A stretch of 64,000 nucleotides of DNA from the sequence record MW250785; one strand, written 5' to 3'. Positions 1-64,000 of this stretch are shown here, one piece after another. The notes under the pieces were generated by a model. The model was not told the origin of the DNA. It ran no database searches and worked only from the letters and a program-made list of their open reading frames with translations. Position 1 is the stretch's first letter, and each line of letters begins with the position of its first letter. This stretch comes from Escherichia phage UPEC03. The position numbers were made by a program, and so were the translations under genes.

Positions 1-2119
1 TGTCGTTGACCTGCTTCGTGATGGTATGACTACCAAACAGATCCAGGCTGTAGCGATCAAGTATGCAGCGGATCGAATCTCCGCAAAAGAACCTGACTGG
101 CAGTATGTAGCGGCTAACCTCGAAATGTTCGCCCTTCGTAAAACCGTTTACGGGCAGTTTGACCCGATTCCGTTCTACGACCACATCGCTAATCTGGTTC
201 TCGCTGGGAAATACGATAAAGAAATCCTGGCAAAATGGACTCCAGCGGAGATTGATTATCTGGAATCGAAAATCAATCACGATAAAGATTTTGAATTTTC
301 GTATGCTGGCGTTCAGCAGTTGATCGGGAAATATCTGTTACAGGATCGCACGTCCGGCGACATCTACGAAACACCACAGTATGCATTCATGCTGATCGCG
401 ATGTGTCTGCATCAGGACGAAAAACACGCTGATAAAATCAGTCATGTGGTTGACTTCTATAACGCAATTTCGGATCGTAAACTGTCATTACCTACGCCTA
501 TTATGGCGGGTGTGCGTACTCCTACGCGTCAGTTCTCCAGTTGTGTTGTAATCGAATCTGGTGATTCTCTGGGTTCTCTGAACGCTGTTACGTCCGCGAT
601 CGTGAAATATATCTCTCAACGTGCGGGTATCGGTGTCAACGCCGGACACATTCGCGCTATGGGTTCAAAAATCCGTGGTGGTGAAGCAGTCCATACAGGC
701 GTTATCCCGTTCTGGAAACACATTCAGACGGCGGTTAAATCCTGTTCACAGGGCGGTGTTCGTGGTGGTGCAGCAACCCTGTATTATCCGATCTGGCATC
801 TTGAAGTTGAAAACCTGCTGGTTCTGAAAAATAACCGTGGTGTTGAAGAAAACCGTATTCGTCACCTGGACTATGGCGTACAGCTTAACGATTTGATGTA
901 TAAGCGTTTAATCAATAACGATTACATCACCCTGTTCAGCCCTGACGTTGCAAACGATCGCCTGTATGACGCGTTCTATCAAGCGGATCAGAGTGAGTTT
1001 GAAGAACTCTATACCAGTCTGGAAAAAGACCCAACGGTACGCAAGAAACGCATCAAAGCGGTAGATCTGTTCCAGTTGCTTGTTCAGGAACGCGCACAGA
1101 CCGGACGCAAATACATTTTCAACAGTCATCACGTAAACCAGCAGGGTAGTTTCTCTGTTCCGGTTCGTATGTCGAACCTGTGTTGTGAAATCGCGATCCC
1201 AACTTCACCACTGGACGACGATGATAAACTGGCTGGCGAAATTGGACTGTGTACGCTTATGGCGATCGTTCTCGATAATGCCGATATAAGCGAATTCCCA
1301 GCCCTTACACGCATCGCAGTACGCGCACTGGATAACCTGCTGGATTATCAGAACTACCCTGTTGCAGCGGCTCTGAAAGCCAAACAGCGTCGTTCTCTGG
1401 GTGTTGGTATTACTAACTATGCATCATGGCTGGCAAGCAACTATTGCGACTACTCCGAAGCATACGCCGGAAACGTTCATGAGTTGATGGAAGCGTTTCA
1501 ATTTAACCTGCTGGTTGCCTCTATGGAACTCGCACAGGAACGCGGTGCATGTGGACTGTTCCACGAAACGAAATATGCACAAGGGCTGTTGCCTATTGAC
1601 TGGTACTGCAAAAACGTTGATGAACTGGCAGCGCCTGTGTATAACTGCGACTGGGAATGGTTACGCGGTGAAATTAAAAAACACGGTTTGCGTAACTCAA
1701 CGCTTTCTGCTTTAATGCCTTGTGAAAGTAGCTCGCAGGTAAGTAACTCAACTAACGGGATCGAACCTCCGCGCGGCCCTGTGAGTGTGAAATCTTCGAA
1801 AGAAGGTTCATTCAATCAGGTAGTACCAAACCAGAATAATCAGATTGACTTCTATGATTATCTCTGGACAATGGCAAAACGTGGAAACAAAGGTTATCTG
1901 TCGCACGTAGCGGTTATGCAGAAGTTTGTTGATCAGGCTATCTCTGCAAACACAAACTATGATCCGGCTAACTTCCCAGATGGTAAAGTGAAATCTGAAA
2001 TCATCCTTGAAGATCTGCTGTATGCAAACTATTTCGGCATCAAAACGCTGTACTACCACAACACCCGTGACGGTGCAGGTGAGGAAGAAGCGGAAGATTG
2101 CGAAGGTTGCAAAATTTGA
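1..2119 (+). CDS. nrdA: ribonucleotide reductase class Ia alpha subunit, 5' end outside window
   Basis: ORF open to window start (track ORF 26..2119); motif NLCCEIAIP and C-terminal redox tail CEGCKI; followed directly by nrdB. Confidence 0.9.
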   Translation, partial: VVDLLRDGMTTKQIQAVAIKYAADRISAKEPDWQYVAANLEMFALRKTVYGQFDPIPFYDHIANLVLAGKYDKEILAKWTPAEIDYLESKINHDKDFEFSYAGVQQLIGKYLLQDRTSGDIYETPQYAFMLIAMCLHQDEKHADKISHVVDFYNAISDRKLSLPTPIMAGVRTPTRQFSSCVVIESGDSLGSLNAVTSAIVKYISQRAGIGVNAGHIRAMGSKIRGGEAVHTGVIPFWKHIQTAVKSCSQGGVRGGAATLYYPIWHLEVENLLVLKNNRGVEENRIRHLDYGVQLNDLMYKRLINNDYITLFSPDVANDRLYDAFYQADQSEFEELYTSLEKDPTVRKKRIKAVDLFQLLVQERAQTGRKYIFNSHHVNQQGSFSVPVRMSNLCCEIAIPTSPLDDDDKLAGEIGLCTLMAIVLDNADISEFPALTRIAVRALDNLLDYQNYPVAAALKAKQRRSLGVGITNYASWLASNYCDYSEAYAGNVHELMEAFQFNLLVASMELAQERGACGLFHETKYAQGLLPIDWYCKNVDELAAPVYNCDWEWLRGEIKKHGLRNSTLSALMPCESSSQVSNSTNGIEPPRGPVSVKSSKEGSFNQVVPNQNNQIDFYDYLWTMAKRGNKGYLSHVAVMQKFVDQAISANTNYDPANFPDGKVKSEIILEDLLYANYFGIKTLYYHNTRDGAGEEEAEDCEGCKI

Positions 2120-2125
2120 TTCAAT

Positions 2126-2145
2126 GCCCCTTCGGGGGCTTTTTA
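2126..2145 (+). terminator. intergenic hairpin plus T-run between nrdA and nrdB
   Basis: gcccc-ttcg-ggggc stem-loop followed by ttttt. Confidence 0.55.
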
Positions 2146-2157
2146 TAAGGTAAATCC

Positions 2158-3333
2158 ATGTTAACTGTAATGAACACAAACCCAGATCACAAACACTTAG
2201 AACAGCCTATGTTCTTTGGTGAGGATACGGGCGTAGCACGATACGAAGAACAGAAACACCGTGTATTCGAAACCCTGACTGAAAAACAACTGTCATTCTT
2301 CTGGCGACCGGAAGAAGTGGATCTGTCGATCGACCGTATGCAGTACGCGAAAATGCCGGAACACGAAAAAATCATTTTCGATTCGAACCTGCAATATCAA
2401 ACCCTGTTGGATACCATTCAGGGGCGCGGCCCTAACCTGGCTTTCCTCCCTATCGCTTCCGATGTCTCAATGGAAACGTGGATCGAAACATGGGCGTTCA
2501 GTGAAACAATTCATAGCCGCAGTTATACGCACATTCAGCGCAATTTACACATCGACCCGTCGAAAGAGTTCGATAAAATTCTGCGCAACGAAGCGATCAT
2601 GAAACGTTCGGCTTCCATGACAAAATACTACGATGACCTGATCGCAGAATGTCACGAACTGAAAAACATTGTGCTCAAAATCGAAATGTTAACGTCCCAC
2701 GGATACCCAGACGAATCGATCGCAGAGTACGAAAAGAAACGCAAAGAGCAAATGCGTAAATGCAAGGTTGCTCTATACCTGTGTATGCACGCTGTCAACG
2801 CTCTGGAAGCGATCCGCTTCTACGTGTCGTTTACCTTCACGTTCAACTTTGCCGAACAAGGCAAGATGGAAGGTAACGCGAAGATCATGCGTCTGATTGC
2901 CCGTGATGAAGCACTTCACCAGAAAGGCACTCAAAGCAAGATCCGACTCTGGCAGATGGGTAAAGATGACCCAGAAATGGCGGAAATCGCTTACCAGTAC
3001 GAAGAGGAAGCGACAAAGATTTTCCTGGAAGTATACGAACAGGAAAAAGAATGGGCTGAACACCTGTTCTCTATCGGTGATGTAGACGGCGTATCCCTGA
3101 AAAGTACGATCGCTTATATCGAACACCTGACAGATCAGCGTATGCGAGCGGTTGGCTTGCAGTCTCCATTTAAACCAACGCCGAACCCGTATCCGTGGAT
3201 GAACAAATGGTTGAAGTCTGACAACGTACAGGTAGCCCCACAGGAAGTAGAAGTGAGTTCTTACCTGGTTGGCAACCTCAACACCGAGATCAGCGACGAA
3301 TCCTATGCAAAATGGCGACAAAAATACGCTTGA
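2158..3333 (+). CDS. nrdB: ribonucleotide reductase beta subunit
   Basis: 391 aa; ferritin-like di-iron motifs (ETIHSRSY, ARDEALH); uninterrupted reading frame. Confidence 0.9.
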   Translation: MLTVMNTNPDHKHLEQPMFFGEDTGVARYEEQKHRVFETLTEKQLSFFWRPEEVDLSIDRMQYAKMPEHEKIIFDSNLQYQTLLDTIQGRGPNLAFLPIASDVSMETWIETWAFSETIHSRSYTHIQRNLHIDPSKEFDKILRNEAIMKRSASMTKYYDDLIAECHELKNIVLKIEMLTSHGYPDESIAEYEKKRKEQMRKCKVALYLCMHAVNALEAIRFYVSFTFTFNFAEQGKMEGNAKIMRLIARDEALHQKGTQSKIRLWQMGKDDPEMAEIAYQYEEEATKIFLEVYEQEKEWAEHLFSIGDVDGVSLKSTIAYIEHLTDQRMRAVGLQSPFKPTPNPYPWMNKWLKSDNVQVAPQEVEVSSYLVGNLNTEISDESYAKWRQKYA

Positions 3334-3616
3334 TTGTCGCGTCGTAAACAAGTATAAAGGTAGCTGGGATGTCGATATTCAGAGAGGTACGAAATTCGGC
3401 AATCCCTTCTACAAGGGAACACGGGCTGAAAACATAATGAACTTCATCCCGTATTTCCAAAACTTGATTCGAACTGGCGTGATCACAATCGACGAACTGA
3501 AAGCATTGGACGGGAAGCGGTTAGGATGTACATGCAAACCTCTACCGTGCCACGGTGATTATATTGCTCACTGCGTCAATGTGTTGACCGGAAAGGTGAA
3601 TAAGTTGGATATATAA
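3305..3616 (+). CDS. hypothetical protein
   Basis: ORF overlapping nrdB stop; internal ATG at 3305 chosen over track start 3269; no motif recognised. Confidence 0.45.
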   Translation: MQNGDKNTLDCRVVNKYKGSWDVDIQRGTKFGNPFYKGTRAENIMNFIPYFQNLIRTGVITIDELKALDGKRLGCTCKPLPCHGDYIAHCVNVLTGKVNKLDI

Positions 3617-4014
3617 TGGACGATGTAACATTTGGTGTAATATTTCCTTTGCGTCTGGGTTCAGACAAGAGGATAGACCGGAGTTTCGTTAAATGTGGCG
3701 AATTCCGGCATTGTGTGTATTTTATTGAAATTGACGGTCGGATAGTGTATGTTGGAAAATGTCGTGATTTGTGGAAGCGGTTAGACACATACCGCAATTC
3801 GAAATACTGGCGGGAAGCAAACCCCAGTAATATTCTGAAAACCGCACGTCTGGAAATGGCAATCAAAAAACGTAAGCGTGTAAATCTTATCGTGACAACA
3901 CACGATGAAGACACATATCATGATTTTGAAATAAACATGATCCGAAAAATCAATCCTGAATGGAACAAACAGCACTATGACAAAGCTAACCAAAAATCAG
4001 AAAACCCTCTTTGA
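3616..4014 (+). CDS. denA: endonuclease II-like GIY-YIG nuclease
   Basis: 132 aa; GIY-YIG-like core VYFIEIDGRIVYVGKCRDLWKRLDTYR and C-terminal INPEWNKQH resemble T4 DenA as recalled; sits between nrdB and rnlA as in T4. Confidence 0.7.
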   Translation: MDDVTFGVIFPLRLGSDKRIDRSFVKCGEFRHCVYFIEIDGRIVYVGKCRDLWKRLDTYRNSKYWREANPSNILKTARLEMAIKKRKRVNLIVTTHDEDTYHDFEINMIRKINPEWNKQHYDKANQKSENPL

Positions 4015-5134
4015 CCAGTTGATGAAACTGTGTAACGAAAGCGAATGCTTCTACTTCATTGATCAAAAAACTGTGATGCAAACCAATGTTCGCATCTTTA
4101 ACTATCGCATGGCGAGCTATTCCGACTGGTTAAAACCTGGTGCGCTGGAATGTCGCGGCATCATGTTTGTAATGGATGGGGATACCCCCGTAAAACTCGC
4201 CAGTCGCCCTATGGAGAAGTTTTTCAACTATGCCGAGGTAAAGGCATGGGAAGCGCTGAAAGCCTCTCCTGTGACGATTGGTGAAACCGTAGTGGATGTG
4301 ATGATTAAGGAAGATGGTTCCCTGATCTCCACCTTCTGTGATTCCGGCTATCTGGGCGTTAAGTCTAAAGCATCCGTTCAATCTGAACAGGCTATGGACG
4401 CTATGAGCGTGATCCAGACTAACCGCGCATTGTTCGACCGCCTGACCGAACTGGTTAACGATGGTTTCACAGTCAACATGGAATACGTCGCACCGACAAA
4501 CCGTATTGTAATTGGCTATCAGGAACCAGCAGTGGTGATCCTGAACATCCGTAATAACGACACGGGCGAATATGTCGATTATCAGGATATCTTCGCAGAT
4601 GGTGTATTACGTCCGTTCCTGGTTGAGCGCGAGAAAATCGAAATCACCGATCTGGATGCGTTCATTACCGAAGCCTACACGAAAGAAGGTTTCGAGGGTT
4701 ACGTGATCAAAACTGATAAAGGTTTTGTGAAAGCGAAAACCAACTGGTATGTAAACCTTCACCGCACTAAGGATAGCATCAACAATAATAAGGATCTGTT
4801 CTTAAATATTGTTGAAAATACCGTCGATGACCTGAAACAAATGTTCCTCGATGATATGTACGCACTCAAGAAGATCGACGCGTTCGAAACGTTATTCCTT
4901 GATAGTCTGAATCGTCTGACTGCAAAAGCATTCCAGGCAATCGAAGACACGAAAGGCAAATCACGCAAAGATTACGCGATCGCCCTGAGCGCTGACTTAA
5001 CCCCTGACGGTCGTATTATCTTCGGGCCTATGATGCGTTATTTCGATGATACCGATAAGCAAAAGCTGGTCGATAACATCGTTGCATTAATGGCGAAGAA
5101 CTACGAACAGTTTATACCGGAAGAATATAAATGA
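3977..5134 (+). CDS. rnlA: RNA ligase 1
   Basis: 385 aa; strong resemblance to T4 Rnl1 as recalled (ALECRGIMF, lysine-adenylation motif IKEDGSL, IEGYV). Confidence 0.85.
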   Translation: MTKLTKNQKTLFDQLMKLCNESECFYFIDQKTVMQTNVRIFNYRMASYSDWLKPGALECRGIMFVMDGDTPVKLASRPMEKFFNYAEVKAWEALKASPVTIGETVVDVMIKEDGSLISTFCDSGYLGVKSKASVQSEQAMDAMSVIQTNRALFDRLTELVNDGFTVNMEYVAPTNRIVIGYQEPAVVILNIRNNDTGEYVDYQDIFADGVLRPFLVEREKIEITDLDAFITEAYTKEGFEGYVIKTDKGFVKAKTNWYVNLHRTKDSINNNKDLFLNIVENTVDDLKQMFLDDMYALKKIDAFETLFLDSLNRLTAKAFQAIEDTKGKSRKDYAIALSADLTPDGRIIFGPMMRYFDDTDKQKLVDNIVALMAKNYEQFIPEEYK

Positions 5135-5457
5135 CATTACCAGCCTTTCCAAAGTTAACTTCTTTGGTGTGGCCTGTCATTGTAGCCCTGTCTTTGGCAG
5201 GGCTTTTGTACATGACAATCACGCTAAAGAGCGAAAACGATCAATTGGCTAAAGATATCAAAGAGTTACAGGCTGATATCAAAAAAGTCAAAGAGACAAA
5301 CAACACCAATACGGTGATCTATGTCGAACAGAAAGCGAAGGATCAGCAGTTGGTCAAGGATGCCGGACGTAAAGACCTGCTGTTCAAGAAACCAGGACTG
5401 ATCGAAATCAAGATCAACAAGTCCTTCGAAGAGTATATGGCGGAGTACGACAAATGA
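5131..5457 (+). CDS. i-spanin-like membrane protein
   Basis: N-terminal TM helix then coiled-coil; ATGA-coupled to the next gene. Confidence 0.55.
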   Translation: MTLPAFPKLTSLVWPVIVALSLAGLLYMTITLKSENDQLAKDIKELQADIKKVKETNNTNTVIYVEQKAKDQQLVKDAGRKDLLFKKPGLIEIKINKSFEEYMAEYDK

Positions 5458-5771
5458 AAATTGCAACGATAGCCCTTGTTCTGGGCGTTCTGTTGGTTGG
5501 GTGTGCGGAGAAGCCCCCAGAAAAGATTTTGCCTACACTCCCCGCTAAGGTGAATCCGGTGAATGTGAAATGGAAAGTGGTTGCAGAAGTCCGAGAGATT
5601 GACGGTAAAAAATACCTTGTCATGCCTTATGACGGAAACCCATACGTTGCCCTTTCATATCCCGATTCGTTAATCTTCCGTAGCTGGATGAATGACGTTA
5701 AGCGTCAGAAAGACCAGACGGATAACATTCTGTGTACCGTGGGATACCCTGAGAAATGCAAGTCAAAATAA
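5454..5771 (+). CDS. o-spanin-like outer-membrane lipoprotein
   Basis: signal peptide with lipobox LLVGC directly after the i-spanin-like gene. Confidence 0.6.
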   Translation: MKIATIALVLGVLLVGCAEKPPEKILPTLPAKVNPVNVKWKVVAEVREIDGKKYLVMPYDGNPYVALSYPDSLIFRSWMNDVKRQKDQTDNILCTVGYPEKCKSK

Positions 5772-5929
5772 TCAAGTCATTTTTCCGTGACATAACCGAA
5801 GGAAAGGTTTATGATGCGAAGAAGGACAAAGAAGGTCTCTGGATCGAAAATGACTGGAACCGTGATATGTGGCTCAATCTAACGAATGAGCATAACAAAG
5901 AACTGATTGAATATGAGATTGTGAAATGA
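5756..5929 (+). CDS. small hypothetical protein (57 aa)
   Basis: ORF found by hand (below track cut-off); stop overlaps pseT start (ATGA). Confidence 0.35.
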   Translation: MQVKIIKSFFRDITEGKVYDAKKDKEGLWIENDWNRDMWLNLTNEHNKELIEYEIVK

Positions 5930-6813
5930 ATCTGTTTATTACTGTAGGCGTACCAGGTAGCGGGAAAACTACATGGGCGAAAGAAAAAGCGCGTCAACTG
6001 GGGAACACGCTGACTGTTTCCCGTGACGATATCCGCAAAACCCTTTACTGTGCTGGCGGTGATCTGACTAACTACCGATTCACCGAAGAGAAAGAACTGT
6101 TTGTTTGCCGTGTGCAAGAAGATACAGTTCGTAATGCCCTGGCGAGTGGAAAGAACGTTATCGTTCACAATACCCATTTACACCAAAAAGATCATGATGT
6201 GTGGCGAGAGATCGCGAAAGAGTTCAATGCTGATTTCCATATCGAATGGATTGATGCCGATATCGTAGAACTCCTGAAACGCAACCATAAACGCGGTGTG
6301 AATGCTCTACCTGTTTCCCGTGTCTGGGCGATGTTCGAACAGTACCGTAAACTCCGTGGCTGGGTTCCGGCTATGAGCTATGCAGATCCGAGCAAACCGA
6401 AATGCGTTATCTTCGACGTTGACGGGACATTAACCAAAGTTGGACAACGTAGCCCGTATGACTTCACGAAGGTTATCAACGATCCGCCTAACCCTCCTGT
6501 TCAAGAACTGTTCAGGATGTATAAGGCCGCTGGTTATGCCTGTGTTGTTGTGTCTGGGCGTGAGGGTACTGCACAGTGCGCACATGATACCGCTGCAAGC
6601 CTGATCGGGTACGATATTGACCTGAGTGATGGTATCTACATGCGCGAAGAAGGTGATCATCGTCACGATTTCCACGTAAAAGAGCAAATACTTGTTGAAA
6701 AGATTCTCGATAAGTATTATCCTGTTCTTGCAGTGGACGACAGGGATACACCAGTCGGGATGTGGCGAATGAACGGTATCCCATGTTTCCAGGTTGATTA
6801 CGGCGACTTCTAA
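5926..6813 (+). CDS. pseT: polynucleotide 5'-kinase/3'-phosphatase
   Basis: Walker A GVPGSGKTT; HAD phosphatase motif VIFDVDGTL; length and layout match T4 Pnk. Confidence 0.9.
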   Translation: MNLFITVGVPGSGKTTWAKEKARQLGNTLTVSRDDIRKTLYCAGGDLTNYRFTEEKELFVCRVQEDTVRNALASGKNVIVHNTHLHQKDHDVWREIAKEFNADFHIEWIDADIVELLKRNHKRGVNALPVSRVWAMFEQYRKLRGWVPAMSYADPSKPKCVIFDVDGTLTKVGQRSPYDFTKVINDPPNPPVQELFRMYKAAGYACVVVSGREGTAQCAHDTAASLIGYDIDLSDGIYMREEGDHRHDFHVKEQILVEKILDKYYPVLAVDDRDTPVGMWRMNGIPCFQVDYGDF

Positions 6814-6819
6814 AAACAG

Positions 6820-6848
6820 TTGACAGTGAAGTGCGGGTGTGATAAGAT
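6820..6848 (+). promoter_or_regulatory. sigma70-type early promoter
   Basis: TTGACA (6820-6825), 17-nt spacer, TAAGAT (6843-6848); 25 nt upstream of RBS aaaggagaa and ATG 6874. Confidence 0.6.
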
Positions 6849-6873
6849 ACCCGCACAAACAAAGGAGAATATT

Positions 6874-7140
6874 ATGGTTATTCGTGAAAATGAAAATGTG
6901 ATGGTTGAACTGGGTGATCGTGTTAAAGTTGAGAATCCTGTTGAACTTCAACTGAAACTCAACCAGTTAGGCCAGCGCATTGCTGATAAAATTCCTGCTG
7001 GTTATACAGTGAAGATTGTCCGCGATGGTCAGTTCTCCTTCCTCCTGGGTATTTTGAGTCAACGCAACATCGTTGAACAACAGTTCGGGATTCAGTGGAA
7101 TCCGGTAACTAAATTCGTAACATGGGCGGCAGTATTATGA
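6874..7140 (+). CDS. hypothetical protein
   Basis: ORF with RBS aaaggaga; start moved from track 6820 to ATG 6874 downstream of the promoter. Confidence 0.55.
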   Translation: MVIRENENVMVELGDRVKVENPVELQLKLNQLGQRIADKIPAGYTVKIVRDGQFSFLLGILSQRNIVEQQFGIQWNPVTKFVTWAAVL

Positions 7141-7391
7141 GTGACAAAATCAGAAAGATCCATCAAGCATGGTTCTGTACTGAACCAACGATGCTTCGGT
7201 ATGGTTGTGTGTTTGGGTTGGTTGATAATGATCCGCAACAGGACATTGCAACAAGTCCGGTTGTTGAATACGCGATTCCGGCGAACAAATCGTTTGTTGA
7301 AGTAGTGACACGTTCAGGTACTACGTATCACATCGTTAACCCTGATAACGATTTCATCAAAGACATTCTGAAATATATGGATGACCGTTAA
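7137..7391 (+). CDS. hypothetical protein
   Basis: ATGA-coupled ORF between the previous gene and cd. Confidence 0.5.
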   Translation: MSDKIRKIHQAWFCTEPTMLRYGCVFGLVDNDPQQDIATSPVVEYAIPANKSFVEVVTRSGTTYHIVNPDNDFIKDILKYMDDR

Positions 7392-7921
7392 TGAAATTCA
7401 AAGTAATGAATATGCTGAGAGCAATCGATCGGAGTCAACGTTCTCAATGTATTTCGAATCGTGTAGGTGCTATTATCGCGATGGGTGGTCGTGCCGTCGC
7501 GTGGGGAGAAAATAATACGGTTGACCTTGATTGTCGTTGCAACTCATGCAACAATCATATGGTGAATGATGACGGTAAACTGAAAGCGGTTGATCGTCCT
7601 GAACATTCAGCGTGGTCAAACGATAACGAAATTCATGCAGAAATGAAAGCGCTATTGAGTGCGCACACAAGAGGTGTTATACTCAAAGATGCAGCACTTT
7701 ACACAACTGCATCGCCTTGCCCTAACTGCGCGAAACATATCGAATGGTATGTTGCTAGCGGGGCGATTACATCGGTGTATTATCTCGATAAATACGATCG
7801 TGGTAATGATGAATGGATTTCACGCTTGCAGAAATATGGCTGTGTCGTGGAACAAATTAAACGGGAAGAGTTAGAATCGTTTATCGACTTTTCCAAAGTA
7901 GTGTTTAACAACAATGAGTAA
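7391..7921 (+). CDS. cd: dCMP deaminase
   Basis: cytidine/dCMP deaminase zinc motifs HAE (NEIHAEMKAL) and SPCPNCAK. Confidence 0.85.
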   Translation: MKFKVMNMLRAIDRSQRSQCISNRVGAIIAMGGRAVAWGENNTVDLDCRCNSCNNHMVNDDGKLKAVDRPEHSAWSNDNEIHAEMKALLSAHTRGVILKDAALYTTASPCPNCAKHIEWYVASGAITSVYYLDKYDRGNDEWISRLQKYGCVVEQIKREELESFIDFSKVVFNNNE

Positions 7922-8270
7922 AGAAATGTCTGAACTGAAAGTAAAAGCATCCGGCGAATATGTGATCATCGAAGCTACTGCGCGTCCGCAGGGTTCCGAA
8001 ATCAAATCTGAATCTGGTATCGTGGTTGGTGTACGCCAGCACGGGGAACAACCTTTTTATGGTAAAGTTGTTTCTGTAGGCGTAGACGTTCCAGCAGAAG
8101 CGGCAGAACGAATCCTGGGTAAATATATCCCACTGCCAAGCGCTCACATGGCGAATGTTCCTGACCCTGATCTGGTTGCGGGTTACATTTCCGAAAAAGA
8201 AGCAAAAGAGAAGGAAACAAAATACGTTTCCGCACATTACAAAGCAATCCAGGCAATCTACGAGATCTAA
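7914..8270 (+). CDS. 31: GroES-like co-chaperonin for capsid folding (gp31-like)
   Basis: 118 aa; position after cd and similarity to T4 gp31 as recalled (GEYVI..., SAHYKAIQ). Confidence 0.7.
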   Translation: MSKEMSELKVKASGEYVIIEATARPQGSEIKSESGIVVGVRQHGEQPFYGKVVSVGVDVPAEAAERILGKYIPLPSAHMANVPDPDLVAGYISEKEAKEKETKYVSAHYKAIQAIYEI

Positions 8271-8272
8271 AA

Positions 8273-8524
8273 ATGGCTAAATCAATTCAAGCAATTATCG
8301 CTGATACCGTCAGCAAATCCAAAAAGCTGTTCGACAAAGGCGAAATTCTGGAAGCCCCGACGCGTATTGACGTAATGACATCAATGATCATTGATGCGCA
8401 TCAGGGTAAACTAAAATCCCGTGCCGATGAAGTCATGGCGTACATCGTCCAGTTCGAAGACGTATGTAAGTACGCGAAAGATGTTGATCCGCTGGTTCGC
8501 GAAATCTATCGCAAACAGTTCTAA
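8273..8524 (+). CDS. hypothetical protein (31.1-like by position)
   Basis: 83-aa ORF directly after gene 31. Confidence 0.55.
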   Translation: MAKSIQAIIADTVSKSKKLFDKGEILEAPTRIDVMTSMIIDAHQGKLKSRADEVMAYIVQFEDVCKYAKDVDPLVREIYRKQF

Positions 8525-8531
8525 AAATTCC

Positions 8532-8608
8532 GGCCCTTTAGCTTAATTGGTTAGAGCGGGTGACTCATAATCGCGCGGTTGCTGGTTCGAATCCAGCAGG
8601 GGCCACCA
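8532..8608 (+). tRNA. tRNA with CAT anticodon (Ile2-type or Met)
   Basis: hand-folded cloverleaf: acceptor GGCCCTT/AGGGGCC, D-arm with GG, anticodon loop CTCATAA, T-loop TTCGAAT, 3' CCA encoded; close to E. coli ileX as recalled. Confidence 0.75.
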
Positions 8609-8613
8609 AATAC

Positions 8614-8689
8614 GCAGGTGTAGTTCAATTGGTAGAATATCTGGTTTCCATCCAGATTGTTGAGGGTTCGAGTCCCTTCACCTGCTCCA
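8614..8689 (+). tRNA. tRNA-Gly (anticodon TCC)
   Basis: hand-folded cloverleaf: acceptor GCAGGTG/CACCTGC, anticodon stem TCTGG/CCAGA, loop TTTCCAT, T-arm GAGGG-TTCGAGT-CCCTT, CCA encoded. Confidence 0.8.
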
Positions 8690-8838
8690 ATTCGGGTGCG
8701 TAGCGCAATGCCGTTAAATGGTTCGGAATATGCAACCTTATCGTATGCGATAGGCTCTGTTGGTATCCGGTAATAGGTTCCCCGGAATGCGGGGTGAAGT
8801 AAAGAAACTTCCAGCCCACAAATTTAAAAGAGAAAAAT

Positions 8839-9258
8839 ATGAAAGGTCTCCAAAAGCTGTTTGAGTTAACCCCAAAAATTCGCGAAATCGTCGCTGCATC
8901 AACTGAAAAAGAAATCAACGGTAAATTGATGAAACTGTTTACCGAAGAAATCACTGATTTCGATAAAGAATATCGTAAAGCGTTCGATGCGTATTCTGTT
9001 GATGGTTTCTTTGCATCACCGCAGGTGAATAGCAAACATGAATATCATCGACGATTCTTTGACTGGTCGATCGTCAATATCGTTCGACGAACTGATATCG
9101 AACCTACGAACCATCAGTTGATCTCTATGGATTCTTCTGTGTTCTTTATCCAGTATCTTATTACTGGTGGATTTAAAGCAGAAGGTATTCCGTTCTACAA
9201 CGAAGCTCTGGAAGAAGAATTCGCAGAAGCGTATAAGTATATCAAAGCAGTTCGTTAA
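8839..9258 (+). CDS. hypothetical protein
   Basis: 139-aa ORF with RBS; followed by terminator. Confidence 0.6.
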   Translation: MKGLQKLFELTPKIREIVAASTEKEINGKLMKLFTEEITDFDKEYRKAFDAYSVDGFFASPQVNSKHEYHRRFFDWSIVNIVRRTDIEPTNHQLISMDSSVFFIQYLITGGFKAEGIPFYNEALEEEFAEAYKYIKAVR

Positions 9259-9264
9259 TCAACA

Positions 9265-9288
9265 GGCTATCTTCGGATAGCCTTTTTT
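9265..9288 (+). terminator. rho-independent terminator
   Basis: ggctatc-ttcg-gatagcc stem-loop followed by tttttt. Confidence 0.65.
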
Positions 9289-9300
9289 CTGGAGAAGCAC

Positions 9301-9870
9301 ATGCGCTTTTTAAAATACGCAAGCTGGTTTGTACTGGTTCCCCTGGATATTCTGTCCGGTGTTCTGGCTATTCTGCTGGCTCCTTTCGTGGTTCCGTTCT
9401 ACAGTGACGAAACAGGACATTTGCCTAAAGGGTTCCGTTGGATGGAAACATTCGATAACCCGATCGATGGTGATGGTGGACATATCCGGCGTTGGGCTAA
9501 CATCCGGTATCACTTAGGCGCTCTGGGTGTGTATGCGCAGCGTGTAGGCTGGTTGTGGCGTAACAAGGCGTACAACTTCGCTTATAACGTCTTAGGGCGT
9601 GAAGCACAATCAGACTTCGACTGGAAGGGAAACCCGAAAACAGAAGGTGGTTCCGACCCATCACGTCACGGTTATCTGTTGATGTGGAATGATTCGGCAT
9701 GGGGGCTTTATGTCTTCAAACCGTGGCTTAAAGTCGGAAAGGTTCAGTTCTGCTTACGCGTGTATTGCGGGTGGAAACTGAAACAGGAAGTAACTGACCC
9801 TAACGGGCTGGATCGTGCAATGCTGGCGTTCCATATCAACCCGTTACGTTATTATGTCGTAGAAAGGTAA
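9301..9870 (+). CDS. hypothetical membrane protein
   Basis: 189 aa; hydrophobic N-terminal helix ([23 protein letters not shown]). Confidence 0.6.
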
Positions 9871-9874
9871 TACA

Positions 9875-10237
9875 ATGAAAGCATATCAGATTTTAGAAGG
9901 TTTACACACTGGTACAATCTACCTGGAAGAAGGTAATGATGTTCGTGTGGTGGTATCCAAAACCCTCGAAATGGATTCAGTGATCGGTAAAGCTCGCGTT
10001 GCTCCATTCGCAAAACGTGAAGTCGATATTGAATTTCAACCCACTGTTAAAGTGGAAGGTGGACAACACTTAAACGTAAACGTGTTGCGCCGTGAAACTC
10101 TGGAAGACGCTGTGAAGCATCCAGAAAAATACCCACAGTTAACGATCCGTGTGTCCGGCTATGCAGTGCGTTTCAATTCACTGACTCCTGAACAACAGCG
10201 CGACGTTATCGCCCGAACCTTTACAGAGAGTCTATAA
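9875..10237 (+). CDS. autonomous glycyl-radical cofactor (GrcA/YfiD-like, T4 Y06I-type)
   Basis: 120 aa; glycyl-radical motif RVSGYAVRF; C-terminal ~60 aa appear identical to enterobacterial GrcA as recalled. Confidence 0.85.
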
Positions 10238-10518
10238 TGGCGATTGAAGACGTACAGGGCTATAAGCCCCATTCAAAAGAAAAGATCGACAAAGTAAACC
10301 ACATCAAGGCCGCTGAAATTGCCCTGGGCGAAATCTTCAAAGAACTGGATGAAGAGTATTCAAGCGATTACGCGGTATCAGATACCGATTCATTCACCAC
10401 AGAAGAACTCGATGCGATGCTTGAACGTGTCCATCAAATCCAACTGGCGAAAGACCGACTGAAAGAAGCCTCTATGTGGGCGTGTCGTGCGGTGTTCCAG
10501 CCAGAAGAAAAGTATTAA
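10237..10518 (+). CDS. hypothetical protein
   Basis: 93-aa ORF, ATGA-coupled to the GrcA-like gene. Confidence 0.55.
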   Translation: MAIEDVQGYKPHSKEKIDKVNHIKAAEIALGEIFKELDEEYSSDYAVSDTDSFTTEELDAMLERVHQIQLAKDRLKEASMWACRAVFQPEEKY

Positions 10519-10522
10519 AATC

Positions 10523-10553
10523 CAGCCGTTGCCGAAAGGTAGCGGCTTTTTTC
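10523..10553 (+). terminator. probable terminator
   Basis: imperfect hairpin agccg...cggct followed by ttttttcgttttt. Confidence 0.45.
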
Positions 10554-10573
10554 GTTTTTATGCAAAATAATGC

Positions 10574-10602
10574 TTGCACTGAATCAGGCTTTCTTGTATC
10601 TT
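10574..10602 (+). promoter_or_regulatory. candidate promoter
   Basis: TTGCAC, 17-nt spacer, TATCTT; preceded by aaTGCTTgca (MotA-box-like); upstream of RBS tgaggatga. Confidence 0.4.
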
Positions 10603-10643
10603 TAACCACGTAGGCAAGACAACTTAACTTTGAGGATGACATT

Positions 10644-10937
10644 ATGAAAACTTACAACATGAAAGAACTGGTTTGCTTCAACACTCGTCGTGAAGCCCGT
10701 GCGTATGTTCTGGCGGCTGGTAAGAATACCTCTGCTGTAATCGACCTGGGTACTGATAAAGCTGTTGGCGCACGTTGGGCTGCTGTTGTGGTTATCGCTG
10801 CTCCTGTGACTCCTGTTAAAACTCTGGTTCTGGGTGCGCGTAAAGCCGAAACTCTGAAAACCAGCACTTGCGGGGCGGGTGGTGTTCATAATGTTACGGT
10901 CATTCGAAAAAGATCTTTTAATCGAGTCGGTGTATGA
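10644..10937 (+). CDS. hypothetical protein in a locally GC-rich segment
   Basis: ORF with RBS gagga; region open in three frames on both strands; 3' extent uncertain. Confidence 0.4.
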   Translation: MKTYNMKELVCFNTRREARAYVLAAGKNTSAVIDLGTDKAVGARWAAVVVIAAPVTPVKTLVLGARKAETLKTSTCGAGGVHNVTVIRKRSFNRVGV

Positions 10938-11027
10938 AGGTATACGGGGAAAACATAAAGAACAATCTCCGAAGAGATTGATGTAATCAATGAATTTCTA
11001 TGTAGACCATACGTTAAGAGAGTTATT

Positions 11028-11468
11028 ATGAATATTGGTAGTGGTGATTCATACCCATCATGCGCATTGAGCAACTTCGCCCCGCATCCGTTTACGTTTG
11101 ACGGGGTAGAATGTGCATCAATGGAGGGCTTTTTACAAAGTCTGAAATTCAGCAATCCAGATATGCAAGCGCATGTGTGTACGCTGGTTGGTAAAGCCGC
11201 CAAGTTCAAAGGCAAGAAAAAGAAATGGTATCGCGATCAGACCCTATACTGGAAGGGTATGCCGATTCACCGTGAATCAGAAGCATATCAAATCCTGATT
11301 GAAAACGCGTACAATGCTCTTTTCCTGAATGACGGGTTCCGCCGTGCGCTGGCTGCAACCGGAAAAAGTACCTTGACTCATTCAATGGGAAAGAATAAGA
11401 TGAATGAAACGGTACTCACTGAACGTGAGTTTGTCCGAAATTTAACCCGATTGAGAGATCTGTTATGA
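11028..11468 (+). CDS. NADAR-domain (YbiA-like) protein
   Basis: 146 aa; NADAR signature ALSNFAPHPFTFDGVECASMEGFLQSLKF. Confidence 0.6.
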   Translation: MNIGSGDSYPSCALSNFAPHPFTFDGVECASMEGFLQSLKFSNPDMQAHVCTLVGKAAKFKGKKKKWYRDQTLYWKGMPIHRESEAYQILIENAYNALFLNDGFRRALAATGKSTLTHSMGKNKMNETVLTEREFVRNLTRLRDLL

Positions 11469-11743
11469 TAGGTTATAAAGATTATGATGAAAGAGTAGAA
11501 TGCGCGTTCCTGTTCAAAGGCGCGATTAACCCGTTGGCATTACTCCACGCACAGGGTGCTTTGAGTTCTACCCTGATTATGGGTGTTATCTACAAAGCAG
11601 GTGTGTATTACGTTACCATCGGCGCAAACAACATTAACGTGATCAACAGCTACGTTGAAAAATGTAAGCTGAAAGATATTGTGTTCGATAAAGTCGAAAT
11701 GGATGTTCCAGGCTTCGACGCTGTTTATATGTACAAGGGCTGA
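11465..11743 (+). CDS. hypothetical protein
   Basis: ATGA-coupled 92-aa ORF. Confidence 0.5.
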   Translation: MIGYKDYDERVECAFLFKGAINPLALLHAQGALSSTLIMGVIYKAGVYYVTIGANNINVINSYVEKCKLKDIVFDKVEMDVPGFDAVYMYKG

Positions 11744-11745
11744 TA

Positions 11746-11991
11746 ATGAGTTACGTAATTTATTTCGATTGTTCGGATCTTGATCCTTTCGTTCTGCAAC
11801 AGGCAAAGAAATATCATCAAGATATCACTGGTATCAGTGTCACGAACGATGATATGCTGTGCATCGAATTTGATTATTATCGTACATTTGAGCGTGACAA
11901 ATTCCTTGCGGATATTGAAGCGTTTAAAGTACCCTTTTCTTTGATCGTTATGAGGTTAAATCTTGAAACCAGTTATTCTTACCGACATTGA
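11746..11991 (+). CDS. hypothetical protein
   Basis: 81-aa ORF. Confidence 0.45.
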   Translation: MSYVIYFDCSDLDPFVLQQAKKYHQDITGISVTNDDMLCIEFDYYRTFERDKFLADIEAFKVPFSLIVMRLNLETSYSYRH

Positions 11992-12568
11992 CGGGATCGC
12001 CGTAAAATGGCAGTCGGGGTTGCCGTTCTTTTTGTCTAAACACAACATGCCGACCGATATCGCGCTGGATATGGTTACGGATGAAAAGTTCCGCGATATG
12101 ACCGAAATCTTCGGGTGTGATCACCAACTGGCGAAAATTCTCATGGAAGAATACAACAACAGTTCGTTTATTCGCTATCTAAGCGCGTATGACGATGCGT
12201 TAATTGTTATCAACCGTCTGAAAGCCAAATATGATTTTGTGGCTGTCACGGCGCTGGGAACCACTCCTACGGCAAGCCTTAACCGTATTGCAAACCTGAA
12301 CACGCTGTTCCCTTCTGCATTCAAAGAGGTTTGTGTTGTCGGTCACGGCGAAACGAAAGTACATCGTTACCTGGAAGCCAAAGCAAAATATGGCGATCGT
12401 TTAGTATGTTTCATTGATGACCTTGCAGTAAACTTGAATGAGTGTCATAACGTCATCAGTCAGTTGCCGTTATTCCATATGTTGCGTGGCGAACGTAGTG
12501 AACCGAGTGTACCTCATACTAAAGTGAATAACTGGCATGAAATTGAAAAAGCAATTGAGAACTCTTGA
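11963..12568 (+). CDS. HAD-superfamily hydrolase
   Basis: HAD motif I LTDIDGIAV; TTG start with RBS tgagg. Confidence 0.55.
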   Translation: MKPVILTDIDGIAVKWQSGLPFFLSKHNMPTDIALDMVTDEKFRDMTEIFGCDHQLAKILMEEYNNSSFIRYLSAYDDALIVINRLKAKYDFVAVTALGTTPTASLNRIANLNTLFPSAFKEVCVVGHGETKVHRYLEAKAKYGDRLVCFIDDLAVNLNECHNVISQLPLFHMLRGERSEPSVPHTKVNNWHEIEKAIENS

Positions 12569-13088
12569 TGAAGAAACGCAAGGTATAGAAAACCTACTAC
12601 AATGTATTCGAGTAGAACCAGAAACCGGAAAATGTTTCTGGTTGGAAAAGAGAAGTAATAAAATTCCTGCTGGAAGTGAAGCAGGTTCTTTTCATAAATC
12701 AAGTGGATATACGCGAATAAAATTCGAAAATGCGATGTACATCCGGTCACGGGTGATATTTTATTACGTTAATGGTTATCTTCCAGTGATGGTTGACCAT
12801 GTTCACGGTGTTGAATGCGGTGATATGATTTCTAATCTAAGGGAGTCCAATCAGGTAACAAATCAACAAAACCGCACACGGAATAAAAATAATACCGTTG
12901 GGTTTAAGGGCGTGTCATTCAACAAGAAATCGCAAAAATATAGCGCCAAAATCACTTTACATGGAGTGACTAAGTGGTTAGGATTTTATGATTCTGCCGA
13001 GGAAGCAAGTGAAGCATATAAGGCCAAAGCACTCGTTTCCTTTACACATAATGAAAGGTACTTAAATGATCTTACAGATTCTAAATGA
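12537..13088 (+). CDS. HNH homing endonuclease with AP2 DNA-binding domain
   Basis: HNH core VDHVHGVECGDMISNLR...N; AP2-like GFKGVSF...YSAKITLHG...GFYDSAEEASEAYKAKA; paralogous to ORFs at 30224 and 44376. Confidence 0.7.
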   Translation: MKLKKQLRTLDEETQGIENLLQCIRVEPETGKCFWLEKRSNKIPAGSEAGSFHKSSGYTRIKFENAMYIRSRVIFYYVNGYLPVMVDHVHGVECGDMISNLRESNQVTNQQNRTRNKNNTVGFKGVSFNKKSQKYSAKITLHGVTKWLGFYDSAEEASEAYKAKALVSFTHNERYLNDLTDSK

Positions 13089-14589
13089 ACTCGCTTCGAC
13101 TCTGAAAATTTCAGAGAAGGAAGCGATCCTGAAACGTAATGCAGGTAATGATCTGCTGAAAGAGATTTTCCGCATTACGTACACGAAACAGATTATGTTT
13201 CACATTAAGAAGTTTCCGCAGGTGGACGGTAAGCCAGGCACAACCCCGCTATCGAATGCTATCGCGGATTTGATGTCTGATTTGGCAACGCGAAAATATA
13301 CGGGCAACGCAGCCCGTGATCGTCTGCTGGATATCGTATCATCGGTGAACGAGAATGATCGCGAAGTGCTTCGCCGTATCATTAACCGCGATCTGGAATG
13401 TGGTGCTGGTACAACGTTACCGAACCGCGTATGGAAGAAACTCATTCCAGAACAGCCTCAATGCCTCGCTACGCCGTTTAGTGAGAAAGCCTTAAAACGT
13501 ATTCGCTTCCCTGCTTACTCGCAGCTTAAAGCCGATGGTGCGCGTTGTATGTCCGATCTGTTAGAGAATCAGATCCGCAAAGCAACCCGCGCGGGAAATG
13601 AGTATGAAGGTTTGGTGAATCTGGACAAGGATCTGAAAAAGATTCGTGAATATCTGGGTTATGATGTTGTACTTGATGGAGAACTGATTTATGTCCCTGC
13701 TGAAAAAACTGCTGTCGTTCCTTCAAACAGCGTTCCATTTAGTCTTGCTGGGTTTATGGGCGATGACGACGATTCTGTTTCTGACCTTGTGGCAGATGTT
13801 AGGCGGGAAGCTACCGAGAACGAGACACAAGCGGAAGCGAAACGCGAAGAGGGCAACGGGATTGTAAACAAATCCCTGAAAGGTACTATCAGCGACGAAG
13901 AACAGCGCAATATCGTTTATGTTGTCTGGGATATCGTACCGTATGAAGTATACTATGGCGATGCTCCGAGTGTTCAACCATATTGCGATCGTTTCTCTAT
14001 CCTGGAAGGTGCGCTGGCTGGCTCTGGTGTAACATCGGTTAAGTTGATCCCTTCTATCCTGGTGCAGAACTACGCGGAAGCGAAAAAGGATTACAACAAT
14101 TACCGCAATGACGGTAAAGAGGGTTCAATCCTGAAAAACGTTGATTTCAAATGGAAGGATTCACGCGTTGCGGATCAGGTGAAGTTGAAGAACAAAACCC
14201 CGATTGAACTGCGAATCATCGACGTGTACGAACACACCAAAGAAGCTCATAAGGTCGGAGGGTTCGTGGTTGAGGACTTATCAGGAGAAGCCAGAACAAA
14301 CACAGGTTCCGGTCTGACTGATACGGACTACCGATACGATGAAGACGGTATTAACCGCGTGTACATCCCGTTAGAAGAACGTGGTGAACTGGATCGCGAA
14401 TACATCATGGCGAACAAAGATGACTATATCGGCGCTATCGTCGAAATGGAAGTTGACGGACTCCAGAAGTCTAAAACGCGTAAGAAGGGCGAACCTGAGT
14501 TCAGTTTCTTCTTGCCAATCATCAAGAAGATCCGACGCGATAAGACCGAACCGGATGATATTCACGTTATCTTCGCTGATCTGTTTTAA
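13066..14589 (+). CDS. 30: ATP-dependent DNA ligase
   Basis: 507 aa; adenylation motif QLKADGARC; N-terminus resembles T4 gp30 as recalled. Confidence 0.9.
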   Translation: MILQILNELASTLKISEKEAILKRNAGNDLLKEIFRITYTKQIMFHIKKFPQVDGKPGTTPLSNAIADLMSDLATRKYTGNAARDRLLDIVSSVNENDREVLRRIINRDLECGAGTTLPNRVWKKLIPEQPQCLATPFSEKALKRIRFPAYSQLKADGARCMSDLLENQIRKATRAGNEYEGLVNLDKDLKKIREYLGYDVVLDGELIYVPAEKTAVVPSNSVPFSLAGFMGDDDDSVSDLVADVRREATENETQAEAKREEGNGIVNKSLKGTISDEEQRNIVYVVWDIVPYEVYYGDAPSVQPYCDRFSILEGALAGSGVTSVKLIPSILVQNYAEAKKDYNNYRNDGKEGSILKNVDFKWKDSRVADQVKLKNKTPIELRIIDVYEHTKEAHKVGGFVVEDLSGEARTNTGSGLTDTDYRYDEDGINRVYIPLEERGELDREYIMANKDDYIGAIVEMEVDGLQKSKTRKKGEPEFSFFLPIIKKIRRDKTEPDDIHVIFADLF

Positions 14590-14606
14590 ATAGCACTTTT
14601 TGCTAA

Positions 14607-14650
14607 AAAGCCCCTTGCATGAGTAAGGGGCTTTTGTTATATTACAAACA
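14607..14650 (+). promoter_or_regulatory. stem-loop/promoter cassette (PeSL-like) after ligase
   Basis: hairpin aaagcccctt-gcatgagt-aaggggcttt with -35-like TTGCAT in the loop, -10-like TATATT, then leader ACAAACATCGAAACGAAA. Confidence 0.55.
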
Positions 14651-14680
14651 TCGAAACGAAACAGACAAAAGGAACATCCC

Positions 14681-14953
14681 ATGCAAATCACTAAAGAACT
14701 CGAAGGCAAAGTAATCGTTCTGGTAAATGAAGACCGTTTGGCACAACTGGGTAACGGTGGTGAAAAACTGCCAGCGGACGCACTCGAAAGCCTTTCTAAA
14801 ATGCGTGTGATGCGTGTTACTGACGGTTGGGTTACTTGTCTGCCTCTGAACGACGAAGACAAAGCCGTATACGATGCACAAGCGGATTCATGGGATATCG
14901 AAGTACCTCTGGTAAACATCGAAGTTGAAGAGTGCTACGAAATCGAAAAATAA
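14681..14953 (+). CDS. hypothetical protein
   Basis: 90-aa ORF downstream of the cassette. Confidence 0.55.
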   Translation: MQITKELEGKVIVLVNEDRLAQLGNGGEKLPADALESLSKMRVMRVTDGWVTCLPLNDEDKAVYDAQADSWDIEVPLVNIEVEECYEIEK

Positions 14954-14956
14954 TGC

Positions 14957-14989
14957 TTGCTTACTGGGTAATGTAGTGGTACATTACCC
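14957..14989 (+). promoter_or_regulatory. candidate promoter with spacer stem-loop
   Basis: TTGCTT, 17-nt spacer, TACATT; 10-bp inverted repeat gggtaatgta/tacattaccc; followed by ATCGAAACGAAAGGAGA leader. Confidence 0.45.
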
Positions 14990-15014
14990 ATATCGAAACG
15001 AAAGGAGAAACATC

Positions 15015-15194
15015 ATGAAAATTATGCACACTGCAAATCAACTTCAAAACGGCAACTACGCTATCCACGATGCTATCGGTGCGCTGGTTGGGGTTTATCT
15101 TCATGGTATCAAACTCCTTGAAGTAAGTGGGAATACCTTTTATGGTGTTGAAAACATCGAAGCAGCGATGGAAATTATCGGTGACCTGAAATGA
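15015..15194 (+). CDS. hypothetical protein
   Basis: 59-aa ORF with RBS aaaggaga; start moved from track 14925 to the internal ATG. Confidence 0.5.
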   Translation: MKIMHTANQLQNGNYAIHDAIGALVGVYLHGIKLLEVSGNTFYGVENIEAAMEIIGDLK

Positions 15195-15382
15195 GTAAGA
15201 AACTCGAAATATTCGAAACTATCAGCGAAGACCCTAATCATCGCTGGTGCTGTGCGAAAACTGGTTTTGATGCTGCATGGGGTGATACTCCAGAACAGGC
15301 GCGTAAAAACTGGGAACACCAACAATTGTTTTTTGCCTGTCGGGTTCCTACCAATTATGAGGGGAGTCAATTGTTAGCATGA
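15191..15382 (+). CDS. hypothetical protein
   Basis: ATGA-coupled 63-aa ORF. Confidence 0.5.
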   Translation: MSKKLEIFETISEDPNHRWCCAKTGFDAAWGDTPEQARKNWEHQQLFFACRVPTNYEGSQLLA

Positions 15383-15675
15383 AAAATAAAGAATATGACC
15401 CAATAGAAGTTAAAGAGCGGTTATCGGTAGCAAGAAGATTCCTTGAATCTATCGACCCTGATAAACTTGGAAAATGCCCTGATACGATTTGCCTTAATTG
15501 TGGGCGATCCGTAATGGTTGGAAAGTGCTGTGATAATCAGAATATCGTTATCATGGACAGGAAAGAAGTTTCACCGGAAGTATGGGATCGGATTCAAGAG
15601 ATCATCAAAAACCCACCTGAACCGACGAAACGTTTACGCGAACTTATGAGCAGGAAACCACGTTATGAAAAATGA
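15379..15675 (+). CDS. hypothetical protein with Cys cluster
   Basis: 98-aa ORF; CPDTICLNCG...CC. Confidence 0.5.
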   Translation: MKNKEYDPIEVKERLSVARRFLESIDPDKLGKCPDTICLNCGRSVMVGKCCDNQNIVIMDRKEVSPEVWDRIQEIIKNPPEPTKRLRELMSRKPRYEK

Positions 15676-16039
15676 ACCAAGTAAAACTATCCGCCTGATC
15701 CGTTGGGAAGGGCAAGAAATCCGTTATGAAGACGACGACCGCGAATTCGTCCATGAAATGCTTGCGCATAATCTGGGATTCAAAAACGCCGCACTGGTGA
15801 TGATGCAACAAACCAGCGATGAAGACACCTGGCAATGCGTCATTCTCGATCTGGACAAAAACAAGGAATACACCGAAGATGAACTGTTTGCGCTCACAGA
15901 GAACGCTACAGCGCGTCAGAAGTGCTTCATGATCGATATGCCTCGCGAGAACTACGAGAATATCAAGAAAGCCCGTAAACAGAACAAGAACAACGTGTTC
16001 GACCTGTTCATGGGCTATCATGAAGAAACTACGGCCTAA
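15665..16039 (+). CDS. hypothetical protein
   Basis: 124-aa ORF. Confidence 0.5.
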   Translation: MKNEPSKTIRLIRWEGQEIRYEDDDREFVHEMLAHNLGFKNAALVMMQQTSDEDTWQCVILDLDKNKEYTEDELFALTENATARQKCFMIDMPRENYENIKKARKQNKNNVFDLFMGYHEETTA

Positions 16040-17139
16040 GCCTCACTTGTTTTGCTGGTGTCGTTAGTAGCCGCTGCCACCTGTACACATTCCAATGTTT
16101 GCAGGTGGAAATCTTTTGATACGTCGCGGACACATTCAACGATCAGATACTTCCCTGAATATTCATCCCCTAACACCTCAATCAATGCCCCCACTTTAAC
16201 ATCCATTCGACCCTGATTGATATCAAACCGAATACGTTTTTCATAGCTGGATAACGTCTGACACTTCACAGCCTGGAACGGTTGACCCTGTTTGTCTGGG
16301 TTCTGGAAGTTGTTCTCATATACCGCGTTTCTGTTCATGGTGATCCATGCGTTTTCAATATCGGTACTCGCAAGGATATCACTATACAGTTTTTTATCCG
16401 TCATCGAGAAACTAAAGAAACTTGCATCCCCTAACAGGGTAGTGTTATCCTTATGGGTAATGTATTCACCTTTCGTGAATACCAAAGCGTCACCTAAAAA
16501 CGGGTTACTTACGTTGAACTTGTAAGCCTTTAACGGGGTTTGTGCGAGGATCTCCGTATTGCTTTTCATAAAGATACCGGAACCATCTTCCCACAGATAA
16601 CAGAAGTCAGACGAATCTACGCTCTGCCCGTTGTCACGGATGTAATCAAACACGGTTTCATACGTCCCGCTCAGGCAAGCCGGAGGAATACGCACGTTTG
16701 ATGCGTCGATATGCGGCGTGATCAACTTCATATCGTTATACAGTGCCGTCATGCACTCTGTAATCGTCTGTACGGCGTTGTTACTGAACGAACGGGAAAA
16801 CTTACGACGAAACACCGTATGCACCGGAGAAAGGTTTAGGCGCAGTATAGAGCGGTTCATATCATCGGTTTCGACGTTTGAATACAGAACACCGTAGTAA
16901 TGCTGTTCTAACGTTTCGTTATACTGGAAGGATACCTGAATAATCGGTTTTTCTGTCAACTGATAGATTAACTGGTTATCATAGATCTGCATCAATGTTT
17001 CAGAAGTACCGTTAATGATGGTTTTCTCACTCATTGAGACAAGGGCAGGTAACAATTCAAGATAGACGTTATCAGCGAACTTTTCATATGTTGGATATAA
17101 TTTAACCGACACGACGCGGTTTATAACTTTACTGGACAT
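16036..17139 (-). CDS. 27: baseplate hub subunit (gp27-like)
   Basis: 367 aa; segments resemble T4 gp27 as recalled (VSVKLYPTYE, LMQIYDNQ, IIQVS, CYLWED); RBS ggagg. Confidence 0.65.
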   Translation of the reverse strand: MSSKVINRVVSVKLYPTYEKFADNVYLELLPALVSMSEKTIINGTSETLMQIYDNQLIYQLTEKPIIQVSFQYNETLEQHYYGVLYSNVETDDMNRSILRLNLSPVHTVFRRKFSRSFSNNAVQTITECMTALYNDMKLITPHIDASNVRIPPACLSGTYETVFDYIRDNGQSVDSSDFCYLWEDGSGIFMKSNTEILAQTPLKAYKFNVSNPFLGDALVFTKGEYITHKDNTTLLGDASFFSFSMTDKKLYSDILASTDIENAWITMNRNAVYENNFQNPDKQGQPFQAVKCQTLSSYEKRIRFDINQGRMDVKVGALIEVLGDEYSGKYLIVECVRDVSKDFHLQTLECVQVAAATNDTSKTSEA

Positions 17140-17201
17140 TAGACATCCTCCCTTTATATTCTATTTACTAAATAGTAAATATCGGGATACTTGAGGCGAT
17201 C

Positions 17202-17780
17202 ATGAAAGAGAAGAAAAACACACTTGATAAATTTATGGTTACGCGTTTAAACATCAAGAACAGCAAAAATAAAGTAGTCACGTTGCCTACTGGTGAACAG
17301 GTTACGATCCCCCGTCTGGGCTATCGTCATTTCACCCAGATTAAAGCAATGAAAGACCCAATGCAGTTGCTTGAGTATATCATCAAAGAGATTCAACCGC
17401 GCGAATTAACCGCAGCAGAAACCGAATTCCTTTTGATTCACCTGCATTATCACAATGACGATAAAGCAATGGCGATACTGAAAGAGATCGGTATTAATCT
17501 GGATGATATGAAAATCAGCGAAGCTAAGTATGAACATACTTTTGATAACCTTCGATTGGTCTTCAATAAACCGACCCTAATGCTGGATGATCTGGCATTA
17601 CTGCTTAAAGAAGCGTATGACAACGGGAAGCCGATCGAACTGACGGACGAAAACCGTATTCAATTAATTAACTGCCTGTATCGTTATGAATATGACGATG
17701 TAAAACGTGGCGTACTCCAGGAAGTCTATATTGTGCATGAGGGGAAAACCATTAAAGGGCTTAACATCATCGGTGAATGA
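17202..17780 (+). CDS. putative baseplate hub distal subunit (gp28-like), assigned by position and size
   Basis: 192-aa ORF immediately upstream of, and coupled to, the gp29-like gene. Confidence 0.4.
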   Translation: MKEKKNTLDKFMVTRLNIKNSKNKVVTLPTGEQVTIPRLGYRHFTQIKAMKDPMQLLEYIIKEIQPRELTAAETEFLLIHLHYHNDDKAMAILKEIGINLDDMKISEAKYEHTFDNLRLVFNKPTLMLDDLALLLKEAYDNGKPIELTDENRIQLINCLYRYEYDDVKRGVLQEVYIVHEGKTIKGLNIIGE

Positions 17781-19525
17781 TAATGGCTAGCAATCCATAT
17801 TTTAACGAAGAACAACGTCGCCGGATGCAGAATCCACCAAAACCACAGGCGCAACCGACTGTTCGTAAGATCCAGGCAACGTTAGATAAAGATTCGATGC
17901 GCGAGTTAAAGGATATCAATGATAATACCCTTGAAACCGCGCTGAATACACTGGACATCAAAGACAGTGTGAAATCCTTTGAGGATCGTTTCAAAGAGAA
18001 ATTCGCTGGCTTCCAGGAACAATACGAACAGGATCAGCAACCACTTGCTGAACAGTTGCCCGATTTTGTTGGGCCAGCGCGTCCACCATCATTAACAGAC
18101 AACAGCACAACCAGTGTTGATAACTCCGTCAGTGTATCGAACCAGCATAACCCATTTGCGAAAATCGAAACATACACCGGAACGATTGCAGAAGCAATCA
18201 CCAAGTTTATCGAACTCGCTGAAAAGAAACCAGCCCCCGCGCCGGAACCTGAACCAGTACCGGAAGAGGAACCGGAGGTCGATCGGGACAAGAAGAAGAT
18301 CCGCGATAAGGATAAAGACGAGAAGAAATTCAGCAAGAAAGTATTGTCTTTGCTGGGTGCAATCAAGGATAATACATCCGGTCTTCTGGCTCGCTTTATC
18401 GGTTATTCTCTCGAAGCGCTGGCGAAGTTTGCAAAATGGACTCTGATTATCGGTAGTATCGTATTTGCGATCGACGTACTGAGTAAGGTTGTTCAGAAGT
18501 GGTTCCAGGATATTCTTGCAGAGGGTGAAGCCTCGAAAGATTTGTTTGGTTCATACTTCGGGAATATCAAAACCCTTGCTGAGAAAATCAACGAAGGTCT
18601 GCAAAACTTTGATATGAGTAATTTGGGCGAATCGCTGAAAAACTTGTTCCTTGAACCGTTTAAGGTTCTGGGCGATACCATCAAAACCGCAATCACGGAA
18701 GGTATCGGTAATCTGATTTACGCTCTGGGTGAATATACCGGATCTGAAACAATTACCAACGCCGGACGCGGAATGAAAGTATCAGCACTGCGCGACAAAC
18801 AAAAATACGGTCTTGAAATTGATCCCGATGACCTGATTCTGCTGAAACAGCAGGAGATCCAGGATCAGAATGATAAAGTGGTTGAGGCACGTTCTAAGGT
18901 TGTCGAACAGGTTAAGGCTACCCAGGGCGCATTCTCATATAGTTTCGGACAGCAAACAGACGCACAGAAAGCATTGTCTAAGCAATTGGAACAGATGCGC
19001 GATCGTGTGGCTATTGAAGAAAAGATCACCGAAGAGAAGAAGAAAGAACTGAAAGCATTGCAGGAAAACCCCGCACTGTTACAGGCTGAGGTTGATAAAG
19101 AGAATACCGCTAATCGTAAGCGCGTGGACGAAACCAAACAGATCGAAGCCGCGCAAGCGAAAGCGAAACCTAAAGCGGATAATGAATTCGATCAGGGCGA
19201 TGAAATCCTGAACAAAGACAATCTGACGGGCAACGATAAAAAGGTAATGGAAAAACTCATAGAATCGCTTGAAGAGAAAAACAACTCCAAGAAACTTGAC
19301 GAAGACGATAGCGAACGATTCCGCTCAATGCTTGACCAGTGGCAGAACAAGATCGCCGCAGTACCGGAAAGCAGTGCAAGTATTGACAAGCAACCGGAAG
19401 CAGTGAAAGCCCCTGTTCAGCCTACAACGCCTAACAGCGTTCAGGTCAACAACAAAACAGTAAACAACACGGTTCAGCATTCAGTACAACGAACTGACCG
19501 TAAATCATTGATTGCATTAGCTTAA
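17777..19525 (+). CDS. 29: baseplate hub / tail length determinator (gp29-like)
   Basis: 582 aa, low-complexity and coiled-coil rich; size and neighbours match T4 gp29. Confidence 0.55.
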   Translation: MIMASNPYFNEEQRRRMQNPPKPQAQPTVRKIQATLDKDSMRELKDINDNTLETALNTLDIKDSVKSFEDRFKEKFAGFQEQYEQDQQPLAEQLPDFVGPARPPSLTDNSTTSVDNSVSVSNQHNPFAKIETYTGTIAEAITKFIELAEKKPAPAPEPEPVPEEEPEVDRDKKKIRDKDKDEKKFSKKVLSLLGAIKDNTSGLLARFIGYSLEALAKFAKWTLIIGSIVFAIDVLSKVVQKWFQDILAEGEASKDLFGSYFGNIKTLAEKINEGLQNFDMSNLGESLKNLFLEPFKVLGDTIKTAITEGIGNLIYALGEYTGSETITNAGRGMKVSALRDKQKYGLEIDPDDLILLKQQEIQDQNDKVVEARSKVVEQVKATQGAFSYSFGQQTDAQKALSKQLEQMRDRVAIEEKITEEKKKELKALQENPALLQAEVDKENTANRKRVDETKQIEAAQAKAKPKADNEFDQGDEILNKDNLTGNDKKVMEKLIESLEEKNNSKKLDEDDSERFRSMLDQWQNKIAAVPESSASIDKQPEAVKAPVQPTTPNSVQVNNKTVNNTVQHSVQRTDRKSLIALA

Positions 19526-19536
19526 AGGAAATTTAA

Positions 19537-20622
19537 ATGAAAATTACAGTATTGCAAGACACTGTACAATCATTTGCTGAAATCAAAAATGCTGGCATCC
19601 CCTCTGGGGGTGCTGCAACAACTAAAAACGCGTTGACTCAACCGATCGTAACAGCGGAATTTCCTTCCCAACGTGCAGCAGGTATTGATAACGCTTATAA
19701 TGCATCAAGCCTGTATAATAACGGCTTGCTGTTCACAGCATATGATTTCACGGGTGGACTTGCACCAGGCAGTAAAGACAACTACCGCTCATTACGTCAG
19801 GCAGCACAGAACGCGCAACAGATCCTTAGTGCCAACACTGGGAACGTTCGATACAAACAGGTTTTGAATACCCGTACTATGGGTACACTTAACCCCATTT
19901 GTCAAATACTTTTACCGCGAAGCCTGAACGATAACGAAGTGAACTCACACCGTTATCAGGATGCAACCGATAGTATTGTTGCTAAAGGTTTATCCCGTGC
20001 GGTATCAAACGTTATCTGGGGCGCTGTAGAATCCGTTTCTGGTGGTATTCTGGCAGACCGTAGGGAAGCAATCGACATCGGTACGAAAGCAGCGTTTCAA
20101 GGCTCTGATAAGCGCACAAAGATGTATTACAATACATTCGTTATCGAAAGCCGTTATGACCTGCTGGAACTGATTAAAATCTATTACCTGTTCACGGTGC
20201 TGGGTTATGGTACTACTTCTGGCGGTACTCCAGCAGAATTAGCCGGACTGGTTAAACAAGCGTATAATTCCAGCGCTTCGAAGGTTGCAAACGTTTTTGC
20301 ACCATCAACAAACCAGACGACAGCAAGCGATTTCAACGGCAGCATCGGGGATCAGATTGTTGACTTCGTATCGAACGTTGAAGTTATTAAATCGCCTCCT
20401 GTGTGGTTTATTCGTGACTTCCAGACAGGTGACAGTTTGCGGTTCCCTCATTCCACGTTCGGGCCAGCAGGTATTACCAGCGTTCGTTTCGGGCGTACAA
20501 TGGACAACATTGTAAATACGTTGAGAGAATCACCGAACACCCCGATCGCAGTTGAAATCGAAATTCAGTTTATGGAACTGATCGATATGCGTCAGGATTC
20601 GATTTTTGATACGCAGTATTAA
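19537..20622 (+). CDS. 48: baseplate tail-tube cap (gp48-like)
   Basis: 361 aa; size and position between the 29-like and 54-like genes. Confidence 0.5.
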   Translation: MKITVLQDTVQSFAEIKNAGIPSGGAATTKNALTQPIVTAEFPSQRAAGIDNAYNASSLYNNGLLFTAYDFTGGLAPGSKDNYRSLRQAAQNAQQILSANTGNVRYKQVLNTRTMGTLNPICQILLPRSLNDNEVNSHRYQDATDSIVAKGLSRAVSNVIWGAVESVSGGILADRREAIDIGTKAAFQGSDKRTKMYYNTFVIESRYDLLELIKIYYLFTVLGYGTTSGGTPAELAGLVKQAYNSSASKVANVFAPSTNQTTASDFNGSIGDQIVDFVSNVEVIKSPPVWFIRDFQTGDSLRFPHSTFGPAGITSVRFGRTMDNIVNTLRESPNTPIAVEIEIQFMELIDMRQDSIFDTQY

Positions 20623-20631
20623 GGGGGAACA

Positions 20632-21495
20632 ATGTTCTATAGCGTAGATGAATTTTTGTCAGGAATGGCAAATAGAGACTTTCAGCGAAGCAACCTGTTT
20701 AGTGTTGTATTCGCAACCAGTCCTGCATCACGCATTCTCGACAGCACGATCGGGAGTATCCGCGATACTTTAATAGATGGTACTATGAGTTCCATTAACG
20801 CGAATAACCCGAACGAGTTCATGAACGCTATTACAGGGGGCGTAAGCAAGCTATTCAGCTATACAGTTGATAAAGCTATTATGTCCCTGAACAAAACAGG
20901 TTTCAGTAAAATCATGGGGGCGTTAAGCCCTCGTTTAATTACTTCCCTGTTTGGTGATAGTGTTTACGGACAGATGCTAACAGAATTCCGTGACAAAATG
21001 ATGTATAATATGGGGTTGAGCATCGTTGGTGTTCAGTTGCCTGGCAAAACGCTGGGTTATGAATACGTGTATAATGGCGGTGTACCCCAGATCCGATTCA
21101 CCCGACCGGAGAATGGAGAATTATCACTAACGTTCCGTGTGGATTCAGAAGCGCGTAACCTGAAAGTATTCAACGAATGGTTATCGGCTATTCGCGATGA
21201 TATTACAGGCCAGTTCGCATTCATTGATGAAGTATCAAGCGCGATCCAGGTAAACTTACACAATCGCGATGGTGTCCCGCACAGCACGTATGTATTCCAG
21301 AAGTGTTTGCCTGTTAAAGTCAGCAACCCAGAACTGAGTTATGAAAGCAATAACGAAATCTGGACATTCACTGTTGACTTTGCATATAAAACAGGCTGGC
21401 TTGTCGAAGCAGATAAAGAAGGTTGGGACGGATTCAAACAATCACTTATCGAAGGGGCAGCAATTGCCGTTCGTGGTGTGGTTACAGGACAATAA
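20632..21495 (+). CDS. 54: baseplate tail-tube initiator (gp54-like)
   Basis: 287 aa; N-terminus MFYSVDEFL...DFQRSNLFSVVFAT resembles T4 gp54 as recalled. Confidence 0.55.
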   Translation: MFYSVDEFLSGMANRDFQRSNLFSVVFATSPASRILDSTIGSIRDTLIDGTMSSINANNPNEFMNAITGGVSKLFSYTVDKAIMSLNKTGFSKIMGALSPRLITSLFGDSVYGQMLTEFRDKMMYNMGLSIVGVQLPGKTLGYEYVYNGGVPQIRFTRPENGELSLTFRVDSEARNLKVFNEWLSAIRDDITGQFAFIDEVSSAIQVNLHNRDGVPHSTYVFQKCLPVKVSNPELSYESNNEIWTFTVDFAYKTGWLVEADKEGWDGFKQSLIEGAAIAVRGVVTGQ

Positions 21496-21513
21496 GGGGC
21501 GAAAGCCCCTTTT
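21496..21513 (+). terminator. hairpin plus short T-run after the gp54-like gene
   Basis: ggggc-gaaa-gcccc followed by tttt. Confidence 0.4.
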
Positions 21514-21522
21514 GAGGTTAAA

Positions 21523-22266
21523 ATGATTGACATAATCCGCGTAAAACTCCCAGGTGGAGTGAAGCGATTCCCTATGTTTACCGTGCGCGATCAATTGAGT
21601 TTCTTACTCACAAGCGCGGACATGGAAGGGAAGACGCTCACAGAACAGCAAGAAATGCTGGATGAAATTTTAGATATTCTGTATCCGGGTTATTCCCGCA
21701 CCGAACAGGAAAACATTTTCACTAAGGTGTATTGTGTATCGTTCGGTAAGAACGCAATCAAGATCCGAATCAAAGGCAGCAGCGGACAATCAGAAGCATT
21801 CATGCATGTAACTGATTACGTTTTGCAAAATGAATATGCCCTTGATGATTCGCTTACTCTGGGATTCAAATTCCCGAAACATCGTAACAACAGTGAACAA
21901 TTATTCCTTGAATGTATCCAGTATGTCAAGCAGGACGGCGAAAGATACGAATGGAATGCATTAGACGAGGATACAAAGAACGCGATCCTGGATCTGGTGT
22001 CTATTGAAGATATGGAAAATATCGTTAAACTGTTACGCAAGTCCTGTCATGTTACCGTGCGTGATATTGAGTTCAGCGACTTATTGACACTGTACAAAAT
22101 CCTGTTCAACAAATCAGAACTGAATGAGTTCTTCAAAACCAACTATTTGTTAAATAAGAATACCGTACAGATTGAACCTATAATGAATGGAAGCCCGATG
22201 GAACGTTCAATTTACGTTGCATTGCTGGCAGAAGACTTGAAACGAAAAGAGAATGCAAATGCGTAA
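21523..22266 (+). CDS. putative baseplate hub assembly protein (gp51-like), assigned by size and position
   Basis: 247-aa ORF (T4 gp51 is 249 aa) upstream of the 26-like and 25 genes. Confidence 0.4.
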   Translation: MIDIIRVKLPGGVKRFPMFTVRDQLSFLLTSADMEGKTLTEQQEMLDEILDILYPGYSRTEQENIFTKVYCVSFGKNAIKIRIKGSSGQSEAFMHVTDYVLQNEYALDDSLTLGFKFPKHRNNSEQLFLECIQYVKQDGERYEWNALDEDTKNAILDLVSIEDMENIVKLLRKSCHVTVRDIEFSDLLTLYKILFNKSELNEFFKTNYLLNKNTVQIEPIMNGSPMERSIYVALLAEDLKRKENANA

Positions 22267-22816
22267 ACATACCCCCCGACATATCCCAAAATATAATGTG
22301 ACTTATCGCCCGTTAACCATTGGCGATCTTGATGATACGGATAACTTCATCATTGAAGGTGATGTGTTCAGGCATCAGCGCGATTATGTTTACATTATGG
22401 CTCTGTTCGACAGTATCAACAAAGAGACTGTAGATCTCCAAATCAAATGCCCTGAATGCGGGGAACTGATTAAGTTTGTGCTCAACCGTCATCATATCAT
22501 GGTGGATGAATACGAAGAAAAGCTGTATGGCAATGAGATCAAGATTTCAGTTGAACCACGTCGCACCGGAAAGGAAGAGTTACCCGAACTGATTAAGTTT
22601 GTTGTCATCGACGGTGAACAAATCTTATGGGATGACTGTAAAGAGTCAGAGAAAGAAGCCGTTCTGGATAGTATCGACTATCCGGTCTTTAAATCAATAA
22701 ATAGCGCCCTGGATAAGCCAGCAATCGTTGCAAACATTCCGGTAAGGTGTTCGTGTGGCTACGAGCATATCGTTGCACTGAGAGGCTTAGAGGCGTTTCT
22801 AAAGGTGGTTGGATAA
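22253..22816 (+). CDS. putative baseplate hub subunit (gp26-like), assigned by position
   Basis: 187-aa ORF with Cys pairs (CPECG, CSCG) directly upstream of gp25. Confidence 0.4.
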   Translation: MQMRKHTPRHIPKYNVTYRPLTIGDLDDTDNFIIEGDVFRHQRDYVYIMALFDSINKETVDLQIKCPECGELIKFVLNRHHIMVDEYEEKLYGNEIKISVEPRRTGKEELPELIKFVVIDGEQILWDDCKESEKEAVLDSIDYPVFKSINSALDKPAIVANIPVRCSCGYEHIVALRGLEAFLKVVG

Positions 22817-23210
22817 AATGGGTGTTAACCTTCGCTTACTGTATAGCGATATCGATCCCAACTTAACAAAAGACTGGAACAATGACGTAACCGCCTCGAA
22901 AGGGGCGGCAGCGGTAAAGAATAGTCTGATCGGTATCGTAACAACACAAAAAGGCACACGGCCTTTCGATAGCAACTTTGGTTGTGAGATCGGGGAACAG
23001 ATTTTCGAGAACATGAACCCGCTAACAGCGGAAGCAGTAAGGACTTCGATTGTCTCCGCGATCCGCACATACGAACCCCGTGTTTACAATCTGGATGTTG
23101 AAGTGATTCCGCAGTATGACGAAAACGCAATCACCGTGACGATTTACTACAGCATCATTGATGAACCGGAAGAAGTAGAAAGAATCAAACTCCAGCTATC
23201 ATCCTCATAA
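22809..23210 (+). CDS. 25: baseplate wedge subunit gp25 (GPW/gp25 family)
   Basis: 133 aa; LYSDIDP, SLIGIVTTQKGTRPFDSNFGCEIGEQIFENMNPLTA, EQIKLQL resemble T4 gp25 as recalled. Confidence 0.85.
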   Translation: MDKMGVNLRLLYSDIDPNLTKDWNNDVTASKGAAAVKNSLIGIVTTQKGTRPFDSNFGCEIGEQIFENMNPLTAEAVRTSIVSAIRTYEPRVYNLDVEVIPQYDENAITVTIYYSIIDEPEEVERIKLQLSSS

Positions 23211-23215
23211 CAAAA

Positions 23216-23235
23216 AGCCCCTTTCGGGGCTTTTC
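23216..23235. terminator. bidirectional terminator between convergent gene blocks
   Basis: agcccc-tttc-ggggct hairpin flanked by an A-run upstream and T-run downstream. Confidence 0.65.
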
Positions 23236-23733
23236 TTATTCCATCACGATCCAGCCCATTAGCTGTTGATATCGCAATTCGAACGGGGTGATGAAAGAGC
23301 GGTTATTGATAACCTTCGTCCCGTTGTAGGACTTAATCACTTCTTCACCACGAAGTACATATTCGTATACTTCGTCCATAGTGTCGTAACGCACTTCTTC
23401 GACTTCGAAGCAGAAGTTGGAATATTCAATCATCCCGATCTTGTTCGCGTAACGACGTTCGATACAACCCTGTTTTTCAATCTGAGTAATCGCAGTATCA
23501 ATGAACTGCGCAAGTGCTTGCATGAAATTACCACATTCGACTTCACGGCCCCCGCTTGAGATAGCCAGGTAAACGCGGTTCAATCCATCATTACCGATGT
23601 AGCCGATGCAATCGCCACCGATATTAACAGCCCACACTTTACCCATTGGCCCCATACCCATTCTGTTCTCACTACGAGAAACACCTTTCAGTAACAGTGC
23701 CATGATACCGCCGCGAACGTAATTCATTTTCAT
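23236..23733 (-). CDS. hypothetical protein
   Basis: 165-aa ORF; last gene of the minus-strand block. Confidence 0.55.
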   Translation of the reverse strand: MKMNYVRGGIMALLLKGVSRSENRMGMGPMGKVWAVNIGGDCIGYIGNDGLNRVYLAISSGGREVECGNFMQALAQFIDTAITQIEKQGCIERRYANKIGMIEYSNFCFEVEEVRYDTMDEVYEYVLRGEEVIKSYNGTKVINNRSFITPFELRYQQLMGWIVME

Positions 23734-23743
23734 GATAAGCCCC

Positions 23744-23974
23744 TTATTTTTTCAGGTTGATTAACCAAGATGGTTGGGTTTCTAAACTAACCGCTTTCCA
23801 AGCATATGCAACACTATAACCGGAATACGTCTGACATACAACAGCATTTTCATTTAAATATTTCACTTTGTGATTTGCCTCTTGTTCATCCAGGGCAGCA
23901 CACACGATATTCTTTTCATACACCCCGCCGTTTGGCTGGATAATGGTTTCTTCAATCAGATAAACGCTGTTCAT
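23744..23974 (-). CDS. hypothetical protein
   Basis: 76-aa ORF. Confidence 0.5.
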   Translation of the reverse strand: MNSVYLIEETIIQPNGGVYEKNIVCAALDEQEANHKVKYLNENAVVCQTYSGYSVAYAWKAVSLETQPSWLINLKK

Positions 23975-24186
23975 GCTAATTCCTTCTCGATTGCTTCGAT
24001 GATGTGGAGAACGTAACCGTTCAGTTCTTTTGCTTTATCAGCGGCTTCAACCATACCGTAACGAGGAACTTCTAAAACGTTCGCACCTTCGAGCAGGTTG
24101 CTTTCGATGTCTACGATTACGTAGCTCTCACCGATTACTGCGCCTTTTCTCCAGTCTTTTACGAACTTCATCATTTTAGCTTTCAT
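23971..24186 (-). CDS. hypothetical protein
   Basis: start moved to the internal ATG at 24186 that follows the cassette leader and RBS aaaaggaac. Confidence 0.5.
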   Translation of the reverse strand: MKAKMMKFVKDWRKGAVIGESYVIVDIESNLLEGANVLEVPRYGMVEAADKAKELNGYVLHIIEAIEKELA

Positions 24187-24210
24187 GTTCTCGTTCCTTT
24201 TGGCTGTTCC

Positions 24211-24264
24211 GTTTCGATATGTGTAATATAACAAAGCCCTCACCGAGAGGCAAGGGCTTTTTTG
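24211..24264 (-). promoter_or_regulatory. PeSL-like stem-loop/promoter cassette
   Basis: minus-strand reading: agccc-TTGCCT...-gggct hairpin, TATATT, ACACATATCGAAACGGAA leader. Confidence 0.55.
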
Positions 24265-24266
24265 AT

Positions 24267-24557
24267 TTAATGCATAAAAGATTTGACGTACTTCACGATT
24301 TCTTCACGACACATATCGACCGGAGTATCCTCTGCAATAGCAGCATGACAGAAGATTTCACCATCCAGCCAGAACGATAGCATGTACTGAATATCCCGAC
24401 CTTCGTTTTCTTTCTGGTGTTTCTTGATGCGATCAAATGCATCATCCATACTTTCGGTAGCTGTAAGCATTTCAGATTCACCCGCTACAGCAGCCATTTC
24501 CCCAGCTTCATCACTGAATTCGCTTTCCAGTTCTTCCCAGTATACTATCGTTATCAT
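24267..24557 (-). CDS. hypothetical protein
   Basis: 96-aa acidic ORF. Confidence 0.5.
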   Translation of the reverse strand: MITIVYWEELESEFSDEAGEMAAVAGESEMLTATESMDDAFDRIKKHQKENEGRDIQYMLSFWLDGEIFCHAAIAEDTPVDMCREEIVKYVKSFMH

Positions 24558-24560
24558 GGA

Positions 24561-24701
24561 TTACCCCAAACAGATTTTACATTTACAGAGAGGACATTCC
24601 GCCTCTTTAACGCGCAAGCGCTTTGTTGCTGTTCGCTTCGCTGTGTTGTGATCATACACATGCAAACAGCGATAACAGATCACCAATCGTTTAGCCGTCA
24701 T
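24561..24701 (-). CDS. small zinc-ribbon-like protein (46 aa)
   Basis: hand-found ORF MTAKRLVICYRCLHV...CPLCKCKICLG; start overlaps upstream stop. Confidence 0.35.
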   Translation of the reverse strand: MTAKRLVICYRCLHVYDHNTAKRTATKRLRVKEAECPLCKCKICLG

Positions 24702-25164
24702 AACCACCACCGCAACGAACATCACCTTCAATGAACAGTTCGCGGTTATCTCTCAGGAGATTGTATTTCTTTTCGAGTTCCGGCCCGAATGCGTCCGCGT
24801 CGTCATACCAGTCATAGTTATAACTTCCGGTTTCCTCGTCGTATTCCGGTTCGTCGCCGCACTCATTGAAGTGAACGATTTTAACATCATCCAGATTCAG
24901 TTCTTTCAGCTTGTCCCAGATGCGGGTTATTTCGACGCTATTACATCCGAACGCTTCCAGTGTGATTGTACCGTCATCATGTACTTGAGGAACACCCCAG
25001 CGCGGACGATGATGAATTTCGGTGATCATATCCATCAGCGATTCAACGTTTGACTCACCGTAAATCTTTGCAACTTCCTGTTCTTTACCAGGGCGGACAA
25101 GTCCTATCCCGATAATGAAACTACTGCTTGAGCTATTGCTCACGAACCCAGAACGGATCTTCAT
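24691..25164 (-). CDS. hypothetical protein, paralogue A with conserved N-terminal peptide
   Basis: 157 aa; first 16 residues MKIRSGFVSNSSSSSF identical to ORF 28599..29111 although six codons differ synonymously; acidic YDW motifs. Confidence 0.65.
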   Translation of the reverse strand: MKIRSGFVSNSSSSSFIIGIGLVRPGKEQEVAKIYGESNVESLMDMITEIHHRPRWGVPQVHDDGTITLEAFGCNSVEITRIWDKLKELNLDDVKIVHFNECGDEPEYDEETGSYNYDWYDDADAFGPELEKKYNLLRDNRELFIEGDVRCGGGYDG

Positions 25165-25352
25165 CGCCTTGCCTCGTATTTCGCGTTATCTGCGATTTTC
25201 TCATGATACAGGTTGTATGACAACACCAGCGGGATACAAGCTACTATAAGCCCGATGATAGCCAGTTGATATTCGCGTTTATCGAACGCCATGAATGTAA
25301 TCGTAGCGCCCAGAATAAACACACCTAACGCAATGATGAAGAATAATGTCAT
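25161..25352 (-). CDS. small membrane protein
   Basis: 63 aa with two predicted TM helices; ATGA-coupled. Confidence 0.5.
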   Translation of the reverse strand: MTLFFIIALGVFILGATITFMAFDKREYQLAIIGLIVACIPLVLSYNLYHEKIADNAKYEARR

Positions 25353-25975
25353 TTTGGCAGGGTATCCATTTCACGAGATTTTGCTTTCAGGATGTCAATC
25401 ACAGTAGTCATCGCCTGTTCTACATCACCATCATAGTGAACCAGGAATGTTTTGTGAAGTCCCATGATCAGACGATTGATGATATAAGCCATTTCTGACG
25501 GTAACAGTTTACCATTCTGGCGATCGTACTTTCCAAACAAGCGGTAGAGTTCTGCGCTGTTGCCTGGCTTCTCAATGCTGAAATTATGCATCCCAGACAG
25601 AATACCATCCAGATACAGAACAGTTTTGTTATCACTACGCAGGTGTCCGCCGACCTTGTAGTAGTTGCTGAATACATACGGTTTTTCGCGGATATCTTCG
25701 ATATCGAAATCACCATGATCTTCGATGTTGCCAACATGGGCGAAGAAATGATGATCTTCCAGTTCGAGAAGGATTGCACCCTTTTTGTATGGGAATCCGA
25801 CTAAATCGATCTGCCAGCCATTTTCACCGACAAAGACATCATCGACAACCACGAAATCCGGCAGCATAGGCGCGTATGCGTGGTTCTTTTCGTTGTTTTC
25901 ACGATAGGCTTGTGGTTCGGACAGATACAGGATATCGCCTTTTACAACTTCACCCCAGAATACGTTACGTGACAT
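25349..25975 (-). CDS. hypothetical protein
   Basis: start moved to ATG 25975, which has RBS gagga and follows a hairpin. Confidence 0.5.
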   Translation of the reverse strand: MSRNVFWGEVVKGDILYLSEPQAYRENNEKNHAYAPMLPDFVVVDDVFVGENGWQIDLVGFPYKKGAILLELEDHHFFAHVGNIEDHGDFDIEDIREKPYVFSNYYKVGGHLRSDNKTVLYLDGILSGMHNFSIEKPGNSAELYRLFGKYDRQNGKLLPSEMAYIINRLIMGLHKTFLVHYDGDVEQAMTTVIDILKAKSREMDTLPK

Positions 25976-26016
25976 ATTATTTTCCTCAATATGCCCCCTT
26001 TCGGGGGCGGTCATTG

Positions 26017-28263
26017 TTAGATTTTGACTTCTTTTTCTTCCAGGACGATTTCACATTCGAATGATGTGGTTTCCCAGACTTTCCAGAAATCGGATGGAAT
26101 ATTATCTTCTTTCGGAAGAATATCTTTTGCAGCGATAGAAACTTTGGTTTCTTCGAAGTCCAGATCCGCGAACCATGCATGGGCTACTACAACACCGTAC
26201 ATTACGCGACTTAAACGGGCATTCAGTTTACGGACTTCCTGAATCGTTGCCTTTGTCTGCTTATCAAGATACTCGACTACCTGATCTTTGTCAAGCGCAT
26301 CCAGTTCAGATTTCACCTGATCGTAAGCCCACAGGATAATCAGGTCGCCGTTGTTCAGTTTCTTCTTACCTTCGTCACGTTTCGCGACGGTAGCCGCTAC
26401 AGCAGGAAGGGAGGAAACACCCTTGACTTTCACGTTCAGTTCTTTCGACATGTAAACATCAGTCGATTCTGTGCGCTCAACCTTCGGAGAGAACCCGTAA
26501 TCACGAATATCCTGTTCAGACAGCCATTCACCCGCTGCATCACCAAAGCGCTGTTTCAGCCCTTCTGCGTTGCGCAGTCCGATCGCGTTGTCACGGAAGA
26601 ACTTCATAACCTTCTGACGGCCTTTCAGGATTTCCAGACGCACGTTATCAGTCACGAACTCTTTACCGCTTAACCCGCGAGTCATGCCACGGTTAACCAG
26701 AGGCAGAGAGGTAAAGTCTACCAGTACCGACATACGGTCATCACCGATTTTTTCCAGCGGCTTGATAGTCAGGCCAGAAGCGCGAAGGTTTTTCAGTGTC
26801 GGAATATCAGTTTCCAGCGGCAGAACTTTCACGTTCACGATACCATCTTTAACGATGGTGAAGTTACGCACCTGCTTAGTTTCGATTTTTTCCGGCAGAC
26901 CGAATTCTTTCTGTTTGCTTTCTGGGATAGTCACATACCCTTCCAGATCCGTGTTGATGGAAATGTTAGGACGGGAACTGTTACCCACCAGATGTTTAAC
27001 CGATACTTTGGTTGTGGTCTGGGTAAATTTCGGTGTCCAGACTTCATGCGCTACCATTTGCGCCGCCAGTGCTTTACGTTCTTCTGGGATTGCAGCGTTT
27101 GCGATCTGTTCGGTCAGTTGATCCAGTGTATCATCTTCTTTCTGTACAGTCTGACGGCCTGTGCGGTTATACGCCCAGTGCTCAGAAGACAGGTCGATCA
27201 CTGTGTCAGTTTGTGCCAGCAGTTCGAGCGCATCAACCAGAGTGAACGCGTTTTCGTCTGGAACCATGTTGTAATCAATACCATCAACGAAACGCTGTGA
27301 TGGATCTACAACAGCCTGTGCAATCAGGTCTTTCGCGTTGGAGTAGTCCTGTTTGGTAAAGCAGTTGTCATACGCCTTGATCAGACGGACATCACCCAGC
27401 TTTTGAAGCACTTTCCATGCCAGATCAGGGTTCATTGTGTGCAGTGCATGATAAAGCACGACATACAGAACTTGCTGTTCGCTGGCGATGTTCGGATCGA
27501 ATCCGTCAACATCATTAATCGCGTTTTCACCCAGCGCCCAGATGTTTTTGATGTGTTCTGGAACTAGCACAACACCGTTTGCAGCGTTCAGGACATACAC
27601 GCACCCTTCGTCCAGGTAGATCGCATGGGTAGCATCAGCAACTTTGACTTCGATACGCGCGGAAGTCTGCGCGGTGATGATTTCGTTAAATGCTGGTTCG
27701 TATGCGTCGAAACCTTCAACGAATTTGTGCAATGCGTTGGTTGCTTCTGCCATTTTTTCCAGCAGAGGACGGTTTACATAATAACCGTATTCCAGGAACG
27801 CGATACTGTTGAAAGTCAGTGGCAGAACCGCACACGCTTTCAGAATATCATCGGTACGCCAGCAGTTATCATAACCATCAGTCAGGAAGATCAGGCTGTT
27901 CAGGTTGCCGTTTTCAGATTGCAGATCGGTAGCGATTTCCGCAGCCAGATTCAACGGCTCAACAAAGCCAGTACAACCCGTAGGTTTCAGGTAACGGTCG
28001 ATAGCCGCGCAGATGTTAGACAGGTCAGAGACATTGCTAACCTTCTCACCACGGAACACCGTGCCGTAATCGCCTTTGCTGGAGAAGTACAGGATCGAAA
28101 CGGTGTCATCCTGTTTAACCAGACTCGCCAGATTTGCTTTCAGGTGTTTACGGATCTTAGGCAGTTCGTTGTACATTGAACCGGATACGTCACACACGAA
28201 AACGTGGTTTGTCGGGGTTGGCTTCGATACAGCGTTTTTGAATTCGATATTTGTGATTGACAT
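26017..28263 (-). CDS. von Willebrand factor A (vWA) domain protein
   Basis: 748 aa; N-terminal MIDAS motif VFVCDVSGSM and later FLTDGYDN; long C-terminal region with no motif recognised. Confidence 0.7.
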   Translation of the reverse strand: MSITNIEFKNAVSKPTPTNHVFVCDVSGSMYNELPKIRKHLKANLASLVKQDDTVSILYFSSKGDYGTVFRGEKVSNVSDLSNICAAIDRYLKPTGCTGFVEPLNLAAEIATDLQSENGNLNSLIFLTDGYDNCWRTDDILKACAVLPLTFNSIAFLEYGYYVNRPLLEKMAEATNALHKFVEGFDAYEPAFNEIITAQTSARIEVKVADATHAIYLDEGCVYVLNAANGVVLVPEHIKNIWALGENAINDVDGFDPNIASEQQVLYVVLYHALHTMNPDLAWKVLQKLGDVRLIKAYDNCFTKQDYSNAKDLIAQAVVDPSQRFVDGIDYNMVPDENAFTLVDALELLAQTDTVIDLSSEHWAYNRTGRQTVQKEDDTLDQLTEQIANAAIPEERKALAAQMVAHEVWTPKFTQTTTKVSVKHLVGNSSRPNISINTDLEGYVTIPESKQKEFGLPEKIETKQVRNFTIVKDGIVNVKVLPLETDIPTLKNLRASGLTIKPLEKIGDDRMSVLVDFTSLPLVNRGMTRGLSGKEFVTDNVRLEILKGRQKVMKFFRDNAIGLRNAEGLKQRFGDAAGEWLSEQDIRDYGFSPKVERTESTDVYMSKELNVKVKGVSSLPAVAATVAKRDEGKKKLNNGDLIILWAYDQVKSELDALDKDQVVEYLDKQTKATIQEVRKLNARLSRVMYGVVVAHAWFADLDFEETKVSIAAKDILPKEDNIPSDFWKVWETTSFECEIVLEEKEVKI

Positions 28264-28599
28264 TTAAATTTTCTCGTATTTGAATTTTTCTAAAATTTCG
28301 TTAACTTTATTGCTTACTGCTTCGACTGTACGATCACACCCGAACTTACGCGCCAGGAGTTCAACGTATTCATCCATCGTAGTGAGTTTGGATTCTGCAA
28401 CGTCAAACGCAAGCGCATACATTACTGGATTCAATACTCGAACGATTTGGAGAGTATACTCGTTCAGTTCAAAACGTTCAAGATATTTTCGCAGAGAAAA
28501 TACATCAAACGGTGCGGGGCGATCCTGGCTAAAGGGGATCGACTCCCCTAATGCATAGCGAGGCATAACAACACAGACTTCGGTTTTTAACTTATCCAT
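28264..28599 (-). CDS. hypothetical protein
   Basis: 111-aa ORF between paralogue B and the vWA gene. Confidence 0.5.
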   Translation of the reverse strand: MDKLKTEVCVVMPRYALGESIPFSQDRPAPFDVFSLRKYLERFELNEYTLQIVRVLNPVMYALAFDVAESKLTTMDEYVELLARKFGCDRTVEAVSNKVNEILEKFKYEKI

Positions 28600-29111
28600 C
28601 AGTGATGACTCTTTGATGTGTGTTCAAGGTTACGGAAGATGTTTCCATGTTCCAGTTGAGTTCCGATCGGGCCGCATTCATCGGAGTACGTGAATTCATA
28701 GATAAACACGCCGTCCTGATTGCCATACTTCGTGTTGTACTCTTCATACAACCACATTTTGATCAGAGCGTCTTTCTCTTCTGTGTCCAGATCGTACCAG
28801 TCTCGCCCGTCATACGCAAGCGCAATTTGAGGGTTTGAACGGTAGCGGGTTTCTGCGCTTTCTTCGGTTTCCCAGTCATAGCGTTTATCGTCGTAGAACG
28901 ATTCAAAGCTATTACCCAGATGACCGCCTAAGTCACGGTGAACATGATTGACCACTTCTTCCGCTGTTAACGGAGGATTGTAGTAACCGCAGTTCGGAAC
29001 GCAATCACCCATCATTTCGCGCAGGTTGTCGATATTAGTCGGATCTTTCGGGAACCGGACGATGAAACTACTTGATGAACTGTTGCTCACAAAACCAGAA
29101 CGGATTTTCAT
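28599..29111 (-). CDS. hypothetical protein, paralogue B with conserved N-terminal peptide
   Basis: 170 aa; N-terminus MKIRSGFVSNSSSSSF identical to paralogue A; RBS gagga. Confidence 0.65.
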   Translation of the reverse strand: MKIRSGFVSNSSSSSFIVRFPKDPTNIDNLREMMGDCVPNCGYYNPPLTAEEVVNHVHRDLGGHLGNSFESFYDDKRYDWETEESAETRYRSNPQIALAYDGRDWYDLDTEEKDALIKMWLYEEYNTKYGNQDGVFIYEFTYSDECGPIGTQLEHGNIFRNLEHTSKSHH

Positions 29112-29341
29112 TTTACATCCTCAAATTGTAAGTTTTCTTTGGTTGCGTTCGCAATGGCTTTTTCGTTGCTCAGTGTTACTATGCGCAGACGTTCTCCAGT
29201 AAAGCCGTCGCATTCAGTGATACTTACCCAGTCAAAAGGTTTAGCCATTTCAATCGCACGTTCCAGCGATACGGTAGAACCGACCAAATCACTAAATGTA
29301 TAGTAATCTTCGCTTAAACTTTCAACAGTATAAATTTTCAC
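29108..29341 (-). CDS. hypothetical protein
   Basis: 77 aa; N-terminus MKIYTVESL resembles that of ORF 29577..29849. Confidence 0.5.
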   Translation of the reverse strand: MKIYTVESLSEDYYTFSDLVGSTVSLERAIEMAKPFDWVSITECDGFTGERLRIVTLSNEKAIANATKENLQFEDVK

Positions 29342-29580
29342 GATACTTTACCTTTTGTTTCAGATTTCAGGACGATGTTACTGTAAGGATCTTTTGCTAC
29401 CAGTTCCCACAGGTCGCCAGGATGTTCCCCGCTACGGTAGACGGATGAACGGATGATTTCGTTAAACTTGCTCAGGGCTTCGTCTATGTCGTCATACCCG
29501 CATTTGAGAGGCTTACGGTTGCAACGAATGAAGAACATTTCGTTGGTATTCTCCCAGCGTTCGGCGTTTTTAACCTTCAT
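29338..29580 (-). CDS. hypothetical protein
   Basis: 80-aa ATGA-coupled ORF. Confidence 0.5.
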   Translation of the reverse strand: MKVKNAERWENTNEMFFIRCNRKPLKCGYDDIDEALSKFNEIIRSSVYRSGEHPGDLWELVAKDPYSNIVLKSETKGKVS

Positions 29581-29849
29581 ACCGCCTCCATTTTACCAAT
29601 GACTTCTTCGTATGTCACAGGGTTAGGTTCATAGCCGTTAGCGCCTATTGTATCGCCTACTCTGTTTCCTACTAAAGAAGCAACCGCAACTTTCTTGCCG
29701 TCTTTCCACGCAGTGAAATGCAGATTATCCGCAACATACGGGAAGGTTTCGTGATTGTTCACCGCGTCGATGCAGTCCATAACGGTATCAGACGCGCAGA
29801 TCAGATTACCAGGTTCATAATCAACCAAACATTCAACAGTGTAAATCAT
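29577..29849 (-). CDS. hypothetical protein
   Basis: 90 aa; N-terminus MIYTVECL. Confidence 0.5.
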   Translation of the reverse strand: MIYTVECLVDYEPGNLICASDTVMDCIDAVNNHETFPYVADNLHFTAWKDGKKVAVASLVGNRVGDTIGANGYEPNPVTYEEVIGKMEAV

Positions 29850-29868
29850 AATAATTTCCTCACGAAAA

Positions 29869-29884
29869 AGCCCCTTTCGGGGCT
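29869..29884. terminator. hairpin terminator
   Basis: agcccc-tttc-ggggct with flanking A/T runs. Confidence 0.55.
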
Positions 29885-29891
29885 TGATTAA

Positions 29892-30170
29892 TCAGTGTCC
29901 GAACACACCACGAATAGACTCTGCGAACGCGTACAGTTCAGGGTTTTTCGCTTTCACTGTTTCGATTTGTTCCAGGATGTAATCTGGTTTGTATTTCGCA
30001 CCGAACCAGCAGTAAGAGAAAGAACGATCCCACATGAACACGTTGTAGTATTCACCGTTACGCACTTCAACCATCACGTAACCTGGATTAGAACCCAGCG
30101 GGTAATCTTTCAGTAGATTAAATTTCGCACCAGCGCCAGTACATCCGTTAAACAGGTCATTAAAAGTCAT
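29892..30170 (-). CDS. hypothetical protein
   Basis: 92-aa ORF. Confidence 0.5.
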   Translation of the reverse strand: MTFNDLFNGCTGAGAKFNLLKDYPLGSNPGYVMVEVRNGEYYNVFMWDRSFSYCWFGAKYKPDYILEQIETVKAKNPELYAFAESIRGVFGH

Positions 30171-30223
30171 GGTATGTTCCTTTTCAGTTTCGTTTCGGTA
30201 AAGCTAATGTATCACTATCCTGG

Positions 30224-30760
30224 TCAGTATGCAATGTTTAATTTTGCAAATTTACCAAAATGTTTTATCGCTTCCCGATCGTATGCTTTTGCAGCCTCGT
30301 ATTCGTCACGATAGGAACCGATATGTTTAACCTTGCCGTCAATCTTTATCTGTGCAATGTAACGTATTCCAGTAGGTTGATCACGTACACATACACCCTT
30401 GAATCGACTGGTTGCTACTCTTCGTTTAGTCCGGTTCTGACAGTTTCGGGATTGATCCGCTTCACGCAAGTTATCAATCCCGTCGCCAGCCTCAACACCA
30501 TTTTTATGATCAATCACATCAGGCAGTTTTCCGGTTGCAACGTAGTAGATGATTCGATGACGTAGATATCCTTTGCTTTTGAAATAAACGCGGGTATATC
30601 CTCCTTTAATCTTCGAACCTACTTCCTTTCCGATCAAGTCAGAACGTTTGTGTGACGTTCGTATAATTGTCCCCGTTTGTATATCAACAGAAACAGTTTT
30701 AAGGAATTCGTCAATTCCTTTCTGTTCTTCTTCGATTGTTCTTAGTCCGTTGTGTGACAT
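30224..30760 (-). CDS. HNH homing endonuclease with AP2 domain
   Basis: HNH core RHRIIYYVATGKLPDVIDHKNGVEAGDGIDNLR; AP2-like FKGVCVRD...YIAQIKIDGK...GSYRDEYEAAKAYD; overlaps the methyltransferase gene 3' end. Confidence 0.7.
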   Translation of the reverse strand: MSHNGLRTIEEEQKGIDEFLKTVSVDIQTGTIIRTSHKRSDLIGKEVGSKIKGGYTRVYFKSKGYLRHRIIYYVATGKLPDVIDHKNGVEAGDGIDNLREADQSRNCQNRTKRRVATSRFKGVCVRDQPTGIRYIAQIKIDGKVKHIGSYRDEYEAAKAYDREAIKHFGKFAKLNIAY

Positions 30761-31665
30761 AACACCTTCTTGATTTGTTTTGCTATAGCCTCGATTACTG
30801 GTATTGAAACAGAATTACCTGCTTGTTTATACGCTTGCATCTTGCTTTTGTTGATAATAAACGAATCTGGGAAACCCTGCAAACGAAAACACTCACGGGG
30901 AGTAAGTCTTCGGGGGTTCTTTCCTTCCTGCAATACCAGACATTGAACACCATCTTTATAGTAATTTGCAGTGATAGTCCCAGTGTGCGTAGAATCGCTT
31001 GTGACGGCCTGATAACCGAAACCCTTACCGTTTGCCTTATTTCGTTCCTTACGCTCTCTAAAGCCCTTCCATGCGTTATCTGACAGGGTGAACGAATCAT
31101 CAGCATCTTCGAGGATGTCGCCTACGCGTGTAGGGGTACGCGGGGGAACCGGAAACGAAAAGAATACATCATCCAGGAAGCAGACAATAAACACGCGTTC
31201 CCGTCTTTGGGGTAGTCCGAAATCCTTTGTGTTCAGGCGTTGATAGAATACGTTATATCCTTCGGCCTCCAGAAGCCCGTAAATCGTTTTAAACGTCTTC
31301 CCCTTGTCATGGGTTAGCAGTTCAGGCACGTTCTCAAAGAACAACACACGGGGCTTTTTAGCGCGTATAATGCGGAGGATTTCGAAGAACACCGTACCGC
31401 GTACATCATCAAAGCCCAGTTTCAATCCGGCTTTACTGAACGCCTGACACGGGAACCCCGCGAGCAGGATATCATGATCAGGTACTTTGTTTTCATCAAT
31501 GGCGAATAGATCACCCTGTAGGTTATCATCGCCCCAGTTTTCGATATATGTTTGCTGTGCGAACTTGTCGATTTCAGACGTTAAAAGGCATTCGACACCG
31601 CCGAACGCCTTATCAAATCCTAATCGAACCCCGCCCACACCAGCGCAGAGGTCAATTATTTTCAT
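30742..31665 (-). CDS. DNA (cytosine-5)-methyltransferase
   Basis: 307 aa with C5-MTase motifs I DLCAGVGG, IV GFPCQAFS, VI FFENV, VIII QRRERVFIV and X AGNSV. Confidence 0.85.
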   Translation of the reverse strand: MKIIDLCAGVGGVRLGFDKAFGGVECLLTSEIDKFAQQTYIENWGDDNLQGDLFAIDENKVPDHDILLAGFPCQAFSKAGLKLGFDDVRGTVFFEILRIIRAKKPRVLFFENVPELLTHDKGKTFKTIYGLLEAEGYNVFYQRLNTKDFGLPQRRERVFIVCFLDDVFFSFPVPPRTPTRVGDILEDADDSFTLSDNAWKGFRERKERNKANGKGFGYQAVTSDSTHTGTITANYYKDGVQCLVLQEGKNPRRLTPRECFRLQGFPDSFIINKSKMQAYKQAGNSVSIPVIEAIAKQIKKVLCHTTD

Positions 31666-31931
31666 ACGTCAAAATCAATCTCGTCGATTTTGTATGAGTT
31701 TTCGTCAATGTCCGCCCATAGGGTTACATTAACGTGTTTGCTATCTTCGTACAACTGGCGACCATCAATCCCGCCCGTGTAATTGCTTTCGGTACGTTCA
31801 GTAACTTCCAGTCGGAGGCTATCGCGCATGATCTGAACAACAGCCTGTTCCAGTGTAACTGCGTCTGGGTTTTTGGTATCGCCCAGTACAACATCTTTAA
31901 CGTTCAAAATAATATCAGTCATTAGTGCCAC
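31662..31931 (-). CDS. hypothetical protein
   Basis: 89-aa ORF coupled to the methyltransferase gene. Confidence 0.5.
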   Translation of the reverse strand: MALMTDIILNVKDVVLGDTKNPDAVTLEQAVVQIMRDSLRLEVTERTESNYTGGIDGRQLYEDSKHVNVTLWADIDENSYKIDEIDFDV

Positions 31932-32164
31932 TCCGTTTTAATACCATGTCGGTATGCGTCAATCCCCAGCGGGGTAATCAGCAACCATGCTTTCGAATTA
32001 TCGTGATAGCCCGTTACCCTTCGAGCGTAACCTTTTTGAATCAGGGCATCACGCCCTGATTTGCTGGGTACGTCATCGAAATCTAAGTCTAGCACCTTAG
32101 TTGCATATCCGTAAAGTTTATACAGAACATCAATTTCAGCGCCGGACAATTTAGGATACATCAT
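31922..32164 (-). CDS. hypothetical protein
   Basis: 80-aa ORF. Confidence 0.5.
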   Translation of the reverse strand: MMYPKLSGAEIDVLYKLYGYATKVLDLDFDDVPSKSGRDALIQKGYARRVTGYHDNSKAWLLITPLGIDAYRHGIKTEWH

Positions 32165-33162
32165 TTGTAATACCCCACAACATGATCGCGGTATACGCGT
32201 TCGATGAAATCGTTCCAGAATTCGCGGTCAACTTCTTTCGGATATGTTGAAATCGCTGCAAGCCGTTCGACTTCGCCCATGACTTCTTCCAGCTTTTCCT
32301 GTACGGTTGCGAACGGTACGCCGCCAGCTTTAACCAGTTTCAGGAATGCGCTATCAGGCAGAGGATAAACGATATCACCATCTTTGTAAATCTGGATCAA
32401 CTGCATACCACCGCGCAACGCGTGACTTAAAGCCTTCCAGTCGATGCCGTTGTTGGCTTCTGCTTGTCGTGCGCGTTCTCCGTATTCATCCCAGAGTTTG
32501 TACACTGACTTACGCATTTCATCGGCTTTGATCGTGAACTGGAATTTACGCCCCAGCACTTCATAGAAGTCCTGACAACCAGATTTCATTGTCGTGTCGG
32601 TAACGAATCGGCAGAACTCGTTTGTAGGGAAACGATTCTTGATGTCAGACACTTTCACTTCACGCGTATAGCGTTTCATATCTGGTGTGAATTCCTGAAT
32701 ACCACCGATCGTTTCGGTTTCTTTCAGTACATCGACAACTTCGCGCAGTGCAGCCAGTCGGGAACCTTTCACACCATATTTTGCGGCTTGCTTGCGAACA
32801 TAACCGAACAGGCCAGTTAGTTCAGTGGTGTAAAAACGCCAGCGGTTAGCGCGGATATACTGCCAGATTTCAGAGTTAGCGATCAGCTTGTCATCCGAAG
32901 CGTGAAGCATATCGAGCGCTACGGTATCACCATCACACGCAAGGCTGATAAACTTAGTCAGACTATACAACTGACGATCAACGTCGTCTACGGTGTTTTT
33001 AGAGCTTTTATCGCCCGTGCTGGTGTCGATAGACTTCTTCGCAGTGCCTAACAGGATTTCGCGAGGATGAGGGAGATAGATCCCTTTGTAGTCTTTATCG
33101 CTTGTTGGTGTTTCCAGTCCGTAAAGATGGGATCCAAAAATCATTTCAGTAATCATTTTCAT
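32161..33162 (-). CDS. nucleotidyltransferase (pol-beta superfamily) of unknown specificity
   Basis: GS-x10-DxD signature FGSHLYGLETPTSDKDYKG; start moved to ATG 33162, which has RBS ggag and a TAATG overlap with the upstream stop. Confidence 0.55.
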   Translation of the reverse strand: MKMITEMIFGSHLYGLETPTSDKDYKGIYLPHPREILLGTAKKSIDTSTGDKSSKNTVDDVDRQLYSLTKFISLACDGDTVALDMLHASDDKLIANSEIWQYIRANRWRFYTTELTGLFGYVRKQAAKYGVKGSRLAALREVVDVLKETETIGGIQEFTPDMKRYTREVKVSDIKNRFPTNEFCRFVTDTTMKSGCQDFYEVLGRKFQFTIKADEMRKSVYKLWDEYGERARQAEANNGIDWKALSHALRGGMQLIQIYKDGDIVYPLPDSAFLKLVKAGGVPFATVQEKLEEVMGEVERLAAISTYPKEVDREFWNDFIERVYRDHVVGYYK

Positions 33163-33920
33163 TATACAAATCTCCAATAAAACCCTTTATGAGTTTTTCT
33201 TTTACCGTTACAGCATGAACTTACATGCCCTTTGTTATACCCCATTTCAACGGCTTCCACAATACCACCATTTAAAATAGTTTCTCTTTCTGTTTTGATA
33301 CATTTCATAATCAAAGGTTTTATCAATTCCGTCTTCTTTTGTGAAATATTAGCTAATGCAATTACATTTCTGATATCAGATTCACTCATTAAATCAGAAA
33401 TCTTCTTTCTTAACCATACATAGCCTTGACTTTTGGCAAGTTTGCCGGAGCAACATTCATGAATATGACTAGGGTTAAATCCACGCAATTTCATTTCTTG
33501 CCGACCGCCTAATATGATAATCTCGTCTCCTGTTTCAAGGTTGAATCCGACAACTGGAATTATTTGCCGTTCCGACATTTTCTTTCTCGCTTCTTTCGTG
33601 AATATTGTAAGAGATTTTAATTTTCTCGCGTCGCTCATTTGCGAAGATGTCGTTTTGTATTTCTTAGTATTATGAGACATACGGAAAAAAGCATATCTCA
33701 TTTTATCACCAGCATACTTAGCAAGTAGATGATGAGCAAGATAATGCTCTTTATATGTTAAATATACTAAATTTTCGGGTTCATCAGTACCACCTAATGA
33801 CTTAGCAACGATATGGTGTATATCATAACCGCGCTTTCTATACTTTTTCGAGTAACCTTTAGGTATATCTCTTCTTTTTGCCAATGTAATTAGTTGGTCG
33901 TAAATACGCTTATAGTTCAT
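33162..33920 (-). CDS. HNH homing endonuclease (Mob-like family)
   Basis: HNH motif YDIHHIVAKSLGGTDEPENLVYLTYKEHYLAHH; start at internal ATG 33920 with RBS ggag; paralogous to ORF 61728..62396. Confidence 0.65.
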   Translation of the reverse strand: MNYKRIYDQLITLAKRRDIPKGYSKKYRKRGYDIHHIVAKSLGGTDEPENLVYLTYKEHYLAHHLLAKYAGDKMRYAFFRMSHNTKKYKTTSSQMSDARKLKSLTIFTKEARKKMSERQIIPVVGFNLETGDEIIILGGRQEMKLRGFNPSHIHECCSGKLAKSQGYVWLRKKISDLMSESDIRNVIALANISQKKTELIKPLIMKCIKTERETILNGGIVEAVEMGYNKGHVSSCCNGKRKTHKGFYWRFV

Positions 33921-34050
33921 ACACTCTCCTTTAGGCGTATTTATCACTTAAAATCCGAACACGGTTTCCATAATCATTTTCATCAGAATTCAACCTTTAA
34001 TGTTTTTGCGATCCCGCGCAATTCCGCGGTAGTAATAACAGGGATCATAA

Positions 34051-34323
34051 TCATTTCCTCACAGTTTCAAATTCTTCGTCAGATTTCCAGTACACGTTAA
34101 AGTTACGGCAATCGTGGTCGGAAGTCAACGTATATTTTTCTTTTGTTTTCTCGTCGGTGATCACCATCGTTTCATTCTCGATCGAGTCCACACCATAGAC
34201 GAATACTTTATCACCGCGTTTATTCAGGAACGCTTCACCTGTTTCAACCAACTGCCAGCAGTTGACGGGTAAACCACCCGCACAGATCGGACGGTTTACG
34301 AGGCAGTAAGGACGTTTAATCAT
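34051..34323 (-). CDS. hypothetical protein
   Basis: 90-aa ORF. Confidence 0.5.
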   Translation of the reverse strand: MIKRPYCLVNRPICAGGLPVNCWQLVETGEAFLNKRGDKVFVYGVDSIENETMVITDEKTKEKYTLTSDHDCRNFNVYWKSDEEFETVRK

Positions 34324-34514
34324 TTAAATTCTTCCATTGCATAGGAAGTAAGATCTTTGAAATACCTTGCGGTGTTGCCTTCTGGGTTGTTTGTAATCTC
34401 CATCAGGATAACAGCACCATCAACTCCTGCTTTCTTAGCCATGAATGAAATGGCTTCGGTAGCAATAATCGTTGCTTTCATAACATCAGCTTTAGAAACG
34501 TTGATCGTATTCAT
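34320..34514 (-). CDS. hypothetical protein
   Basis: 64-aa ORF downstream of the cassette; RBS aaaaggaag. Confidence 0.5.
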   Translation of the reverse strand: MNTINVSKADVMKATIIATEAISFMAKKAGVDGAVILMEITNNPEGNTARYFKDLTSYAMEEFK

Positions 34515-34547
34515 TTTTCTTCCTTTTCATTATTCATGCGGTATGTG

Positions 34548-34603
34548 TATATAATACAAAAGCCCTCACGCGAACGCAAGGGCTTTTTTAATCTTTTATC
34601 AGA
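34548..34603 (-). promoter_or_regulatory. PeSL-like stem-loop/promoter cassette
   Basis: minus-strand reading: aaaaaagccc-TTGCGT...-gggctttt hairpin, TATTAT, ACACATACCGCATGAA leader. Confidence 0.5.
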
Positions 34604-35666
34604 GTCCCGTGAAAGCTACAACGATTTGATAGTGGTCATCGAAGAATTCCCCTTGTCGTTGTACGACCTCATGTAAGGGCATCCAGAACGCCTCTAACGC
34701 ATCGTCAGAACCGCCCATAATGCGGGGCAGACTACCATCATTGTTAGGCTCTAACTTGATGTACTGCGCCACAGTCGGTTTTGAGAAGTGTACGGAACGC
34801 TTCGGATGATCGAACAACATCGAATTGCGGATTGAACCACGGATAACCTTTTCAGGAACCTTGATCCGTACCTCTTCGAGCAGTTCGCGGATCGCACAAT
34901 CCAGGAACGTTTCATTTGCGTTTTTGTGTCCGCCGGGAAGGGCTAACGCGTCTTTACCTGGGGCGAACTTACGACGAATTACCAGCAGGTGATTGTTGCA
35001 CACAACCACACTATCACCCGTGCAACAGTTTAGCGCGTCGGGGTATGGGTAGTTTTTGAATTTCTCCAATTCGCTTTCCCATTTCTCGTATTCGTAGAAT
35101 AAACGCCAGAACGTGTCTTCCATCATCCATTTGTCGATATAATCAACGGTTGCTTGAGGAACAAAGCGCAACAGTTTCTTATCCCACCCGTTTTTATGGT
35201 TAAAGATAATCGGACGCAGATCGGTTGCTGATAGATCCTTGCCGTTAATCTGGACAGGTGGAACTGGTACGTGTGTCCATCCGAACGCTTTAAGCCAGTA
35301 TGAACCTGCATCTTTTTCGTAACCGTAGATAGCGATTTTGTCGCCTTTGGTTTCCCTGATAGCAGTACGAACAGAGGTTTTCCATTTCTCTTCGTTGTAA
35401 AGATAATCTGGAATGTGCTCAAACTGAACACGAACAACATCTTCGATCGGGAAGTTAGCGTTTAACCATGAGAAGATCATGGTTTGACGCTCACGCGCCG
35501 TCAGCGGGTTTAAAACGTTAGGGTAAGCATATGCTGAACCCAGAAGGATGTAAACGATCTTTGCTTCTCCGAGTGCTTTACGCACCATTGCTGCATGACC
35601 ATTATGGAAGGGTTGGAATCTGCCAATTACGACAGCTTTATCAAATTGTTTCATAACGTGCTCCAC
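34599..35666 (-). CDS. bifunctional NMN adenylyltransferase / Nudix hydrolase (NatV/NadM-like)
   Basis: 355 aa; HxGH motif GRFQPFHNGH at the N-terminus; C-terminal Nudix box GGHKNANETFLDCAIRELLEEV. Confidence 0.8.
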   Translation of the reverse strand: MEHVMKQFDKAVVIGRFQPFHNGHAAMVRKALGEAKIVYILLGSAYAYPNVLNPLTARERQTMIFSWLNANFPIEDVVRVQFEHIPDYLYNEEKWKTSVRTAIRETKGDKIAIYGYEKDAGSYWLKAFGWTHVPVPPVQINGKDLSATDLRPIIFNHKNGWDKKLLRFVPQATVDYIDKWMMEDTFWRLFYEYEKWESELEKFKNYPYPDALNCCTGDSVVVCNNHLLVIRRKFAPGKDALALPGGHKNANETFLDCAIRELLEEVRIKVPEKVIRGSIRNSMLFDHPKRSVHFSKPTVAQYIKLEPNNDGSLPRIMGGSDDALEAFWMPLHEVVQRQGEFFDDHYQIVVAFTGL

Positions 35667-35679
35667 GTTTAAAGGTTAA

Positions 35680-35778
35680 TCATAAAACAGACGCAATCAC
35701 CAATACACCAAGAAAACCGCCAATAAAGCCGAAGAATAGCGAAATGAAGATAGTAAGGATGATCTGTTTTATGTTCAT
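35680..35778 (-). CDS. small hydrophobic peptide (32 aa)
   Basis: hand-found ORF MNIKQIILTIFISLFFGFIGGFLGVLVIASVL. Confidence 0.3.
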   Translation of the reverse strand: MNIKQIILTIFISLFFGFIGGFLGVLVIASVL

Positions 35779-35794
35779 TGTAGTATTCTCGTTC

Positions 35795-35818
35795 GGAGAA
35801 AGCCCCCGCTCTGGGGGC
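35795..35818 (-). terminator. terminator after the SPFH gene
   Basis: agccccc-agagc-gggggct hairpin with T-run on the minus strand. Confidence 0.55.
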
Positions 35819-35827
35819 TTTAAACCC

Positions 35828-36754
35828 TTATTTACGAGAATCGAAAATCACTTTACCAGCGTAATCAGAACCCATGACAGTTTGAGGTACACCGCCCTGA
35901 TATTTTTCCGCGATGGTCTGCTGAACATCAAGTTCTTTCCAGCGAATCATTTCTGGTGTAATGGTACGCTGCAACACGGCGTTCGCTTCGGCTTCTTTCT
36001 TAGCCGCATACAGACGGGCATCAGCATCACGCTCGTTAGCCTGTGCAGCATTGCTACGGGCTTCTTTATCGGCAATTGCCTGAACAACTGCCTGTTGAGC
36101 GATTTGCTCTTTACGTGCCAGTTCTGCTTTCTCTGCGTTCACCTGTTCTTCACGAATTTTCGTGTTTTCAACCTGCTTCTTGATCGCTTCCGGCAGGTCG
36201 ATATCCTGCAAGAATACCTGTTTCACGGTGTAACCGTAAGGGCGGGCATACTCTTCAACTTCCTGCTGGATCGCGATCTGTAGCTGGCTTTGAACTTCTG
36301 CATTATACAGATCCTGTGCTTTCGGTACAGATTTACCGAACTCACGGACAGTTGACAGAAGTTTTTCAGTCACATATTTATCCAGCGCCTGATCCTGACT
36401 ACCCGCATTGATACGGTTGATCGGGGCTTTGCTACCATCGAACTGTAACATCACGGTCATATCCACAGTGGATTTGAATTTATCCTGGGACGGAACCTGC
36501 AATTTGTCAAACTTCATTGCGATGTCTTTGGTGTTGAACACCTCGAAATCAGCCAGTGGATTTACCAGGTGGAAACCAGGCAGAACAGGCTTCGGTGAAA
36601 CTTTACCCATGAAGGTTTGAGTTTTTACCGTACCATCCTGAACGATAGTGTACGAGTTCGGAACCAGCCACAGAGCGGCGATTACGCCCAGAGCGATCAG
36701 TGTGGTTTTCTTCGGGTTGTTTACGATAGTGTTTAAGTTCATCATTATTTCCAT
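35828..36754 (-). CDS. SPFH/band-7 (prohibitin/HflC-like) membrane protein
   Basis: N-terminal TM helix, SPFH-like core, Ala/Gln/Glu-rich coiled coil; exact start uncertain (ATG at 36754, 36745 or 36742). Confidence 0.65.
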   Translation of the reverse strand: MEIMMNLNTIVNNPKKTTLIALGVIAALWLVPNSYTIVQDGTVKTQTFMGKVSPKPVLPGFHLVNPLADFEVFNTKDIAMKFDKLQVPSQDKFKSTVDMTVMLQFDGSKAPINRINAGSQDQALDKYVTEKLLSTVREFGKSVPKAQDLYNAEVQSQLQIAIQQEVEEYARPYGYTVKQVFLQDIDLPEAIKKQVENTKIREEQVNAEKAELARKEQIAQQAVVQAIADKEARSNAAQANERDADARLYAAKKEAEANAVLQRTITPEMIRWKELDVQQTIAEKYQGGVPQTVMGSDYAGKVIFDSRK

Positions 36755-36815
36755 TGGGTTTATGTTTCAATTCGATAGTTATTCTATCATCACTTTTTCG
36801 CTTGTCAAACTCTTT

Positions 36816-37205
36816 TTAAGAAAGTTTTGTCAGCTTGTAAATCGTTTGATAGCACAAGCCTTTGATCTCGTCCAGGACGTTCTTCAATGAACTATCTACT
36901 GAATCATAGATTTCGTTGGCTTCATCGGCTATTTTACGGAGATACGCGACCGTGTCAAGCACATTTTCTGTTTTTAATACGGGTTTGTATCGACCAGTAA
37001 TGCCTATATGGATTTCGGTGAATTTATCAACCAAATCCTGCATATCTTCGTAAAACCCTTCAAATGCTTTATGCTGTGAATATGAACCAGTCGCAAAATG
37101 TGCGCTGTGCATATAGGTTACAGACATTAAGCAAGTGCCAATAAAGGCATCAATTTTACTCGCGGTATCGCGTTCTGTTACTTCGTTAAACGTCTGCATC
37201 TTCAT
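36816..37205 (-). CDS. hypothetical protein
   Basis: 129-aa ORF. Confidence 0.5.
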   Translation of the reverse strand: MKMQTFNEVTERDTASKIDAFIGTCLMSVTYMHSAHFATGSYSQHKAFEGFYEDMQDLVDKFTEIHIGITGRYKPVLKTENVLDTVAYLRKIADEANEIYDSVDSSLKNVLDEIKGLCYQTIYKLTKLS

Positions 37206-37208
37206 CCC

Positions 37209-37499
37209 TTATGAACGATGAATAGCGGCGAATTCACTTGCAACCCGTAGCCCTAAACGTTTACATTCGGGTTCGGATTTACATTGCTTCTGCTGCCATT
37301 TTCGTTCCATGTAATTATAGAATAGTTCACTGATATTTACGCTGGGAGGGATGGTGTCAAGATATACCTGTAGCGCCGCATTGATATAGTAATCGAACTC
37401 TTTGGCGACTACTGACCTATCATCAGCATGTGATGACGGAGACAAGATTAACAAACCAAACATCAGCGCTTTAGATATGCGTTTAATGTTCATAAGCAA
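37209..37499 (-). CDS. hypothetical secreted protein
   Basis: predicted signal peptide (MFGLLILSPSSHA). Confidence 0.5.
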   Translation of the reverse strand: MLMNIKRISKALMFGLLILSPSSHADDRSVVAKEFDYYINAALQVYLDTIPPSVNISELFYNYMERKWQQKQCKSEPECKRLGLRVASEFAAIHRS

Positions 37500-37558
37500 T
37501 TCTCTACGTGCTTACGGATCAACAATAGATCCGTTCCTGTATATATTTATAGCAAAAA

Positions 37559-37576
37559 AGGGGCGATTCGCCCCTT
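37559..37576 (-). terminator. rho-independent terminator
   Basis: ggggcg-attc-gcccc hairpin with T-run on the minus strand. Confidence 0.6.
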
Positions 37577-37600
37577 ATGTAAAATTAGTCTAAAAATACA

Positions 37601-37993
37601 TCAAGTTATCTCATACCAGCATAAGCTACGCTCAAAAGCGCGGATCTTATTTGCGTTCTCGATATTTTCATCCCATCCAATCACGCCAGCTTTCATCCGG
37701 CGTAACTCCTGACGCATTTTAGCGCGTACTTTCGAATCAATCTTTTTGACTGCGATTGAAAGCATCGCGGAGATATCACGATGAGCTTTGTTACCGTCGC
37801 GATTCAGGTTTTTATCGAACCGGATATATGCACAACCTGATTTGTGTTTCCAGTTGGTTGAGTACCAACGAATACCATCAGGGCTTTCTCCGTGCTGTGC
37901 ATAATACTGTGAAAATGCTTTTGTCTCTTCGATTTGTTCGATAGAGGACTTATCACGGACTGGAACATATTTCTTACGGTAAGTACGGCTCAT
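37601..37993 (-). CDS. hypothetical protein
   Basis: 130-aa basic ORF. Confidence 0.5.
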   Translation of the reverse strand: MSRTYRKKYVPVRDKSSIEQIEETKAFSQYYAQHGESPDGIRWYSTNWKHKSGCAYIRFDKNLNRDGNKAHRDISAMLSIAVKKIDSKVRAKMRQELRRMKAGVIGWDENIENANKIRAFERSLCWYEIT

Positions 37994-38023
37994 AGTGTTC
38001 TCCTTTGTTTGTCTGAATACACC

Positions 38024-38608
38024 TTAACAGTTCAGACCAACATTATCAAGAAGTTTTTCGTGATAATGTTTGCGACAGAGCGAAACGTATTTGTCTTCGG
38101 CTCCGATCTCAACCTGCGCCCCTTCGGTTACGAAGTTGCCTTGTGCGTCGATACGTGCAACCGTAGTTGCTTTACGCCCACAGTGACACATTCCGCGCAG
38201 TTCTCGGATCTCGTCTGCCCAGGCCAGCAACCAGTAAGAACCCTCGAACAGATTCAACTGAAAATCAGTACGCAGACCGTAAGCCATTACAGGGATTTCG
38301 AGTTCATCAACAACGCGACATAGATCGAAAACGTTTTTCTTCGAAAGGAATTGCGCCTCGTCAACGAAGATGCAAGCAATTTTATTCCGGCGCTGAATGT
38401 CCCAGAACAGATCCATATCAGGCGCAATCAATTCACACTTTTCGTTCAGCCCGATACGCGAACTCACTGTGTTTGATGTGCGGGTGTCGATTGCTGGCTT
38501 ATAGATTACAACTCGCATACCGCGCTCTTTGTAATTGTGCGCGTCCGTCAATAGTCGCGCACTTTTGCCAGCGTTCATGGATGCATAGTGATAATACAAT
38601 TTAGCCAT
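38024..38608 (-). CDS. tk: thymidine kinase
   Basis: P-loop ASMNAGKSA; motifs VDEAQF, YGLRTDF, CHCG..., SLCRKHY; start at internal ATG 38608. Confidence 0.85.
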   Translation of the reverse strand: MAKLYYHYASMNAGKSARLLTDAHNYKERGMRVVIYKPAIDTRTSNTVSSRIGLNEKCELIAPDMDLFWDIQRRNKIACIFVDEAQFLSKKNVFDLCRVVDELEIPVMAYGLRTDFQLNLFEGSYWLLAWADEIRELRGMCHCGRKATTVARIDAQGNFVTEGAQVEIGAEDKYVSLCRKHYHEKLLDNVGLNC

Positions 38609-38882
38609 TGACACGCTCCACAAACTTAATATGATTCTGGAATTTGCCCTCACCTTCATGGTTTTTGCATGTTTTGTTTGAACAGTATATCCACCAATCC
38701 CACTCGTCGTAAGGGGGTTTGTCAATGTTCATGACGCAAATCAAAGGAAAATGACAATCCCGACAACGAACTTTTTCTATAATGTGTGCGTTAGCCAATT
38801 GAAAACCATCCTTTACCCATGAGTTTTTCATTATGTCGCGCAAGATGCTCTTTGATTTCCGGTATCTGGATAGCAATATCAT
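38601..38882 (-). CDS. hypothetical Cys-rich protein
   Basis: ORF with CRDCHFP...CSNKTCKNH; start uncertain. Confidence 0.45.
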   Translation of the reverse strand: MILLSRYRKSKSILRDIMKNSWVKDGFQLANAHIIEKVRCRDCHFPLICVMNIDKPPYDEWDWWIYCSNKTCKNHEGEGKFQNHIKFVERVNG

Positions 38883-39006
38883 ACTCTTCTTTCGTCATAG
38901 TATGATTTGCGCAACCCATACACCCGCACACCTGCGCGTTACACCAACGGAGTGTTCCGTATGTCGCAATCACCTTCATTGCTTTAGCTTTGATTTTGTC
39001 AGTCAT
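38791..39006 (-). CDS. hypothetical Cys-rich protein
   Basis: 71 aa with WCNAQVCGCMGCANH. Confidence 0.45.
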   Translation of the reverse strand: MTDKIKAKAMKVIATYGTLRWCNAQVCGCMGCANHTMTKEEYDIAIQIPEIKEHLARHNEKLMGKGWFSIG

Positions 39007-39211
39007 GATTAGCTCGCTCCACCGCTACCGCATCACGAACAGCATCGGTGATTTCATTTTCAACGAAATCCAGGATATCCGCTGTAATATCGTCGATACA
39101 GGATTGATTGTAGTTACGTGAATCAGGATCATCATCTTCGGCATAATCCTGATACGCTTCGCCCAGTTGTTTCAGCTTGTGTTTTAACAGCTTTTGTTCT
39201 TGCGGTCTCAT
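38999..39211 (-). CDS. hypothetical acidic protein
   Basis: 70-aa ORF. Confidence 0.45.
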   Translation of the reverse strand: MRPQEQKLLKHKLKQLGEAYQDYAEDDDPDSRNYNQSCIDDITADILDFVENEITDAVRDAVAVERANHD

Positions 39212-39705
39212 GATAAATCCGCCTTATGTGGATCAACCGATGGATCGAAGTGAACAACGATGATTGGATAATCACCCGTACACTCGTCGATAATGGCGCT
39301 AATACGCAACCAATCGCCACCAGCAAGCCCCGCACCGATAAGAGGGGTAATGATAGGCAATTTTTCAGGAAACGCACTGGCGCGTTCTACGGCGCTCACA
39401 AAGCATGATCGGATTGCGTCATAATCCACTTGCGGGCCAGTACCCCAGAATTTAAACTGAGTGTAGGCATTGAAGACAATCTGACCTTCTTCCGTCATGT
39501 AGATGGAGTTAGTGCCTAACTTACGCTGGTCTCCTTTCATCGTCAATGCATCAATTTTGAACGCACCAGGGATTTTGTGCTTCACTTCTTTAGCAATACC
39601 CGCACCCATGTTGCAATAACAGTTACACCCATGAATCAAGTGTACTTTTCGTTTCAGGAACAACTCTACAGCGTTCCCTTTGATTTCTTTAATAATCATT
39701 TTCAT
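39208..39705 (-). CDS. macro-domain protein (ADP-ribose binding/processing)
   Basis: glycine-rich macro motifs NMGAGIAK and IGAGLAGGDW; ATG at 39705 preferred over the track GTG start. Confidence 0.65.
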   Translation of the reverse strand: MKMIIKEIKGNAVELFLKRKVHLIHGCNCYCNMGAGIAKEVKHKIPGAFKIDALTMKGDQRKLGTNSIYMTEEGQIVFNAYTQFKFWGTGPQVDYDAIRSCFVSAVERASAFPEKLPIITPLIGAGLAGGDWLRISAIIDECTGDYPIIVVHFDPSVDPHKADLS

Positions 39706-39787
39706 CACCTGTATAGTGGCGGTAAGCCAGCACAGCCAGCCCCGCGATCACAACAATAACACACATTAAGATATAACCTGTGTTCAT
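39689..39787 (-). CDS. small TM peptide (32 aa)
   Basis: hand-found ORF MNTGYILMCVIVVIAGLAVLAYRHYTGDENDY, ATGA-coupled on both sides. Confidence 0.35.
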   Translation of the reverse strand: MNTGYILMCVIVVIAGLAVLAYRHYTGDENDY

Positions 39788-39930
39788 TTAAATTGGTCAT
39801 CCCATCTTTGCCACGCTTCCAACTCGTCATCATATACAGGGAACGAGCTTTCGTTTGGCTTTTTAACGTAATACCAGATAATGATTGCAGCAGCAATCAC
39901 ACACCCATAAAAGATCACTAATCCCAACAT
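39784..39930 (-). CDS. small TM peptide (48 aa)
   Basis: hand-found ORF MLGLVIFYGCVIAAAIIIWYYVKK..., ATGA-coupled to both neighbours. Confidence 0.4.
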   Translation of the reverse strand: MLGLVIFYGCVIAAAIIIWYYVKKPNESSFPVYDDELEAWQRWDDQFK

Positions 39931-40250
39931 CAGTATAATCCTATACCAGCGTTATATTCTTCAACCAGGTAAGTACGGAGTTTTTCACAACGTTCCTTAT
40001 TTGGCGCTTTGGTGCAGAGGTTCATCATCGGTTCAGACTGCAAAAACTCACGCTGTTTAACCAGCTTCTGACGCTTGAAGAGGTGCGCATTTTCTTCGCC
40101 CCATACATAAGCCGCGTCCAGTTGTTCAGCGATTACCTGTTCACATACCGCAACGTCTTTAATGTCACGATTATTGCAGAGTTCAGCCAGTCGATCATCA
40201 GCATGAGCAAAGCCAGCAAACAGAGTGAGTAACAGCGCAAGTTTTTTCAT
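39930..40250 (-). CDS. hypothetical secreted protein
   Basis: signal peptide MKKLALLLTLFAGFAHA. Confidence 0.55.
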   Translation of the reverse strand: MKKLALLLTLFAGFAHADDRLAELCNNRDIKDVAVCEQVIAEQLDAAYVWGEENAHLFKRQKLVKQREFLQSEPMMNLCTKAPNKERCEKLRTYLVEEYNAGIGLY

Positions 40251-40259
40251 CGTTTTACC

Positions 40260-40871
40260 TTAGTATGAATCGTTTTCGATAGGGGTATAATAATGGGTTT
40301 CGCAGACATAAGCAAGCACTGATCGCAAACTATCGCTTTCAAATTCTGGCTTTTGATTGAGTTCCAGACTCCAGCCAGTGAAGCACATCCAGCGTTCTTC
40401 TGCAACGTCAAAGGCTAACCAATACATGTTGAACTGTGAACATGTATGTTCGAAGATGTCGAATAGTAGTTTACCGCCGATCGGTTTCACATATGGTTTC
40501 ACGCGTTGAAGCGATTTCAGGACTGTTTCGAGGTTACTGCGATCCTCATTCATCGCGATACGAAGAATATGCTGATTGGTTTCTGGGTTGTATCCATCAA
40601 TCCCCAACCCCATATCCTGGAAGAACTTAGTCGCATCATGGAAAATCTCTCGTCCGCTGTTCGGGGAATTGATGTAAAACTTAATGCGTTGTTTTGGAGT
40701 CATCGCGCGGACACGGGAAGCGGTTTTGTGATCGATCTCTTCTTTGATGTCTTTGCGAGCGTTCAGAAGTTTATTCAGCTTTTCCTGGTAAGGTTTCATT
40801 ACCGCCCTGATCTCGTCGATACGTTCATCAACGATCGCTAACTGCTGTTCCGGTGTCAGTTTAGTTTCCAT
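40260..40871 (-). CDS. hypothetical protein
   Basis: 203-aa ORF. Confidence 0.55.
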   Translation of the reverse strand: METKLTPEQQLAIVDERIDEIRAVMKPYQEKLNKLLNARKDIKEEIDHKTASRVRAMTPKQRIKFYINSPNSGREIFHDATKFFQDMGLGIDGYNPETNQHILRIAMNEDRSNLETVLKSLQRVKPYVKPIGGKLLFDIFEHTCSQFNMYWLAFDVAEERWMCFTGWSLELNQKPEFESDSLRSVLAYVCETHYYTPIENDSY

Positions 40872-40872
40872 G

Positions 40873-41277
40873 TTAAGCCCCTACGCACACAAAGCGATCT
40901 TCAATTGCATCATTAACACATTCGTAAATGCTAACGTCATTCGGGACGTGCTTACGAATACCCACTTTCACGATATCCATGATCTCTTTGTTGCTGCCCC
41001 ACACGTTCAGGTTGAAGTAAACACCGCCGCTATGAATTGTGCTGTTGCCAACATCAAGATACGTATCTTGACTTTCGCAGATAAACAGTTTGCGTTTTTC
41101 TTCTCCGTATGCGAAGTAGATACTGAACGATTCCATACGATGACGATCGACCGTGATGGTTTCCACTTTAACCTTTGGATCTTTGTTCAGTTCATCTAAC
41201 ACACCCTGAATGATGTGCAGCATGTTCGGCTTGATGATAGTCGGATGACTGGTGATAACTCGATGTGATGTGCTCAT
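40873..41277 (-). CDS. hypothetical protein
   Basis: 134-aa ORF. Confidence 0.55.
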   Translation of the reverse strand: MSTSHRVITSHPTIIKPNMLHIIQGVLDELNKDPKVKVETITVDRHRMESFSIYFAYGEEKRKLFICESQDTYLDVGNSTIHSGGVYFNLNVWGSNKEIMDIVKVGIRKHVPNDVSIYECVNDAIEDRFVCVGA

Positions 41278-41312
41278 AATTTAATCCTCAATAGTTGGTA
41301 CACACATAATAA

Positions 41313-41343
41313 AAAAGCCCCTGCGAAAATGCAAGGGCTTTTT
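41313..41343. terminator. hairpin terminator
   Basis: agcccctgc-gaaaa-tgcaagggct hairpin flanked by A and T runs. Confidence 0.55.
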
Positions 41344-41344
41344 A

Positions 41345-41992
41345 TCAGATAATGCGTTTTTCTTCTAACAGCTTCGCGGTATGGTTAACCATGCGAGCAT
41401 AATCACGGGCTTCTTTCTTTGAATACTTGAACCCCGCGTTGTAACTCGCCAGCGCCTTTTTCAAGTCGCCTTTGTGGTAATCAAGCCAGTATTCCAGTTC
41501 GTGAAGTGCGTACTTGGAACCACCCCGAAGGGTTTCGAGCTTATTGATTACTACGCGTTTGGAATATGATTTATCCATTCGTGCGGACGCGCTACGGGCT
41601 GTTACTTGAAAACAACCATAAGCATGATGATTCTTTTTGCCTTTCCCTACGTTCTCACATGCGCGAGACTCGATCCAGGCAATAGCCGCTAAATGATATC
41701 CCAAACGTTTCGATGTTTCCGATTCAACTGGCTTTGCAGTTTTGAGATCGTATTCGTTACCGATCCTGAAAGCGTACTCCAAAACCTTTTTCTGCTTTGG
41801 TGTAATATCATCCAATTCCTTAACATAGCTGAGGGCATTGGCTGGCGCTTTCTTCATTACTGTTGCTTGTTGTAGCGGTAAAGTTGACTTCACAGAAGGG
41901 AGTGTTTGGATAAACTCTCCTAACGGATCAGTCGCCGCGTTGCCAGAAAAAGAGCATAAGAAAATGCTGGCAGCAAAGATAATTTTCTTCAT
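41345..41992 (-). CDS. lytic transglycosylase (SLT domain) with signal peptide
   Basis: signal peptide MKKIIFAASIFLCSFSGNA; SLT catalytic region AWIESRACEN...YGCFQV; start at internal ATG 41992. Confidence 0.65.
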   Translation of the reverse strand: MKKIIFAASIFLCSFSGNAATDPLGEFIQTLPSVKSTLPLQQATVMKKAPANALSYVKELDDITPKQKKVLEYAFRIGNEYDLKTAKPVESETSKRLGYHLAAIAWIESRACENVGKGKKNHHAYGCFQVTARSASARMDKSYSKRVVINKLETLRGGSKYALHELEYWLDYHKGDLKKALASYNAGFKYSKKEARDYARMVNHTAKLLEEKRII

Positions 41993-42043
41993 TGTAATAC
42001 CTATTTGTAACAAGAGAGGGCTATGATACCCTCGTCTTATTAT

Positions 42044-42613
42044 TTATGCAACGATTTTACGCTGTTTTGCTTCGGTCAGCTTTTTCTCGATGAATTCAGC
42101 AATGTTATAGTTTGAAATTGACGCAATCGGATCGTACAGCGCTATGATTTCATCAAACGATACCCGAACCACATGTTTAAAGTAAACGCTCCAGCTTGTC
42201 GTAAAGATTTCGCTGTGATCAAATCCACAATTAGGACTGAACAAGGCGCGGTATTGGTATCCGCTGTATTTGGTCAGACGGCTTGTGCTGTGCGCGTTAC
42301 TGGTGATGAGGAATTTCCCTGTGTGAGTCTCAACCACGAAGAAATAACCCAGACGTTCTTTGTTGTCCAGCATCGTTTCAAACTTACGATTGTTTTCTTC
42401 GCGCTCAACACGGGTTTCGATCATCTTCCAGACCTGTTCATATTCAGGCCAATCATGCTCGACAACAACCCCTTTTATGGGTTCTTTGCCTTGCTCTTTA
42501 CGATAGCGATCAATTTTATTCACTACCGCAGAGAGAAGCAGTTTGTCGCTATCACTTAACGCCGCATCAATATCCGCATATTTAAGCACTGCATAACGTT
42601 CTTCGCGTTTCAT
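42044..42613 (-). CDS. hypothetical protein
   Basis: 189-aa ORF. Confidence 0.5.
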   Translation of the reverse strand: MKREERYAVLKYADIDAALSDSDKLLLSAVVNKIDRYRKEQGKEPIKGVVVEHDWPEYEQVWKMIETRVEREENNRKFETMLDNKERLGYFFVVETHTGKFLITSNAHSTSRLTKYSGYQYRALFSPNCGFDHSEIFTTSWSVYFKHVVRVSFDEIIALYDPIASISNYNIAEFIEKKLTEAKQRKIVA

Positions 42614-42780
42614 ACTACTACATCCTTATCACAGACTGGACACCGGATCACACGATACACATCACGACCGCCAGTGTAATCAGTAGATACCTTTTCTTTG
42701 ACATCCTGCGCAGTGTATGACAGAACAGCACCACAACGACAGGCAGTTTGTTTTGGGGTAATGCTTACAACTTGAACCAT
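42610..42780 (-). CDS. small zinc-ribbon protein (56 aa)
   Basis: hand-found ORF with CRCG...CPVC, RBS gaggt, ATGA-coupled to the downstream gene. Confidence 0.4.
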   Translation of the reverse strand: MVQVVSITPKQTACRCGAVLSYTAQDVKEKVSTDYTGGRDVYRVIRCPVCDKDVVV

Positions 42781-42787
42781 AATAACC

Positions 42788-42982
42788 TCACAAAAATAGT
42801 TTCACTTCGCTACCGCATTTCGGGCAGACGATATGTTTTTTCACGATGTAATCAGCAGCACGGAAGAAACCGTTGTAGAACACTTCGTTTTTCTTCTGTA
42901 CATCAGACAATTCATACTCTAACCCACTTTTGCAGTTAGCGCAAACGGTAATTAGCTTTGGACTAACAATAACGCTGATCAT
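42788..42982 (-). CDS. small zinc-ribbon protein (64 aa)
   Basis: CANCKSG...CPKCGSE; start at internal ATG 42982 with RBS gaggt. Confidence 0.45.
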   Translation of the reverse strand: MISVIVSPKLITVCANCKSGLEYELSDVQKKNEVFYNGFFRAADYIVKKHIVCPKCGSEVKLFL

Positions 42983-42999
42983 GTATACCTCACGAAAAA

Positions 43000-43015
43000 G
43001 GGGGCCGAAGCCCCC
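43000..43015 (-). terminator. terminator after the PhoH-like gene
   Basis: gggggc-cgaa-gccccc hairpin with T-run on the minus strand. Confidence 0.6.
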
Positions 43016-43019
43016 TTGA

Positions 43020-44366
43020 TTAAAAGTTCTCTTCGACGAATGCAGCCAGTCGCCCACGATATACGGTATCCAGGATCACATGACTTGAATGACCGTACTC
43101 TTTAAGTTTTTCAACCGCATACACAAAGCCGTTGTTAACAGCAGTGTTGCGCGGGTTGTCAATCTGTTTAATGTTCCCGCATAGTATCAGAAGGGTGTTC
43201 TCACCGCAACGGGAAATGATGGATTTGATTTCGTGATTGCTCAAGTTTTGACATTCATCAACAATCAGAACCGAACCTTTACCCGGATCAGGATGCCCGA
43301 TTGAGCGCCCACGGAAGTAATACAGGCTAGGGAACTGGACAACGTTTTTCTCCAGCAGCCCTTCTACGTATTTGTCAACTTCCGGTTGATCCTTAAACAG
43401 AATGTTCAGGCTCGTAATACATGGTTCTACAGCAGGACGCAGTTTTTCGCCAAGAGTACCAGGTAAGAACCCGATTTCGCCCGACAGAGGGCTATCTGCC
43501 TTGACATACATCAGGTTTGCGAAGTGTCCCGCGTTTACCATGTGCATTGCACCAGCAACAGCCAGCATGGTTTTACCTGAACCCGCCGCGCCCATGATGG
43601 TCACAACGTCATTGTTTTTGTCCAGAATAGCATCAACGAATGACGCTTGCAGAGCATCGCGAGGCTGAATTGTTTTCATCAGCTTACGCTTTAACGCCTG
43701 TTCGTGCTTAATAGGCAACACTTCAAGCTGAAACTCTCCAGCATTCACCACACGCCCTACAATCTCACCACACGATAGAATGTATTGGTTAGGGTAGAAA
43801 TCCGCGTCAGGAAGCGATGAATACGTTATAACGGCAACAGGCCCGACATACTCCAGGACTTCAACAGTTTCCCAGAACAGAGGCAGGTCGATATAACCTG
43901 AATACAACACATCACTATCTTTCAGCGAGTCATCGCCAGTGTATTGAAGAACCGAACAACCTTTAGACATCGCGATCAACAGCATGTTAATGTCACGAGT
44001 CACCAGAGTTGCGCCCTGCTGAATACAAGTTGCAATGATCCGCGCATCCTGTTTATCCAGAGGGAATTCTTCGGTGCCGTCATAATCGACGATTTTCAGT
44101 GTTACGCTTTCCGGTACTGCTGGGTTCGATAAGTTTAACGAAACCCCTGTTTGGGTAATTGCTTCATAATTTTGTCCCAGGATTGCTTTGGACAAAAGCC
44201 GGATCGCCAGTCGTGCTTCATGAGCGGTTCGCTCTTTGCTTTTCAGGTGATCCAGTTCTTCCATCGTTGCAGCGGTGATAATGATTTCGCTGTCAGGTTC
44301 GATGTAAGAATAGATTGAATATGGGTTACTAATCAAAACATTGGTGTCTAATACGTATTTTGACAT
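43020..44366 (-). CDS. PIN-domain PhoH-like ATPase (PhoH2-type)
   Basis: N-terminal PIN-like YVLDTNVLI; Walker A GAAGSGKT; Walker B VLIVDECQN. Confidence 0.8.
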   Translation of the reverse strand: MSKYVLDTNVLISNPYSIYSYIEPDSEIIITAATMEELDHLKSKERTAHEARLAIRLLSKAILGQNYEAITQTGVSLNLSNPAVPESVTLKIVDYDGTEEFPLDKQDARIIATCIQQGATLVTRDINMLLIAMSKGCSVLQYTGDDSLKDSDVLYSGYIDLPLFWETVEVLEYVGPVAVITYSSLPDADFYPNQYILSCGEIVGRVVNAGEFQLEVLPIKHEQALKRKLMKTIQPRDALQASFVDAILDKNNDVVTIMGAAGSGKTMLAVAGAMHMVNAGHFANLMYVKADSPLSGEIGFLPGTLGEKLRPAVEPCITSLNILFKDQPEVDKYVEGLLEKNVVQFPSLYYFRGRSIGHPDPGKGSVLIVDECQNLSNHEIKSIISRCGENTLLILCGNIKQIDNPRNTAVNNGFVYAVEKLKEYGHSSHVILDTVYRGRLAAFVEENF

Positions 44367-44375
44367 ACATTAACC

Positions 44376-44900
44376 TTATGTGGTTTCGTTAAAAAATGTG
44401 CCGAAAACCTCTTTCGCTTTCCGGTCATAAACGGCTTTTGCTTCTTCTGGAGTGGTATAATACCCCAAAAATTTTCTTTTTCCATCTATGTTTATCTGCG
44501 CTTTATACTTCCCATTTGCTTTGTGATAAGAAACACCTTTCAACCCCGTACTGCTGTTTGAATTACATTTCTTTTTCATCGCGTTTTGTTGGTTCGTCGC
44601 TTTCTGTAGATTTCTTGCTGTATCTCCATTTTCAACACCATACACATGATCTACGATAGGAGGAAGATAACCATTCTCAACGTAAAACACTATTCGGTGT
44701 CGCAAATACATAGAACCTTTAAAATGAATTTGGGAATACTCGTTCTTGCTTCCGGCTTCACTTCCAGGAGACATAGGGCCGCGCTGAATTTTCCAATACA
44801 CTTTTCCCGTAGATGTATCAACATCTACATAACTCAGAAGAGACTCAATCCCTTGAATCTCTTCCTGTATGGTTCTTGATGAATAACCATGACTTTTCAT
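44376..44900 (-). CDS. HNH homing endonuclease with AP2 domain
   Basis: RHRIVFYVENGYLPPIVDHVYGVENGD...NL plus AP2-like GLKGVSYHKANGKYKAQINIDGK; ATG at 44900 preferred to the track GTG at 44963. Confidence 0.65.
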   Translation of the reverse strand: MKSHGYSSRTIQEEIQGIESLLSYVDVDTSTGKVYWKIQRGPMSPGSEAGSKNEYSQIHFKGSMYLRHRIVFYVENGYLPPIVDHVYGVENGDTARNLQKATNQQNAMKKKCNSNSSTGLKGVSYHKANGKYKAQINIDGKRKFLGYYTTPEEAKAVYDRKAKEVFGTFFNETT

Positions 44901-45370
44901 TACATACCCAAACGGATAATATGGATATATGGGAACGGGTGAAGATGACTTGAACGCATACACAAGGTCAGTGTTTTTGCCAGTTCAAACCGTTCGTCGA
45001 TCGTCATGTCGCATTCATCGAAAATCAGGTTGATTGCCTGATACTTGATCGTTTGTCCACGGAAAATGGTATTCAGATCTTGACGTTTCGACAGAATGAA
45101 AGACGAATCAGCGCCCTTATCCATTCCATGTTCTGCCGCAGCACAAATACCCATTTGCTTTGTCGGCGCAACGTAGATATTCAGTGTCCCTTTCGACTGC
45201 TTGATGATATCGAAAGCCGCTTTGGTTTTACCCGACATCCGGCCCATATCCAGCGCAGTTTCGAAAATAGACACACCGCCGCATTCTTGCCCCCAACGCC
45301 CATCAATGATTCGCGCAAGGTGCAGGTTACGTGACTGCTTTACAGCGTCAACATAGAATTGTGAAATCAT
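44900..45370 (-). CDS. small P-loop NTPase-like protein, possibly truncated
   Basis: Walker A-like GRMSGKTKAAF and Walker B-like LIFDECD in only 156 aa; abuts the HNH gene. Confidence 0.4.
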   Translation of the reverse strand: MISQFYVDAVKQSRNLHLARIIDGRWGQECGGVSIFETALDMGRMSGKTKAAFDIIKQSKGTLNIYVAPTKQMGICAAAEHGMDKGADSSFILSKRQDLNTIFRGQTIKYQAINLIFDECDMTIDERFELAKTLTLCMRSSHLHPFPYIHIIRLGM

Positions 45371-45379
45371 GTTGTCGCC

Positions 45380-45775
45380 TTATGCAAGTTCAACGTGTGG
45401 TGCGTCGATAAATTTCGTTTCAATAGGAAGATTTGGATCGTTCTTCCAGTTGATACCGTAACGCAGTTTTACACCCTGTTCACCAGCGGCTTGTTTCACT
45501 GCATTCAGGACAGGCAACCACACTTTCGGGTTAGTCTGCCAGCCAGCAGGGAGAACGCTAGGATACAGATCCACAGCATCACCAGTGATGTGTTTTGAGT
45601 TCATGGTCTGGGAAACACCCTTGCGGACGTTCTCGCGCTGTTGCTCTACGGTGCGCAGACCTTCGCGTACACCAAAATCAACAGGCGAGAGTTCCAAAGC
45701 ACGTTTTACCACCTTAACCAGTTCCGGCTTCACGCCTTGCAGGTTGTTCAGGCTTTTCTGACTAAATTTAAACAT
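45380..45775 (-). CDS. endolysin, peptidase M15-type L-alanyl-D-glutamate peptidase (T5-endolysin-like)
   Basis: 131 aa; zinc-peptidase motif SKHITGDAVD and C-terminal HVEL; overall resemblance to T5 endolysin as recalled. Confidence 0.7.
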   Translation of the reverse strand: MFKFSQKSLNNLQGVKPELVKVVKRALELSPVDFGVREGLRTVEQQRENVRKGVSQTMNSKHITGDAVDLYPSVLPAGWQTNPKVWLPVLNAVKQAAGEQGVKLRYGINWKNDPNLPIETKFIDAPHVELA

Positions 45776-45842
45776 ACATACCTCTTTATGAAAATACCCT
45801 ATGGGCTACACAGGGTATTTACGGTTTAAGAGGCGCAACGTT

Positions 45843-46241
45843 TTACATGTAACCCCAAATTGCATCTTCCGCGCGATCGCGTTTCCAGCGAATCGTCATT
45901 TCAACACTCTCCTGTTTGTCATCAGGAGGAAGTTTATCATTATTGATTTGTTCAATATATGCTTGCGCATCTGCTTCGCTACGGAACAACGCATGGAAAT
46001 TATAATGGTTGCGCCCAGTTACGTTACGATCATCCAGAGAGAATTGACCTTTATTTTCCCAATCATCATACACAGTGATTCCGTTAACAAACAGCCCCAG
46101 CCCACGATGTTCACGCGGGAAGCCAGTGATGATATGTTTTCGACCCATCTGTGCCTTTTCACCAGTGATACTGATTACTTCGTACAGGATTGCGCCAGGT
46201 TTGATATCTTTCAGGACAGCACGTTTTTCAAAAGCGTTCAT
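45843..46241 (-). CDS. hypothetical protein
   Basis: start moved to internal ATG 46241, which has RBS gagga. Confidence 0.5.
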   Translation of the reverse strand: MNAFEKRAVLKDIKPGAILYEVISITGEKAQMGRKHIITGFPREHRGLGLFVNGITVYDDWENKGQFSLDDRNVTGRNHYNFHALFRSEADAQAYIEQINNDKLPPDDKQESVEMTIRWKRDRAEDAIWGYM

Positions 46242-46296
46242 AATGTATTCCTCACAATTAGTTTTCATATACAGATTACCACAATCTGTTTTGATG

Positions 46297-46617
46297 TCAA
46301 CAAGGTCTATCGTTTTTATTTGGGAAAGTTAACTGGAACAGGCGATCGTGTAATCCCTCGATCCGCTCATACGCTTGTTTCAGGATCGTCTTATCTTCTG
46401 GGTTCGTTGTCTCGATACAGATCAGTTCGTCCGAGTCGATAGCGATCACATCATCCATCAGTGAAGCGAATACGTTCACGTCAGGGTGAGTCAATTCCTT
46501 TATCTCCGCTTCCATCCCGTCATGCTGGGATAACAGTTCGATGATATCGCGCTGTAGATCTCCCTGGTACGGGAATCCGGTTTGAAGATGGTTAATAATT
46601 CTTTCTGCTTTGGTCAT
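46297..46617 (-). CDS. hypothetical protein
   Basis: 106-aa ORF. Confidence 0.5.
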   Translation of the reverse strand: MTKAERIINHLQTGFPYQGDLQRDIIELLSQHDGMEAEIKELTHPDVNVFASLMDDVIAIDSDELICIETTNPEDKTILKQAYERIEGLHDRLFQLTFPNKNDRPC

Positions 46618-46634
46618 ATTTCACCTACAAAAAA

Positions 46635-46650
46635 AGCCCCTTTCGGGGCT
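46635..46650 (-). terminator. rho-independent terminator
   Basis: agcccc-tttc-ggggct hairpin with T-run on the minus strand. Confidence 0.6.
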
Positions 46651-46654
46651 GGGA

Positions 46655-46918
46655 TTAAATGTCTTTGCACTGGCAAACACCGTATTTGGTGAAAGGCTTG
46701 TCACCGCTCAGGTAAGACCAGAAATCGCAAGCCTGTTCAGCGGTTTCGAAGATTACAGCATCATAGAAGCCGTGTTCTTCGTTACCATCTTTATTGAGGA
46801 ACACAGGAAGCCAGCTTTGCGGTTTGAAGCAGTCAGTAACAACTACCCAACCTTCTTTCGCTTTCATTGCTTCTTTGTTCGCTTCAACCATTTCCAGCAT
46901 TTCGTTCAGTAAGTTCAT
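46655..46918 (-). CDS. hypothetical protein
   Basis: 87-aa ORF. Confidence 0.5.
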   Translation of the reverse strand: MNLLNEMLEMVEANKEAMKAKEGWVVVTDCFKPQSWLPVFLNKDGNEEHGFYDAVIFETAEQACDFWSYLSGDKPFTKYGVCQCKDI

Positions 46919-46990
46919 TTCAATCCCCTTGTTTATCTGTTTCGTTGTCTACGAGAGAGATATTATCACAACGGGGATTAGTGTCAACAG

Positions 46991-47254
46991 TTATTCGAAA
47001 CGAATTGTGCTATTTTTGAAAAACATTCCAGAGCACACAGATCCTTTGATCTGCTTGCCGTTCACACCAGTTGCTTCGAATCCGGTTGAGTATGTGTCTT
47101 TTTCAGAACATGCAAACCACTTGTAACCCGTGAACTGGATGTTCGTATAACCCTGTGCTTCCAGGATACGCTGTGCCTCTTTCTCGTCAGTACAGCTTGA
47201 CTGCAAGAACACAACAACGACAACCATCAAAATACACACAACAATTTTCCACAT
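46991..47254 (-). CDS. hypothetical secreted or membrane-anchored protein
   Basis: hydrophobic N-terminus MWKIVVCILMVVVVVFLQSSC. Confidence 0.5.
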   Translation of the reverse strand: MWKIVVCILMVVVVVFLQSSCTDEKEAQRILEAQGYTNIQFTGYKWFACSEKDTYSTGFEATGVNGKQIKGSVCSGMFFKNSTIRFE

Positions 47255-47257
47255 AAT

Positions 47258-47686
47258 TTATACTCTTTTAAGGTTAGTTTTGCTGGCTTCGATCCAGCTT
47301 ACTTGGTTAGATCCAATATCACCCAGACATACAGTTGTATGACTAAATGTGTTCGGTAAAGAAACACCATCAGGAGATAACAACAAATCATGTACACTTA
47401 CGCTGGTTGCATACAAATAACCACCGGACGTATACAGTGTTTTTATGAAATCATATGAATCGTTGGGCCACTTGAAACGGTATTTCTGGTTCCAGAGTTC
47501 AACTTCATGCACATCATATTCATCGAACAGGGGATCGTTGCCCTTTGTCGCTTCGTAAAGCGCACCGCGCCATTCAACTAAATCCGCTTCGATATCACTT
47601 ACACAAAACTCTTCTTTTGCGCTCAGTTTATCAAGCATCATTTCAATAGTGCGGATAGCCATGCTTAATTCACGATCGAGTTTCAT
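47258..47686 (-). CDS. hypothetical protein
   Basis: start at internal ATG 47686, ATGA-coupled to the upstream gene. Confidence 0.45.
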   Translation of the reverse strand: MKLDRELSMAIRTIEMMLDKLSAKEEFCVSDIEADLVEWRGALYEATKGNDPLFDEYDVHEVELWNQKYRFKWPNDSYDFIKTLYTSGGYLYATSVSVHDLLLSPDGVSLPNTFSHTTVCLGDIGSNQVSWIEASKTNLKRV

Positions 47687-48045
47687 ACAATACCCTCTTC
47701 TTCGAGCACTTCCCAGATCAGGCGATCCAGGTGCATCAGGTTCCACATAACGGAGTCATACGAACCCAGCGAGCGGGAGTAAATCACTCCCCATGAACGA
47801 TAAGCCTTTTGGAATGATTCAGCACTGTTTTCATCGTGCGGCATATCGTCACCCGAAGCGATCAGCAGTTTCAGAACCATCAGGCTATTGAGTGCCTTTG
47901 GTGTGAATTCCTGTTCGCTTAACTTCATCGCGTAGCGTTCGATGATCGCGATTGACTTCGGATCTTTAATACGCCCATCTGTACGGCGCGTTTTAAACGC
48001 TCTCATTAATTCATCAACTACGGCGGTACACTTCATATGCTTCAT
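47683..48045 (-). CDS. hypothetical protein
   Basis: ORF; start uncertain (48045 or 48096). Confidence 0.45.
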   Translation of the reverse strand: MKHMKCTAVVDELMRAFKTRRTDGRIKDPKSIAIIERYAMKLSEQEFTPKALNSLMVLKLLIASGDDMPHDENSAESFQKAYRSWGVIYSRSLGSYDSVMWNLMHLDRLIWEVLEEEGIV

Positions 48046-48391
48046 CCTTTTCCTGTACAGACATCCGATTATAGCGGATCTCTTCGCGCTGTTCAACTTC
48101 TCTCACTGCTTCGGCTTTCTTTTCAGCGGTGAGTATGTGATGTACTACAGCGTTTCGGATTTCCCAGAGATATTCAATCATCTGCATATCTTCAACGGTG
48201 TGGTAGCCTTTCATATCACATTCAAATACAATTTCATCGCGTTCTGCCATTGCCACCTGTGCGGTAGAAGGACAAATAACCATTCCAGAGTATTTTTCAA
48301 TCAACGATTCCAGTGTACGCGGTTTTGCTGGAATGTCAATAGATACCGGAACCATTCGCATCGTTGAATCATTATGGGATTGGTAAATCAT
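48014..48391 (-). CDS. hypothetical protein
   Basis: 125-aa ORF. Confidence 0.5.
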   Translation of the reverse strand: MIYQSHNDSTMRMVPVSIDIPAKPRTLESLIEKYSGMVICPSTAQVAMAERDEIVFECDMKGYHTVEDMQMIEYLWEIRNAVVHHILTAEKKAEAVREVEQREEIRYNRMSVQEKDEAYEVYRRS

Positions 48392-48684
48392 CAGAATGTG
48401 ATCTCCGCAAACTGCATTCTACGCTCAATCGCATGGATAGCGTTATCACGCTGTTCTTTGTTTTCATATCCAGCCCAGGTAATCGGAGTTGAACAGATCA
48501 GGTGAAAAGTGATTGCTGGGTGTCTCTTCCCTTCAACAACGATTGTTGCATCATCTTCGATCCAGGTTACGTGATCCAGATTCACCGGATAGTTTCTTAC
48601 GGTAACAGTTTCACCAACCATAGGCGACACGTCCAGAATATCACGATCACGAACGTATGATTTAATACGAGATACGATTAACAT
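48391..48684 (-). CDS. hypothetical protein
   Basis: 97-aa ORF. Confidence 0.5.
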   Translation of the reverse strand: MLIVSRIKSYVRDRDILDVSPMVGETVTVRNYPVNLDHVTWIEDDATIVVEGKRHPAITFHLICSTPITWAGYENKEQRDNAIHAIERRMQFAEITF

Positions 48685-49838
48685 TATTTCAACTCCACTG
48701 CATATACATCGGTTTCAGGGGCTTTGTGTACGCGCATATCTTTACCACATACCGCATAAGCCGGACAGTTACGGCAACCGTTATGATCCTTGTTGCCCGT
48801 CAGTTCTTTACGGAACTGTTTTGTTTTCGGGTGTTCCCAGATATCCTTCACAAAATCTTCGGCTTCCAGAACATCCAGACCTTCTTCCCAGCCACCTTCA
48901 ACCCAACGTTCGGTAAACGAGCAAGGGAAGAACTGACCACGTTCATTAATGTAAGAGCTAAACATCGTCGCTTCACAGTCTTCGGCGTATTGCTTGTACT
49001 GTTCGAAGTTCGGGTGTCCCTCCATCGCTTCAACGAAAGCGGGGGCTGAACAGCTATCGAATCCAAATCCTACACCAGAATCGAGGCAATATTCAACAAG
49101 TTTTTTATATTGTTCGCGGGTAACGGTGTCCCAGTTCTTACCGCGTCCTTTTTGTTTCAGTCCCAGGAACACGATCGCGTTGACTTGTTTCAGGCGCGGA
49201 TCATTCTTCACGGCATCAACCACGTTAAACGCATCATCATAGGTTTTCGAGCTAACCATGAAGTGAAGGTTGATTTGCTGTTGTCCGGCTTCTGTCAGGT
49301 TCGCTACTGAGTCGAAAGCGACATCAAAACCAGCGTGTTTATAAACCGATACCGCAACAGCCCCAGCAACCGCCGCTAAACGCGCTGCAACGTCTTTTGA
49401 TACGTCAGCAATGGTAAGGTTCGGTACAATGCCTTTAGAACGCGCATACGCCATCATATCGAACATATCAGGGTTTGTTTGCCCCTGTGCATCAGCACCG
49501 AGTGCGCATTGAGTCAGCCAGGGCATTTTGTCGATGATTTTTTTGAAGTTGGCAAGATCCATGTTGAACCCGTTAGGGTTATTGGACTTGTAGCAGAACC
49601 CGCAGAGTTTACCAGCGGGACCATTACATTTGGTAGTGATCTCAACATCCAAGATTTCTGGGAATGGGGCATAGGTAGGATCAGTTTCGAACGATGTTCC
49701 CCAGCGAGCAAACTCACCAGTTTTAACGTTGAAATTGTAGTTGTACCAATTAGAGCGAGCGAAGCGCATATTACCCTGCTGGTAAATCATTAGCGAAGGG
49801 GCTTTCATTACAGTCTGTGCGCGGTCAATAATATCCAT
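48684..49838 (-). CDS. putative Fe-S / radical-SAM-like enzyme
   Basis: 384 aa; Cys cluster TTKCNGPAGKLCGFCYK (Cx7CxxC) near the N-terminus and C-terminal GCRNCPAYAVCG. Confidence 0.4.
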   Translation of the reverse strand: MDIIDRAQTVMKAPSLMIYQQGNMRFARSNWYNYNFNVKTGEFARWGTSFETDPTYAPFPEILDVEITTKCNGPAGKLCGFCYKSNNPNGFNMDLANFKKIIDKMPWLTQCALGADAQGQTNPDMFDMMAYARSKGIVPNLTIADVSKDVAARLAAVAGAVAVSVYKHAGFDVAFDSVANLTEAGQQQINLHFMVSSKTYDDAFNVVDAVKNDPRLKQVNAIVFLGLKQKGRGKNWDTVTREQYKKLVEYCLDSGVGFGFDSCSAPAFVEAMEGHPNFEQYKQYAEDCEATMFSSYINERGQFFPCSFTERWVEGGWEEGLDVLEAEDFVKDIWEHPKTKQFRKELTGNKDHNGCRNCPAYAVCGKDMRVHKAPETDVYAVELK

Positions 49839-49849
49839 GTATATAGTTC

Positions 49850-50056
49850 TCAGAATTTAATGTGGGATTGGAAAACAGCACGAGCAAGTGTTTCGCTATC
49901 GAACGGGATTGATGTTCCCTGGTCTTTGCTGTCAATGTTAACGCGCCAGAACTCACTAGACCCGTTTTTGGTGGAGTAATGCATCAGCGTTACCGTCTTA
50001 TTCTTTTCCAGGAAGGTGCGTTTATCAATCTCTGTTTTTATTTCGTGCTGCATCAT
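49850..50056 (-). CDS. hypothetical protein
   Basis: 68-aa ORF. Confidence 0.45.
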   Translation of the reverse strand: MMQHEIKTEIDKRTFLEKNKTVTLMHYSTKNGSSEFWRVNIDSKDQGTSIPFDSETLARAVFQSHIKF

Positions 50057-50313
50057 TTTACACTCCGTTTCAGTTTACGTTCGTCAGCCAGTTCTTTTTT
50101 GTACGTTTTGATGTACTTCCCGTTAAGGATGCGAAGCTGTTGGAAAACTTTGTTGCACAAAGCACGTTTTGCTTTGTATTCCTGCGTATTACGGATTGAT
50201 TCGACCGTCATACCCATTTCGTTTTTAGGGTACGCGCTCAACTCCCTGCCGATCTCTCTGTGCCAGTTGCTTAACTGATCACGCTGTGCTTTGTACTCTT
50301 CAAAAGTTAACAT
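50053..50313 (-). CDS. hypothetical protein
   Basis: 86-aa ORF following the cassette variant; RBS ggag. Confidence 0.5.
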   Translation of the reverse strand: MLTFEEYKAQRDQLSNWHREIGRELSAYPKNEMGMTVESIRNTQEYKAKRALCNKVFQQLRILNGKYIKTYKKELADERKLKRSVK

Positions 50314-50325
50314 AACAATCTCCGG

Positions 50326-50376
50326 TTTCGTTTCTATGTGTGTAAGGTATCATTACCCTACACACAACGCAAGCGA
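50326..50376 (-). promoter_or_regulatory. stem-loop/promoter cassette (variant)
   Basis: minus-strand reading: TTGCGT, 17-nt spacer containing inverted repeat gtgtgtaggg/ccttacacac, TACCTT, leader CATAGAAACGAAACCGGAG. Confidence 0.4.
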
Positions 50377-50379
50377 TTT

Positions 50380-50580
50380 TTATTTTCCGTAAAGAACACA
50401 ATATTCTTTATATTTTTCACGGGCTTTTTCTTCATTACTAAAGGAAACTCCCATTCCAAAATCAGAACCTTCGAACGTAACATCCCACGATTCATACCCA
50501 TCTTCCGAATAATAGGAAAGTGTTATTTTACGATCTTCAAGAACAAGTTGTTCAACAACAATATCAATTTCAGTAGTCAT
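50380..50580 (-). CDS. hypothetical protein
   Basis: 66-aa ORF. Confidence 0.5.
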   Translation of the reverse strand: MTTEIDIVVEQLVLEDRKITLSYYSEDGYESWDVTFEGSDFGMGVSFSNEEKAREKYKEYCVLYGK

Positions 50581-50723
50581 AGTTCATTTCCATAATCTTT
50601 TGCTGCATCTTCGGGGGTTGCGTCCAGTCGGTAAAGCTCAACGGCTAACGGACTGGGTTTGATTTCGCGGTTCAGGATCTCACTGATACCGCGAAGGAAT
50701 TCGATATAAGGACGGAATCTCAT
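50577..50723 (-). CDS. small hypothetical protein (48 aa)
   Basis: hand-found ORF ATGA-coupled to both neighbours. Confidence 0.35.
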   Translation of the reverse strand: MRFRPYIEFLRGISEILNREIKPSPLAVELYRLDATPEDAAKDYGNEL

Positions 50724-50971
50724 TTGATACGTACCGCGTTAAAAGCCTGGTTGCGCAGTTCATAAGCCTGTTCAAGCTGTTCTGTAGTGAACAGAGGACT
50801 ATCGGTGTTAGTGGTGAAACTGCAAATGGTTTTGTTGTCGGCGTTAACTTCTTCAACAACGATTTCATAACCCCAGATCCCGCTGTACTCACATTTCACG
50901 TTACGGTACTTGATGTAAACCGCAGCAACATCTTCTTTTTTGTAGTTCCGGCTTTTGTAGATGATTTCCAT
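50720..50971 (-). CDS. hypothetical protein
   Basis: start at ATG 50971 after the cassette leader and RBS ggagg. Confidence 0.5.
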   Translation of the reverse strand: MEIIYKSRNYKKEDVAAVYIKYRNVKCEYSGIWGYEIVVEEVNADNKTICSFTTNTDSPLFTTEQLEQAYELRNQAFNAVRIK

Positions 50972-51040
50972 GATATCCTCCTTCGTTTCGATGTGTGTAA
51001 TATAACAAAACCCCTCACCATAGACAAGGGGTTTCTTTAA
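50972..51040 (-). promoter_or_regulatory. PeSL-like stem-loop/promoter cassette
   Basis: minus-strand reading: aacccc-TTGTCT...-ggggtt hairpin, TATATT, ACACACATCGAAACGAAGGAGG leader. Confidence 0.55.
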
Positions 51041-51053
51041 CAAAAAGTGCTAT

Positions 51054-51656
51054 TTAATAGTATCCAGGATCTTTGAAGTGTGCTTTCATATATCGCAGAA
51101 TTTCACGCAACATCTGGGTTTGCTCATGTCCACACTGTGAAGCCATATCGATCATGACGCGAGTCATTTCGACGTTCTCCAAGCTGGTTATACGCTGTTT
51201 TAAGGCTTTGTTTTCCTCTTCCAACTCAACCATACGGTCATATGCTTTGATGCGCTCCAAAGGCATATCAGGGCGCTGTTTGAGGACACGGGCGCGTGAC
51301 ACTTCGCATTCGTGATTTGCTTTCCAGTGATCACGTTCACCAGCAATTTTATCATTCTCCTGGTGTAGACGTACAATCTCTTTAAGGAGGCGTTCAGTGG
51401 TATCGGGATCAAACGAAACCATGTATTGCATCAGGGATTGCAACCACAGATCCTCTTGTACCGCCTGTAACGCTTTAGGCCCAATAATGGTAAACTCGCG
51501 TTTCTTCATGTTGCTACCGCAACCGTAGTTAACGTTACCCGCAATCGAACCTGGTTGATTAGTACCATCCCATTTGTCACCGATAACAGGTTTTACTTGC
51601 TGAATAGCACGATTCAGCATTTCGAATTCTTCATCTAAAATCATTTCATATCCCAT
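51054..51656 (-). CDS. hypothetical protein
   Basis: 200-aa ORF. Confidence 0.55.
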   Translation of the reverse strand: MGYEMILDEEFEMLNRAIQQVKPVIGDKWDGTNQPGSIAGNVNYGCGSNMKKREFTIIGPKALQAVQEDLWLQSLMQYMVSFDPDTTERLLKEIVRLHQENDKIAGERDHWKANHECEVSRARVLKQRPDMPLERIKAYDRMVELEEENKALKQRITSLENVEMTRVMIDMASQCGHEQTQMLREILRYMKAHFKDPGYY

Positions 51657-52045
51657 AATTCATATTGTGAGCGAAGGATAGCGTAAAGGCTACCGATATG
51701 GATTGTGTCTACCGGACACTGGAAAAGATCCCCGCGCATCATGTTAAACTCGATATCGTTACGTTCAACATAGTTACCGATCATTGATGTCCAACCCATC
51801 ACCAGGTTATAACCATCTTCTGATAACCCATAAGCCAGCCTAACCATGATACAACGCTTATCAGCCAGTTCTACGCGCATATGGGTACTGGTATGAGTGA
51901 CCTTGTTCGGGAATCTGCGAAACATTTTAGTAAGGAGTTTGGCGGTTTCAATATTGAACGCCAGTTCTTGATCCTTACTGGTCTGGTTGTCATGACGGCG
52001 ATTCAGATACTTTTCCATTTTTGGGTTGAGATTCACATGTTGCAT
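51641..52045 (-). CDS. hypothetical protein
   Basis: 134-aa ORF. Confidence 0.5.
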   Translation of the reverse strand: MQHVNLNPKMEKYLNRRHDNQTSKDQELAFNIETAKLLTKMFRRFPNKVTHTSTHMRVELADKRCIMVRLAYGLSEDGYNLVMGWTSMIGNYVERNDIEFNMMRGDLFQCPVDTIHIGSLYAILRSQYELWDMK

Positions 52046-52251
52046 AATATATTCCTCACAGGTTTAAAGCGTTCTTTTCCGGTTCCATTACATGAACTGC
52101 ATTTCGGAGATCGGTCGCTATCATATCGCCCAGATCCATTACATGCAACACATTTCCGTAATTTCCAGCCATACACGAACCGCATATAATCGGTTCGTGC
52201 GGCCTTGCGTTCGTGGAAGTTCATACTTTGTTGTAAACCTGAACAACCCAC
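52033..52251 (-). CDS. small DnaJ-type zinc-finger protein
   Basis: two CxxCxGxG repeats (CVACNGSG, CSSCNGTG). Confidence 0.5.
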   Translation of the reverse strand: MGCSGLQQSMNFHERKAARTDYMRFVYGWKLRKCVACNGSGRYDSDRSPKCSSCNGTGKERFKPVRNILCNM

Positions 52252-52427
52252 ATTTCGATGTTCGGTGAGTAAGTAACGTTCACCATCGGCATAGTGCGGT
52301 ATTTGTATGCGGCTTTGTACGCATCGAGTTCAGTCGGAACACAGAAAGAGAAACCGTTGTCATAACGTTCTGCGTTAGAAACTTCACAACCAACTACAGA
52401 AGCAATGTTTTTGTTCATGTTCATGAT
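52221..52427 (-). CDS. hypothetical protein
   Basis: start at ATG 52427 after the cassette leader and RBS aaaggaaaa. Confidence 0.5.
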   Translation of the reverse strand: MMNMNKNIASVVGCEVSNAERYDNGFSFCVPTELDAYKAAYKYRTMPMVNVTYSPNIEMWVVQVYNKV

Positions 52428-52500
52428 GTTTTCCTTTCTCTGTTTCGTTTCGATGTGTGTAATATAACAAAGCCCCTGCATTGCTGCAAGGGCTTTTTTC
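52428..52500 (-). promoter_or_regulatory. PeSL-like stem-loop/promoter cassette
   Basis: minus-strand reading: aaaaaagccc-TTGCAG...-ggggcttt hairpin, TATATT, ACACACATCGAAACGAAACA leader. Confidence 0.55.
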
Positions 52501-52503
52501 ACT

Positions 52504-52812
52504 TTAATCGAATTTTTCTGGCAACTGGTCTACAAGTGCTTGAGTTTGATGAAGTTCTTCACTCAATTTATCACGATAATGAACCAATTCGCGGGTTCTT
52601 GATGCGGAATAGCTAATGAGTTTATCAGCGGTAGCGGTGTAACCGTAACCAGCACACGCGATTTCCAGTTTTGCGTTATCGCCGTTAGGTACGCGGATAT
52701 GAGCATACGCCAGCAAGTTTTTAACCGCTTGCAACAGTTCATGATCTTCTTTGCCGATGATAAACTGGTTTGGTTCTGCTGAATCCATATACAGTTCTTC
52801 GTCTTTGTTCAT
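52504..52812 (-). CDS. hypothetical protein
   Basis: 102-aa ORF. Confidence 0.5.
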   Translation of the reverse strand: MNKDEELYMDSAEPNQFIIGKEDHELLQAVKNLLAYAHIRVPNGDNAKLEIACAGYGYTATADKLISYSASRTRELVHYRDKLSEELHQTQALVDQLPEKFD

Positions 52813-53342
52813 TTTGCAGCCTTATACATTTCCAGGACGCGGTTCATGTGATCTTGAGATTGAGGCACACCCGCGAAGTTCAGTTTGATGAAGAATTCCA
52901 GACGATCCTTTTTGGTGCATTCATCCAGCCCCAGGGCAGGTAATGAAATGTTTTCAAAGGCTCGTTGTTCGTGTCGTGGTATTTCGTCCCAGAACAAACG
53001 GGAACCGTCCGGCATAGGAATCCCAATTTCACCTTCGTAGACTTTGATAATCGTCGTCAGGCGTTGTTTGCCGTCGATCACTTCTACCCAATGGGTTTCG
53101 TTGAACTGACTATCAACCGCGATCGCAATGATACCGCAAGGGAAACCACTGATCAGGGTAGTCAGAAACGCATCTTGCTCTTTCTGCGTCCACACATAGG
53201 GGCGCTGGTAAGATGGATTCAGATCCAGATCTTTATTCTTCCACCAATGCAGATAACTCCCAACCATGATCGCGTGATCGCGACTGCGAAAAGTTAACTG
53301 ATCGCGGATACGGTTATGAACCGGAATATCATCTTTAGACAT
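52809..53342 (-). CDS. DUF262 (ParB-like / GmrSD N-terminal-like) domain protein
   Basis: motifs NPSYQRPYVW and IDGKQRLTT; 177 aa with no DUF1524/HNH partner domain. Confidence 0.55.
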   Translation of the reverse strand: MSKDDIPVHNRIRDQLTFRSRDHAIMVGSYLHWWKNKDLDLNPSYQRPYVWTQKEQDAFLTTLISGFPCGIIAIAVDSQFNETHWVEVIDGKQRLTTIIKVYEGEIGIPMPDGSRLFWDEIPRHEQRAFENISLPALGLDECTKKDRLEFFIKLNFAGVPQSQDHMNRVLEMYKAAK

Positions 53343-53664
53343 GATTCACCACCCAGCCCAACAAACCAGTATTGATAGCCGCAACGGTAAGGCAAATCAC
53401 CGCCAACACCCGCGCGTTATGAACTTTGGTTTTCAGTTCTGCGATCTCCTGATCATTTTCACTTTCGAACTCTTCACGGGTTCCATAGTAACCAGGATCA
53501 GCAGCGGTTGCCGGACGAACTGCATCTTTTTCAACGATGGTTGCATAACCGCTCGTTACTTTCGTTGCTCCGTACCAGTCACCGCGATCGTTATTGATGA
53601 TCAGGTGATCACCCTTCGCGTTATGCTTCGACTTACCAATGACAACTACACGTTCACCATTCAT
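53335..53664 (-). CDS. hypothetical protein with C-terminal TM helix
   Basis: C-terminus VLAVICLTVAAINTGLLGWVV. Confidence 0.5.
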   Translation of the reverse strand: MNGERVVVIGKSKHNAKGDHLIINNDRGDWYGATKVTSGYATIVEKDAVRPATAADPGYYGTREEFESENDQEIAELKTKVHNARVLAVICLTVAAINTGLLGWVVNHV

Positions 53665-53671
53665 AATATAA

Positions 53672-53932
53672 TCACTCTTTCACGTTTTGTTGTAAGAACT
53701 CTAACAGCTTTCCTTCGGCCTGTAAAGCATAAAGTTTATTCAGCTTTGCGATATTTTCAAAGTCTGATTTTTCGCTGAACGACCAGACCCCATCATCGGA
53801 AACCAGCGCACCGATTGATACGCCAGTTTCAGGATCACGCGTCAACGCCAGCCCCAGGGGATGCAGGATATCTTTATTGATTTTCCAAATCAGCCCCAAT
53901 TGAGATAAGGTGTTGAAATCAACGTGACTCAT
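53672..53932 (-). CDS. hypothetical protein
   Basis: 86-aa ORF. Confidence 0.5.
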   Translation of the reverse strand: MSHVDFNTLSQLGLIWKINKDILHPLGLALTRDPETGVSIGALVSDDGVWSFSEKSDFENIAKLNKLYALQAEGKLLEFLQQNVKE

Positions 53933-54315
53933 TTAGGCAATGCCCCGAAAGACAGCAGCCCCATACGATGATCGTTATCTGATTCACCAGTGCTGAATTC
54001 AAATTCTTCACCGCTGATACTGATAGCGCGGAAACCGTCTTTCAGGTATGGCAACAGATACAGAGGGATCAGCATCATGTTTGAATCGTCGCTCCACTTA
54101 CGGAAGCCCAGATTTTTCATTTCTTCCAGCGTCAAATCATTCGGATCGACGGGTTCGAAATCAGGGGAAGCGTAAAGGCGTCCAGGCAGATCGCGAATAT
54201 TTTTCACGGTGAATGAATCACCCCAGGACTGATACACGGTAGGTTCAGCGGCGCGGGTTGCGGTAGCCAGGAGGATCATTTGACAGATTTGAAAAGTTGT
54301 TGCTTTTGGTTTCAT
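53929..54315 (-). CDS. hypothetical secreted protein
   Basis: N-terminal signal-like sequence. Confidence 0.5.
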   Translation of the reverse strand: MKPKATTFQICQMILLATATRAAEPTVYQSWGDSFTVKNIRDLPGRLYASPDFEPVDPNDLTLEEMKNLGFRKWSDDSNMMLIPLYLLPYLKDGFRAISISGEEFEFSTGESDNDHRMGLLSFGALPK

Positions 54316-54725
54316 GATGTATATCCCACAAGTTTAGTCAGTAAATTCCCCATAGTCTTACGCGCATGATCGCGGATCTGGCTATACGGAACATATTTGA
54401 AGTCATCCATTTCAGTAATGGTTCGACCATTTTTAACGAAGGTTGAAGCACAAACACATTTTTCTGCTTCGGGGTAATTATTACCCACATATACGAATAA
54501 CACAAGCTCTTTTTTACTCGTATAATCAATCAGACCCAGGCTCAACAGTTCGTGTTGTTCAACTACAACGCCCGTTTCCTCGAAGCATTCACGGATAGCA
54601 GCATTGATCGGGGATTCGCCTTTTTCGATATGCCCCTTTGGGATGTCCCAATGAGGCGTTTCGGTTGCGTGGCCCATTAAAACGCTGCCGTTATTCAGGA
54701 AGAGAATACCAGCAGACCGTTCCAT
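54312..54725 (-). CDS. Nudix hydrolase (NudE-like)
   Basis: perfect Nudix box GHIEKGESPINAAIRECFEETGV. Confidence 0.8.
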   Translation of the reverse strand: MERSAGILFLNNGSVLMGHATETPHWDIPKGHIEKGESPINAAIRECFEETGVVVEQHELLSLGLIDYTSKKELVLFVYVGNNYPEAEKCVCASTFVKNGRTITEMDDFKYVPYSQIRDHARKTMGNLLTKLVGYTS

Positions 54726-54970
54726 TACTGTGCTCCGAACTTACGATCGTATGCTGCCAGCGCTTTATCTGCTGCATCAACTGCCTGAGTGTGTTTGTTA
54801 GCGGATTTCTCGCTGAACACTTCGCGGTAAATGGCAACCCAGAGGGATCGGCGGGTCTGTTCGCTTTCTTCATTGACGCGAGAAGCCGCAAAAGCGTTAT
54901 GTTCTTTGATCAGTTGTGCGAATTCAGCATCATGATCAATGGTTTGTTGTTGAATAGCTGTAGAAGTCAT
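54725..54970 (-). CDS. hypothetical protein
   Basis: 81-aa ORF. Confidence 0.5.
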   Translation of the reverse strand: MTSTAIQQQTIDHDAEFAQLIKEHNAFAASRVNEESEQTRRSLWVAIYREVFSEKSANKHTQAVDAADKALAAYDRKFGAQ

Positions 54971-55245
54971 AATTCACCTATTTCTTTCAGTTCAGTTTTG
55001 AGTTTTTCGAGAGTCGATTGGTACTGAATGCCGTTTTCTGGATTTGGCAGACGGGCATAATACAGCGTACCAGTTTTGTTGATGTCTGACAACACCTCTT
55101 GATCGAGGGTAGCCGGATCGATGCCAAAAGCCATTTTAAACATGGTTTCCGCGTCTGGGGCGAATCCGTGAGAGAATGCAAACCCCAGCTTTTTATCAAA
55201 CTGCATCAGGGATACTTTGTTACCCATTGATATCTTATTCCCCAT
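54967..55245 (-). CDS. hypothetical protein
   Basis: ORF; start uncertain (55245 or 55227). Confidence 0.4.
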   Translation of the reverse strand: MGNKISMGNKVSLMQFDKKLGFAFSHGFAPDAETMFKMAFGIDPATLDQEVLSDINKTGTLYYARLPNPENGIQYQSTLEKLKTELKEIGEL

Positions 55246-55531
55246 AATGTTCTTCGTAATCCTCGCATTCTGGGAGATAGGTTTCGCAGAACATACACAG
55301 CGTGAAGAATGTAGGCTGGCGAATTCCGATATTATCGGGTAAGTACATCCAGAACGTGTTAGCAAACACGATGAACGTTTTCAGGTTTTCAACGGTTACG
55401 GTACTGACACCATCATAACCGGATTGAGCAATTGCGCGTTCCAGGGGAACAGGGTATTGCTCGCAGTAATCGACGTAATGATCGCTTGTTACAAGCGCAT
55501 TAGCCGCTTTTACGAGATCGGTAATTTTCAT
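55235..55531 (-). CDS. hypothetical protein
   Basis: 98-aa ORF. Confidence 0.5.
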   Translation of the reverse strand: MKITDLVKAANALVTSDHYVDYCEQYPVPLERAIAQSGYDGVSTVTVENLKTFIVFANTFWMYLPDNIGIRQPTFFTLCMFCETYLPECEDYEEHYGE

Positions 55532-55794
55532 TCAATATATCCCCAACGAATTTTTACGTTATCTTCTGACGCCGGACTTGTAGGAGTTGGGTATGGATAA
55601 CTTTGCGCTTCCCACAGATAAACAATGGCGTGTTTTGTCAATTCTTCGATAACTTCATCGAAAGTACCGACACTGGTTTGTAAAGGCAACGAGAAAGGTT
55701 TATCGTTGGTTTCTACTTGAGCGATTGGCCCATCTACCAAGATAACACGAACCGTTGTGTGCTCAGACATATGAGCATAGATTTTGTTTTTCAT
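55528..55794 (-). CDS. hypothetical protein
   Basis: 88-aa ORF. Confidence 0.5.
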   Translation of the reverse strand: MKNKIYAHMSEHTTVRVILVDGPIAQVETNDKPFSLPLQTSVGTFDEVIEELTKHAIVYLWEAQSYPYPTPTSPASEDNVKIRWGYIE

Positions 55795-56129
55795 GCGGGT
55801 ACATATTCCACTTTGACAGGTTTTGCAATAAGGCGTTCTTTGGTGAAGCCTTGCCCGTTACAGATATCACAAGTAACGTTGAAGTCTTCCATCTGATCAA
55901 CCCAGCCAGAATCCGGTAAGCCAGAAGGATACGTGTTAACACGCACAACTTCGAACCCTTTACCATCGCATTTCGGGCATTTGTGCGGGTACTGGGATTT
56001 AACCATACTCAGCAGTTGCCCCAGCGTTGTTGAACGATCGAAGCGTTCGACCAGTGCCATTACATCAGCAATACGAATCGAACCAGCATCAATAACGGTA
56101 TACAGGTTTTTCGGTACATTTGAGCGCAT
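55791..56129 (-). CDS. DnaJ-type zinc-finger protein
   Basis: CxxCxGxG repeats (CPKCDGKG, CDICNGQG); start at internal ATG 56129. Confidence 0.5.
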   Translation of the reverse strand: MRSNVPKNLYTVIDAGSIRIADVMALVERFDRSTTLGQLLSMVKSQYPHKCPKCDGKGFEVVRVNTYPSGLPDSGWVDQMEDFNVTCDICNGQGFTKERLIAKPVKVEYVPA

Positions 56130-56133
56130 AGTA

Positions 56134-56280
56134 TATTTCTCACTTAAAAATTTTTTTGATGAAAGAGAGGAACAATCCACCACCGAACATGATCCAGTAT
56201 CCCGCGCCGTCACCGTTAAACAGGACATACACAGCGACACCATAGCAAAAGATTTCCGCGATATTCAGTAAGTTTCTCAT
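56134..56280 (-). CDS. small TM peptide (48 aa)
   Basis: hand-found hydrophobic ORF with strong RBS aaaggaggg. Confidence 0.4.
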
Positions 56281-56369
56281 AACTCCCTCCTTTGTCTACA
56301 CCAGGTATTTTACCAGAAAGTAGATTACTGTCAACAACAAAGTTTTATCAACCCACTTATCACCAGTCA

Positions 56370-56510
56370 TTAGTAATCCCCTACAGGTTGAGAAGATGCA
56401 ACGCTCAGTATACGGAAAGAGCATTCATTCCATTTGCAATAAGTTTTCGCACAGTGAACAGTGCCTTTCATTACAAACCCGTTTGAGAACACCAGCCAGT
56501 AAAGTTTCAT
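56370..56510 (-). CDS. small Cys-containing protein (46 aa)
   Basis: start at ATG 56510 after the cassette leader and RBS aaaggagg. Confidence 0.4.
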   Translation of the reverse strand: MKLYWLVFSNGFVMKGTVHCAKTYCKWNECSFRILSVASSQPVGDY

Positions 56511-56585
56511 GATTGCCTCCTTTGTTTCGACACCCCTAATATAACAAAAGCCCCTGCACGAATGCAAGGGCTTTTTTCAAATATT
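56511..56585 (-). promoter_or_regulatory. PeSL-like stem-loop/promoter cassette
   Basis: minus-strand reading: aaaaaagccc-TTGCAT...-ggggctttt hairpin, TATATT, leader GGGGTGTCGAAACAAAGGAGG. Confidence 0.5.
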
Positions 56586-57134
56586 TTTCAACATGTGTAG
56601 TTGAGGCGGACAATCTTTTGAAGCAATCAGGCGATCCAGGCGTGACATAACGCGTCTGTAGCCGTCATACTCGAACTTGATTTTAGGTGCGATGTAATTA
56701 ACATGGATCGCGTTTCGCGTGTTCAGGCTCAATGTATACTCAGGGATAACGGTTCGGAATCGTACAGCAATCACTGGCTTTTCGTGAGCAATAGAATCAT
56801 CCATGTTTTCAAACATCTGGACGGTGAACGCACAGGCAAACACTTTGCCATTGATCCGGCGATATGCAATGACTTCCTGCATACCTTCGTTTTTCGCTTT
56901 CACCGCGTAATGCAGAACGTTACACGAATAATGTTTAGCGAGACTATTAAGAATTTCACTGTAGATCGCAAAGTCTTTTTTGACTGACGCGGAACGATCC
57001 AGGAATCGGTCTGCGATGTGATCTGTAGTCATTGAAACCTTTGTCACATACCAATCACTTAACGCTTTACTGAAATTTTGGTTAACTTCTCTGCGTAAGT
57101 TATTGATAACATACATCAATCGTGCTCTGTTCAT
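56577..57134 (-). CDS. hypothetical protein
   Basis: 185-aa ORF. Confidence 0.55.
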   Translation of the reverse strand: MNRARLMYVINNLRREVNQNFSKALSDWYVTKVSMTTDHIADRFLDRSASVKKDFAIYSEILNSLAKHYSCNVLHYAVKAKNEGMQEVIAYRRINGKVFACAFTVQMFENMDDSIAHEKPVIAVRFRTVIPEYTLSLNTRNAIHVNYIAPKIKFEYDGYRRVMSRLDRLIASKDCPPQLHMLKNI

Positions 57135-57137
57135 AAA

Positions 57138-57761
57138 TCACCCATTATGTTTGAAGTATTCGATCTGACGCAGACGTTTTTCTGCTGCCTCTTTCGAATC
57201 ATATTCACCAAGTTCTTTCGTGCGATCATGGTTCAGCACAACCCACTTATCGCCGCGATGTTCGATGTGCTCCGTGATGTCTTCAACTTTCTTATCAAGA
57301 TCCAGCGGTTCAGCATCTTCCTCGATAATAGTCAAATCTACGGGCAGTGTCAACAGTCTTTTAACTCCGCTGATATCTTCGATGCGGGAATCATATGCGA
57401 GCGTTACGTGTGGTTTGTAATCGTCATAATCGTATGTTGCTCCAGCATCCATTGCATCTTTGAAGCGGCTATGGAGATAATCAGATTCCAGAACGCCCAC
57501 GATCGTATTACCGTATTTCGTTTCCCACTTCTCCACGTCAACCAGTCGGGCAGGTTCAGAGATACCGGAGGCAGGGAACAGATCAACCGTCTTACGGCTA
57601 TACACAATCGTTGTATGCAGTTTTGCAGCGGAAACAGGATTCTCTACACCCAGAAGTTTTTGCACCTTCGCGAGCGCTTCACAGGAAGCCTGATCGAACT
57701 TCGCACACATATAGATCCCCGGATCAACTACGGGTTTCGCTACTTCAATAAAACTTTTCAT
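57138..57761 (-). CDS. 57B: 2H phosphoesterase family protein (57B-like)
   Basis: two H-x-T motifs (LHTTIVYS, PHVTLAYD); lies downstream of 57A as in T4. Confidence 0.6.
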   Translation of the reverse strand: MKSFIEVAKPVVDPGIYMCAKFDQASCEALAKVQKLLGVENPVSAAKLHTTIVYSRKTVDLFPASGISEPARLVDVEKWETKYGNTIVGVLESDYLHSRFKDAMDAGATYDYDDYKPHVTLAYDSRIEDISGVKRLLTLPVDLTIIEEDAEPLDLDKKVEDITEHIEHRGDKWVVLNHDRTKELGEYDSKEAAEKRLRQIEYFKHNG

Positions 57762-57780
57762 GTGTACTCCAAATGAAAAA

Positions 57781-57794
57781 GGGGCTTTCGCCCC
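57781..57794 (-). terminator. terminator after the 57A-like gene
   Basis: ggggc-gaaa-gcccc hairpin with T-run on the minus strand; second palindrome aacgcctaagcgtt lies beside it. Confidence 0.5.
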
Positions 57795-57819
57795 CAGTGG
57801 TTAAACGCCTAAGCGTTAA

Positions 57820-58086
57820 TTATGCTTTTGATGCATCAATCGCTTCATTATCACCAGCGATTTCTACTGTTGCTGGCAGAAGTGCTTTGATCGCGCCGAT
57901 CAGGGCATCAGGGGATACACCCTGCGAACCGTCGATTTCCAGAAGACCGCAAATCTGGCCTACGAGTTGACGGTGATTTGCCAGTTCTTGTTCTTTACCC
58001 TGAATGATTTCGTTCAGGTCGAATACACGGGCTTTCAGGATCAGGACATCGTTTTGAAGCTGTTGGGTTTGGTTTTGTTCAGTCAT
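57820..58086 (-). CDS. 57A: tail-fibre assembly chaperone (gp57A-like)
   Basis: 88-aa coiled-coil protein directly downstream of gene 1. Confidence 0.6.
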   Translation of the reverse strand: MTEQNQTQQLQNDVLILKARVFDLNEIIQGKEQELANHRQLVGQICGLLEIDGSQGVSPDALIGAIKALLPATVEIAGDNEAIDASKA

Positions 58087-58089
58087 TGT

Positions 58090-58758
58090 TTACACTCTTA
58101 AAAGATTGAATACATTAAGCACGTTGCGTTTCAAATCGTCTAACGTACCATTATTTAGGATTGTATAATCACTCAAGCCAGGTGTCAAACCTTTCTCCGT
58201 TGAATGATTATCTTCAATACCAGTTTCACGTTCAAGGAACACAAAGCGAGTCCCGAACTTGCTCAGGTATTTATATTCGTGCGGTTGACGCACATCGGTA
58301 ATGATAAAGTGATCCGCGTAGGATTTCAACATTTTTTGAAGCGCAATTGAAGTCCAGATAGACGGATCTACTTTACAAACAATATCAGTCCCGAACACCT
58401 GCATCAAACGGCGAATCGTCCAGGGCTGGGTGTTTTCTTCGCAAATTTTATGAGCGATAACATCTGCGTTACTCATGAAGAACCCGCGAGAACTTAATTT
58501 TTTGATACCGCTAGAAAACAGCGTGTATGCATCGTTATTGGACATCACCAGCGGGGCTTCACGATCACCCTCATAGAATGGGTTCTTCGCTGCCAGCGCT
58601 CGCAATTGCGTGTTATCGTGATGTTCCATAGAACGTTTCAGGATAGCTTTGATTTCGTCGGCTAACGCGATAACTTCAACATTGCGGAAGTTATGCACAA
58701 CCATTTGAGCAACGGTATCTTTACCCGTTCGCTTTTTACCACAAATACCATAAATCAT
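58090..58758 (-). CDS. 1: deoxynucleoside monophosphate kinase
   Basis: P-loop GICGKKRTGKDT; segment WTIRRLMQVFGTDIV resembles T4 gp1 as recalled. Confidence 0.8.
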   Translation of the reverse strand: MIYGICGKKRTGKDTVAQMVVHNFRNVEVIALADEIKAILKRSMEHHDNTQLRALAAKNPFYEGDREAPLVMSNNDAYTLFSSGIKKLSSRGFFMSNADVIAHKICEENTQPWTIRRLMQVFGTDIVCKVDPSIWTSIALQKMLKSYADHFIITDVRQPHEYKYLSKFGTRFVFLERETGIEDNHSTEKGLTPGLSDYTILNNGTLDDLKRNVLNVFNLLRV

Positions 58759-59306
58759 TTTTGCGTTTTCCGTGGAGTAGGCACGATCACCCGTCCGTCG
58801 ATCTCAATTTCCATGTGAGCGAAGTTGAACATCGTCATACAGGATACGGCTTCATCCGAATCATTGGTATACATAAGCTCAAGCTCTCCGAGGTTGGAGG
58901 GCCAAGCGCCATAGAAGCGAAATGTCGCTACAGTTTTTGACTGCGAGTTATCCAGGATATGCAAAGCCATTGCCTGTTGTGGTTCACTCCAACGCACGGA
59001 ATCGAAGGTGTTAAAATCGACAGTACCGAGCATCCAAAGGTAAACCCCAAGATACGATCGCAGTTCTTCATCAACAGCAAAACGAATAGTCAGTGGATCG
59101 AACTCCATTGCAGATCCTGGGATCTTCCCTCGAATCATTGGGTTCAGTGGGACATCCGTAATTGGAATGTTGATAGAAGGTAGTGTAACACCCTGAACTT
59201 GTAGTTTCAACCCTTTTACATAATCATTGTCAGGAATATCTAACATGAAGTTAGTAGGTGAAATCTGGTTCAGGATCATAGCAGTTGTATTCATGATGAT
59301 CTCCAT
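58755..59306 (-). CDS. 3: tail completion / sheath stabiliser protein (gp3-like), by synteny
   Basis: 183-aa ORF immediately upstream of gene 1 (T4 order 3-1-57A-57B); preceded by a TATAAATA motif. Confidence 0.5.
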   Translation of the reverse strand: MEIIMNTTAMILNQISPTNFMLDIPDNDYVKGLKLQVQGVTLPSINIPITDVPLNPMIRGKIPGSAMEFDPLTIRFAVDEELRSYLGVYLWMLGTVDFNTFDSVRWSEPQQAMALHILDNSQSKTVATFRFYGAWPSNLGELELMYTNDSDEAVSCMTMFNFAHMEIEIDGRVIVPTPRKTQK

Positions 59307-59387
59307 TTTATAGATATTTAGATCAAGACCGTGAGCGAAGCGAACACACGAACGAAGTGAGTGTTATGTACGATGTACTGTTTATAA

Positions 59388-59395
59388 TATTTATA
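59388..59395 (-). promoter_or_regulatory. T4-type late promoter core TATAAATA
   Basis: exact TATAAATA on the minus strand about 80 nt upstream of the gp3-like start, inside an AT-rich core flanked by inverted GC-rich repeats. Confidence 0.45.
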
Positions 59396-59562
59396 TTTTA
59401 TATATAGAGAAAACAGTACATTTCCGTATACTTTTTATACAATCGTTAACTATCCGTCTTCGCTTCGCTTGACGGAACTCGCTTCGCTCGCGATCTAATT
59501 TTTAGTTGATCTATTCAATAAATAGGTATATCATACCTATACTTTCAAAAGAGATTGAAAAC

Positions 59563-60348
59563 ATGAAATCATTCAAAGAACTACTTTCTGAATCTGTTCA
59601 GAACAAAAAATTTGCTAAGACCGTTGATCTGGTTGACCGTGGTAACGCTGCAAAAGGTCAGATCGGTTTCCTGCATTTTGCACATGGTGCTGATTACGAT
59701 GTGTATGCGCCGGACTCCCACGATCTCGCTTACTTCGGTAAAGGTGTTGTCCGCCTGAAAGGTAAAACCACTGGTAAGACTCAGGCAGCGTATATTGACT
59801 GGGCGAAAGGCACTGTTTCATTCTACAGCGGTGATCCTGCTGACGATCTGAAATTTGACAAGCCACTGAAATTCAAAGGCGCTTCCCTGTACAAAGAAGC
59901 CGAAGAAAACCTGGATCTGTACAATCAGTTGGCGGAAGATTTCGAGATTGATCTGCCTCTGGATGAAGCATTGGTGAAAGGAAAGGTGTACAAGCTCCCA
60001 AGTAACGATATGTGCTTGCTGTATACCGGACGTACCAAAACCAAAGAAACAGGTGAATACGCCGTGTTTACGGTTGTAGATGCCTCTGGTAAGCCTCGTC
60101 TGGTATCGGGTAAACGCTTTACCCAGGAATACAAAGGTGATGTTCTGTCTAAACTGGTTCTAGCTGAATCAGAAGATTTGAACGAAGCCGCTAAAGATAT
60201 TCGCGAAAAAGTTATTGCGGTGTTGGTGAAACGTGGGTTTAACGAAAAAGACGCAGAAAAGATGGTTGATAAAAACCTGAAAGATGCGATGAAGGTTCGA
60301 CCTGGCGCAACCCCTGGCAAACTCGCGGAAATCGTGAGTATCCTGTAA
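59563..60348 (+). CDS. putative internal (capsid-packaged) protein with capsid-targeting-like N-terminus
   Basis: N-terminus MKSFKELLSE resembles the T4 internal-protein targeting sequence MKTYQEFIAE; start taken at ATG 59563 (RBS gagattgaaaac), not track start 59506. Confidence 0.45.
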   Translation: MKSFKELLSESVQNKKFAKTVDLVDRGNAAKGQIGFLHFAHGADYDVYAPDSHDLAYFGKGVVRLKGKTTGKTQAAYIDWAKGTVSFYSGDPADDLKFDKPLKFKGASLYKEAEENLDLYNQLAEDFEIDLPLDEALVKGKVYKLPSNDMCLLYTGRTKTKETGEYAVFTVVDASGKPRLVSGKRFTQEYKGDVLSKLVLAESEDLNEAAKDIREKVIAVLVKRGFNEKDAEKMVDKNLKDAMKVRPGATPGKLAEIVSIL

Positions 60349-60354
60349 AAATAA

Positions 60355-60383
60355 AGCCCCTTCCTTTCGGTTGGGGCTTTTTT
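60355..60383. terminator. bidirectional terminator
   Basis: agcccc...ggggct hairpin followed by ttttt, between convergent genes. Confidence 0.55.
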
Positions 60384-60384
60384 G

Positions 60385-61239
60385 TTAATATCTGTTCCAA
60401 ACTTTCTTCGCGCTGTATGGTTTTCCTTTGGACTGGAAAGCCTGTGTAGGCAACCAAACTGCTTTCGCCCAATCTTTTGGGGCGATCTCTGCAAGTGGTG
60501 AACGTAGATGGGCTGGCAGATAGGCTTTGATCATTTGATCAGCCCCGCGCATTCCCTTCACGTTGTTCCAGTTGATTTTCAGTCTGGTTTTGTTAGAAAG
60601 TCGATCTGTTGATCCGTAGCCACGTTTCAGGAGTTCTTCTAAAAACTCTTGACGTGCTCGCGGTGGCGCATAGTGCAAGTTCAGCCCGTAAAGAACCAAG
60701 TTACCCGCTTTCGAACGTCCTGAACCCAGGAAAATGATCAGCGGGAACCGATCCCAGTATGGCAGGGTGTCTTTGTATTTCGCATCGTAGATGAACGTAT
60801 ACAAACGACCCGTTGCTGGTTTCGCAACCCTGTGCGTCTTAATGCTGGTTTTGATGAAATCACCAAACCAATCGGTCGAATCTTTCTGACGTTTCGCAGC
60901 GGTTACACCAACAGTCATTTTCTTCAAACTGTTGCGGAAATCGTTTACGATATCAACCGCGTGTTTTTTGCGATAATCATTACGTTTGCGTCGGGCTTCG
61001 GTTTCTGCTTTACGGCGTTCGATTTCATCATCAATCTGCTGCTTATAGCGGTGCATAGACTTTGTGAACGTTGCGTATGCAATCCCGTTTTCGTCCGCGA
61101 ACTTTTTGGCTGTCATGCCTTTTAATTTTGCGCGTCGGAATTTGATACCAAGTTCAACCCATTCACCCAGCTTTCGCTTCGGTGGTGGTTTTGGCTTGTC
61201 TTCTTCTGCGATGATCTCGAACTCAAAAATAAAACTCAT
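60385..61239 (-). CDS. 2: DNA end-protector protein (gp2-like), by synteny
   Basis: 284-aa basic ORF between the gp4-like and gp3-like genes; size matches T4 gp2. Confidence 0.5.
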   Translation of the reverse strand: MSFIFEFEIIAEEDKPKPPPKRKLGEWVELGIKFRRAKLKGMTAKKFADENGIAYATFTKSMHRYKQQIDDEIERRKAETEARRKRNDYRKKHAVDIVNDFRNSLKKMTVGVTAAKRQKDSTDWFGDFIKTSIKTHRVAKPATGRLYTFIYDAKYKDTLPYWDRFPLIIFLGSGRSKAGNLVLYGLNLHYAPPRARQEFLEELLKRGYGSTDRLSNKTRLKINWNNVKGMRGADQMIKAYLPAHLRSPLAEIAPKDWAKAVWLPTQAFQSKGKPYSAKKVWNRY

Positions 61240-61260
61240 AATTCCCTCCGTTTAGGGTAT

Positions 61261-61728
61261 TTATTGCCCTTTCCATCCGAACACACGTTTCAATGTGTCC
61301 TCTGTGATGATCTTGAACTCCCAGCCCTTTTGTTTTGCTGCTGCATTCGCGGCTTTCCATTTGTCAATGTTTACTGCATACGTATACAGTGCATCAACGA
61401 ATTTCTTTTTGTTGTGAACGTTGTTGTTCGCTGGCTTAGGTGGGGGCAACGTTTCTTTCATCGGTTTGACTTCCCAAAGGTAGGTCACTCCATTATCCAT
61501 TTCGACATAGAAATCCATGAAGTAACGCCGTCGCTTTCCGTCTGCGTTGCTGAAATAAGGGATCACAACGCATTCTGAATTCCACCTCTTTACGTGGGGA
61601 TTTCGGTCTAACCAATTCATTATATATTTTTCCCATGAAGAACGATATGTTATTTTTCTGGGATCTCCTTTATACTTTTCTATCTGTTGTGGCATAAAGG
61701 AACCTTTGTATGTCTGTCTTCCAGTCAT
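61261..61728 (-). CDS. 4: head completion protein (gp4-like), by synteny
   Basis: 155-aa ORF upstream of the gp2-like gene; size matches T4 gp4. Confidence 0.5.
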   Translation of the reverse strand: MTGRQTYKGSFMPQQIEKYKGDPRKITYRSSWEKYIMNWLDRNPHVKRWNSECVVIPYFSNADGKRRRYFMDFYVEMDNGVTYLWEVKPMKETLPPPKPANNNVHNKKKFVDALYTYAVNIDKWKAANAAAKQKGWEFKIITEDTLKRVFGWKGQ

Positions 61729-62396
61729 TATTTCACCTTACAATTATCAAAATGCCACCTATACATTGCTCTGGGGTTTCCTTCTTTTCCGCAATGTGGA
61801 CATATTACAGGTTTCGTGTTTTTAGCTGAGTCGCGCATCTTTTGTTTTGCTTCTTCGCTAATAATTCTTCCTGTTAACGAAGCGCTAAGGTTATCTCTAT
61901 GCTCTTTAGAACGGTTTGACGCAACTCTACTCATTTTTTGTTTGAATTCATCACTTCTCTTTATTCCGGTCATCCCTTCGGAAATACTTTTCTTGTGTGC
62001 TTCTGATAGCGGTTTCCCTTTTATTGATTCTCGTCTTTTTCGTTTCCAATCATCGCTACGTGGTGGGTGTTTAGTCCCTATAGAATTGATTCGATTTTGT
62101 TCGGCTACTTTCTCTCTGATCCATCCGTAAGTTCGAGAAGTCATTCTTCCAGAATGAAATCTTGATGCCATTGACATCATCTTACACGCGTATATAAGTT
62201 TTCCGTTTGTTGGGTACATTTTGACGAGTAGTTGATGGGCGAGATAGTGTTCTTCGGCAGTGAGACAAACGATATTTTCGGGTTCGTCCATTCCTCCCAT
62301 ACACCGAGGGATGATGTGATGGTTTTCTGAATACCCGCTTATAGTTCTTGATTGTGCTCTTTTGATAAGAAGTTCATAGTGTTTGCGGTAATTCAT
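61728..62396 (-). CDS. HNH homing endonuclease (Mob-like family)
   Basis: HNH motif ENHHIIPRCMGGMDEPENIVCLTAEEHYLAH; C-terminal CPHCG; paralogous to ORF 33162..33920; sits between genes 4 and 53. Confidence 0.7.
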   Translation of the reverse strand: MNYRKHYELLIKRAQSRTISGYSENHHIIPRCMGGMDEPENIVCLTAEEHYLAHQLLVKMYPTNGKLIYACKMMSMASRFHSGRMTSRTYGWIREKVAEQNRINSIGTKHPPRSDDWKRKRRESIKGKPLSEAHKKSISEGMTGIKRSDEFKQKMSRVASNRSKEHRDNLSASLTGRIISEEAKQKMRDSAKNTKPVICPHCGKEGNPRAMYRWHFDNCKVK

Positions 62397-62443
62397 GCGT
62401 ATTCCCTAAATAGTAGTAATATTCATATTTAGGAGAAGCCATC

Positions 62444-62998
62444 GTGTTGTTCTCATTCTTTCCACCAGTTGATTACAAAGGCACACCAACTACTGATATC
62501 TACCGCGATTATCGTTTTTACTTTAACCGCGTGATCAGGAATTATAAGCCGCGTACATATCAACTGACAGGTTCATTAAGACCCGAACAATTAGCGGAAA
62601 CGCTATACGGAAACCAGCAATACTACTGGGTTATCCTGATGCTTAACGATAATTACGATCCGTTTTACGGATGGATTACCGATCAGGAAACGGCTTATCA
62701 ATGCGCTATCCAGCGTTATTCAAAAGCAGGTGGTGAACAGGTTCTTTATCATATGGATGGTAAGGGCAACCGTTATTACAATTTGGTTGAAGACCCTACG
62801 AATCCCGGTCATTGGTATGACAAAGGCGATAAGAACATGCGTTATTTGCAGTACCAGGGAACATTAGTCCCTGTAGATATTTATGAAGATGCGGTGCTTC
62901 AAAATGAAGCAAAACGAACCATCAAGATTATTAACCCCTCTGATATTCAATCATTTGTAAGTGATTATATCAAGGAAATGGAAAAGGCAAACCTATGA
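62444..62998 (+). CDS. 53: baseplate wedge subunit (gp53-like), by synteny
   Basis: 184-aa ORF with GTG start and RBS aggag; ATGA-coupled to gene 5. Confidence 0.5.
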   Translation: MLFSFFPPVDYKGTPTTDIYRDYRFYFNRVIRNYKPRTYQLTGSLRPEQLAETLYGNQQYYWVILMLNDNYDPFYGWITDQETAYQCAIQRYSKAGGEQVLYHMDGKGNRYYNLVEDPTNPGHWYDKGDKNMRYLQYQGTLVPVDIYEDAVLQNEAKRTIKIINPSDIQSFVSDYIKEMEKANL

Positions 62999-64000
62999 AA
63001 TACGGTGGAAATAAATACTCCCCTTTCTTTGAGGGGGTGGTCGAAGAAGTCGATGATCCTCGTCTATTGGGGCGTGTTCAGGTGCGTGTATTCGGTGAGC
63101 ATCCGGCACAGAAACAAAAATCTGAAACTATCGGTATTCCGGTTGAGGAATTGCCGTGGATGATGCCTATTCAGGATATTCGCAGCGCCGCTATTTCTGG
63201 TGTTGGTTTTTCCCCGACTGGTATCACGCGCGGTAGTTTCGTTATCGGTTACTGGCGCGATAAATGGCACCAGGACGGCGTTATACTGGGAACCTTTGCG
63301 GGTGAGTACCGAGAGAAGCCGGACACCCAGAAAGGCTTCTGTGACCCGTTTGGTGAGTATCCTCGTTATGTAGGTAACGATGTCAACGTACTGGCTCGCG
63401 GTGGCGCAGAGGGGCGCGGTTCTTCAAGCGTGATTATTCGTGATGCTAACAGTTCGTTAGCTGTCAATCCAGATGATCGCCCACTTGACGAGATCCCAGA
63501 AGATAACCGACCTGATACTGGTGGGTTTACGATAGAAAAAATGATCCGTGGTGATGAAGGTATTAGATTGACGTGGTATTATGATGTTAAAGGTTATACC
63601 ATCGGGATCGGGCACTTTTTCTTAACCGCACCACAAGGAACAGACCCAGCAGTTGTTAACGCTGCGTTATCTAAACAAATTGGCAGAACGGTTACTGGTG
63701 TTCCTGGATCAATCACTGCTGATGAAGCGAGTGTTTTATTTCAGCAGGATTTAGCTAAAGTTCATAACGATATTCAGAATAATAGCAAAGTTCGCGAAGT
63801 GTATGTGACGTTAAACCGTCCTCGTCAAATGGCTATTGAAAATATGTGCTTCCAGATGGGTGTTGGTGGTGTCGCCAAATTTACGAATGCTCTGGCTGCT
63901 ATGAAGCGTCAGGACTGGCAAACCGCTTACAACGAACTGCGAAACTCTACATGGGCTAACCAGACGCCAGGACGTTCTTCACGCGTATCTAAAATCGTTC
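62995..64000 (+). CDS. 5: baseplate hub subunit with tail lysozyme (gp5-like), 3' end outside window
   Basis: ORF open to window end; N-terminus MKYGGNKYSPFFEGVVEEVDDP...RVQVRVFG (OB-fold-like) and later lysozyme-like region. Confidence 0.7.
   Translation, partial: MKYGGNKYSPFFEGVVEEVDDPRLLGRVQVRVFGEHPAQKQKSETIGIPVEELPWMMPIQDIRSAAISGVGFSPTGITRGSFVIGYWRDKWHQDGVILGTFAGEYREKPDTQKGFCDPFGEYPRYVGNDVNVLARGGAEGRGSSSVIIRDANSSLAVNPDDRPLDEIPEDNRPDTGGFTIEKMIRGDEGIRLTWYYDVKGYTIGIGHFFLTAPQGTDPAVVNAALSKQIGRTVTGVPGSITADEASVLFQQDLAKVHNDIQNNSKVREVYVTLNRPRQMAIENMCFQMGVGGVAKFTNALAAMKRQDWQTAYNELRNSTWANQTPGRSSRVSKIV

Follow-up and report, generated by a model that had tools for sequence, protein, structure and literature searches.

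Is the cytosine-5 (C5) DNA methyltransferase gene of a T4-like phage, whose 3' end overlaps an HNH-AP2 endonuclease gene, one half of a mobile or functional pair, or is it a resident phage gene that has acquired a selfish neighbour? We addressed this question in a stretch of 64,000 nucleotides from Escherichia phage UPEC03 (sequence record MW250785), referred to below as the window, which represents a Pseudotevenvirus of the RB16/RB43/GAP161 group. Both genes have been annotated before as methylase and HNH-AP2 endonuclease. The features discussed below are listed in Table 1.

Table 1. Features of the methyltransferase-endonuclease locus, in coordinates of the window.
Feature	Position	Strand	Evidence or context
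C5 DNA (cytosine-5) methyltransferase, 307 aa, orphan, Dcm-like target-recognition domain	30742..31665	-	Pfam, M.HhaI, dN/dS
Free-standing HNH-AP2 homing endonuclease gene, 178 aa	30224..30760	-	
Overlap of methyltransferase 3' and endonuclease 5' ends, 19 nt, different frames	30742..30760	-	
Last 210 nt of the methyltransferase before the overlap, co-conversion-like tract	30761..30970	-	mismatch map against JC03
775-bp segment differing from the JC03/GAP161-like backbone	30196..30970	-	mismatch map, identity profile
Shine-Dalgarno-like AAGAAGG, 4 nt upstream of the endonuclease ATG	30765..30771	-	within methyltransferase codons (KQIKKV)
Right-hand junction TTGCAT-N17-TACATT, promoter-like, conserved	30206..30234	-	upstream of next gene 29892..30170

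Phage background and DNA modification genes

The closest complete genome, iPHaGe-KPN-11i (11i), is 98% identical to the window. Tblastn searches with T4 gp42, alpha-gt and beta-gt gave no match in the window, and in the whole 11i genome gp42 matched only thymidylate synthase, at 23% identity, and the glucosyltransferases matched nothing. The positive controls gp43 and UvsX were recovered at 54-55% in the same search, which covered the window and the whole 11i genome and also found homologues of gp56 and Dam. The initial annotation had seen no dCMP hydroxymethylase and had proposed a check for gene 42 and glucosyltransferases, and the searches bear it out; judged by its gene content, this is a phage without the hydroxymethylcytosine (hmC) pathway. 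The same annotation had called a C5 methyltransferase unexpected if the phage used hmC as T4 does. Since homologues of gp42 and of the glucosyltransferases are absent from the closest complete genome, the enzyme is unsurprising here, and the pseudo-T-even phages have been reported both to lack gene 42 (PMC2993671, Table 4) and to carry a methylase, that of RB43 (RB43ORF127c) having been reported already in 2006 (PMC1524935).

The methyltransferase gene

The methyltransferase matched the full length of the Pfam profile DNA_methylase (PF00145, positions 1-324 of 324) at 309.8 bits and E=3.3e-92, with a curated cut-off of 22 bits, and the dcm superfamily model TIGR00675 at 317.8 bits and E=1e-94, with a cut-off of 100.65 bits. 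All catalytic and cofactor motifs were found in the sequence, namely I (DLCAGVGG), IV (GFPCQAFS, with PCQ and its nucleophilic Cys), VI (FFENV), VIII (QRRERVFIV), IX (RRLTPRECFRLQGFP) and X (GNSVSIPV). The motif set first listed for this gene therefore holds, except that motif I, described as FxGxGG-type, is not a true FxGxG, with Cys replacing Phe. This Cys is common to 23 of 23 phage-clade protein clusters, and the bacterial homologues among the matches listed (~56-61% identical) have DLFAG(I/V)GG or DIFAGIGG at this position. The change might alter cofactor use and might bear on the restriction resistance of phage KP27. The variable region between motifs VIII and IX, noted as short from the outset, comprises ~90 aa, a length that is usual in small monospecific C5 methylases such as M.HhaI. 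A dN/dS of 0.05-0.14 against relatives indicates purifying selection, and the gene apparently encodes a complete and active C5 enzyme.

Orthologues at the same locus, between an nrdC.11-like gene and a phrog_7752 gene, are RB43ORF127c, RB16p119 and KP27_137 (named 'Dcm'), with 84-98% protein identity to the window methylase, which differs from them in a foreign last 210 nt and in a six-residue replacement tail derived from the endonuclease insertion. No cognate restriction enzyme was found beside the methylase, its neighbours being small ORFs, an nrdC.11-like nucleotidyltransferase and homing endonucleases. PADLOC matched the methylase only to generic models (DrmMII and DruM among them) and did not hit the endonuclease; we assign no defence-system context to the locus.

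Target specificity of the methyltransferase

Searched alone, the recognition domain matched only the Shigella flexneri 'cytosine-specific methyltransferase' chains 3lx6/3me5 (482 residues, E=3e-5), which we take to be Dcm. BLASTP against E. coli Dcm gave 36% identity overall (E=5e-55) with the recognition domain included, and the recognition-domain motifs GxGFGY...T(I/L)(T/S)A.YYKDG align with those of the E. coli Dcm / M.EcoRII group, which targets CCWGG. However, the enzyme scored 191.8 bits with the NCBIfam Dcm subfamily NF007772, far under the cut-off of 710 bits, and is therefore not an orthologue of E. coli Dcm; it also lacks the ~85-residue N-terminal extension, the internal insertions and the Vsr partner of Dcm and has Cys in motif I where the Dcm group has Phe. 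The catalytic core is nearer to M.HhaI (GCGC) than to Dcm. M.HhaI is the closest solved structure, of the same size class and with a full-length alignment over ten motifs (E=6e-64), but it was not retrieved by the recognition domain alone at E<=10, and the HhaI recognition-loop residues that we take to be Q237 and R240 align to Gly and Ala in the window methylase. A 61%-identical homologue in a P2-like prophage adjoins an EcoRII-C-domain protein. Another bacterial homologue lies next to a GHKL-ATPase and an uncharacterised protein, a neighbourhood that is uninformative on specificity.

Site counts in the 11i genome showed CCWGG retained at 317 copies (observed/expected, O/E, 0.72), CCSGG purged to 20 copies (O/E 0.15), GGWCC at 7 copies (O/E 0.08), and 0 copies of the PstI, BamHI, HindIII and KpnI sites against 25-49 expected. 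GCGC was not depleted either (O/E 0.94), so that site statistics alone would also accommodate a GCGC specificity. Restriction digests are the only data that we found in the literature on this point, with no methylome data for Pseudotevenvirus or Slopekvirus phages; they showed virion DNA of the Slopekviruses KP15 and KP27 to be uncut by EcoRII despite 279 and 276 CCWGG sites, respectively (PMC3620542). That study also found EcoRII resistance in the siphovirus KP36, a phage without a cytosine methylase (PMC3620542), and the resistance of KP15 and KP27 could come from host Dcm. Taken from these comparisons, the likely role of the window methylase would be self-methylation of CCWGG against host restriction.

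The endonuclease gene

The neighbouring gene is, by its domains, an HNH-AP2 homing-type endonuclease with predicted activity. An I-HmuI-like HNH nuclease occupies residues ~1-110 and an AP2 DNA-binding domain residues ~117-176. The protein matched Pfam HNH_3 at 27.2 bits (cut-off 24.8) and phrog_99 'HNH endonuclease' at E=2.6e-48; its HNH catalytic residues are present and invariant among the copies compared, and a dN/dS of 0.11-0.24 indicates purifying selection. AP2 was not called by Pfam at E<=10 and was assigned via PDB sequence matches, homologue annotations and a fold search that gave the I-HmuI and AP2 folds. I-HmuI of Bacillus phage SPO1 (PDB 1u3e) is an intron-encoded HNH nicking enzyme whose C-terminal DNA-binding module is a helix-turn-helix, whereas the window endonuclease is free-standing and has the AP2 domain in place of that module. 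HNH-AP2 homing endonucleases were reportedly treated as a class by Magnani et al. in 2004. The same order of an N-terminal HNH and a C-terminal AP2 domain is found in the 'HNH-AP2' proteins of RB16 and RB43 and in the 'IPA-HNH' proteins described from phage ICP1 (PMC10448857), the latter being too divergent for the HNH_3 profile that the window endonuclease matches. Two further HNH-AP2 paralogues occur in the window, in agreement with a published count of such genes in RB43 and its relatives, which gave three for RB43 (Petrov 2010, PMC2993671).

Gene overlap and expression signals

The endonuclease had been annotated as fused onto the methyltransferase and as overlapping its 3' end by 19 nt. 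The coordinates on the minus strand confirm the overlap, with the methylase stop codon at 30742..30744 and the endonuclease ATG at 30760, but these are two separate ORFs in different frames and not a fusion. An identical 19-nt overlap is present in 11i, EC-F1, leE, Slopekvirus M1 and the remnant in phage JC221 described below. The last six methylase codons (LCHTTD) and the stop codon come from the inserted endonuclease cassette, and the ORFs overlap because the insert brings this replacement tail and stop with it.

The endonuclease stop codon falls within the right-hand junction, where TTGCA(T/C) is followed 17 nt on by TAnnnT in every allele examined, irrespective of the preceding cassette. 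The equivalent stretch in KP27 is annotated as a 'putative middle promoter'; because the junction lies under the threshold of our sigma-70 consensus scan, we make the promoter assignment only weakly. Across 29500..34200 the scan for sigma-70 promoters and terminators found 10, no more than the 10.1 expected by chance, and the T4 late-promoter motif TATAAATA was absent near the locus, and we therefore claim no dedicated endonuclease promoter. Around the endonuclease ribosome-binding site RNA structure was no more stable than in shuffles (z=0.44), which gives no evidence of sequestration. Translation of the endonuclease is probably coupled to that of the methylase.

Distribution among related phages and insertion site

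The methylase occurs in ~174-176 of ~175 related phage records with fixed synteny, and between the two genera it has diverged about as much as the flanking genes have. The endonuclease was found in 21 of 176 records, and 88% of the methylase-carrying phages are without it. The comparison with endonuclease-free relatives that the initial annotation had proposed revealed a 527-bp presence/absence difference between Slopekvirus M1 and Miro, a clean insertion with flanks that are 97-100% identical, and a 775-bp difference between the window and phage JC03. The insertion point lies seven codons ahead of the methylase stop codon, and in two genera the endonuclease sits at exactly one nucleotide position. 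Yersinia phage JC221 has at the same site a decayed copy, a 57-aa remnant that has lost the HNH domain. The insertion of the endonuclease into the last methylase codons is recent.

The slot has at least five kinds of content: empty, a 78-aa ORF, an 84-aa ORF, a 146-aa ORF with or without a 71-aa ORF, and the endonuclease. Endonuclease-free alleles have divergent 3'-end haplotypes as well (72-76% identical), linked to other small ORF cassettes, and the junction therefore appears to be a recombination hot spot with or without the endonuclease. Flanking sequence diverges in the same way around a second sporadic endonuclease gene, located 2.4 kb upstream. We also considered a CCWGG site at the insertion junction as a link between methylation and immunity to the endonuclease; a CCAGG follows the endonuclease stop codon only in the window, and the idea was dropped because the site is lacking in other alleles.

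The replaced segment

The 775-bp segment is composed of the methylase 3' tract, the endonuclease gene and ~28 nt downstream, and the backbone around it is otherwise identical to that of an endonuclease-free relative. Window and JC03 agree at every position over 30971..32200 and differ densely from 30970 downwards, so that the first 695 nt of the window methylase are identical to those of endonuclease-free JC03; pS is 0.00 in this 5' part, against a pS of 0.53 and a pN of 0.065 in the 3' part. Within the 210-nt tract lie the recognition-domain core and motifs IX-X. A 270-nt methylase 3' haplotype was shared at >=99% identity only with the endonuclease-positive EC-F1 and 11i; all others among the 174 records reached at most 84%. 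The tract looks as if it had arrived with the endonuclease. In the endonuclease-positive alleles of leE and M1 the methylase 3' ends are 97-98% identical to those of endonuclease-free relatives, and a co-conversion tract is therefore seen in one lineage only, that of the window, 11i and EC-F1.

Origin of the arrangement

Our preferred reading, to which we give a probability of roughly 0.78, is that of a conserved orphan Dcm-like C5 methylase with a free-standing, selfish HNH-AP2 homing endonuclease inserted in its 3' end. The initial annotation had suggested instead that the pair moved together. A composite mobile unit of this kind would fit two genes that are adjacent, overlapping and co-oriented, as well as a last 210 nt of the methylase that travelled with the endonuclease in the window lineage, but it is largely refuted and hardly credible given that the methylase stands in ~174 of ~175 related genomes at conserved synteny and the endonuclease in 21, that the methylase diverges between genera like its flanking genes, and that its 5' 695 nt match an endonuclease-free phage. 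Nor did the suggested targeting of a methyltransferase-minus allele find support, as no such allele was seen among ~175 related records; a plausible target is rather the endonuclease-minus allele of the methylase 3' end. The endonuclease might also have been recruited as a partner of the methylase, either in a restriction-like module acting on unmethylated competitor or host DNA or as a Vsr-like T:G nickase after 5mC deamination. The layout does recall dcm-vsr, E. coli vsr overlapping the dcm 3' end by 20 nt (2900..2919, locus L023), and both genes are under purifying selection. Still, a recruited partner would not be expected to be so sporadic or to decay as in JC221, the endonuclease has no match to Vsr or to any restriction-enzyme family (Pfam, NCBIfam, PADLOC), and its paralogues in 11i adjoin unrelated genes, those for DNA ligase and PhoH, all of which makes recruitment very improbable. 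The authors of the KP15/KP27 study proposed that homing endonucleases regulate DNA modification (PMC5219037); that proposal concerns other endonuclease genes, and nothing at this locus supports it.

A further explanation takes the exchange of cassettes and the mosaic 3' end of the methylase as products of ordinary recombination, homologous or illegitimate, where two modules meet (methylase C-terminal codons on one side, the promoter-like motif on the other), with the endonuclease as a passive passenger ORF. The variety of contents in the slot, the divergent 3' haplotypes of endonuclease-free alleles and the junction motifs common to all alleles would be expected in that case. We nevertheless consider it unlikely, since a passenger would hardly be under purifying selection with its catalytic residues kept, be placed at an identical nucleotide position in two genera, belong to the HNH-AP2 homing endonuclease class and be matched 2.4 kb away by a second sporadic endonuclease gene with the same flanking divergence. 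The homing reading also has precedents among the free-standing endonucleases of T4-type phages. In published accounts (PMC2330249, PMC2790892; for SegG co-conversion, work cited in PMC10448857), SegB, SegG and MobE are encoded between or partly in conserved genes, are sporadic, and co-convert flanking markers. These are GIY-YIG or MobE-type HNH enzymes with cleavage and cross data, whereas the window gene is an HNH-AP2 type known from sequence.

The methylase is one of the conserved genes shared by Pseudotevenvirus and Slopekvirus phages, and the endonuclease gene has inserted at its extreme 3' end, immediately ahead of the promoter-like junction that precedes the next gene. Under the homing reading, the endonuclease would act in mixed infections by nicking or cutting an endonuclease-free allele near the conserved coding sequence for motif X and the C-terminus, and repair off the endonuclease-carrying genome would then bring in the endonuclease gene along with adjoining methylase sequence. 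One could further speculate, at rather long odds, that the endonuclease again and again carries the final ~200 nt of the methylase gene, with the recognition-domain core, from one lineage to another and so could be a vehicle for shuffling or resetting specificity, perhaps as a 'HEG island' with the gene 2.4 kb upstream. If true, such an island would spread anti-restriction cargo among phages of Klebsiella, Enterobacter and Cronobacter.

Significance

Beyond a tidy annotation the significance of the locus is small. It does offer a clean natural case of a homing endonuclease within the last codons of a conserved gene that is not destroyed by it, and endonuclease-plus, empty and decayed alleles all exist for a simple homing experiment. 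For the phages themselves, what the genome has instead of hmC is a Dcm-like methylase and a Dam homologue, together with strong avoidance of restriction sites. Pseudotevenvirus and Slopekvirus phages would make ordinary cytosine DNA and evade host restriction by purging many restriction sites and methylating those that are retained, GATC by the T4-Dam homologue and CCWGG most probably by the C5 methylase. As these phages include phage-therapy candidates against Klebsiella, Enterobacter and Cronobacter, such knowledge helps to foresee host range as well as restriction enzymes and sequencing chemistries that behave oddly on their DNA.

Identity of the methyltransferase and endonuclease genes

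Our analysis recovered two minus-strand genes where the initial annotation had placed them, namely a C5 DNA methyltransferase gene and, overlapping its 3′ end by the reported 19 nt, a homing-type HNH-AP2 endonuclease gene. The two had been called fused but are separate ORFs in different frames. Pfam DNA_methylase covers the methyltransferase across the entire profile (E=3.3e-92), the TIGR00675 dcm superfamily also matches, M.HhaI is the nearest solved structure (E=6e-64), and all ten C5-methyltransferase motifs are readable. In motif I (DLCAGVGG) a Cys replaces the usually conserved Phe; it is common to 23/23 phage-clade protein clusters, and the bacterial homologues from the same search (~56-61% identical) carry DLFAG(I/V)GG or DIFAGIGG among the matches listed. 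The gene is under strong purifying selection (dN/dS 0.05-0.14 vs relatives up to dS 1.3). It encodes an orphan enzyme: no restriction enzyme was found near it, the neighbours being small ORFs, an nrdC.11-like nucleotidyltransferase and homing endonucleases.

The endonuclease exceeds the Pfam HNH_3 gathering score, matches PHROG 99 'HNH endonuclease', keeps the invariant residues D84, H85, N97 and N109 and is likewise under purifying selection (dN/dS 0.11-0.24). Pfam made no AP2 call on it; its C-terminal 60 residues match plant AP2 domains in PDB (WRI1, E=2e-4), and PF00847 is carried by more distant homologues. No endonuclease-specific promoter or RNA structure was found at the locus, and we infer translational coupling via AAGAAGG, 4 nt upstream of the ATG. 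Two further HNH-AP2 paralogues in the window are 40-42% identical to it; their equivalents in Klebsiella phage iPHaGe-KPN-11i (11i), the nearest complete genome, adjoin DNA ligase and PhoH-like genes.

Features of the methyltransferase-endonuclease region and of compared loci
Feature	Source	Position	Strand	Remarks
Methyltransferase	window	30742..31665	-	307 aa, C5 DNA methyltransferase; Pfam + TIGR00675
Motif I Cys	window	31642..31644	-	codon 7
Endonuclease	window	30224..30760	-	178 aa; HNH_3 + PHROG 99
Overlap of both genes	window	30742..30760	-	19 nt, differing frames
Replaced segment	window	30196..30970		775 bp; endonuclease gene, ~28 nt downstream, last 210 nt of methyltransferase
nrdC.11-like gene	window	32161..33177		nucleotidyltransferase
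Second endonuclease	window	33162..33947	-	261 aa; HNH + I-HmuI NUMOD-like domain, phrog_655
Region with both endonucleases	window	30224..33947		2.4-kb block between them
HNH-AP2 paralogue	window	12555..13043	+
HNH-AP2 paralogue	window	44394..44876	-
Endonuclease-free slot contents	relative, L002	3419..3859
Endonuclease-free slot contents	relative, L003	1419..1655
Endonuclease-free slot contents	relative, L009	921..1617
Endonuclease-free slot contents	relative, L010	1265..1958
Endonuclease-free slot contents	relative, L011	952..1206
Decayed endonuclease	Yersinia phage JC221, L022	2492..2665		57 aa
dcm-vsr overlap	E. coli K-12, L023	2900..2919		20 nt
Annotated DNA methyltransferase	11i, L015	16030..16770		246 aa, upstream of primase gene
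Annotated DNA methyltransferase	11i, L016	9415..10266		T4 Dam homologue, 54% identity

Phage group and hydroxymethylcytosine genes

Nucleotide identity of the region is 98% for 11i and for Enterobacter phage EC-F1, and 92-97% for the Cronobacter phages GAP161, leE and JC03; all belong to the Straboviridae genus Pseudotevenvirus (RB16/RB43 group), and Slopekvirus (KP15, KP27, Miro, M1) is the next nearest group (~82%). T4 gp42, alpha-gt, beta-gt, gp56 and Dam served as tblastn queries against the window and the entire genome of 11i. Neither gene 42 nor a glucosyltransferase has a homologue in them: the sole match to gp42 was a thymidylate synthase (23% identity) and both glucosyltransferases gave zero matches, while gp56 (46%) and Dam (54%) homologues are present and the positive controls gp43 and UvsX matched at 54-55%. 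RB16 and RB43 are not among the gene 42 phages in Table 4 of Petrov et al. 2010 (PMC2993671), and the data of Kesik-Szeloch et al. 2013 on KP15 and KP27 agree with absent hydroxymethylcytosine genes (PMC3620542). Since these genes are missing and the RB43 copy of the methyltransferase (RB43ORF127c) was published in 2006 (PMC1524935), a C5 methyltransferase is expected here and not the anomaly it had been taken for. Two more genes are annotated as DNA methyltransferases in 11i (table).

Specificity of the methyltransferase

The catalytic core is nearest to M.HhaI but the recognition domain is not, and four lines of evidence point to a Dcm-like specificity. With the stretch separating motifs VIII and IX as sole query, M.HhaI was not recovered and the only matches were 3lx6/3me5 (E=3e-5), two Shigella flexneri chains named 'cytosine-specific methyltransferase' that we take to be Dcm. 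The recognition-domain motifs GxGFGY...T(I/L)(T/S)A.YYKDG align with E. coli Dcm in BLASTP, a P2-like prophage of Morganella encodes a homologue (61% identical) next to an EcoRII-C-domain protein, and a 58%-identical homologue is labelled 'nlaX' by one metagenome source. Site statistics, computed on the genome of the relative 11i (L013-L016), fit such a specificity. Restriction sites are strongly avoided, a feature noted for the whole window as well as for 11i. GGWCC (O/E 0.08), CCSGG (0.15), GGCC (0.48) and AGCT (0.53) are depleted there, and PstI, BamHI, HindIII and KpnI sites are absent (0 observed vs 25-49 expected). CCWGG is retained (317 copies, O/E 0.72), and GATC (O/E 0.97; a Dam homologue is present), CGCG, TCGA and EcoRI sites show no depletion.

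The orthologue KP27_137 occupies the same locus in KP27. EcoRII leaves KP15 and KP27 virion DNA uncut despite 279 and 276 CCWGG sites, a resistance that host Dcm can also give, as it did for siphovirus KP36 in the same work (PMC3620542). Most likely the enzyme would self-methylate CCWGG, shielding ordinary-cytosine DNA from EcoRII- or SsoII-type restriction; as further caveats to this call besides host Dcm, GCGC is likewise undepleted in 11i and the protein scores far under the cut-off set for the curated subfamily model of E. coli Dcm.

Insertion site and replaced segment

The methyltransferase occurs in ~174-176 related phage records with fixed synteny, and an endonuclease orthologue in 21 of them. 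A clean presence/absence polymorphism is found in Slopekvirus, where M1 differs from endonuclease-free Miro by a 527-bp insertion with flanks 97-100% identical. The insertion point lies within the methyltransferase ORF, seven codons ahead of the stop, and changes the C-terminus from KQIKKA-LAQAKEE (Miro) to KQIKKA-LCHIMD (M1). The 19-nt overlap is a by-product of this insertion, because the 5′ end of the inserted gene supplies the new tail and stop. The displaced 24 nt persist directly after the M1 endonuclease, where a C-to-T change makes its stop codon.

The right-hand junction in all alleles examined is a conserved TTGCA(T/C)-N17-TAnnnT upstream of the next gene; the stretch equivalent to this element in KP27 carries the annotation 'putative middle promoter'. 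The interval between methyltransferase and next gene is a hypervariable cassette slot. Pseudotevenviruses without the endonuclease carry in it either a single ORF (one of 146 aa, its truncated 78-aa derivative or one of 84 aa) or two ORFs, each beginning at or beside the methyltransferase stop codon. These ORFs had no Pfam match over the curated cut-off; the 146-aa ORF has a sub-threshold Ntox50 match (E=0.0024, 19 bits vs 22.2). JC221 retains a decayed endonuclease with the same start and the 19-nt overlap, residues ~18-140 being deleted and the HNH nuclease domain gone.

Compared with endonuclease-free JC03, the window shows 0 differences over 30971..32200 (1,230 nt, of which 695 nt are the start of the methyltransferase gene), dense differences over 30196..30970 and 8 over 29000..30195; therefore, a 775-bp segment has been replaced (table), which points to recent movement. 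The 3′ part of the methyltransferase gene is foreign DNA encoding a preserved protein (pS 0.53, pN 0.065; 5′ part pS 0.00). This identical 5′ two-thirds and the distribution, endonuclease-free relatives having the methyltransferase alone, essentially refute joint movement of the two genes, as had been suggested.

A 3′ haplotype at least 99% identical is found only in endonuclease-positive EC-F1 and 11i, and among 174 records the one ranking next reaches 84%, a pattern that would be expected of gene conversion starting near the insertion site. Ordinary modular recombination, in which the endonuclease was a mere passenger, could be invoked instead, since in endonuclease-positive leE and M1 the 3′ ends are 97-98% identical to endonuclease-free relatives, and endonuclease-free alleles also carry divergent 3′ haplotypes, each linked to its own cassette. 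We regard this as a live, though improbable, rival to the gene conversion expected of a homing endonuclease; because of these same observations, the 3′ end is a recombination junction in any case. A functional partnership, restriction-like or Vsr-like, might be suggested by E. coli K-12, where vsr overlaps the dcm 3′ end in a similar layout; however, the two downstream proteins are unrelated, and a partnership is unlikely because 88% of methyltransferase-carrying phages lack the endonuclease, it has decayed in JC221, and its paralogues adjoin unrelated genes.

The nrdC.11-like gene is overlapped at its start, by 16 nt, by a second free-standing homing endonuclease gene, which occurs in only 12/175 records of related phages. 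Next to this gene, identity to close relatives drops to 67-85% over the initial ~180 nt of nrdC.11. The two endonuclease genes flank a block with the nrdC.11-like gene, two small ORFs and the methyltransferase gene, an arrangement similar to what Barth et al. 2023 call 'HEG islands' (PMC10448857). They are found together more frequently than expected, the first being present in 6/12 records with the second vs 15/163 without (Fisher p=8e-4, which ignores phylogeny).

Both genes were already known: many GenBank records annotate them as 'DNA methyltransferase' and 'HNH/homing endonuclease', Escherichia phage UPEC03 has a deposited endonuclease protein identical to this one, Petrov et al. 2010 gave counts of the RB16 and RB43 HNH-AP2 endonuclease genes (PMC2993671), and Barth et al. 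2023 deal with nuclease genes placed at recombination boundaries (PMC10448857). Our additions are incremental and comprise the exact insertion anatomy, the putative 775-bp conversion tract, the remnant allele and a reasoned CCWGG assignment. Alleles that look active, are empty or have decayed would together represent classical stages of the homing endonuclease life cycle.

Follow-up and report, generated by a model that had tools for sequence, protein, structure and literature searches.

A stretch of 64,000 nucleotides from Escherichia phage UPEC03 (record MW250785; hereafter the window) carries at positions 32161-33162 a gene for a nucleotidyltransferase (NTase) whose start abuts an HNH homing endonuclease gene. 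This raises the question of what the enzyme modifies and whether the endonuclease has any part in its function. A first-pass annotation, made from the letters alone, had described an ORF of about 333 aa with a GS-x10-DxD signature and a start that overlaps the HNH stop as TAATG. We found all of these features in place. The ORF is read from the minus strand, a detail that annotation had not given, and runs from an ATG at 33162-33160 to a TGA at 32163-32161; the 333-aa product opens with MKMITEMIFGSHLYGLETPTSDKDYKG. The signature is exactly as described, with F9-G10-S11, ten residues and then D22-K23-D24, and the TAATG is formed by the TAA of the upstream HNH ORF (33164-33162) overlapping the ATG. 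At the other end the NTase stop and the start codon of the following ORF (31922-32164) overlap as ATGA. The overlaps at both ends indicate that the gene is a member of a tightly coupled minus-strand gene chain; a scan for sigma-70 promoters around it stayed at chance level (9 found, 9.6 expected). The features discussed below are collected in Table 1.

Table 1. Positions, strands and supporting evidence for the features of the window that are discussed in the text.
Feature	Position	Strand	Evidence or content
nrdC.11-type Pol-beta nucleotidyltransferase CDS, RlaP family	32161..33162	(-)	333 aa; ORF call, Pfam PF10127, PHROG 388, T4 NrdC.11 alignment, AlphaFold2 (AF2)
Free-standing Mob-type HNH homing endonuclease gene	33162..33920	(-)	252 aa; N-terminal HNH and C-terminal I-HmuI/NUMOD-like DNA-binding domain
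Relic of the original nrdC.11 5' end	33948..33983	(-)	11 codons, ATGAAAATGATTATGGAAACCGTGTTCGGATTTTAA = MKMIMETVFGF*; cut off by the endonuclease-gene insertion
Relic of the gene preceding nrdC.11 in HEG-less relatives (GAP161_121), 3' end	33983..34054	(-)	23 codons, MIMIPVITTAELRGIAKTLKVEF*
T4-type RNA ligase 1 (Rnl1)	3977..5134	(+)	PF09511 E 2.2e-21; PF20819 T4_Rnl1_C E 9.4e-40
T4-type polynucleotide kinase/phosphatase (Pnkp)	5926..6813	(+)	PF25109 HAD_PNKP E 8.5e-45; AAA_33 kinase E 7.1e-22

We found that the gene is the Pseudotevenvirus ortholog of T4 nrdC.11, lying downstream of tk/rI as in other Straboviridae. Direct comparison with T4 NrdC.11 (NP_049709) gave 52% identity over 333/336 aa (E 6e-119). 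By megablast the NTase region belongs to the T4-like Straboviridae, genus Pseudotevenvirus, RB16/RB43 group. Cronobacter phage Banach matches it at 96.7% identity, and GAP161 at ~97% over ~65% of the query, the part without the HNH gene. The GAP161 record labels its ortholog 'nucleotidyltransferase, similar to NrdC.11 of RB43/RB16'. Both the Banach and GAP161 records annotate tk, rI and rI.-1 upstream of the NTase ortholog, and a Pfam scan of the window itself identified tk, an SPFH protein and an NMNAT-Nudix gene. T4 and the relatives of the window share the order tk - rI - ... - (HEG) - nrdC.11. The NTase gene is an already-known, widespread T4-type gene of a named family.

That family is RlaP. 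The protein matches Pfam PF10127 (RlaP, 'RNA repair pathway DNA polymerase beta family') with 44.9 bits against a gathering cutoff of 23 bits (E=1.5e-11) and PHROG 388 'nucleotidyltransferase' with E=2.6e-120, and PF10127 was precomputed for 120/120 homologs listed. At E<=1e-3 there are 3,363 homologs in a 90%-clustered protein database and 3,628 among 50%-identity cluster representatives, 803 of which reach E<=1e-30, mostly over their full length. Because PF10127, PHROG 388 and the 3,628 representatives all match, GS-x10-DxD is no chance motif. The match to the PF10127 model is confined to positions ~21-145 of 249, both in the query (24-140) and in 20/20 other clade members scanned, and does not take in the C-terminal helical domain.

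Pfam gave no match of the NTase to SMODS/CD-NTase, OAS, NTP_transf_2, KNTase_C, aminoglycoside NTase or PolyA_pol/CCA (PF01743); NCBIfam gave no match, and PADLOC matched no defence system. The first-pass annotation was thus right about the Pol-beta superfamily and about the neighbour, but the subfamily that it left unassigned can be named, as T4 NrdC.11/RlaP and not a signalling synthase. Its suggestion of a cyclic-nucleotide-synthase-like or OAS-like enzyme finds no CD-NTase or OAS profile and no PADLOC match, and its minimal nucleotidyltransferase (MNT) option lacks both a Pfam NTP_transf_2 match and the HEPN Rx4-6H motif. Nor did Pfam (PF01743) or NCBIfam reveal a match to a housekeeping tRNA nucleotidyltransferase.

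Homologs occur in 1,585/50,697 phage records under varying labels, among them nucleotidyltransferase, 'thioredoxin' and hypothetical. The 'thioredoxin' of many records is a mislabel, since Pfam found no thioredoxin-family match; the name was presumably inherited from the nrdC locus tag. Correct naming therefore has annotation value for the ~1,600 sequenced phages that carry the gene, often as 'thioredoxin' or 'hypothetical'. In 185,579 prokaryotic species genomes we found six loci only, and at least two of these (L003, L007) lie on ~172-178-kb contigs that resemble whole phage genomes in bacterial assemblies or MAGs. This indicates that the clade is essentially viral. None of the six prokaryotic loci provided an independent bacterial-operon context for the NrdC.11 clade.

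The residues expected of a Pol-beta enzyme are conserved. F9-G10-S11 and D22-K23-D24 correspond to the hG[GS] and [DE]h[DE]h signature of the superfamily, and in an alignment of 79 representatives (33-52% identity to the query) G10 and Y129 are invariant, S11, D22 and D24 are each kept in 78/79 and D60 in 76/79. The catalytic acidic residues, whose loss would have spoken against the first-pass reading, are therefore retained. By position in the signature, D22 and D24 are unambiguous as the predicted first two catalytic carboxylates. Candidates for the third are D62, which opens strand 61-67 and is D in 75/79 and E in 4/79, and D84, which lies within L-D-M and is conserved in 75/79. The C-terminal half has invariant residues of its own (R230, H247, R250 and P267, each 79/79), together with a conserved D241-W-K243.

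The AlphaFold2 model, built from a 20-sequence alignment (pLDDT 85.5, pTM 0.70), has three parts. Residues ~1-130 form an alpha/beta NTase domain with the Pol-beta superfamily fold, residues ~150-210 a length-variable beta-rich insert of lower confidence, and residues 213-332 a C-terminal helical bundle that closes in a long terminal helix. In the model, this arrangement of NTase domain, helical bundle and terminal helix agrees with the published description of Pseudomonas fluorescens RlaP (PfRlaP), whose crystal structure has an N-terminal NTase domain and a C-terminal helical domain with the terminal helix packed back onto the NTase domain (PMC12776372). Searched against viral models with Foldseek, the protein matched other phage NTases over its full length (TM 0.5-0.76), including those of phage PaBG, Bacillus phages G, Mater and BCD7, and giant viruses. 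Against the PDB the Foldseek matches were weak, with eukaryotic PAPs only at E>0.09 (TM ~0.13), and PDB sequence searches with the single protein and with the 79-sequence profile matched nothing meaningful.

What is published on RlaP gives the most direct indication of function. RlaP takes its name from an association with RNA ligases (PMC7824862, PMC12776372), and a pre-ligation replacement of nucleotides lost from damaged RNA ends was predicted for it (PMC7824862). By comparative genomics that prediction was explicitly extended to phages and to RloC-type wobble-base excision (PMC7824862), damage that is taken to put a functional tRNA beyond direct repair (PMC12776372, PMC7824862). The biochemistry comes from one preprint ahead of peer review, dated December 2025, in which P. 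fluorescens and P. aeruginosa RlaP were assayed (bioRxiv 10.64898/2025.12.29.696909; PMC12776372). These enzymes extend an RNA 3'-OH by one or two NMPs (or dAMP), prefer Mn2+, do not use DNA or protein as substrates, and act preferentially on the 5' half of nicked tRNA (PMC12776372). With a tRNA that lacked one anticodon-loop nucleotide, Pseudomonas RlaP partly rescued aminoacylation (PMC12776372). The same preprint places T4 NrdC.11 in PF10127, in similarity cluster 5, while the assayed enzymes are in cluster 1a (PMC12776372).

Since Pseudomonas RlaP adds one or two NMPs to an RNA 3'-OH, we infer that NrdC.11 most likely restores nucleotides of nuclease-damaged tRNA before ligation. We consider it probable, with some room for doubt, that the NrdC.11-type protein is an RlaP-type RNA 3'-terminal nucleotidyltransferase which replaces nucleotides removed by host anticodon nucleases and acts between Pnkp and Rnl1. 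By analogy with the Pseudomonas enzymes, its substrates would be RNA 3' ends. A host anticodon nuclease would cut a tRNA and remove a nucleotide, as RloC-type enzymes do, and phage Pnkp would heal the ends. NrdC.11 would then add one or two NMPs, template-independently, to the 3'-OH of the 5' fragment, using a putative two-metal site made of the G10-S11 loop, D22, D24 and a third conserved Asp (D62 or D84). Rnl1 would finally seal the break, bringing some of the repaired molecules back to full length. Rnl1 would be the downstream partner, since it requires a 3'-OH such as RlaP-type addition would produce, and Pnkp the end-healing one, since removal of a 3'-phosphate permits nucleotide addition.

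Both partners are encoded in the window, but they lie ~27 kb from the NTase gene, and the T4 gene is likewise not adjacent to RNA-repair genes, which counts against a role in repair. We looked at the gene neighbourhoods of relatives that are 27-48% identical to the NTase, at 34 diverse loci (30 viral contigs plus four loci that the scan of prokaryotic genomes had returned). ORFs within ±4 kb were scanned against Pfam and positions were mapped by tblastn. The Pfam scan did not include five ORFs of one locus (L073); by tblastn the genes compared between L073 and L072 are identical, and the result is unchanged.

We found that genes for RNA repair recur beside these relatives. A cassette on one strand throughout is present in four distinct loci (L072/L073, L081, L083 and L085) and consists of the NTase, an ATP-dependent ligase 47-475 nt downstream, RtcB 1.5-2.2 kb downstream, and a ~370-aa uncharacterised protein. 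RtcB is also near the NTase relative in L062 and L006, giving 6 distinct loci in all (0.4-3.4 kb downstream). An ATP-ligase neighbours the NTase in 5 loci; the one in L007, at 704 nt downstream, is related to that of the cassette. One locus carries Rnl1 (L057) and another Pnkp (L064), and HD-domain genes follow the NTase at a distance of 11-855 nt in three (L079, L080 and L087). Thg1 and the cyclic-phosphate-processing cREC domain occur once each among the 34 loci. The RNA-repair-linked viral relatives are 42-47% identical to the NTase. The linkage to RtcB, ligase, Rnl1, Pnkp and HD genes indicates that the 'RNA-ligase-associated' property holds for the NrdC.11 clade, although the ligase beside distant relatives is of the DNA-ligase type (PF01068 and OB_2), which counts against the RNA-repair reading.

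The same chemistry could also serve the 3' termini of tRNA or other RNA, by restoring trimmed CCA on host or phage tRNAs or by adding short tails that mark host RNA, in place of mending anticodon breaks. In total E. coli RNA, PfRlaP and P. aeruginosa RlaP (PaRlaP) do label rRNA-sized species as well as full-length tRNAs, with little NTP specificity (PMC12776372), the phage has tRNA genes of its own (tRNA-Met and tRNA-Gly, 8532-8689), and the distance from Rnl1 and Pnkp in the present genome would suit such an activity. Yet in a nicked tRNA the assayed RlaPs act on the internal 3' end in preference to the one at the acceptor (PMC12776372), and the ligase and RtcB beside the relatives imply that sealing follows addition. 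Together with the absence of CCA-adding similarity (no PF01743 match by Pfam), this makes a role at 3' termini unlikely.

It is more doubtful still that the protein nucleotidylylates a small molecule or a protein, in the manner of ANT/KNTase/LinB or MNT-HEPN enzymes, for example by AMPylating a host toxin, a defence protein or a metabolite. Fold matches to such enzymes exist but are generic and low-Z, at 5-13% identity. The Pfam families and the HEPN motif expected of them are missing, as described above, the assayed RlaPs left E. coli proteins unlabelled (PMC12776372), and the genomic context of the relatives is one of RNA repair. Least probable of all, and in our judgement very unlikely, is a synthase of signalling or decoy nucleotides, whether a CD-NTase/OAS-like cyclase or a HalB-like oligodeoxyadenylate synthase that manipulates nucleotide-based immunity (for example by replenishing the inhibitory oligo-dA of Hailong), given 13% identity to HalB in the NTase core only, the lack of SMODS/CD-NTase/OAS matches in Pfam and of a PADLOC match, no HalA-like or effector partner nearby, and neighbourhoods that indicate RNA end-healing and sealing.

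RNA repair by NrdC.11 remains the reading that we favour. A literature search on nrdC.11 returned just genome-description papers and one genome-reduction study, in which T4 mutants spontaneously lost large fragments, the nrdC.11-mobD.3 region among these (PMC9825161). This loss suggests that the gene is dispensable in the laboratory, and it supplies no phenotype that would anchor a role in RNA repair.

We turn to the endonuclease. The neighbour is an HNH homing endonuclease, as the first-pass annotation had it: the protein matches PHROG 655 (homing endonuclease, E=2.8e-34) and, at threshold, the Pfam I-HmuI NUMOD-like family (27.0 bits, 27-bit cutoff), and it scores 18.8 bits with Pfam HNH, below the 21.4-bit cutoff. 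Its gene starts at the ATG at 33920 (MNYKRIY..., RBS AAAGGAGAG) and not at a GTG at 33947. The gene is missing from GAP161 and many close relatives. In contrast to its flanks, which are 75-84% identical, it has 99.2% nucleotide identity to a copy in Klebsiella phage KMI9, a Slopekvirus and so a member of another genus.

Alignment with the HEG-less allele, which at the insertion site reads …GAAACCGTGTTTGGTTCTCACCTG…, puts the insertion point at GTGTTTGG^TTCTCAC. The insertion falls in the nrdC.11 codons for F9-G10-S11, that is, in the catalytic hG[GS] motif. The 11-codon relic upstream of the endonuclease gene matches the GAP161 nrdC.11 start as far as GTGTT(C/T)GG, after which cassette sequence follows. 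The relic of the preceding gene adjoins it, and ~1.2 kb (GAP161 genes 121-123) is otherwise missing from the window. At the other end, the last ~32 nt of the cassette (33131-33162) are a recoded replacement for the first nrdC.11 codons. At this end the cassette has its own RBS-like GGAG and then, starting with the ATG, ten recoded codons (MKMITEMIFG), which are fused in frame to the remaining nrdC.11. The gene stays intact because the cassette brings this replacement 5' end.

The identity of nrdC.11 to its relatives is a mosaic. Nucleotides 61-120 are 98-100% identical to HEG+ phages and only 78% to GAP161; from nt 121 the window follows GAP161, whereas Banach follows KMI9 to about nt 400. These segments look like co-conversion tracts of different length. 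Judged by these comparisons, the HNH gene is a recently mobile selfish homing endonuclease that sits at the FGS-motif codons, and not a functional partner of the NTase. It offers a clean natural case of a homing element that inserts into the most conserved motif of a coding sequence and brings a recoded replacement end.

If the inferred role is true, T4-like phages hold a three-enzyme tRNA repair kit (Pnkp, NrdC.11 and Rnl1), not two. Such a kit would replace nucleotides that 'smart' anticodon nucleases remove, and may be a phage answer to RloC-type defence. Against this stands the C-terminal half, which lies outside the Pfam match and, through an invariant R230/H247/R250 motif of its own, could give a different acceptor specificity. 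A bolder version would make the NrdC.11 clade a phage-specialised RlaP whose C-terminal domain (invariant R230, H247, R250, P267 and a D-W-K-x-x-S-H motif) aims addition at a particular damaged tRNA end and so is the missing phage countermeasure to wobble-nucleotide-excising anticodon nucleases (RloC, for example). In the same proposal, different Mob endonucleases (the one here, MobD in T4) would home repeatedly to the catalytic-motif codons. We offer this combined proposal tentatively, and think it rather less likely than not to hold as a whole by a good way.

The closest known system is T4 NrdC.11 itself (336 aa, annotated 'nucleotidyltransferase'), a full-length ortholog in the same tk/rI neighbourhood. 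In T4, too, an HNH mob gene (mobD) lies immediately upstream, overlapping the nrdC.11 start by 17 nt. The two proteins are nevertheless about half diverged. The endonuclease of the window is another Mob-type protein, with 40% identity to MobD over the HNH domain only, and its gene sits inside the first 11 codons of nrdC.11 and leaves a relic.

Pseudomonas RlaP shares with the present protein the PF10127 assignment by curated threshold, the GS / DxD signature with a candidate third Asp and an NTase domain followed by a C-terminal helical domain, and the relatives of the present gene are associated with RtcB and other ligases. In contrast, the phage protein fits the family model by its N-terminal half only, and its C-terminal half, ~80 aa longer, is peculiar to the clade and carries the variable beta insert. 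NrdC.11 also falls in a separate cluster of the similarity network, and in the present genome its gene shares no operon with a ligase. Hailong HalB (PDB 9dbh), a template-independent oligodeoxyadenylate synthase, is further removed. It has 217 aa and no equivalent of the present C-terminal domain, and it is protein-primed and, together with the HalA channel, belongs to a defence system of two genes, whereas the present gene is phage-encoded and comes without HalA.

The endonuclease gene resembles the Mob/Seg endonucleases of T4-like phages (mobD, mobE, mobA), which combine HNH and NUMOD-type domains and lie between conserved genes. Like them, it is present in some genomes and absent from others, nearly identical between genera, and accompanied by co-conversion tracts in the gene beside it. 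It differs in that the insertion is not intergenic but within a coding sequence, at catalytic-motif codons, and that the host gene is neither split nor inactivated, the cassette carrying a recoded substitute for its 5' end.

The HNH homing-endonuclease cassette inserted in nrdC.11, the gene for the RlaP-family nucleotidyltransferase (NTase), left relics of both the former nrdC.11 start and the preceding gene. We found that the present 5' end of nrdC.11 is a recoded replacement provided by the cassette. Across the phages that carry this endonuclease gene the first ~400 nt of nrdC.11 show a mosaic, co-conversion-like pattern of identity. A second putative homing endonuclease gene (HNH_3) lies further downstream, its first 19 nt falling within the 3' end of the C-5 cytosine methyltransferase gene. 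It is also present in the close relative Banach; in GAP161, another close relative, the position is occupied by a different small gene. The methyltransferase gene is itself downstream of nrdC.11, separated from it by ~500 nt containing two small ORFs. We noticed no cognate restriction enzyme for the methyltransferase, which is presumably an orphan, anti-restriction methylase.

Since a strong terminator-like hairpin directly follows the NMN adenylyltransferase-Nudix gene, the ORFs starting at 34514 and reaching the methyltransferase gene or beyond may be transcribed as a separate unit. A scan of the nrdC.11 region for sigma-70 promoters gave no convincing candidate.

Of the 86 related loci, 16 (including L004, L031, L047, L050, L060, L066 and L076) have a homolog of the NMN adenylyltransferase-Nudix gene at most 10 kb from the NTase. 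In addition, NAMPT/NAPRTase genes lie within 4 kb of the NTase in five diverse loci. This suggests that the NTase is repeatedly linked to phage NAD+ salvage genes.

Features of the window, by position
Feature	Position	Strand	Remarks
RNA-repair and tRNA cluster	3977-8689	plus	
T4-type Rnl1	3977-5134	plus	
Pnkp	5926-6813	plus	
tRNA-Met(CAT)	8532-8608	plus	
tRNA-Gly(TCC)	8614-8689	plus	
748-aa protein	26017-28263	minus	von Willebrand factor A domain at N terminus
Second putative homing endonuclease (HNH_3)	30224-30760	minus	178 aa
C-5 cytosine DNA methyltransferase	30742-31665	minus	full-length; PF00145, E 3e-92
HNH homing-endonuclease cassette and relics	33131-34054	minus	inserted inside nrdC.11 codons 9-11
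Relic of former nrdC.11 start	33983-33948	minus	11 codons; left by HNH cassette insertion
Relic of gene preceding nrdC.11	34054-33983	minus	23 codons; left by HNH cassette insertion
Terminator-like hairpin	34558-34587	minus	13-bp stem, AAAAGCCCTTGCG...GGGCTTTT; directly 3' of NMN adenylyltransferase-Nudix gene
Bifunctional NMN adenylyltransferase-Nudix (NadR/NatV-like)	34599-35666	minus	1.4 kb upstream of nrdC.11
PIN domain-PhoH ATPase fusion	43020-44366	minus	448 aa
384-aa protein	48684-49838	minus	SPASM (radical-SAM accessory) iron-sulfur domain

Many GenBank phage records (H74, H76, H79, H82, H83, H85, H91, H94 and H96) name the NrdC.11 ortholog "thioredoxin", as do those of Banach (gp209) and the Klebsiella phage KMI9 (KMI9_197). 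This identity was ruled out, as the protein has no thioredoxin-family similarity. The name appears to be an annotation error spread from the nrdC locus name. The von Willebrand factor A and SPASM domain proteins of the window are both labelled "hypothetical" in relatives.

The PIN-PhoH fusion is a predicted RNA-targeting nuclease/NTPase. The window also carries an RNA-repair and tRNA cluster, with class I ribonucleotide reductase genes (26-3333) upstream of it. Among distant viral relatives, a four-gene cassette is conserved in L072/L073 (identical across the genes compared), L081, L083 and L085. In it a NrdC.11-like NTase gene is followed by those for an ATP-dependent ligase (DNA-ligase type), for RtcB and, lastly, for a ~370-aa protein without a Pfam match; in L081 and L085 an extra ORF of ~135-145 aa separates the RtcB gene from the final one. 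This cassette looks like a so far uncharacterised phage RNA-repair operon.

Follow-up and report, generated by a model that had tools for sequence, protein, structure and literature searches.

The natV gene and its flanking signals

In the 64-kb window, that is, the whole stretch of phage DNA that we analysed (64,000 nucleotides), a mechanical ORF list gives a 355-codon ORF on the minus strand (34599..35666). The original prediction placed a gene on this ORF with its start at 35666. The ORF is real, but the start had to be corrected. The GTG at 35666 overlaps a Shine-Dalgarno sequence, GGAG (35661..35664, minus strand), located 6 nt upstream of an ATG at 35654, and the annotations of the phages Miller and Miro have a ribosome-binding site there as well. 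Because of the GGAG at this distance, and because the ATG is annotated as the natV start in the close relatives Citrof4 and GAP161, the ATG at 35654 is most likely the true start. The predicted natV gene (34599..35654, minus strand) would thus encode 351 aa followed by a TGA stop, and the residue numbers of NatV domains and motifs below refer to the 351-aa protein. The ORF list, the solved structures 2QJO and 2QJT, the PRK05379 models, PHROG 395 and the NatV protein of Vibrio phage KVP40 were used to annotate this CDS as a putative bifunctional NMN adenylyltransferase/Nudix ADP-ribose pyrophosphatase.

Two hairpins bracket the gene. A terminator-like hairpin with a 13-bp stem (34558..34587, minus strand) begins 12 nt past the natV stop; the corresponding site in Miller and Miro bears a terminator annotation. 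The other hairpin, AAAGCCCCC-AGAGC-GGGGGCTTT (35799..35821, minus strand), lies just after the upstream SPFH gene; its stem is kept and its loop differs in Miller. This second hairpin sits between the SPFH gene on one side and a small ORF and natV on the other. The small ORF showed 2 synonymous versus 4 nonsynonymous changed codons in a comparison against Miller only. Scanning for sigma-70 promoters around natV, we found 3 sites versus 2.9 expected in shuffled sequence. When the 170-nt gap upstream of natV was inspected by eye, neither a T4 late promoter (TATAAATA) nor a middle promoter with a MotA box could be recognised convincingly. A 32-aa ORF just upstream of natV (35680..35778) would encode a membrane peptide that is conserved and unannotated.

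NatV has the two-domain architecture of NadM-Nudix enzymes

The N-terminal part of NatV, about aa 1-185 (35100..35654, minus strand), was assigned as a NadM-type NMN adenylyltransferase domain by the Pfam family CTP_transf_like, by the NCBIfam NMNAT models and by the NMNAT halves of 2QJO and 2QJT. Alignments locate in it the HxGH nucleotidyltransferase motif HNGH (aa 17-20; 35595..35606, minus strand), inside GRFQPFHNGH, and the second ATP-binding motif SxTxxR in the form SATDLR (aa 142-147; 35214..35231, minus strand). In the C-terminal part, Pfam NUDIX covers aa 215-336 (34647..35012, minus strand); this Nudix hydrolase domain matches the Nudix halves of the same two structures. A three-way alignment, described below, places the Nudix box GHKNANETFLDCAIRELLEEVRI at aa 242-264 (34863..34931, minus strand). 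GRFQPFHNGH and a C-terminal Nudix box had originally been read from the letters of this ORF, and both are indeed present. Compared with the consensus Gx5Ex7REUxEExGU, the box fits all positions except the penultimate G, which is replaced by R, and the catalytic R-E-x-x-E-E is intact. The Pfam matches (CTP_transf_like, E 6e-8; NUDIX, E 5e-14) both exceed their gathering scores, and the domain assignment is therefore far beyond chance.

Searching the NCBIfam models, we find that the best seven matches are full-length PRK05379 models, named bifunctional nicotinamide-nucleotide adenylyltransferase/Nudix hydrolase, with E values down to 6e-74. Stand-alone NMNAT models rank next (PRK13793 with E 1e-24, arch_NMN_Atrans and PRK01153), and CoaD and RibF-type models reach E 1e-4 or worse. 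The best model, NF003786, missed its equivalog cut-off (249 bits versus 397, E 6e-74), and its match is full length despite the low score (5-355 versus 11-354 of 354). As the PRK05379 equivalog cut-offs delimit narrow bacterial sub-clusters, we read the score below the cut-off as divergence from these sub-clusters, not as a sign of a different family.

A PDB search aligned NatV end to end with Synechocystis slr0787 (2QJO; E 2e-54, residues 6-338 of 341) and with Francisella tularensis NadM (2QJT/2R5W; E 4e-45, 2QJT residues 6-342 of 352). These are the only two solved bifunctional NadM-Nudix enzymes. The three-way alignment of NatV, slr0787 and Francisella NadM has 75 invariant columns, including IGRFQPFH.GH, the T..R of SxTxxR, ALPGG, the RE..EE core of the Nudix box, FD.P.RS and DH.QI. 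The counterparts of SATDLR are SSTAIR in slr0787, NATEFR in Francisella NadM and SATDFR in KVP40 NatV, so that Francisella NadM has N where NatV has the first Ser. The R at the usual Gly position of the Nudix box is shared by slr0787. Unlike the bacterial enzymes, NatV is phage-encoded, and it stays below an equivalog cut-off that was built on bacterial subfamilies.

The enzymology of KVP40 NatV and NadV was reportedly described by Lee, Li and Miller in 2017. NatV of the window aligns with KVP40 NatV (KVP40.0162) with 40% identity over 348 residues (98% coverage, E 6e-86). The KVP40 protein has the same two-domain architecture with all motifs conserved, and its length is 341 aa compared with 351 aa here. 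It has IGRFRPFHNGH where our NatV has IGRFQPFHNGH, keeping the HxGH. The NMN-site residues D78, Y79 and W85 of KVP40 NatV (PMC13464706) align with D83, Y84 and W91. Both phages are T4-like Straboviridae, with natV near an nrdC.11 homologue and no nadV adjacent to it. However, KVP40 is a Schizotequatrovirus of Vibrio, whereas the phage analysed here is assigned to Pseudotevenvirus of Enterobacteriaceae, and the two NatV sequences are 60% divergent.

These alignments bear on the question of whether the N-terminal domain might belong to the CoaD, RibF, TagD or citrate-lyase ligase family, or be inactive, in which case the protein would not be an NMNAT. For this domain, Pfam offers nothing more specific than CTP_transf_like, a generic family, at residues 13-67, and PHROG 395, which matches NatV, carries the label "cytidyltransferase". 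On the other hand, the NMNAT-specific models match at E 1e-24 to 6e-74, far ahead of CoaD and RibF, the alignment with the NMNAT domains of 2QJO and 2QJT takes in the entire N-terminal half, and both nucleotide-binding motifs and the NMN-site D-Y...W are conserved. We thus regard a non-NMNAT identity as extremely unlikely, and the N-terminal domain does not appear to come from another cytidylyltransferase family. The original prediction, an NMNAT-Nudix fusion that resembles NatV and belongs to phage NAD+ salvage, is borne out by Pfam, NCBIfam, the PDB and the KVP40 alignment alike. Taken at the level of sequence, NatV joins a complete NadM-type NMN adenylyltransferase to a Nudix ADP-ribose pyrophosphatase, with both activities predicted.

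The Nudix domain could also have another main target, such as the ADP-ribose-derived immune signals (e.g. gcADPR of Thoeris) or NAD-capped RNA; in that case, NatV would in addition act directly against defence. The intact catalytic residues of the domain are in line with such a function. slr0787 is an active ADP-ribose pyrophosphatase, and the close alignment to it, including FD.P.RS, speaks instead for ADP-ribose as the substrate. Phage Nudix domains form two clades, the T4 NudE type and the NadM-salvage type (Iyer et al., PMC9503650), and the domain of NatV falls in the latter, not in the NudE clade. An immune signal or capped RNA as the main target is therefore improbable in our judgement, and we keep ADP-ribose as the predicted substrate.

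Relatives and gene order around natV

We compared the window with database records. At the DNA level, natV is 99.7% identical to that of Citrobacter phage Citrof4 and Enterobacter phage CYPEBC003 and 98.8% identical to that of Cronobacter phage GAP161; the CYPEBC003 NatV protein is 100% identical to the one in the window. In total, natV matches 69 phage records. Positions 1-25000 of the window are 99.1% identical to Enterobacter phage EC-F1, and positions 39001-64000 are about 97% identical to GAP161. EC-F1, GAP161, Citrof4 and CYPEBC003 are members of Pseudotevenvirus, the RB16/RB43 "pseudo-T-even" group of Straboviridae, and their genomes are ~178 kb long. By these matches, the phage of the window is itself a Pseudotevenvirus of the RB16/RB43/GAP161 group. 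It is a mosaic, with no identical match among the database records compared. The window corresponds to ~40-105 kb of the GAP161 map, which is about 36% of the genome; it starts within nrdA and reaches the gp5 baseplate gene.

The gene order tk - rI - rI.-1 - SPFH/band-7 - natV - small genes - nrdC.11 (RlaP family) is kept in Pseudotevenvirus and Slopekvirus. Aeromonas phage 31 has a looser order, rI ... natV ... nrdC.11, and KVP40 retains just the proximity of nrdC.11 and natV. No neighbour of natV or nadV contains a NAD-related domain, and no Prs/Adps-like gene is found there.

nadV is present in the close relatives, outside the stretch covered by the window

The original prediction stated that no nicotinamide phosphoribosyltransferase is encoded in the 64 kb, which we could confirm. 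Using NadV proteins of the relatives as queries, tblastn returned only noise in the window, with E 1.8 as the best value. The window has eleven reading frames of at least 350 codons, and each can be assigned to a named gene; these are NrdA, NrdB, RnlA, ligase, baseplate proteins, a VWA protein, NatV, PhoH and radical SAM, with no phosphoribosyltransferase among them.

The full annotation of GAP161 locates nadV elsewhere in the genome. GAP161 natV is GAP161_126 (76119-77174, minus strand), and nadV is GAP161_237, which encodes 477 aa (149632-151065, plus strand). The two genes are 72.5 kb apart on opposite strands. Relative to the stretch equivalent to the window, nadV is located beyond the right end, at a distance of about 44 kb. 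In Citrof4, natV is at 99313-100368 and nadV at 172478-173911; the spacing of about 72 kb was measured in these two genomes. A dispersed layout is also seen in the sister genus Slopekvirus, where natV and nadV of PSKm4DII are located at 60 kb and 159 kb, respectively. KVP40 nadV was not found within +/-6 kb of natV, nor in the 44-62 kb stretch. Given the absence of nadV from the 6 kb on either side of KVP40 natV, adjacency of the two genes would, by analogy, not be expected here.

The identity of GAP161_237 was examined in the same manner as that of NatV. Pfam finds NAMPT_N and NAPRTase, and the protein passes the NCBIfam PRK09198 cut-off (460 versus 405 bits). Its PDB matches are nicotinamide phosphoribosyltransferases only, with E 1e-105 for a bacterial enzyme and about 2e-85 for human NAMPT. 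It is 49.5% identical to NadV of the KVP40-like phage nt-1 and only about 25-30% identical to NARP1-type homologues. A PncB-type NAPRTase identity was considered and rejected, as the PDB matches are Nampts only. The immediate neighbours of GAP161 nadV (154 aa and 102 aa) have no Pfam match.

Performing megablast, we found full-length nadV in 63 phage records, compared with 69 for natV. The counts per host genus differ in only two genera. For natV there are seven additional Klebsiella records, probably of the more divergent Slopekvirus type, and one 61.6-kb Citrobacter entry appears in the nadV matches only. Among the best 25 of the 69 natV records, nadV is present with 95.6-100% nucleotide identity in all 22 distinct genomes, CYPEBC003, Citrof4, Fraggle_ER53 and EC-F1 included. 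In one relative, Cronobacter phage leE, the nadV annotation is split into two CDSs, whereas natV is intact; therefore, loss of the partner apparently can occur, or leE nadV was mis-sequenced.

The lack of a visible NadV had originally been given two explanations, a partner located elsewhere or a stand-alone enzyme that works on host-derived NMN. The former agrees with the presence of nadV in 22/22 relatives, whereas the latter found no support. A NatV acting alone would draw on NMN of the host, for example from turnover of NAD+-dependent ligase, in a phage that lacks NadV. The NadV-free 64-kb window and the leE annotation are in line with this idea. However, the window does not reach the nadV region, all 22 distinct close relatives carry nadV, one of them with an identical NatV, and natV and nadV co-occur almost completely in published censuses (bioRxiv 10.1101/2024.02.11.579819 and PMC7139368). 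We hold a NatV without NadV to be very unlikely, and loss of nadV from this mosaic genome is conceivable but improbable. As in the relatives, nadV is presumably present in this genome, and the window would end about 44 kb short of its site. The original framing of a NatV without a visible partner does not stand, because the window stops short of the nadV region. NadV appears to be lacking because one third of the genome was read and the two pathway genes are unclustered; in other words, the puzzle of a lone NatV reflects the window boundary, not biology. More generally, a partner gene that is absent from a partial window does not mean a genome without the partner, notably for unclustered pathways.

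The fixed place of natV in the order rI - SPFH - natV - nrdC.11 across several T4-like genera, the bracketing hairpins and the location of nadV 72 kb off on the opposite strand could follow from a job of NatV that is independent of NadV. For instance, NatV might use its Nudix domain to destroy toxic ADPR or immune signals derived from ADP-ribose, and the putative 32-aa membrane peptide may take part. We give this only a slim chance.

A probable role of NatV in raising NAD+ during infection

NatV is very probably the second enzyme of the two-gene NadV/NatV (NARP2) pathway, in which NadV would supply NMN and the NAD+ level would be raised or restored during infection. This reading starts from the domain architecture, motifs, homology and genome position observed above and from nadV in all close relatives. 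The enzymatic activities of NatV and NadV and a counter-defence role in this phage would be those of the characterised homologues. NadV (Nampt), encoded about 72 kb away on the opposite strand and outside the window, would convert nicotinamide and PRPP to NMN. The N-terminal NadM-type domain of NatV would join the AMP of ATP to NMN to yield NAD+, and its Nudix domain would split ADP-ribose into AMP and ribose-5-phosphate, which host Prs could reconvert to PRPP. By these reactions, both products of the NAD+ cleavage made by defence systems would be recycled. Together, NadV and NatV would raise or restore NAD+ in the infected cell, including after depletion by defence systems of the TIR or SIR2 type.

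Expression or knock-in of the KVP40 Nampt and Nmnat, a pair named NARP2, abolishes defence by type I Thoeris and DSR2, and the pair raises NAD+ in infected cells (Osterman et al. 2024, bioRxiv 10.1101/2024.02.11.579819). The same study reports a NARP2 frequency of about 1.1% among phage genomes; of the phages with KVP40-type Nampt, 94% also encoded Nmnat. Its Table S2 lists the Nampts of GAP161 (JN882287), RB16 (HM134276) and Margaery as "Nmnat-associated", and the representative of the Margaery cluster is MN508623, which is EC-F1, the phage that best matches positions 1-25000 of the window. PMC7139368, citing the KVP40 study, puts the NatV-encoding phages that also carry nadV at 50 of the 50 then known.

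The other two pathways, NARP1 (Adps and Namat) and NARP3 (PnuC and a NadR-like protein), have the same end result, as NAD+ is rebuilt in the infected cell. They also share parts with NARP2: Namat of NARP1 is a Nampt homologue, and NadR of NARP3 contains an NMNAT domain, with a ribosylnicotinamide kinase domain where NatV has Nudix. Both were considered for these phages. NARP1 was rejected, since no Prs/Adps-like gene lies beside nadV of GAP161 or is annotated in GAP161, and NARP3 was rejected, since neither PnuC nor NadR is annotated anywhere in GAP161.

The same enzymes could have been selected for another reason, namely as a general NAD+ booster for a large, fast-replicating phage and not specifically for counter-defence. 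NARP2 raises NAD+ also in cells that lack a defence system, and it is costly because PRPP is consumed (bioRxiv 10.1101/2024.02.11.579819). In GAP161, nadV is surrounded by the nucleotide-metabolism genes Dam, NrdC, NrdD and NrdG, and natV is 2.4 kb from tk, which fits such a supply function. NatV homologues occur in 467 phage records, and the phages in the listed sample of these are nearly all >100 kb, mostly large myoviruses and jumbo phages. The abolition of Thoeris I and DSR2 defence by the KVP40 pair (bioRxiv 10.1101/2024.02.11.579819) argues for counter-defence instead. The two roles are compatible, and sequence does not separate them; we view a mainly booster function as possible, though rather doubtful. 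On the NARP2 reading that we prefer, natV marks this phage as a likely NARP2 carrier and otherwise adds little beyond annotation. The gene is useful for predicting which Pseudotevenvirus phages may escape the NAD+-depleting systems Thoeris, DSR and SIR2-HerA. Phages of this genus are frequently isolated with a view to treating infections by Klebsiella, Enterobacter, Cronobacter and Citrobacter.

The natV feature is already known, given Table S2 of Osterman et al., PMC7139368 and GenBank labels that are a decade old. The RB16 and GAP161 records in GenBank have carried the label "bifunctional NMN adenylyltransferase/NUDIX hydrolase" for over a decade. In many records, this gene is labelled "cytidyltransferase" or "hypothetical protein", and nadV is labelled "nicotinate phosphoribosyltransferase". 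Consistent naming would help, because the natV and nadV records carry such discordant labels.

A hydrophobic small ORF and two hairpins adjoin natV

Inspecting the 'intergenic' DNA that separates natV, which encodes the NMN adenylyltransferase/Nudix fusion, from the SPFH gene, we find that it is occupied by an unannotated small ORF of 32 codons (window 35680-35778, minus strand) with a strongly hydrophobic product, MNIKQIILTIFISLFFGFIGGFLGVLVIASVL. The ORF keeps its position and an intact frame in the Pseudotevenvirus relatives Citrof4 and GAP161, with 100% amino acid identity. It is also intact at the same place in phage Miller and the Slopekvirus Miro, where the substitutions are conservative. 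The comparison with Miller gave 2 synonymous versus 4 nonsynonymous codons, a count that does not settle the coding status. In contrast, Aeromonas phage 31 carries an 82-aa TM2-domain gene immediately 5′ of natV in place of the 32-codon ORF.

Stable hairpins lie on both sides of the unit formed by the small ORF and natV, at window 35799-35821 (upstream, minus strand) and 34558-34587 (downstream, minus strand). The Miller and Miro annotations give the downstream one as a terminator. The stem of the upstream hairpin is conserved in Miller despite a different loop, which suggests that its structure may be under selection.

Mosaic relationships around natV

Judged by its database matches, the window is a mosaic. 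The nearest match to window 1-25000 is the Enterobacter phage EC-F1 (99.1%), yet the EC-F1 NatV protein is just 89.5% identical to that of the window, while natV of CYPEBC003 and Citrof4 matches the window gene at 99.7-100%. This discordance indicates recombination among co-circulating Pseudotevenviruses.

A further, local mosaic difference from the closest relatives is found about 650 bp downstream of natV. The window has here an HNH/I-HmuI-NUMOD-like homing-endonuclease ORF of 261 aa (33162-33947, minus strand; replaced region about 33139-34065), whereas Citrof4 and GAP161 have about 1.2 kb with three small genes (Citrof4_153-155).

The homologue of nrdC.11 (window 32161-33177, minus strand) matches Pfam RlaP, an RNA-repair-pathway pol-beta-type nucleotidyltransferase. 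Its distance from natV is within about 1.4-4.5 kb, and this neighbourhood recurs in Pseudotevenvirus, Slopekvirus, Aeromonas phage 31, and KVP40 (the window and compared loci L007 and L009-L011).

The nadV gene of phage leE and other genes of the window

In Cronobacter phage leE, natV is intact and its Nampt partner gene nadV (KX443552.1 152634-154056) is annotated as two overlapping CDSs of 318 and 161 aa, with a megablast match length of 1423 nt instead of 1434. The split reflects either a frameshifted partner gene or a sequencing error.

Two more products were assigned domains. At the N-terminus of a group-conserved 'hypothetical protein' of 748 aa (window 26020-28263, minus strand), Pfam identifies a von Willebrand factor A domain (VWA_3/VWA_2/VWA, E about 1e-6), and the 'PhoH family protein' (window 43023-44369, minus strand) is a fusion of a PIN domain (PIN_4, E 3e-15) and a PhoH ATPase (PhoH, E 4e-35).
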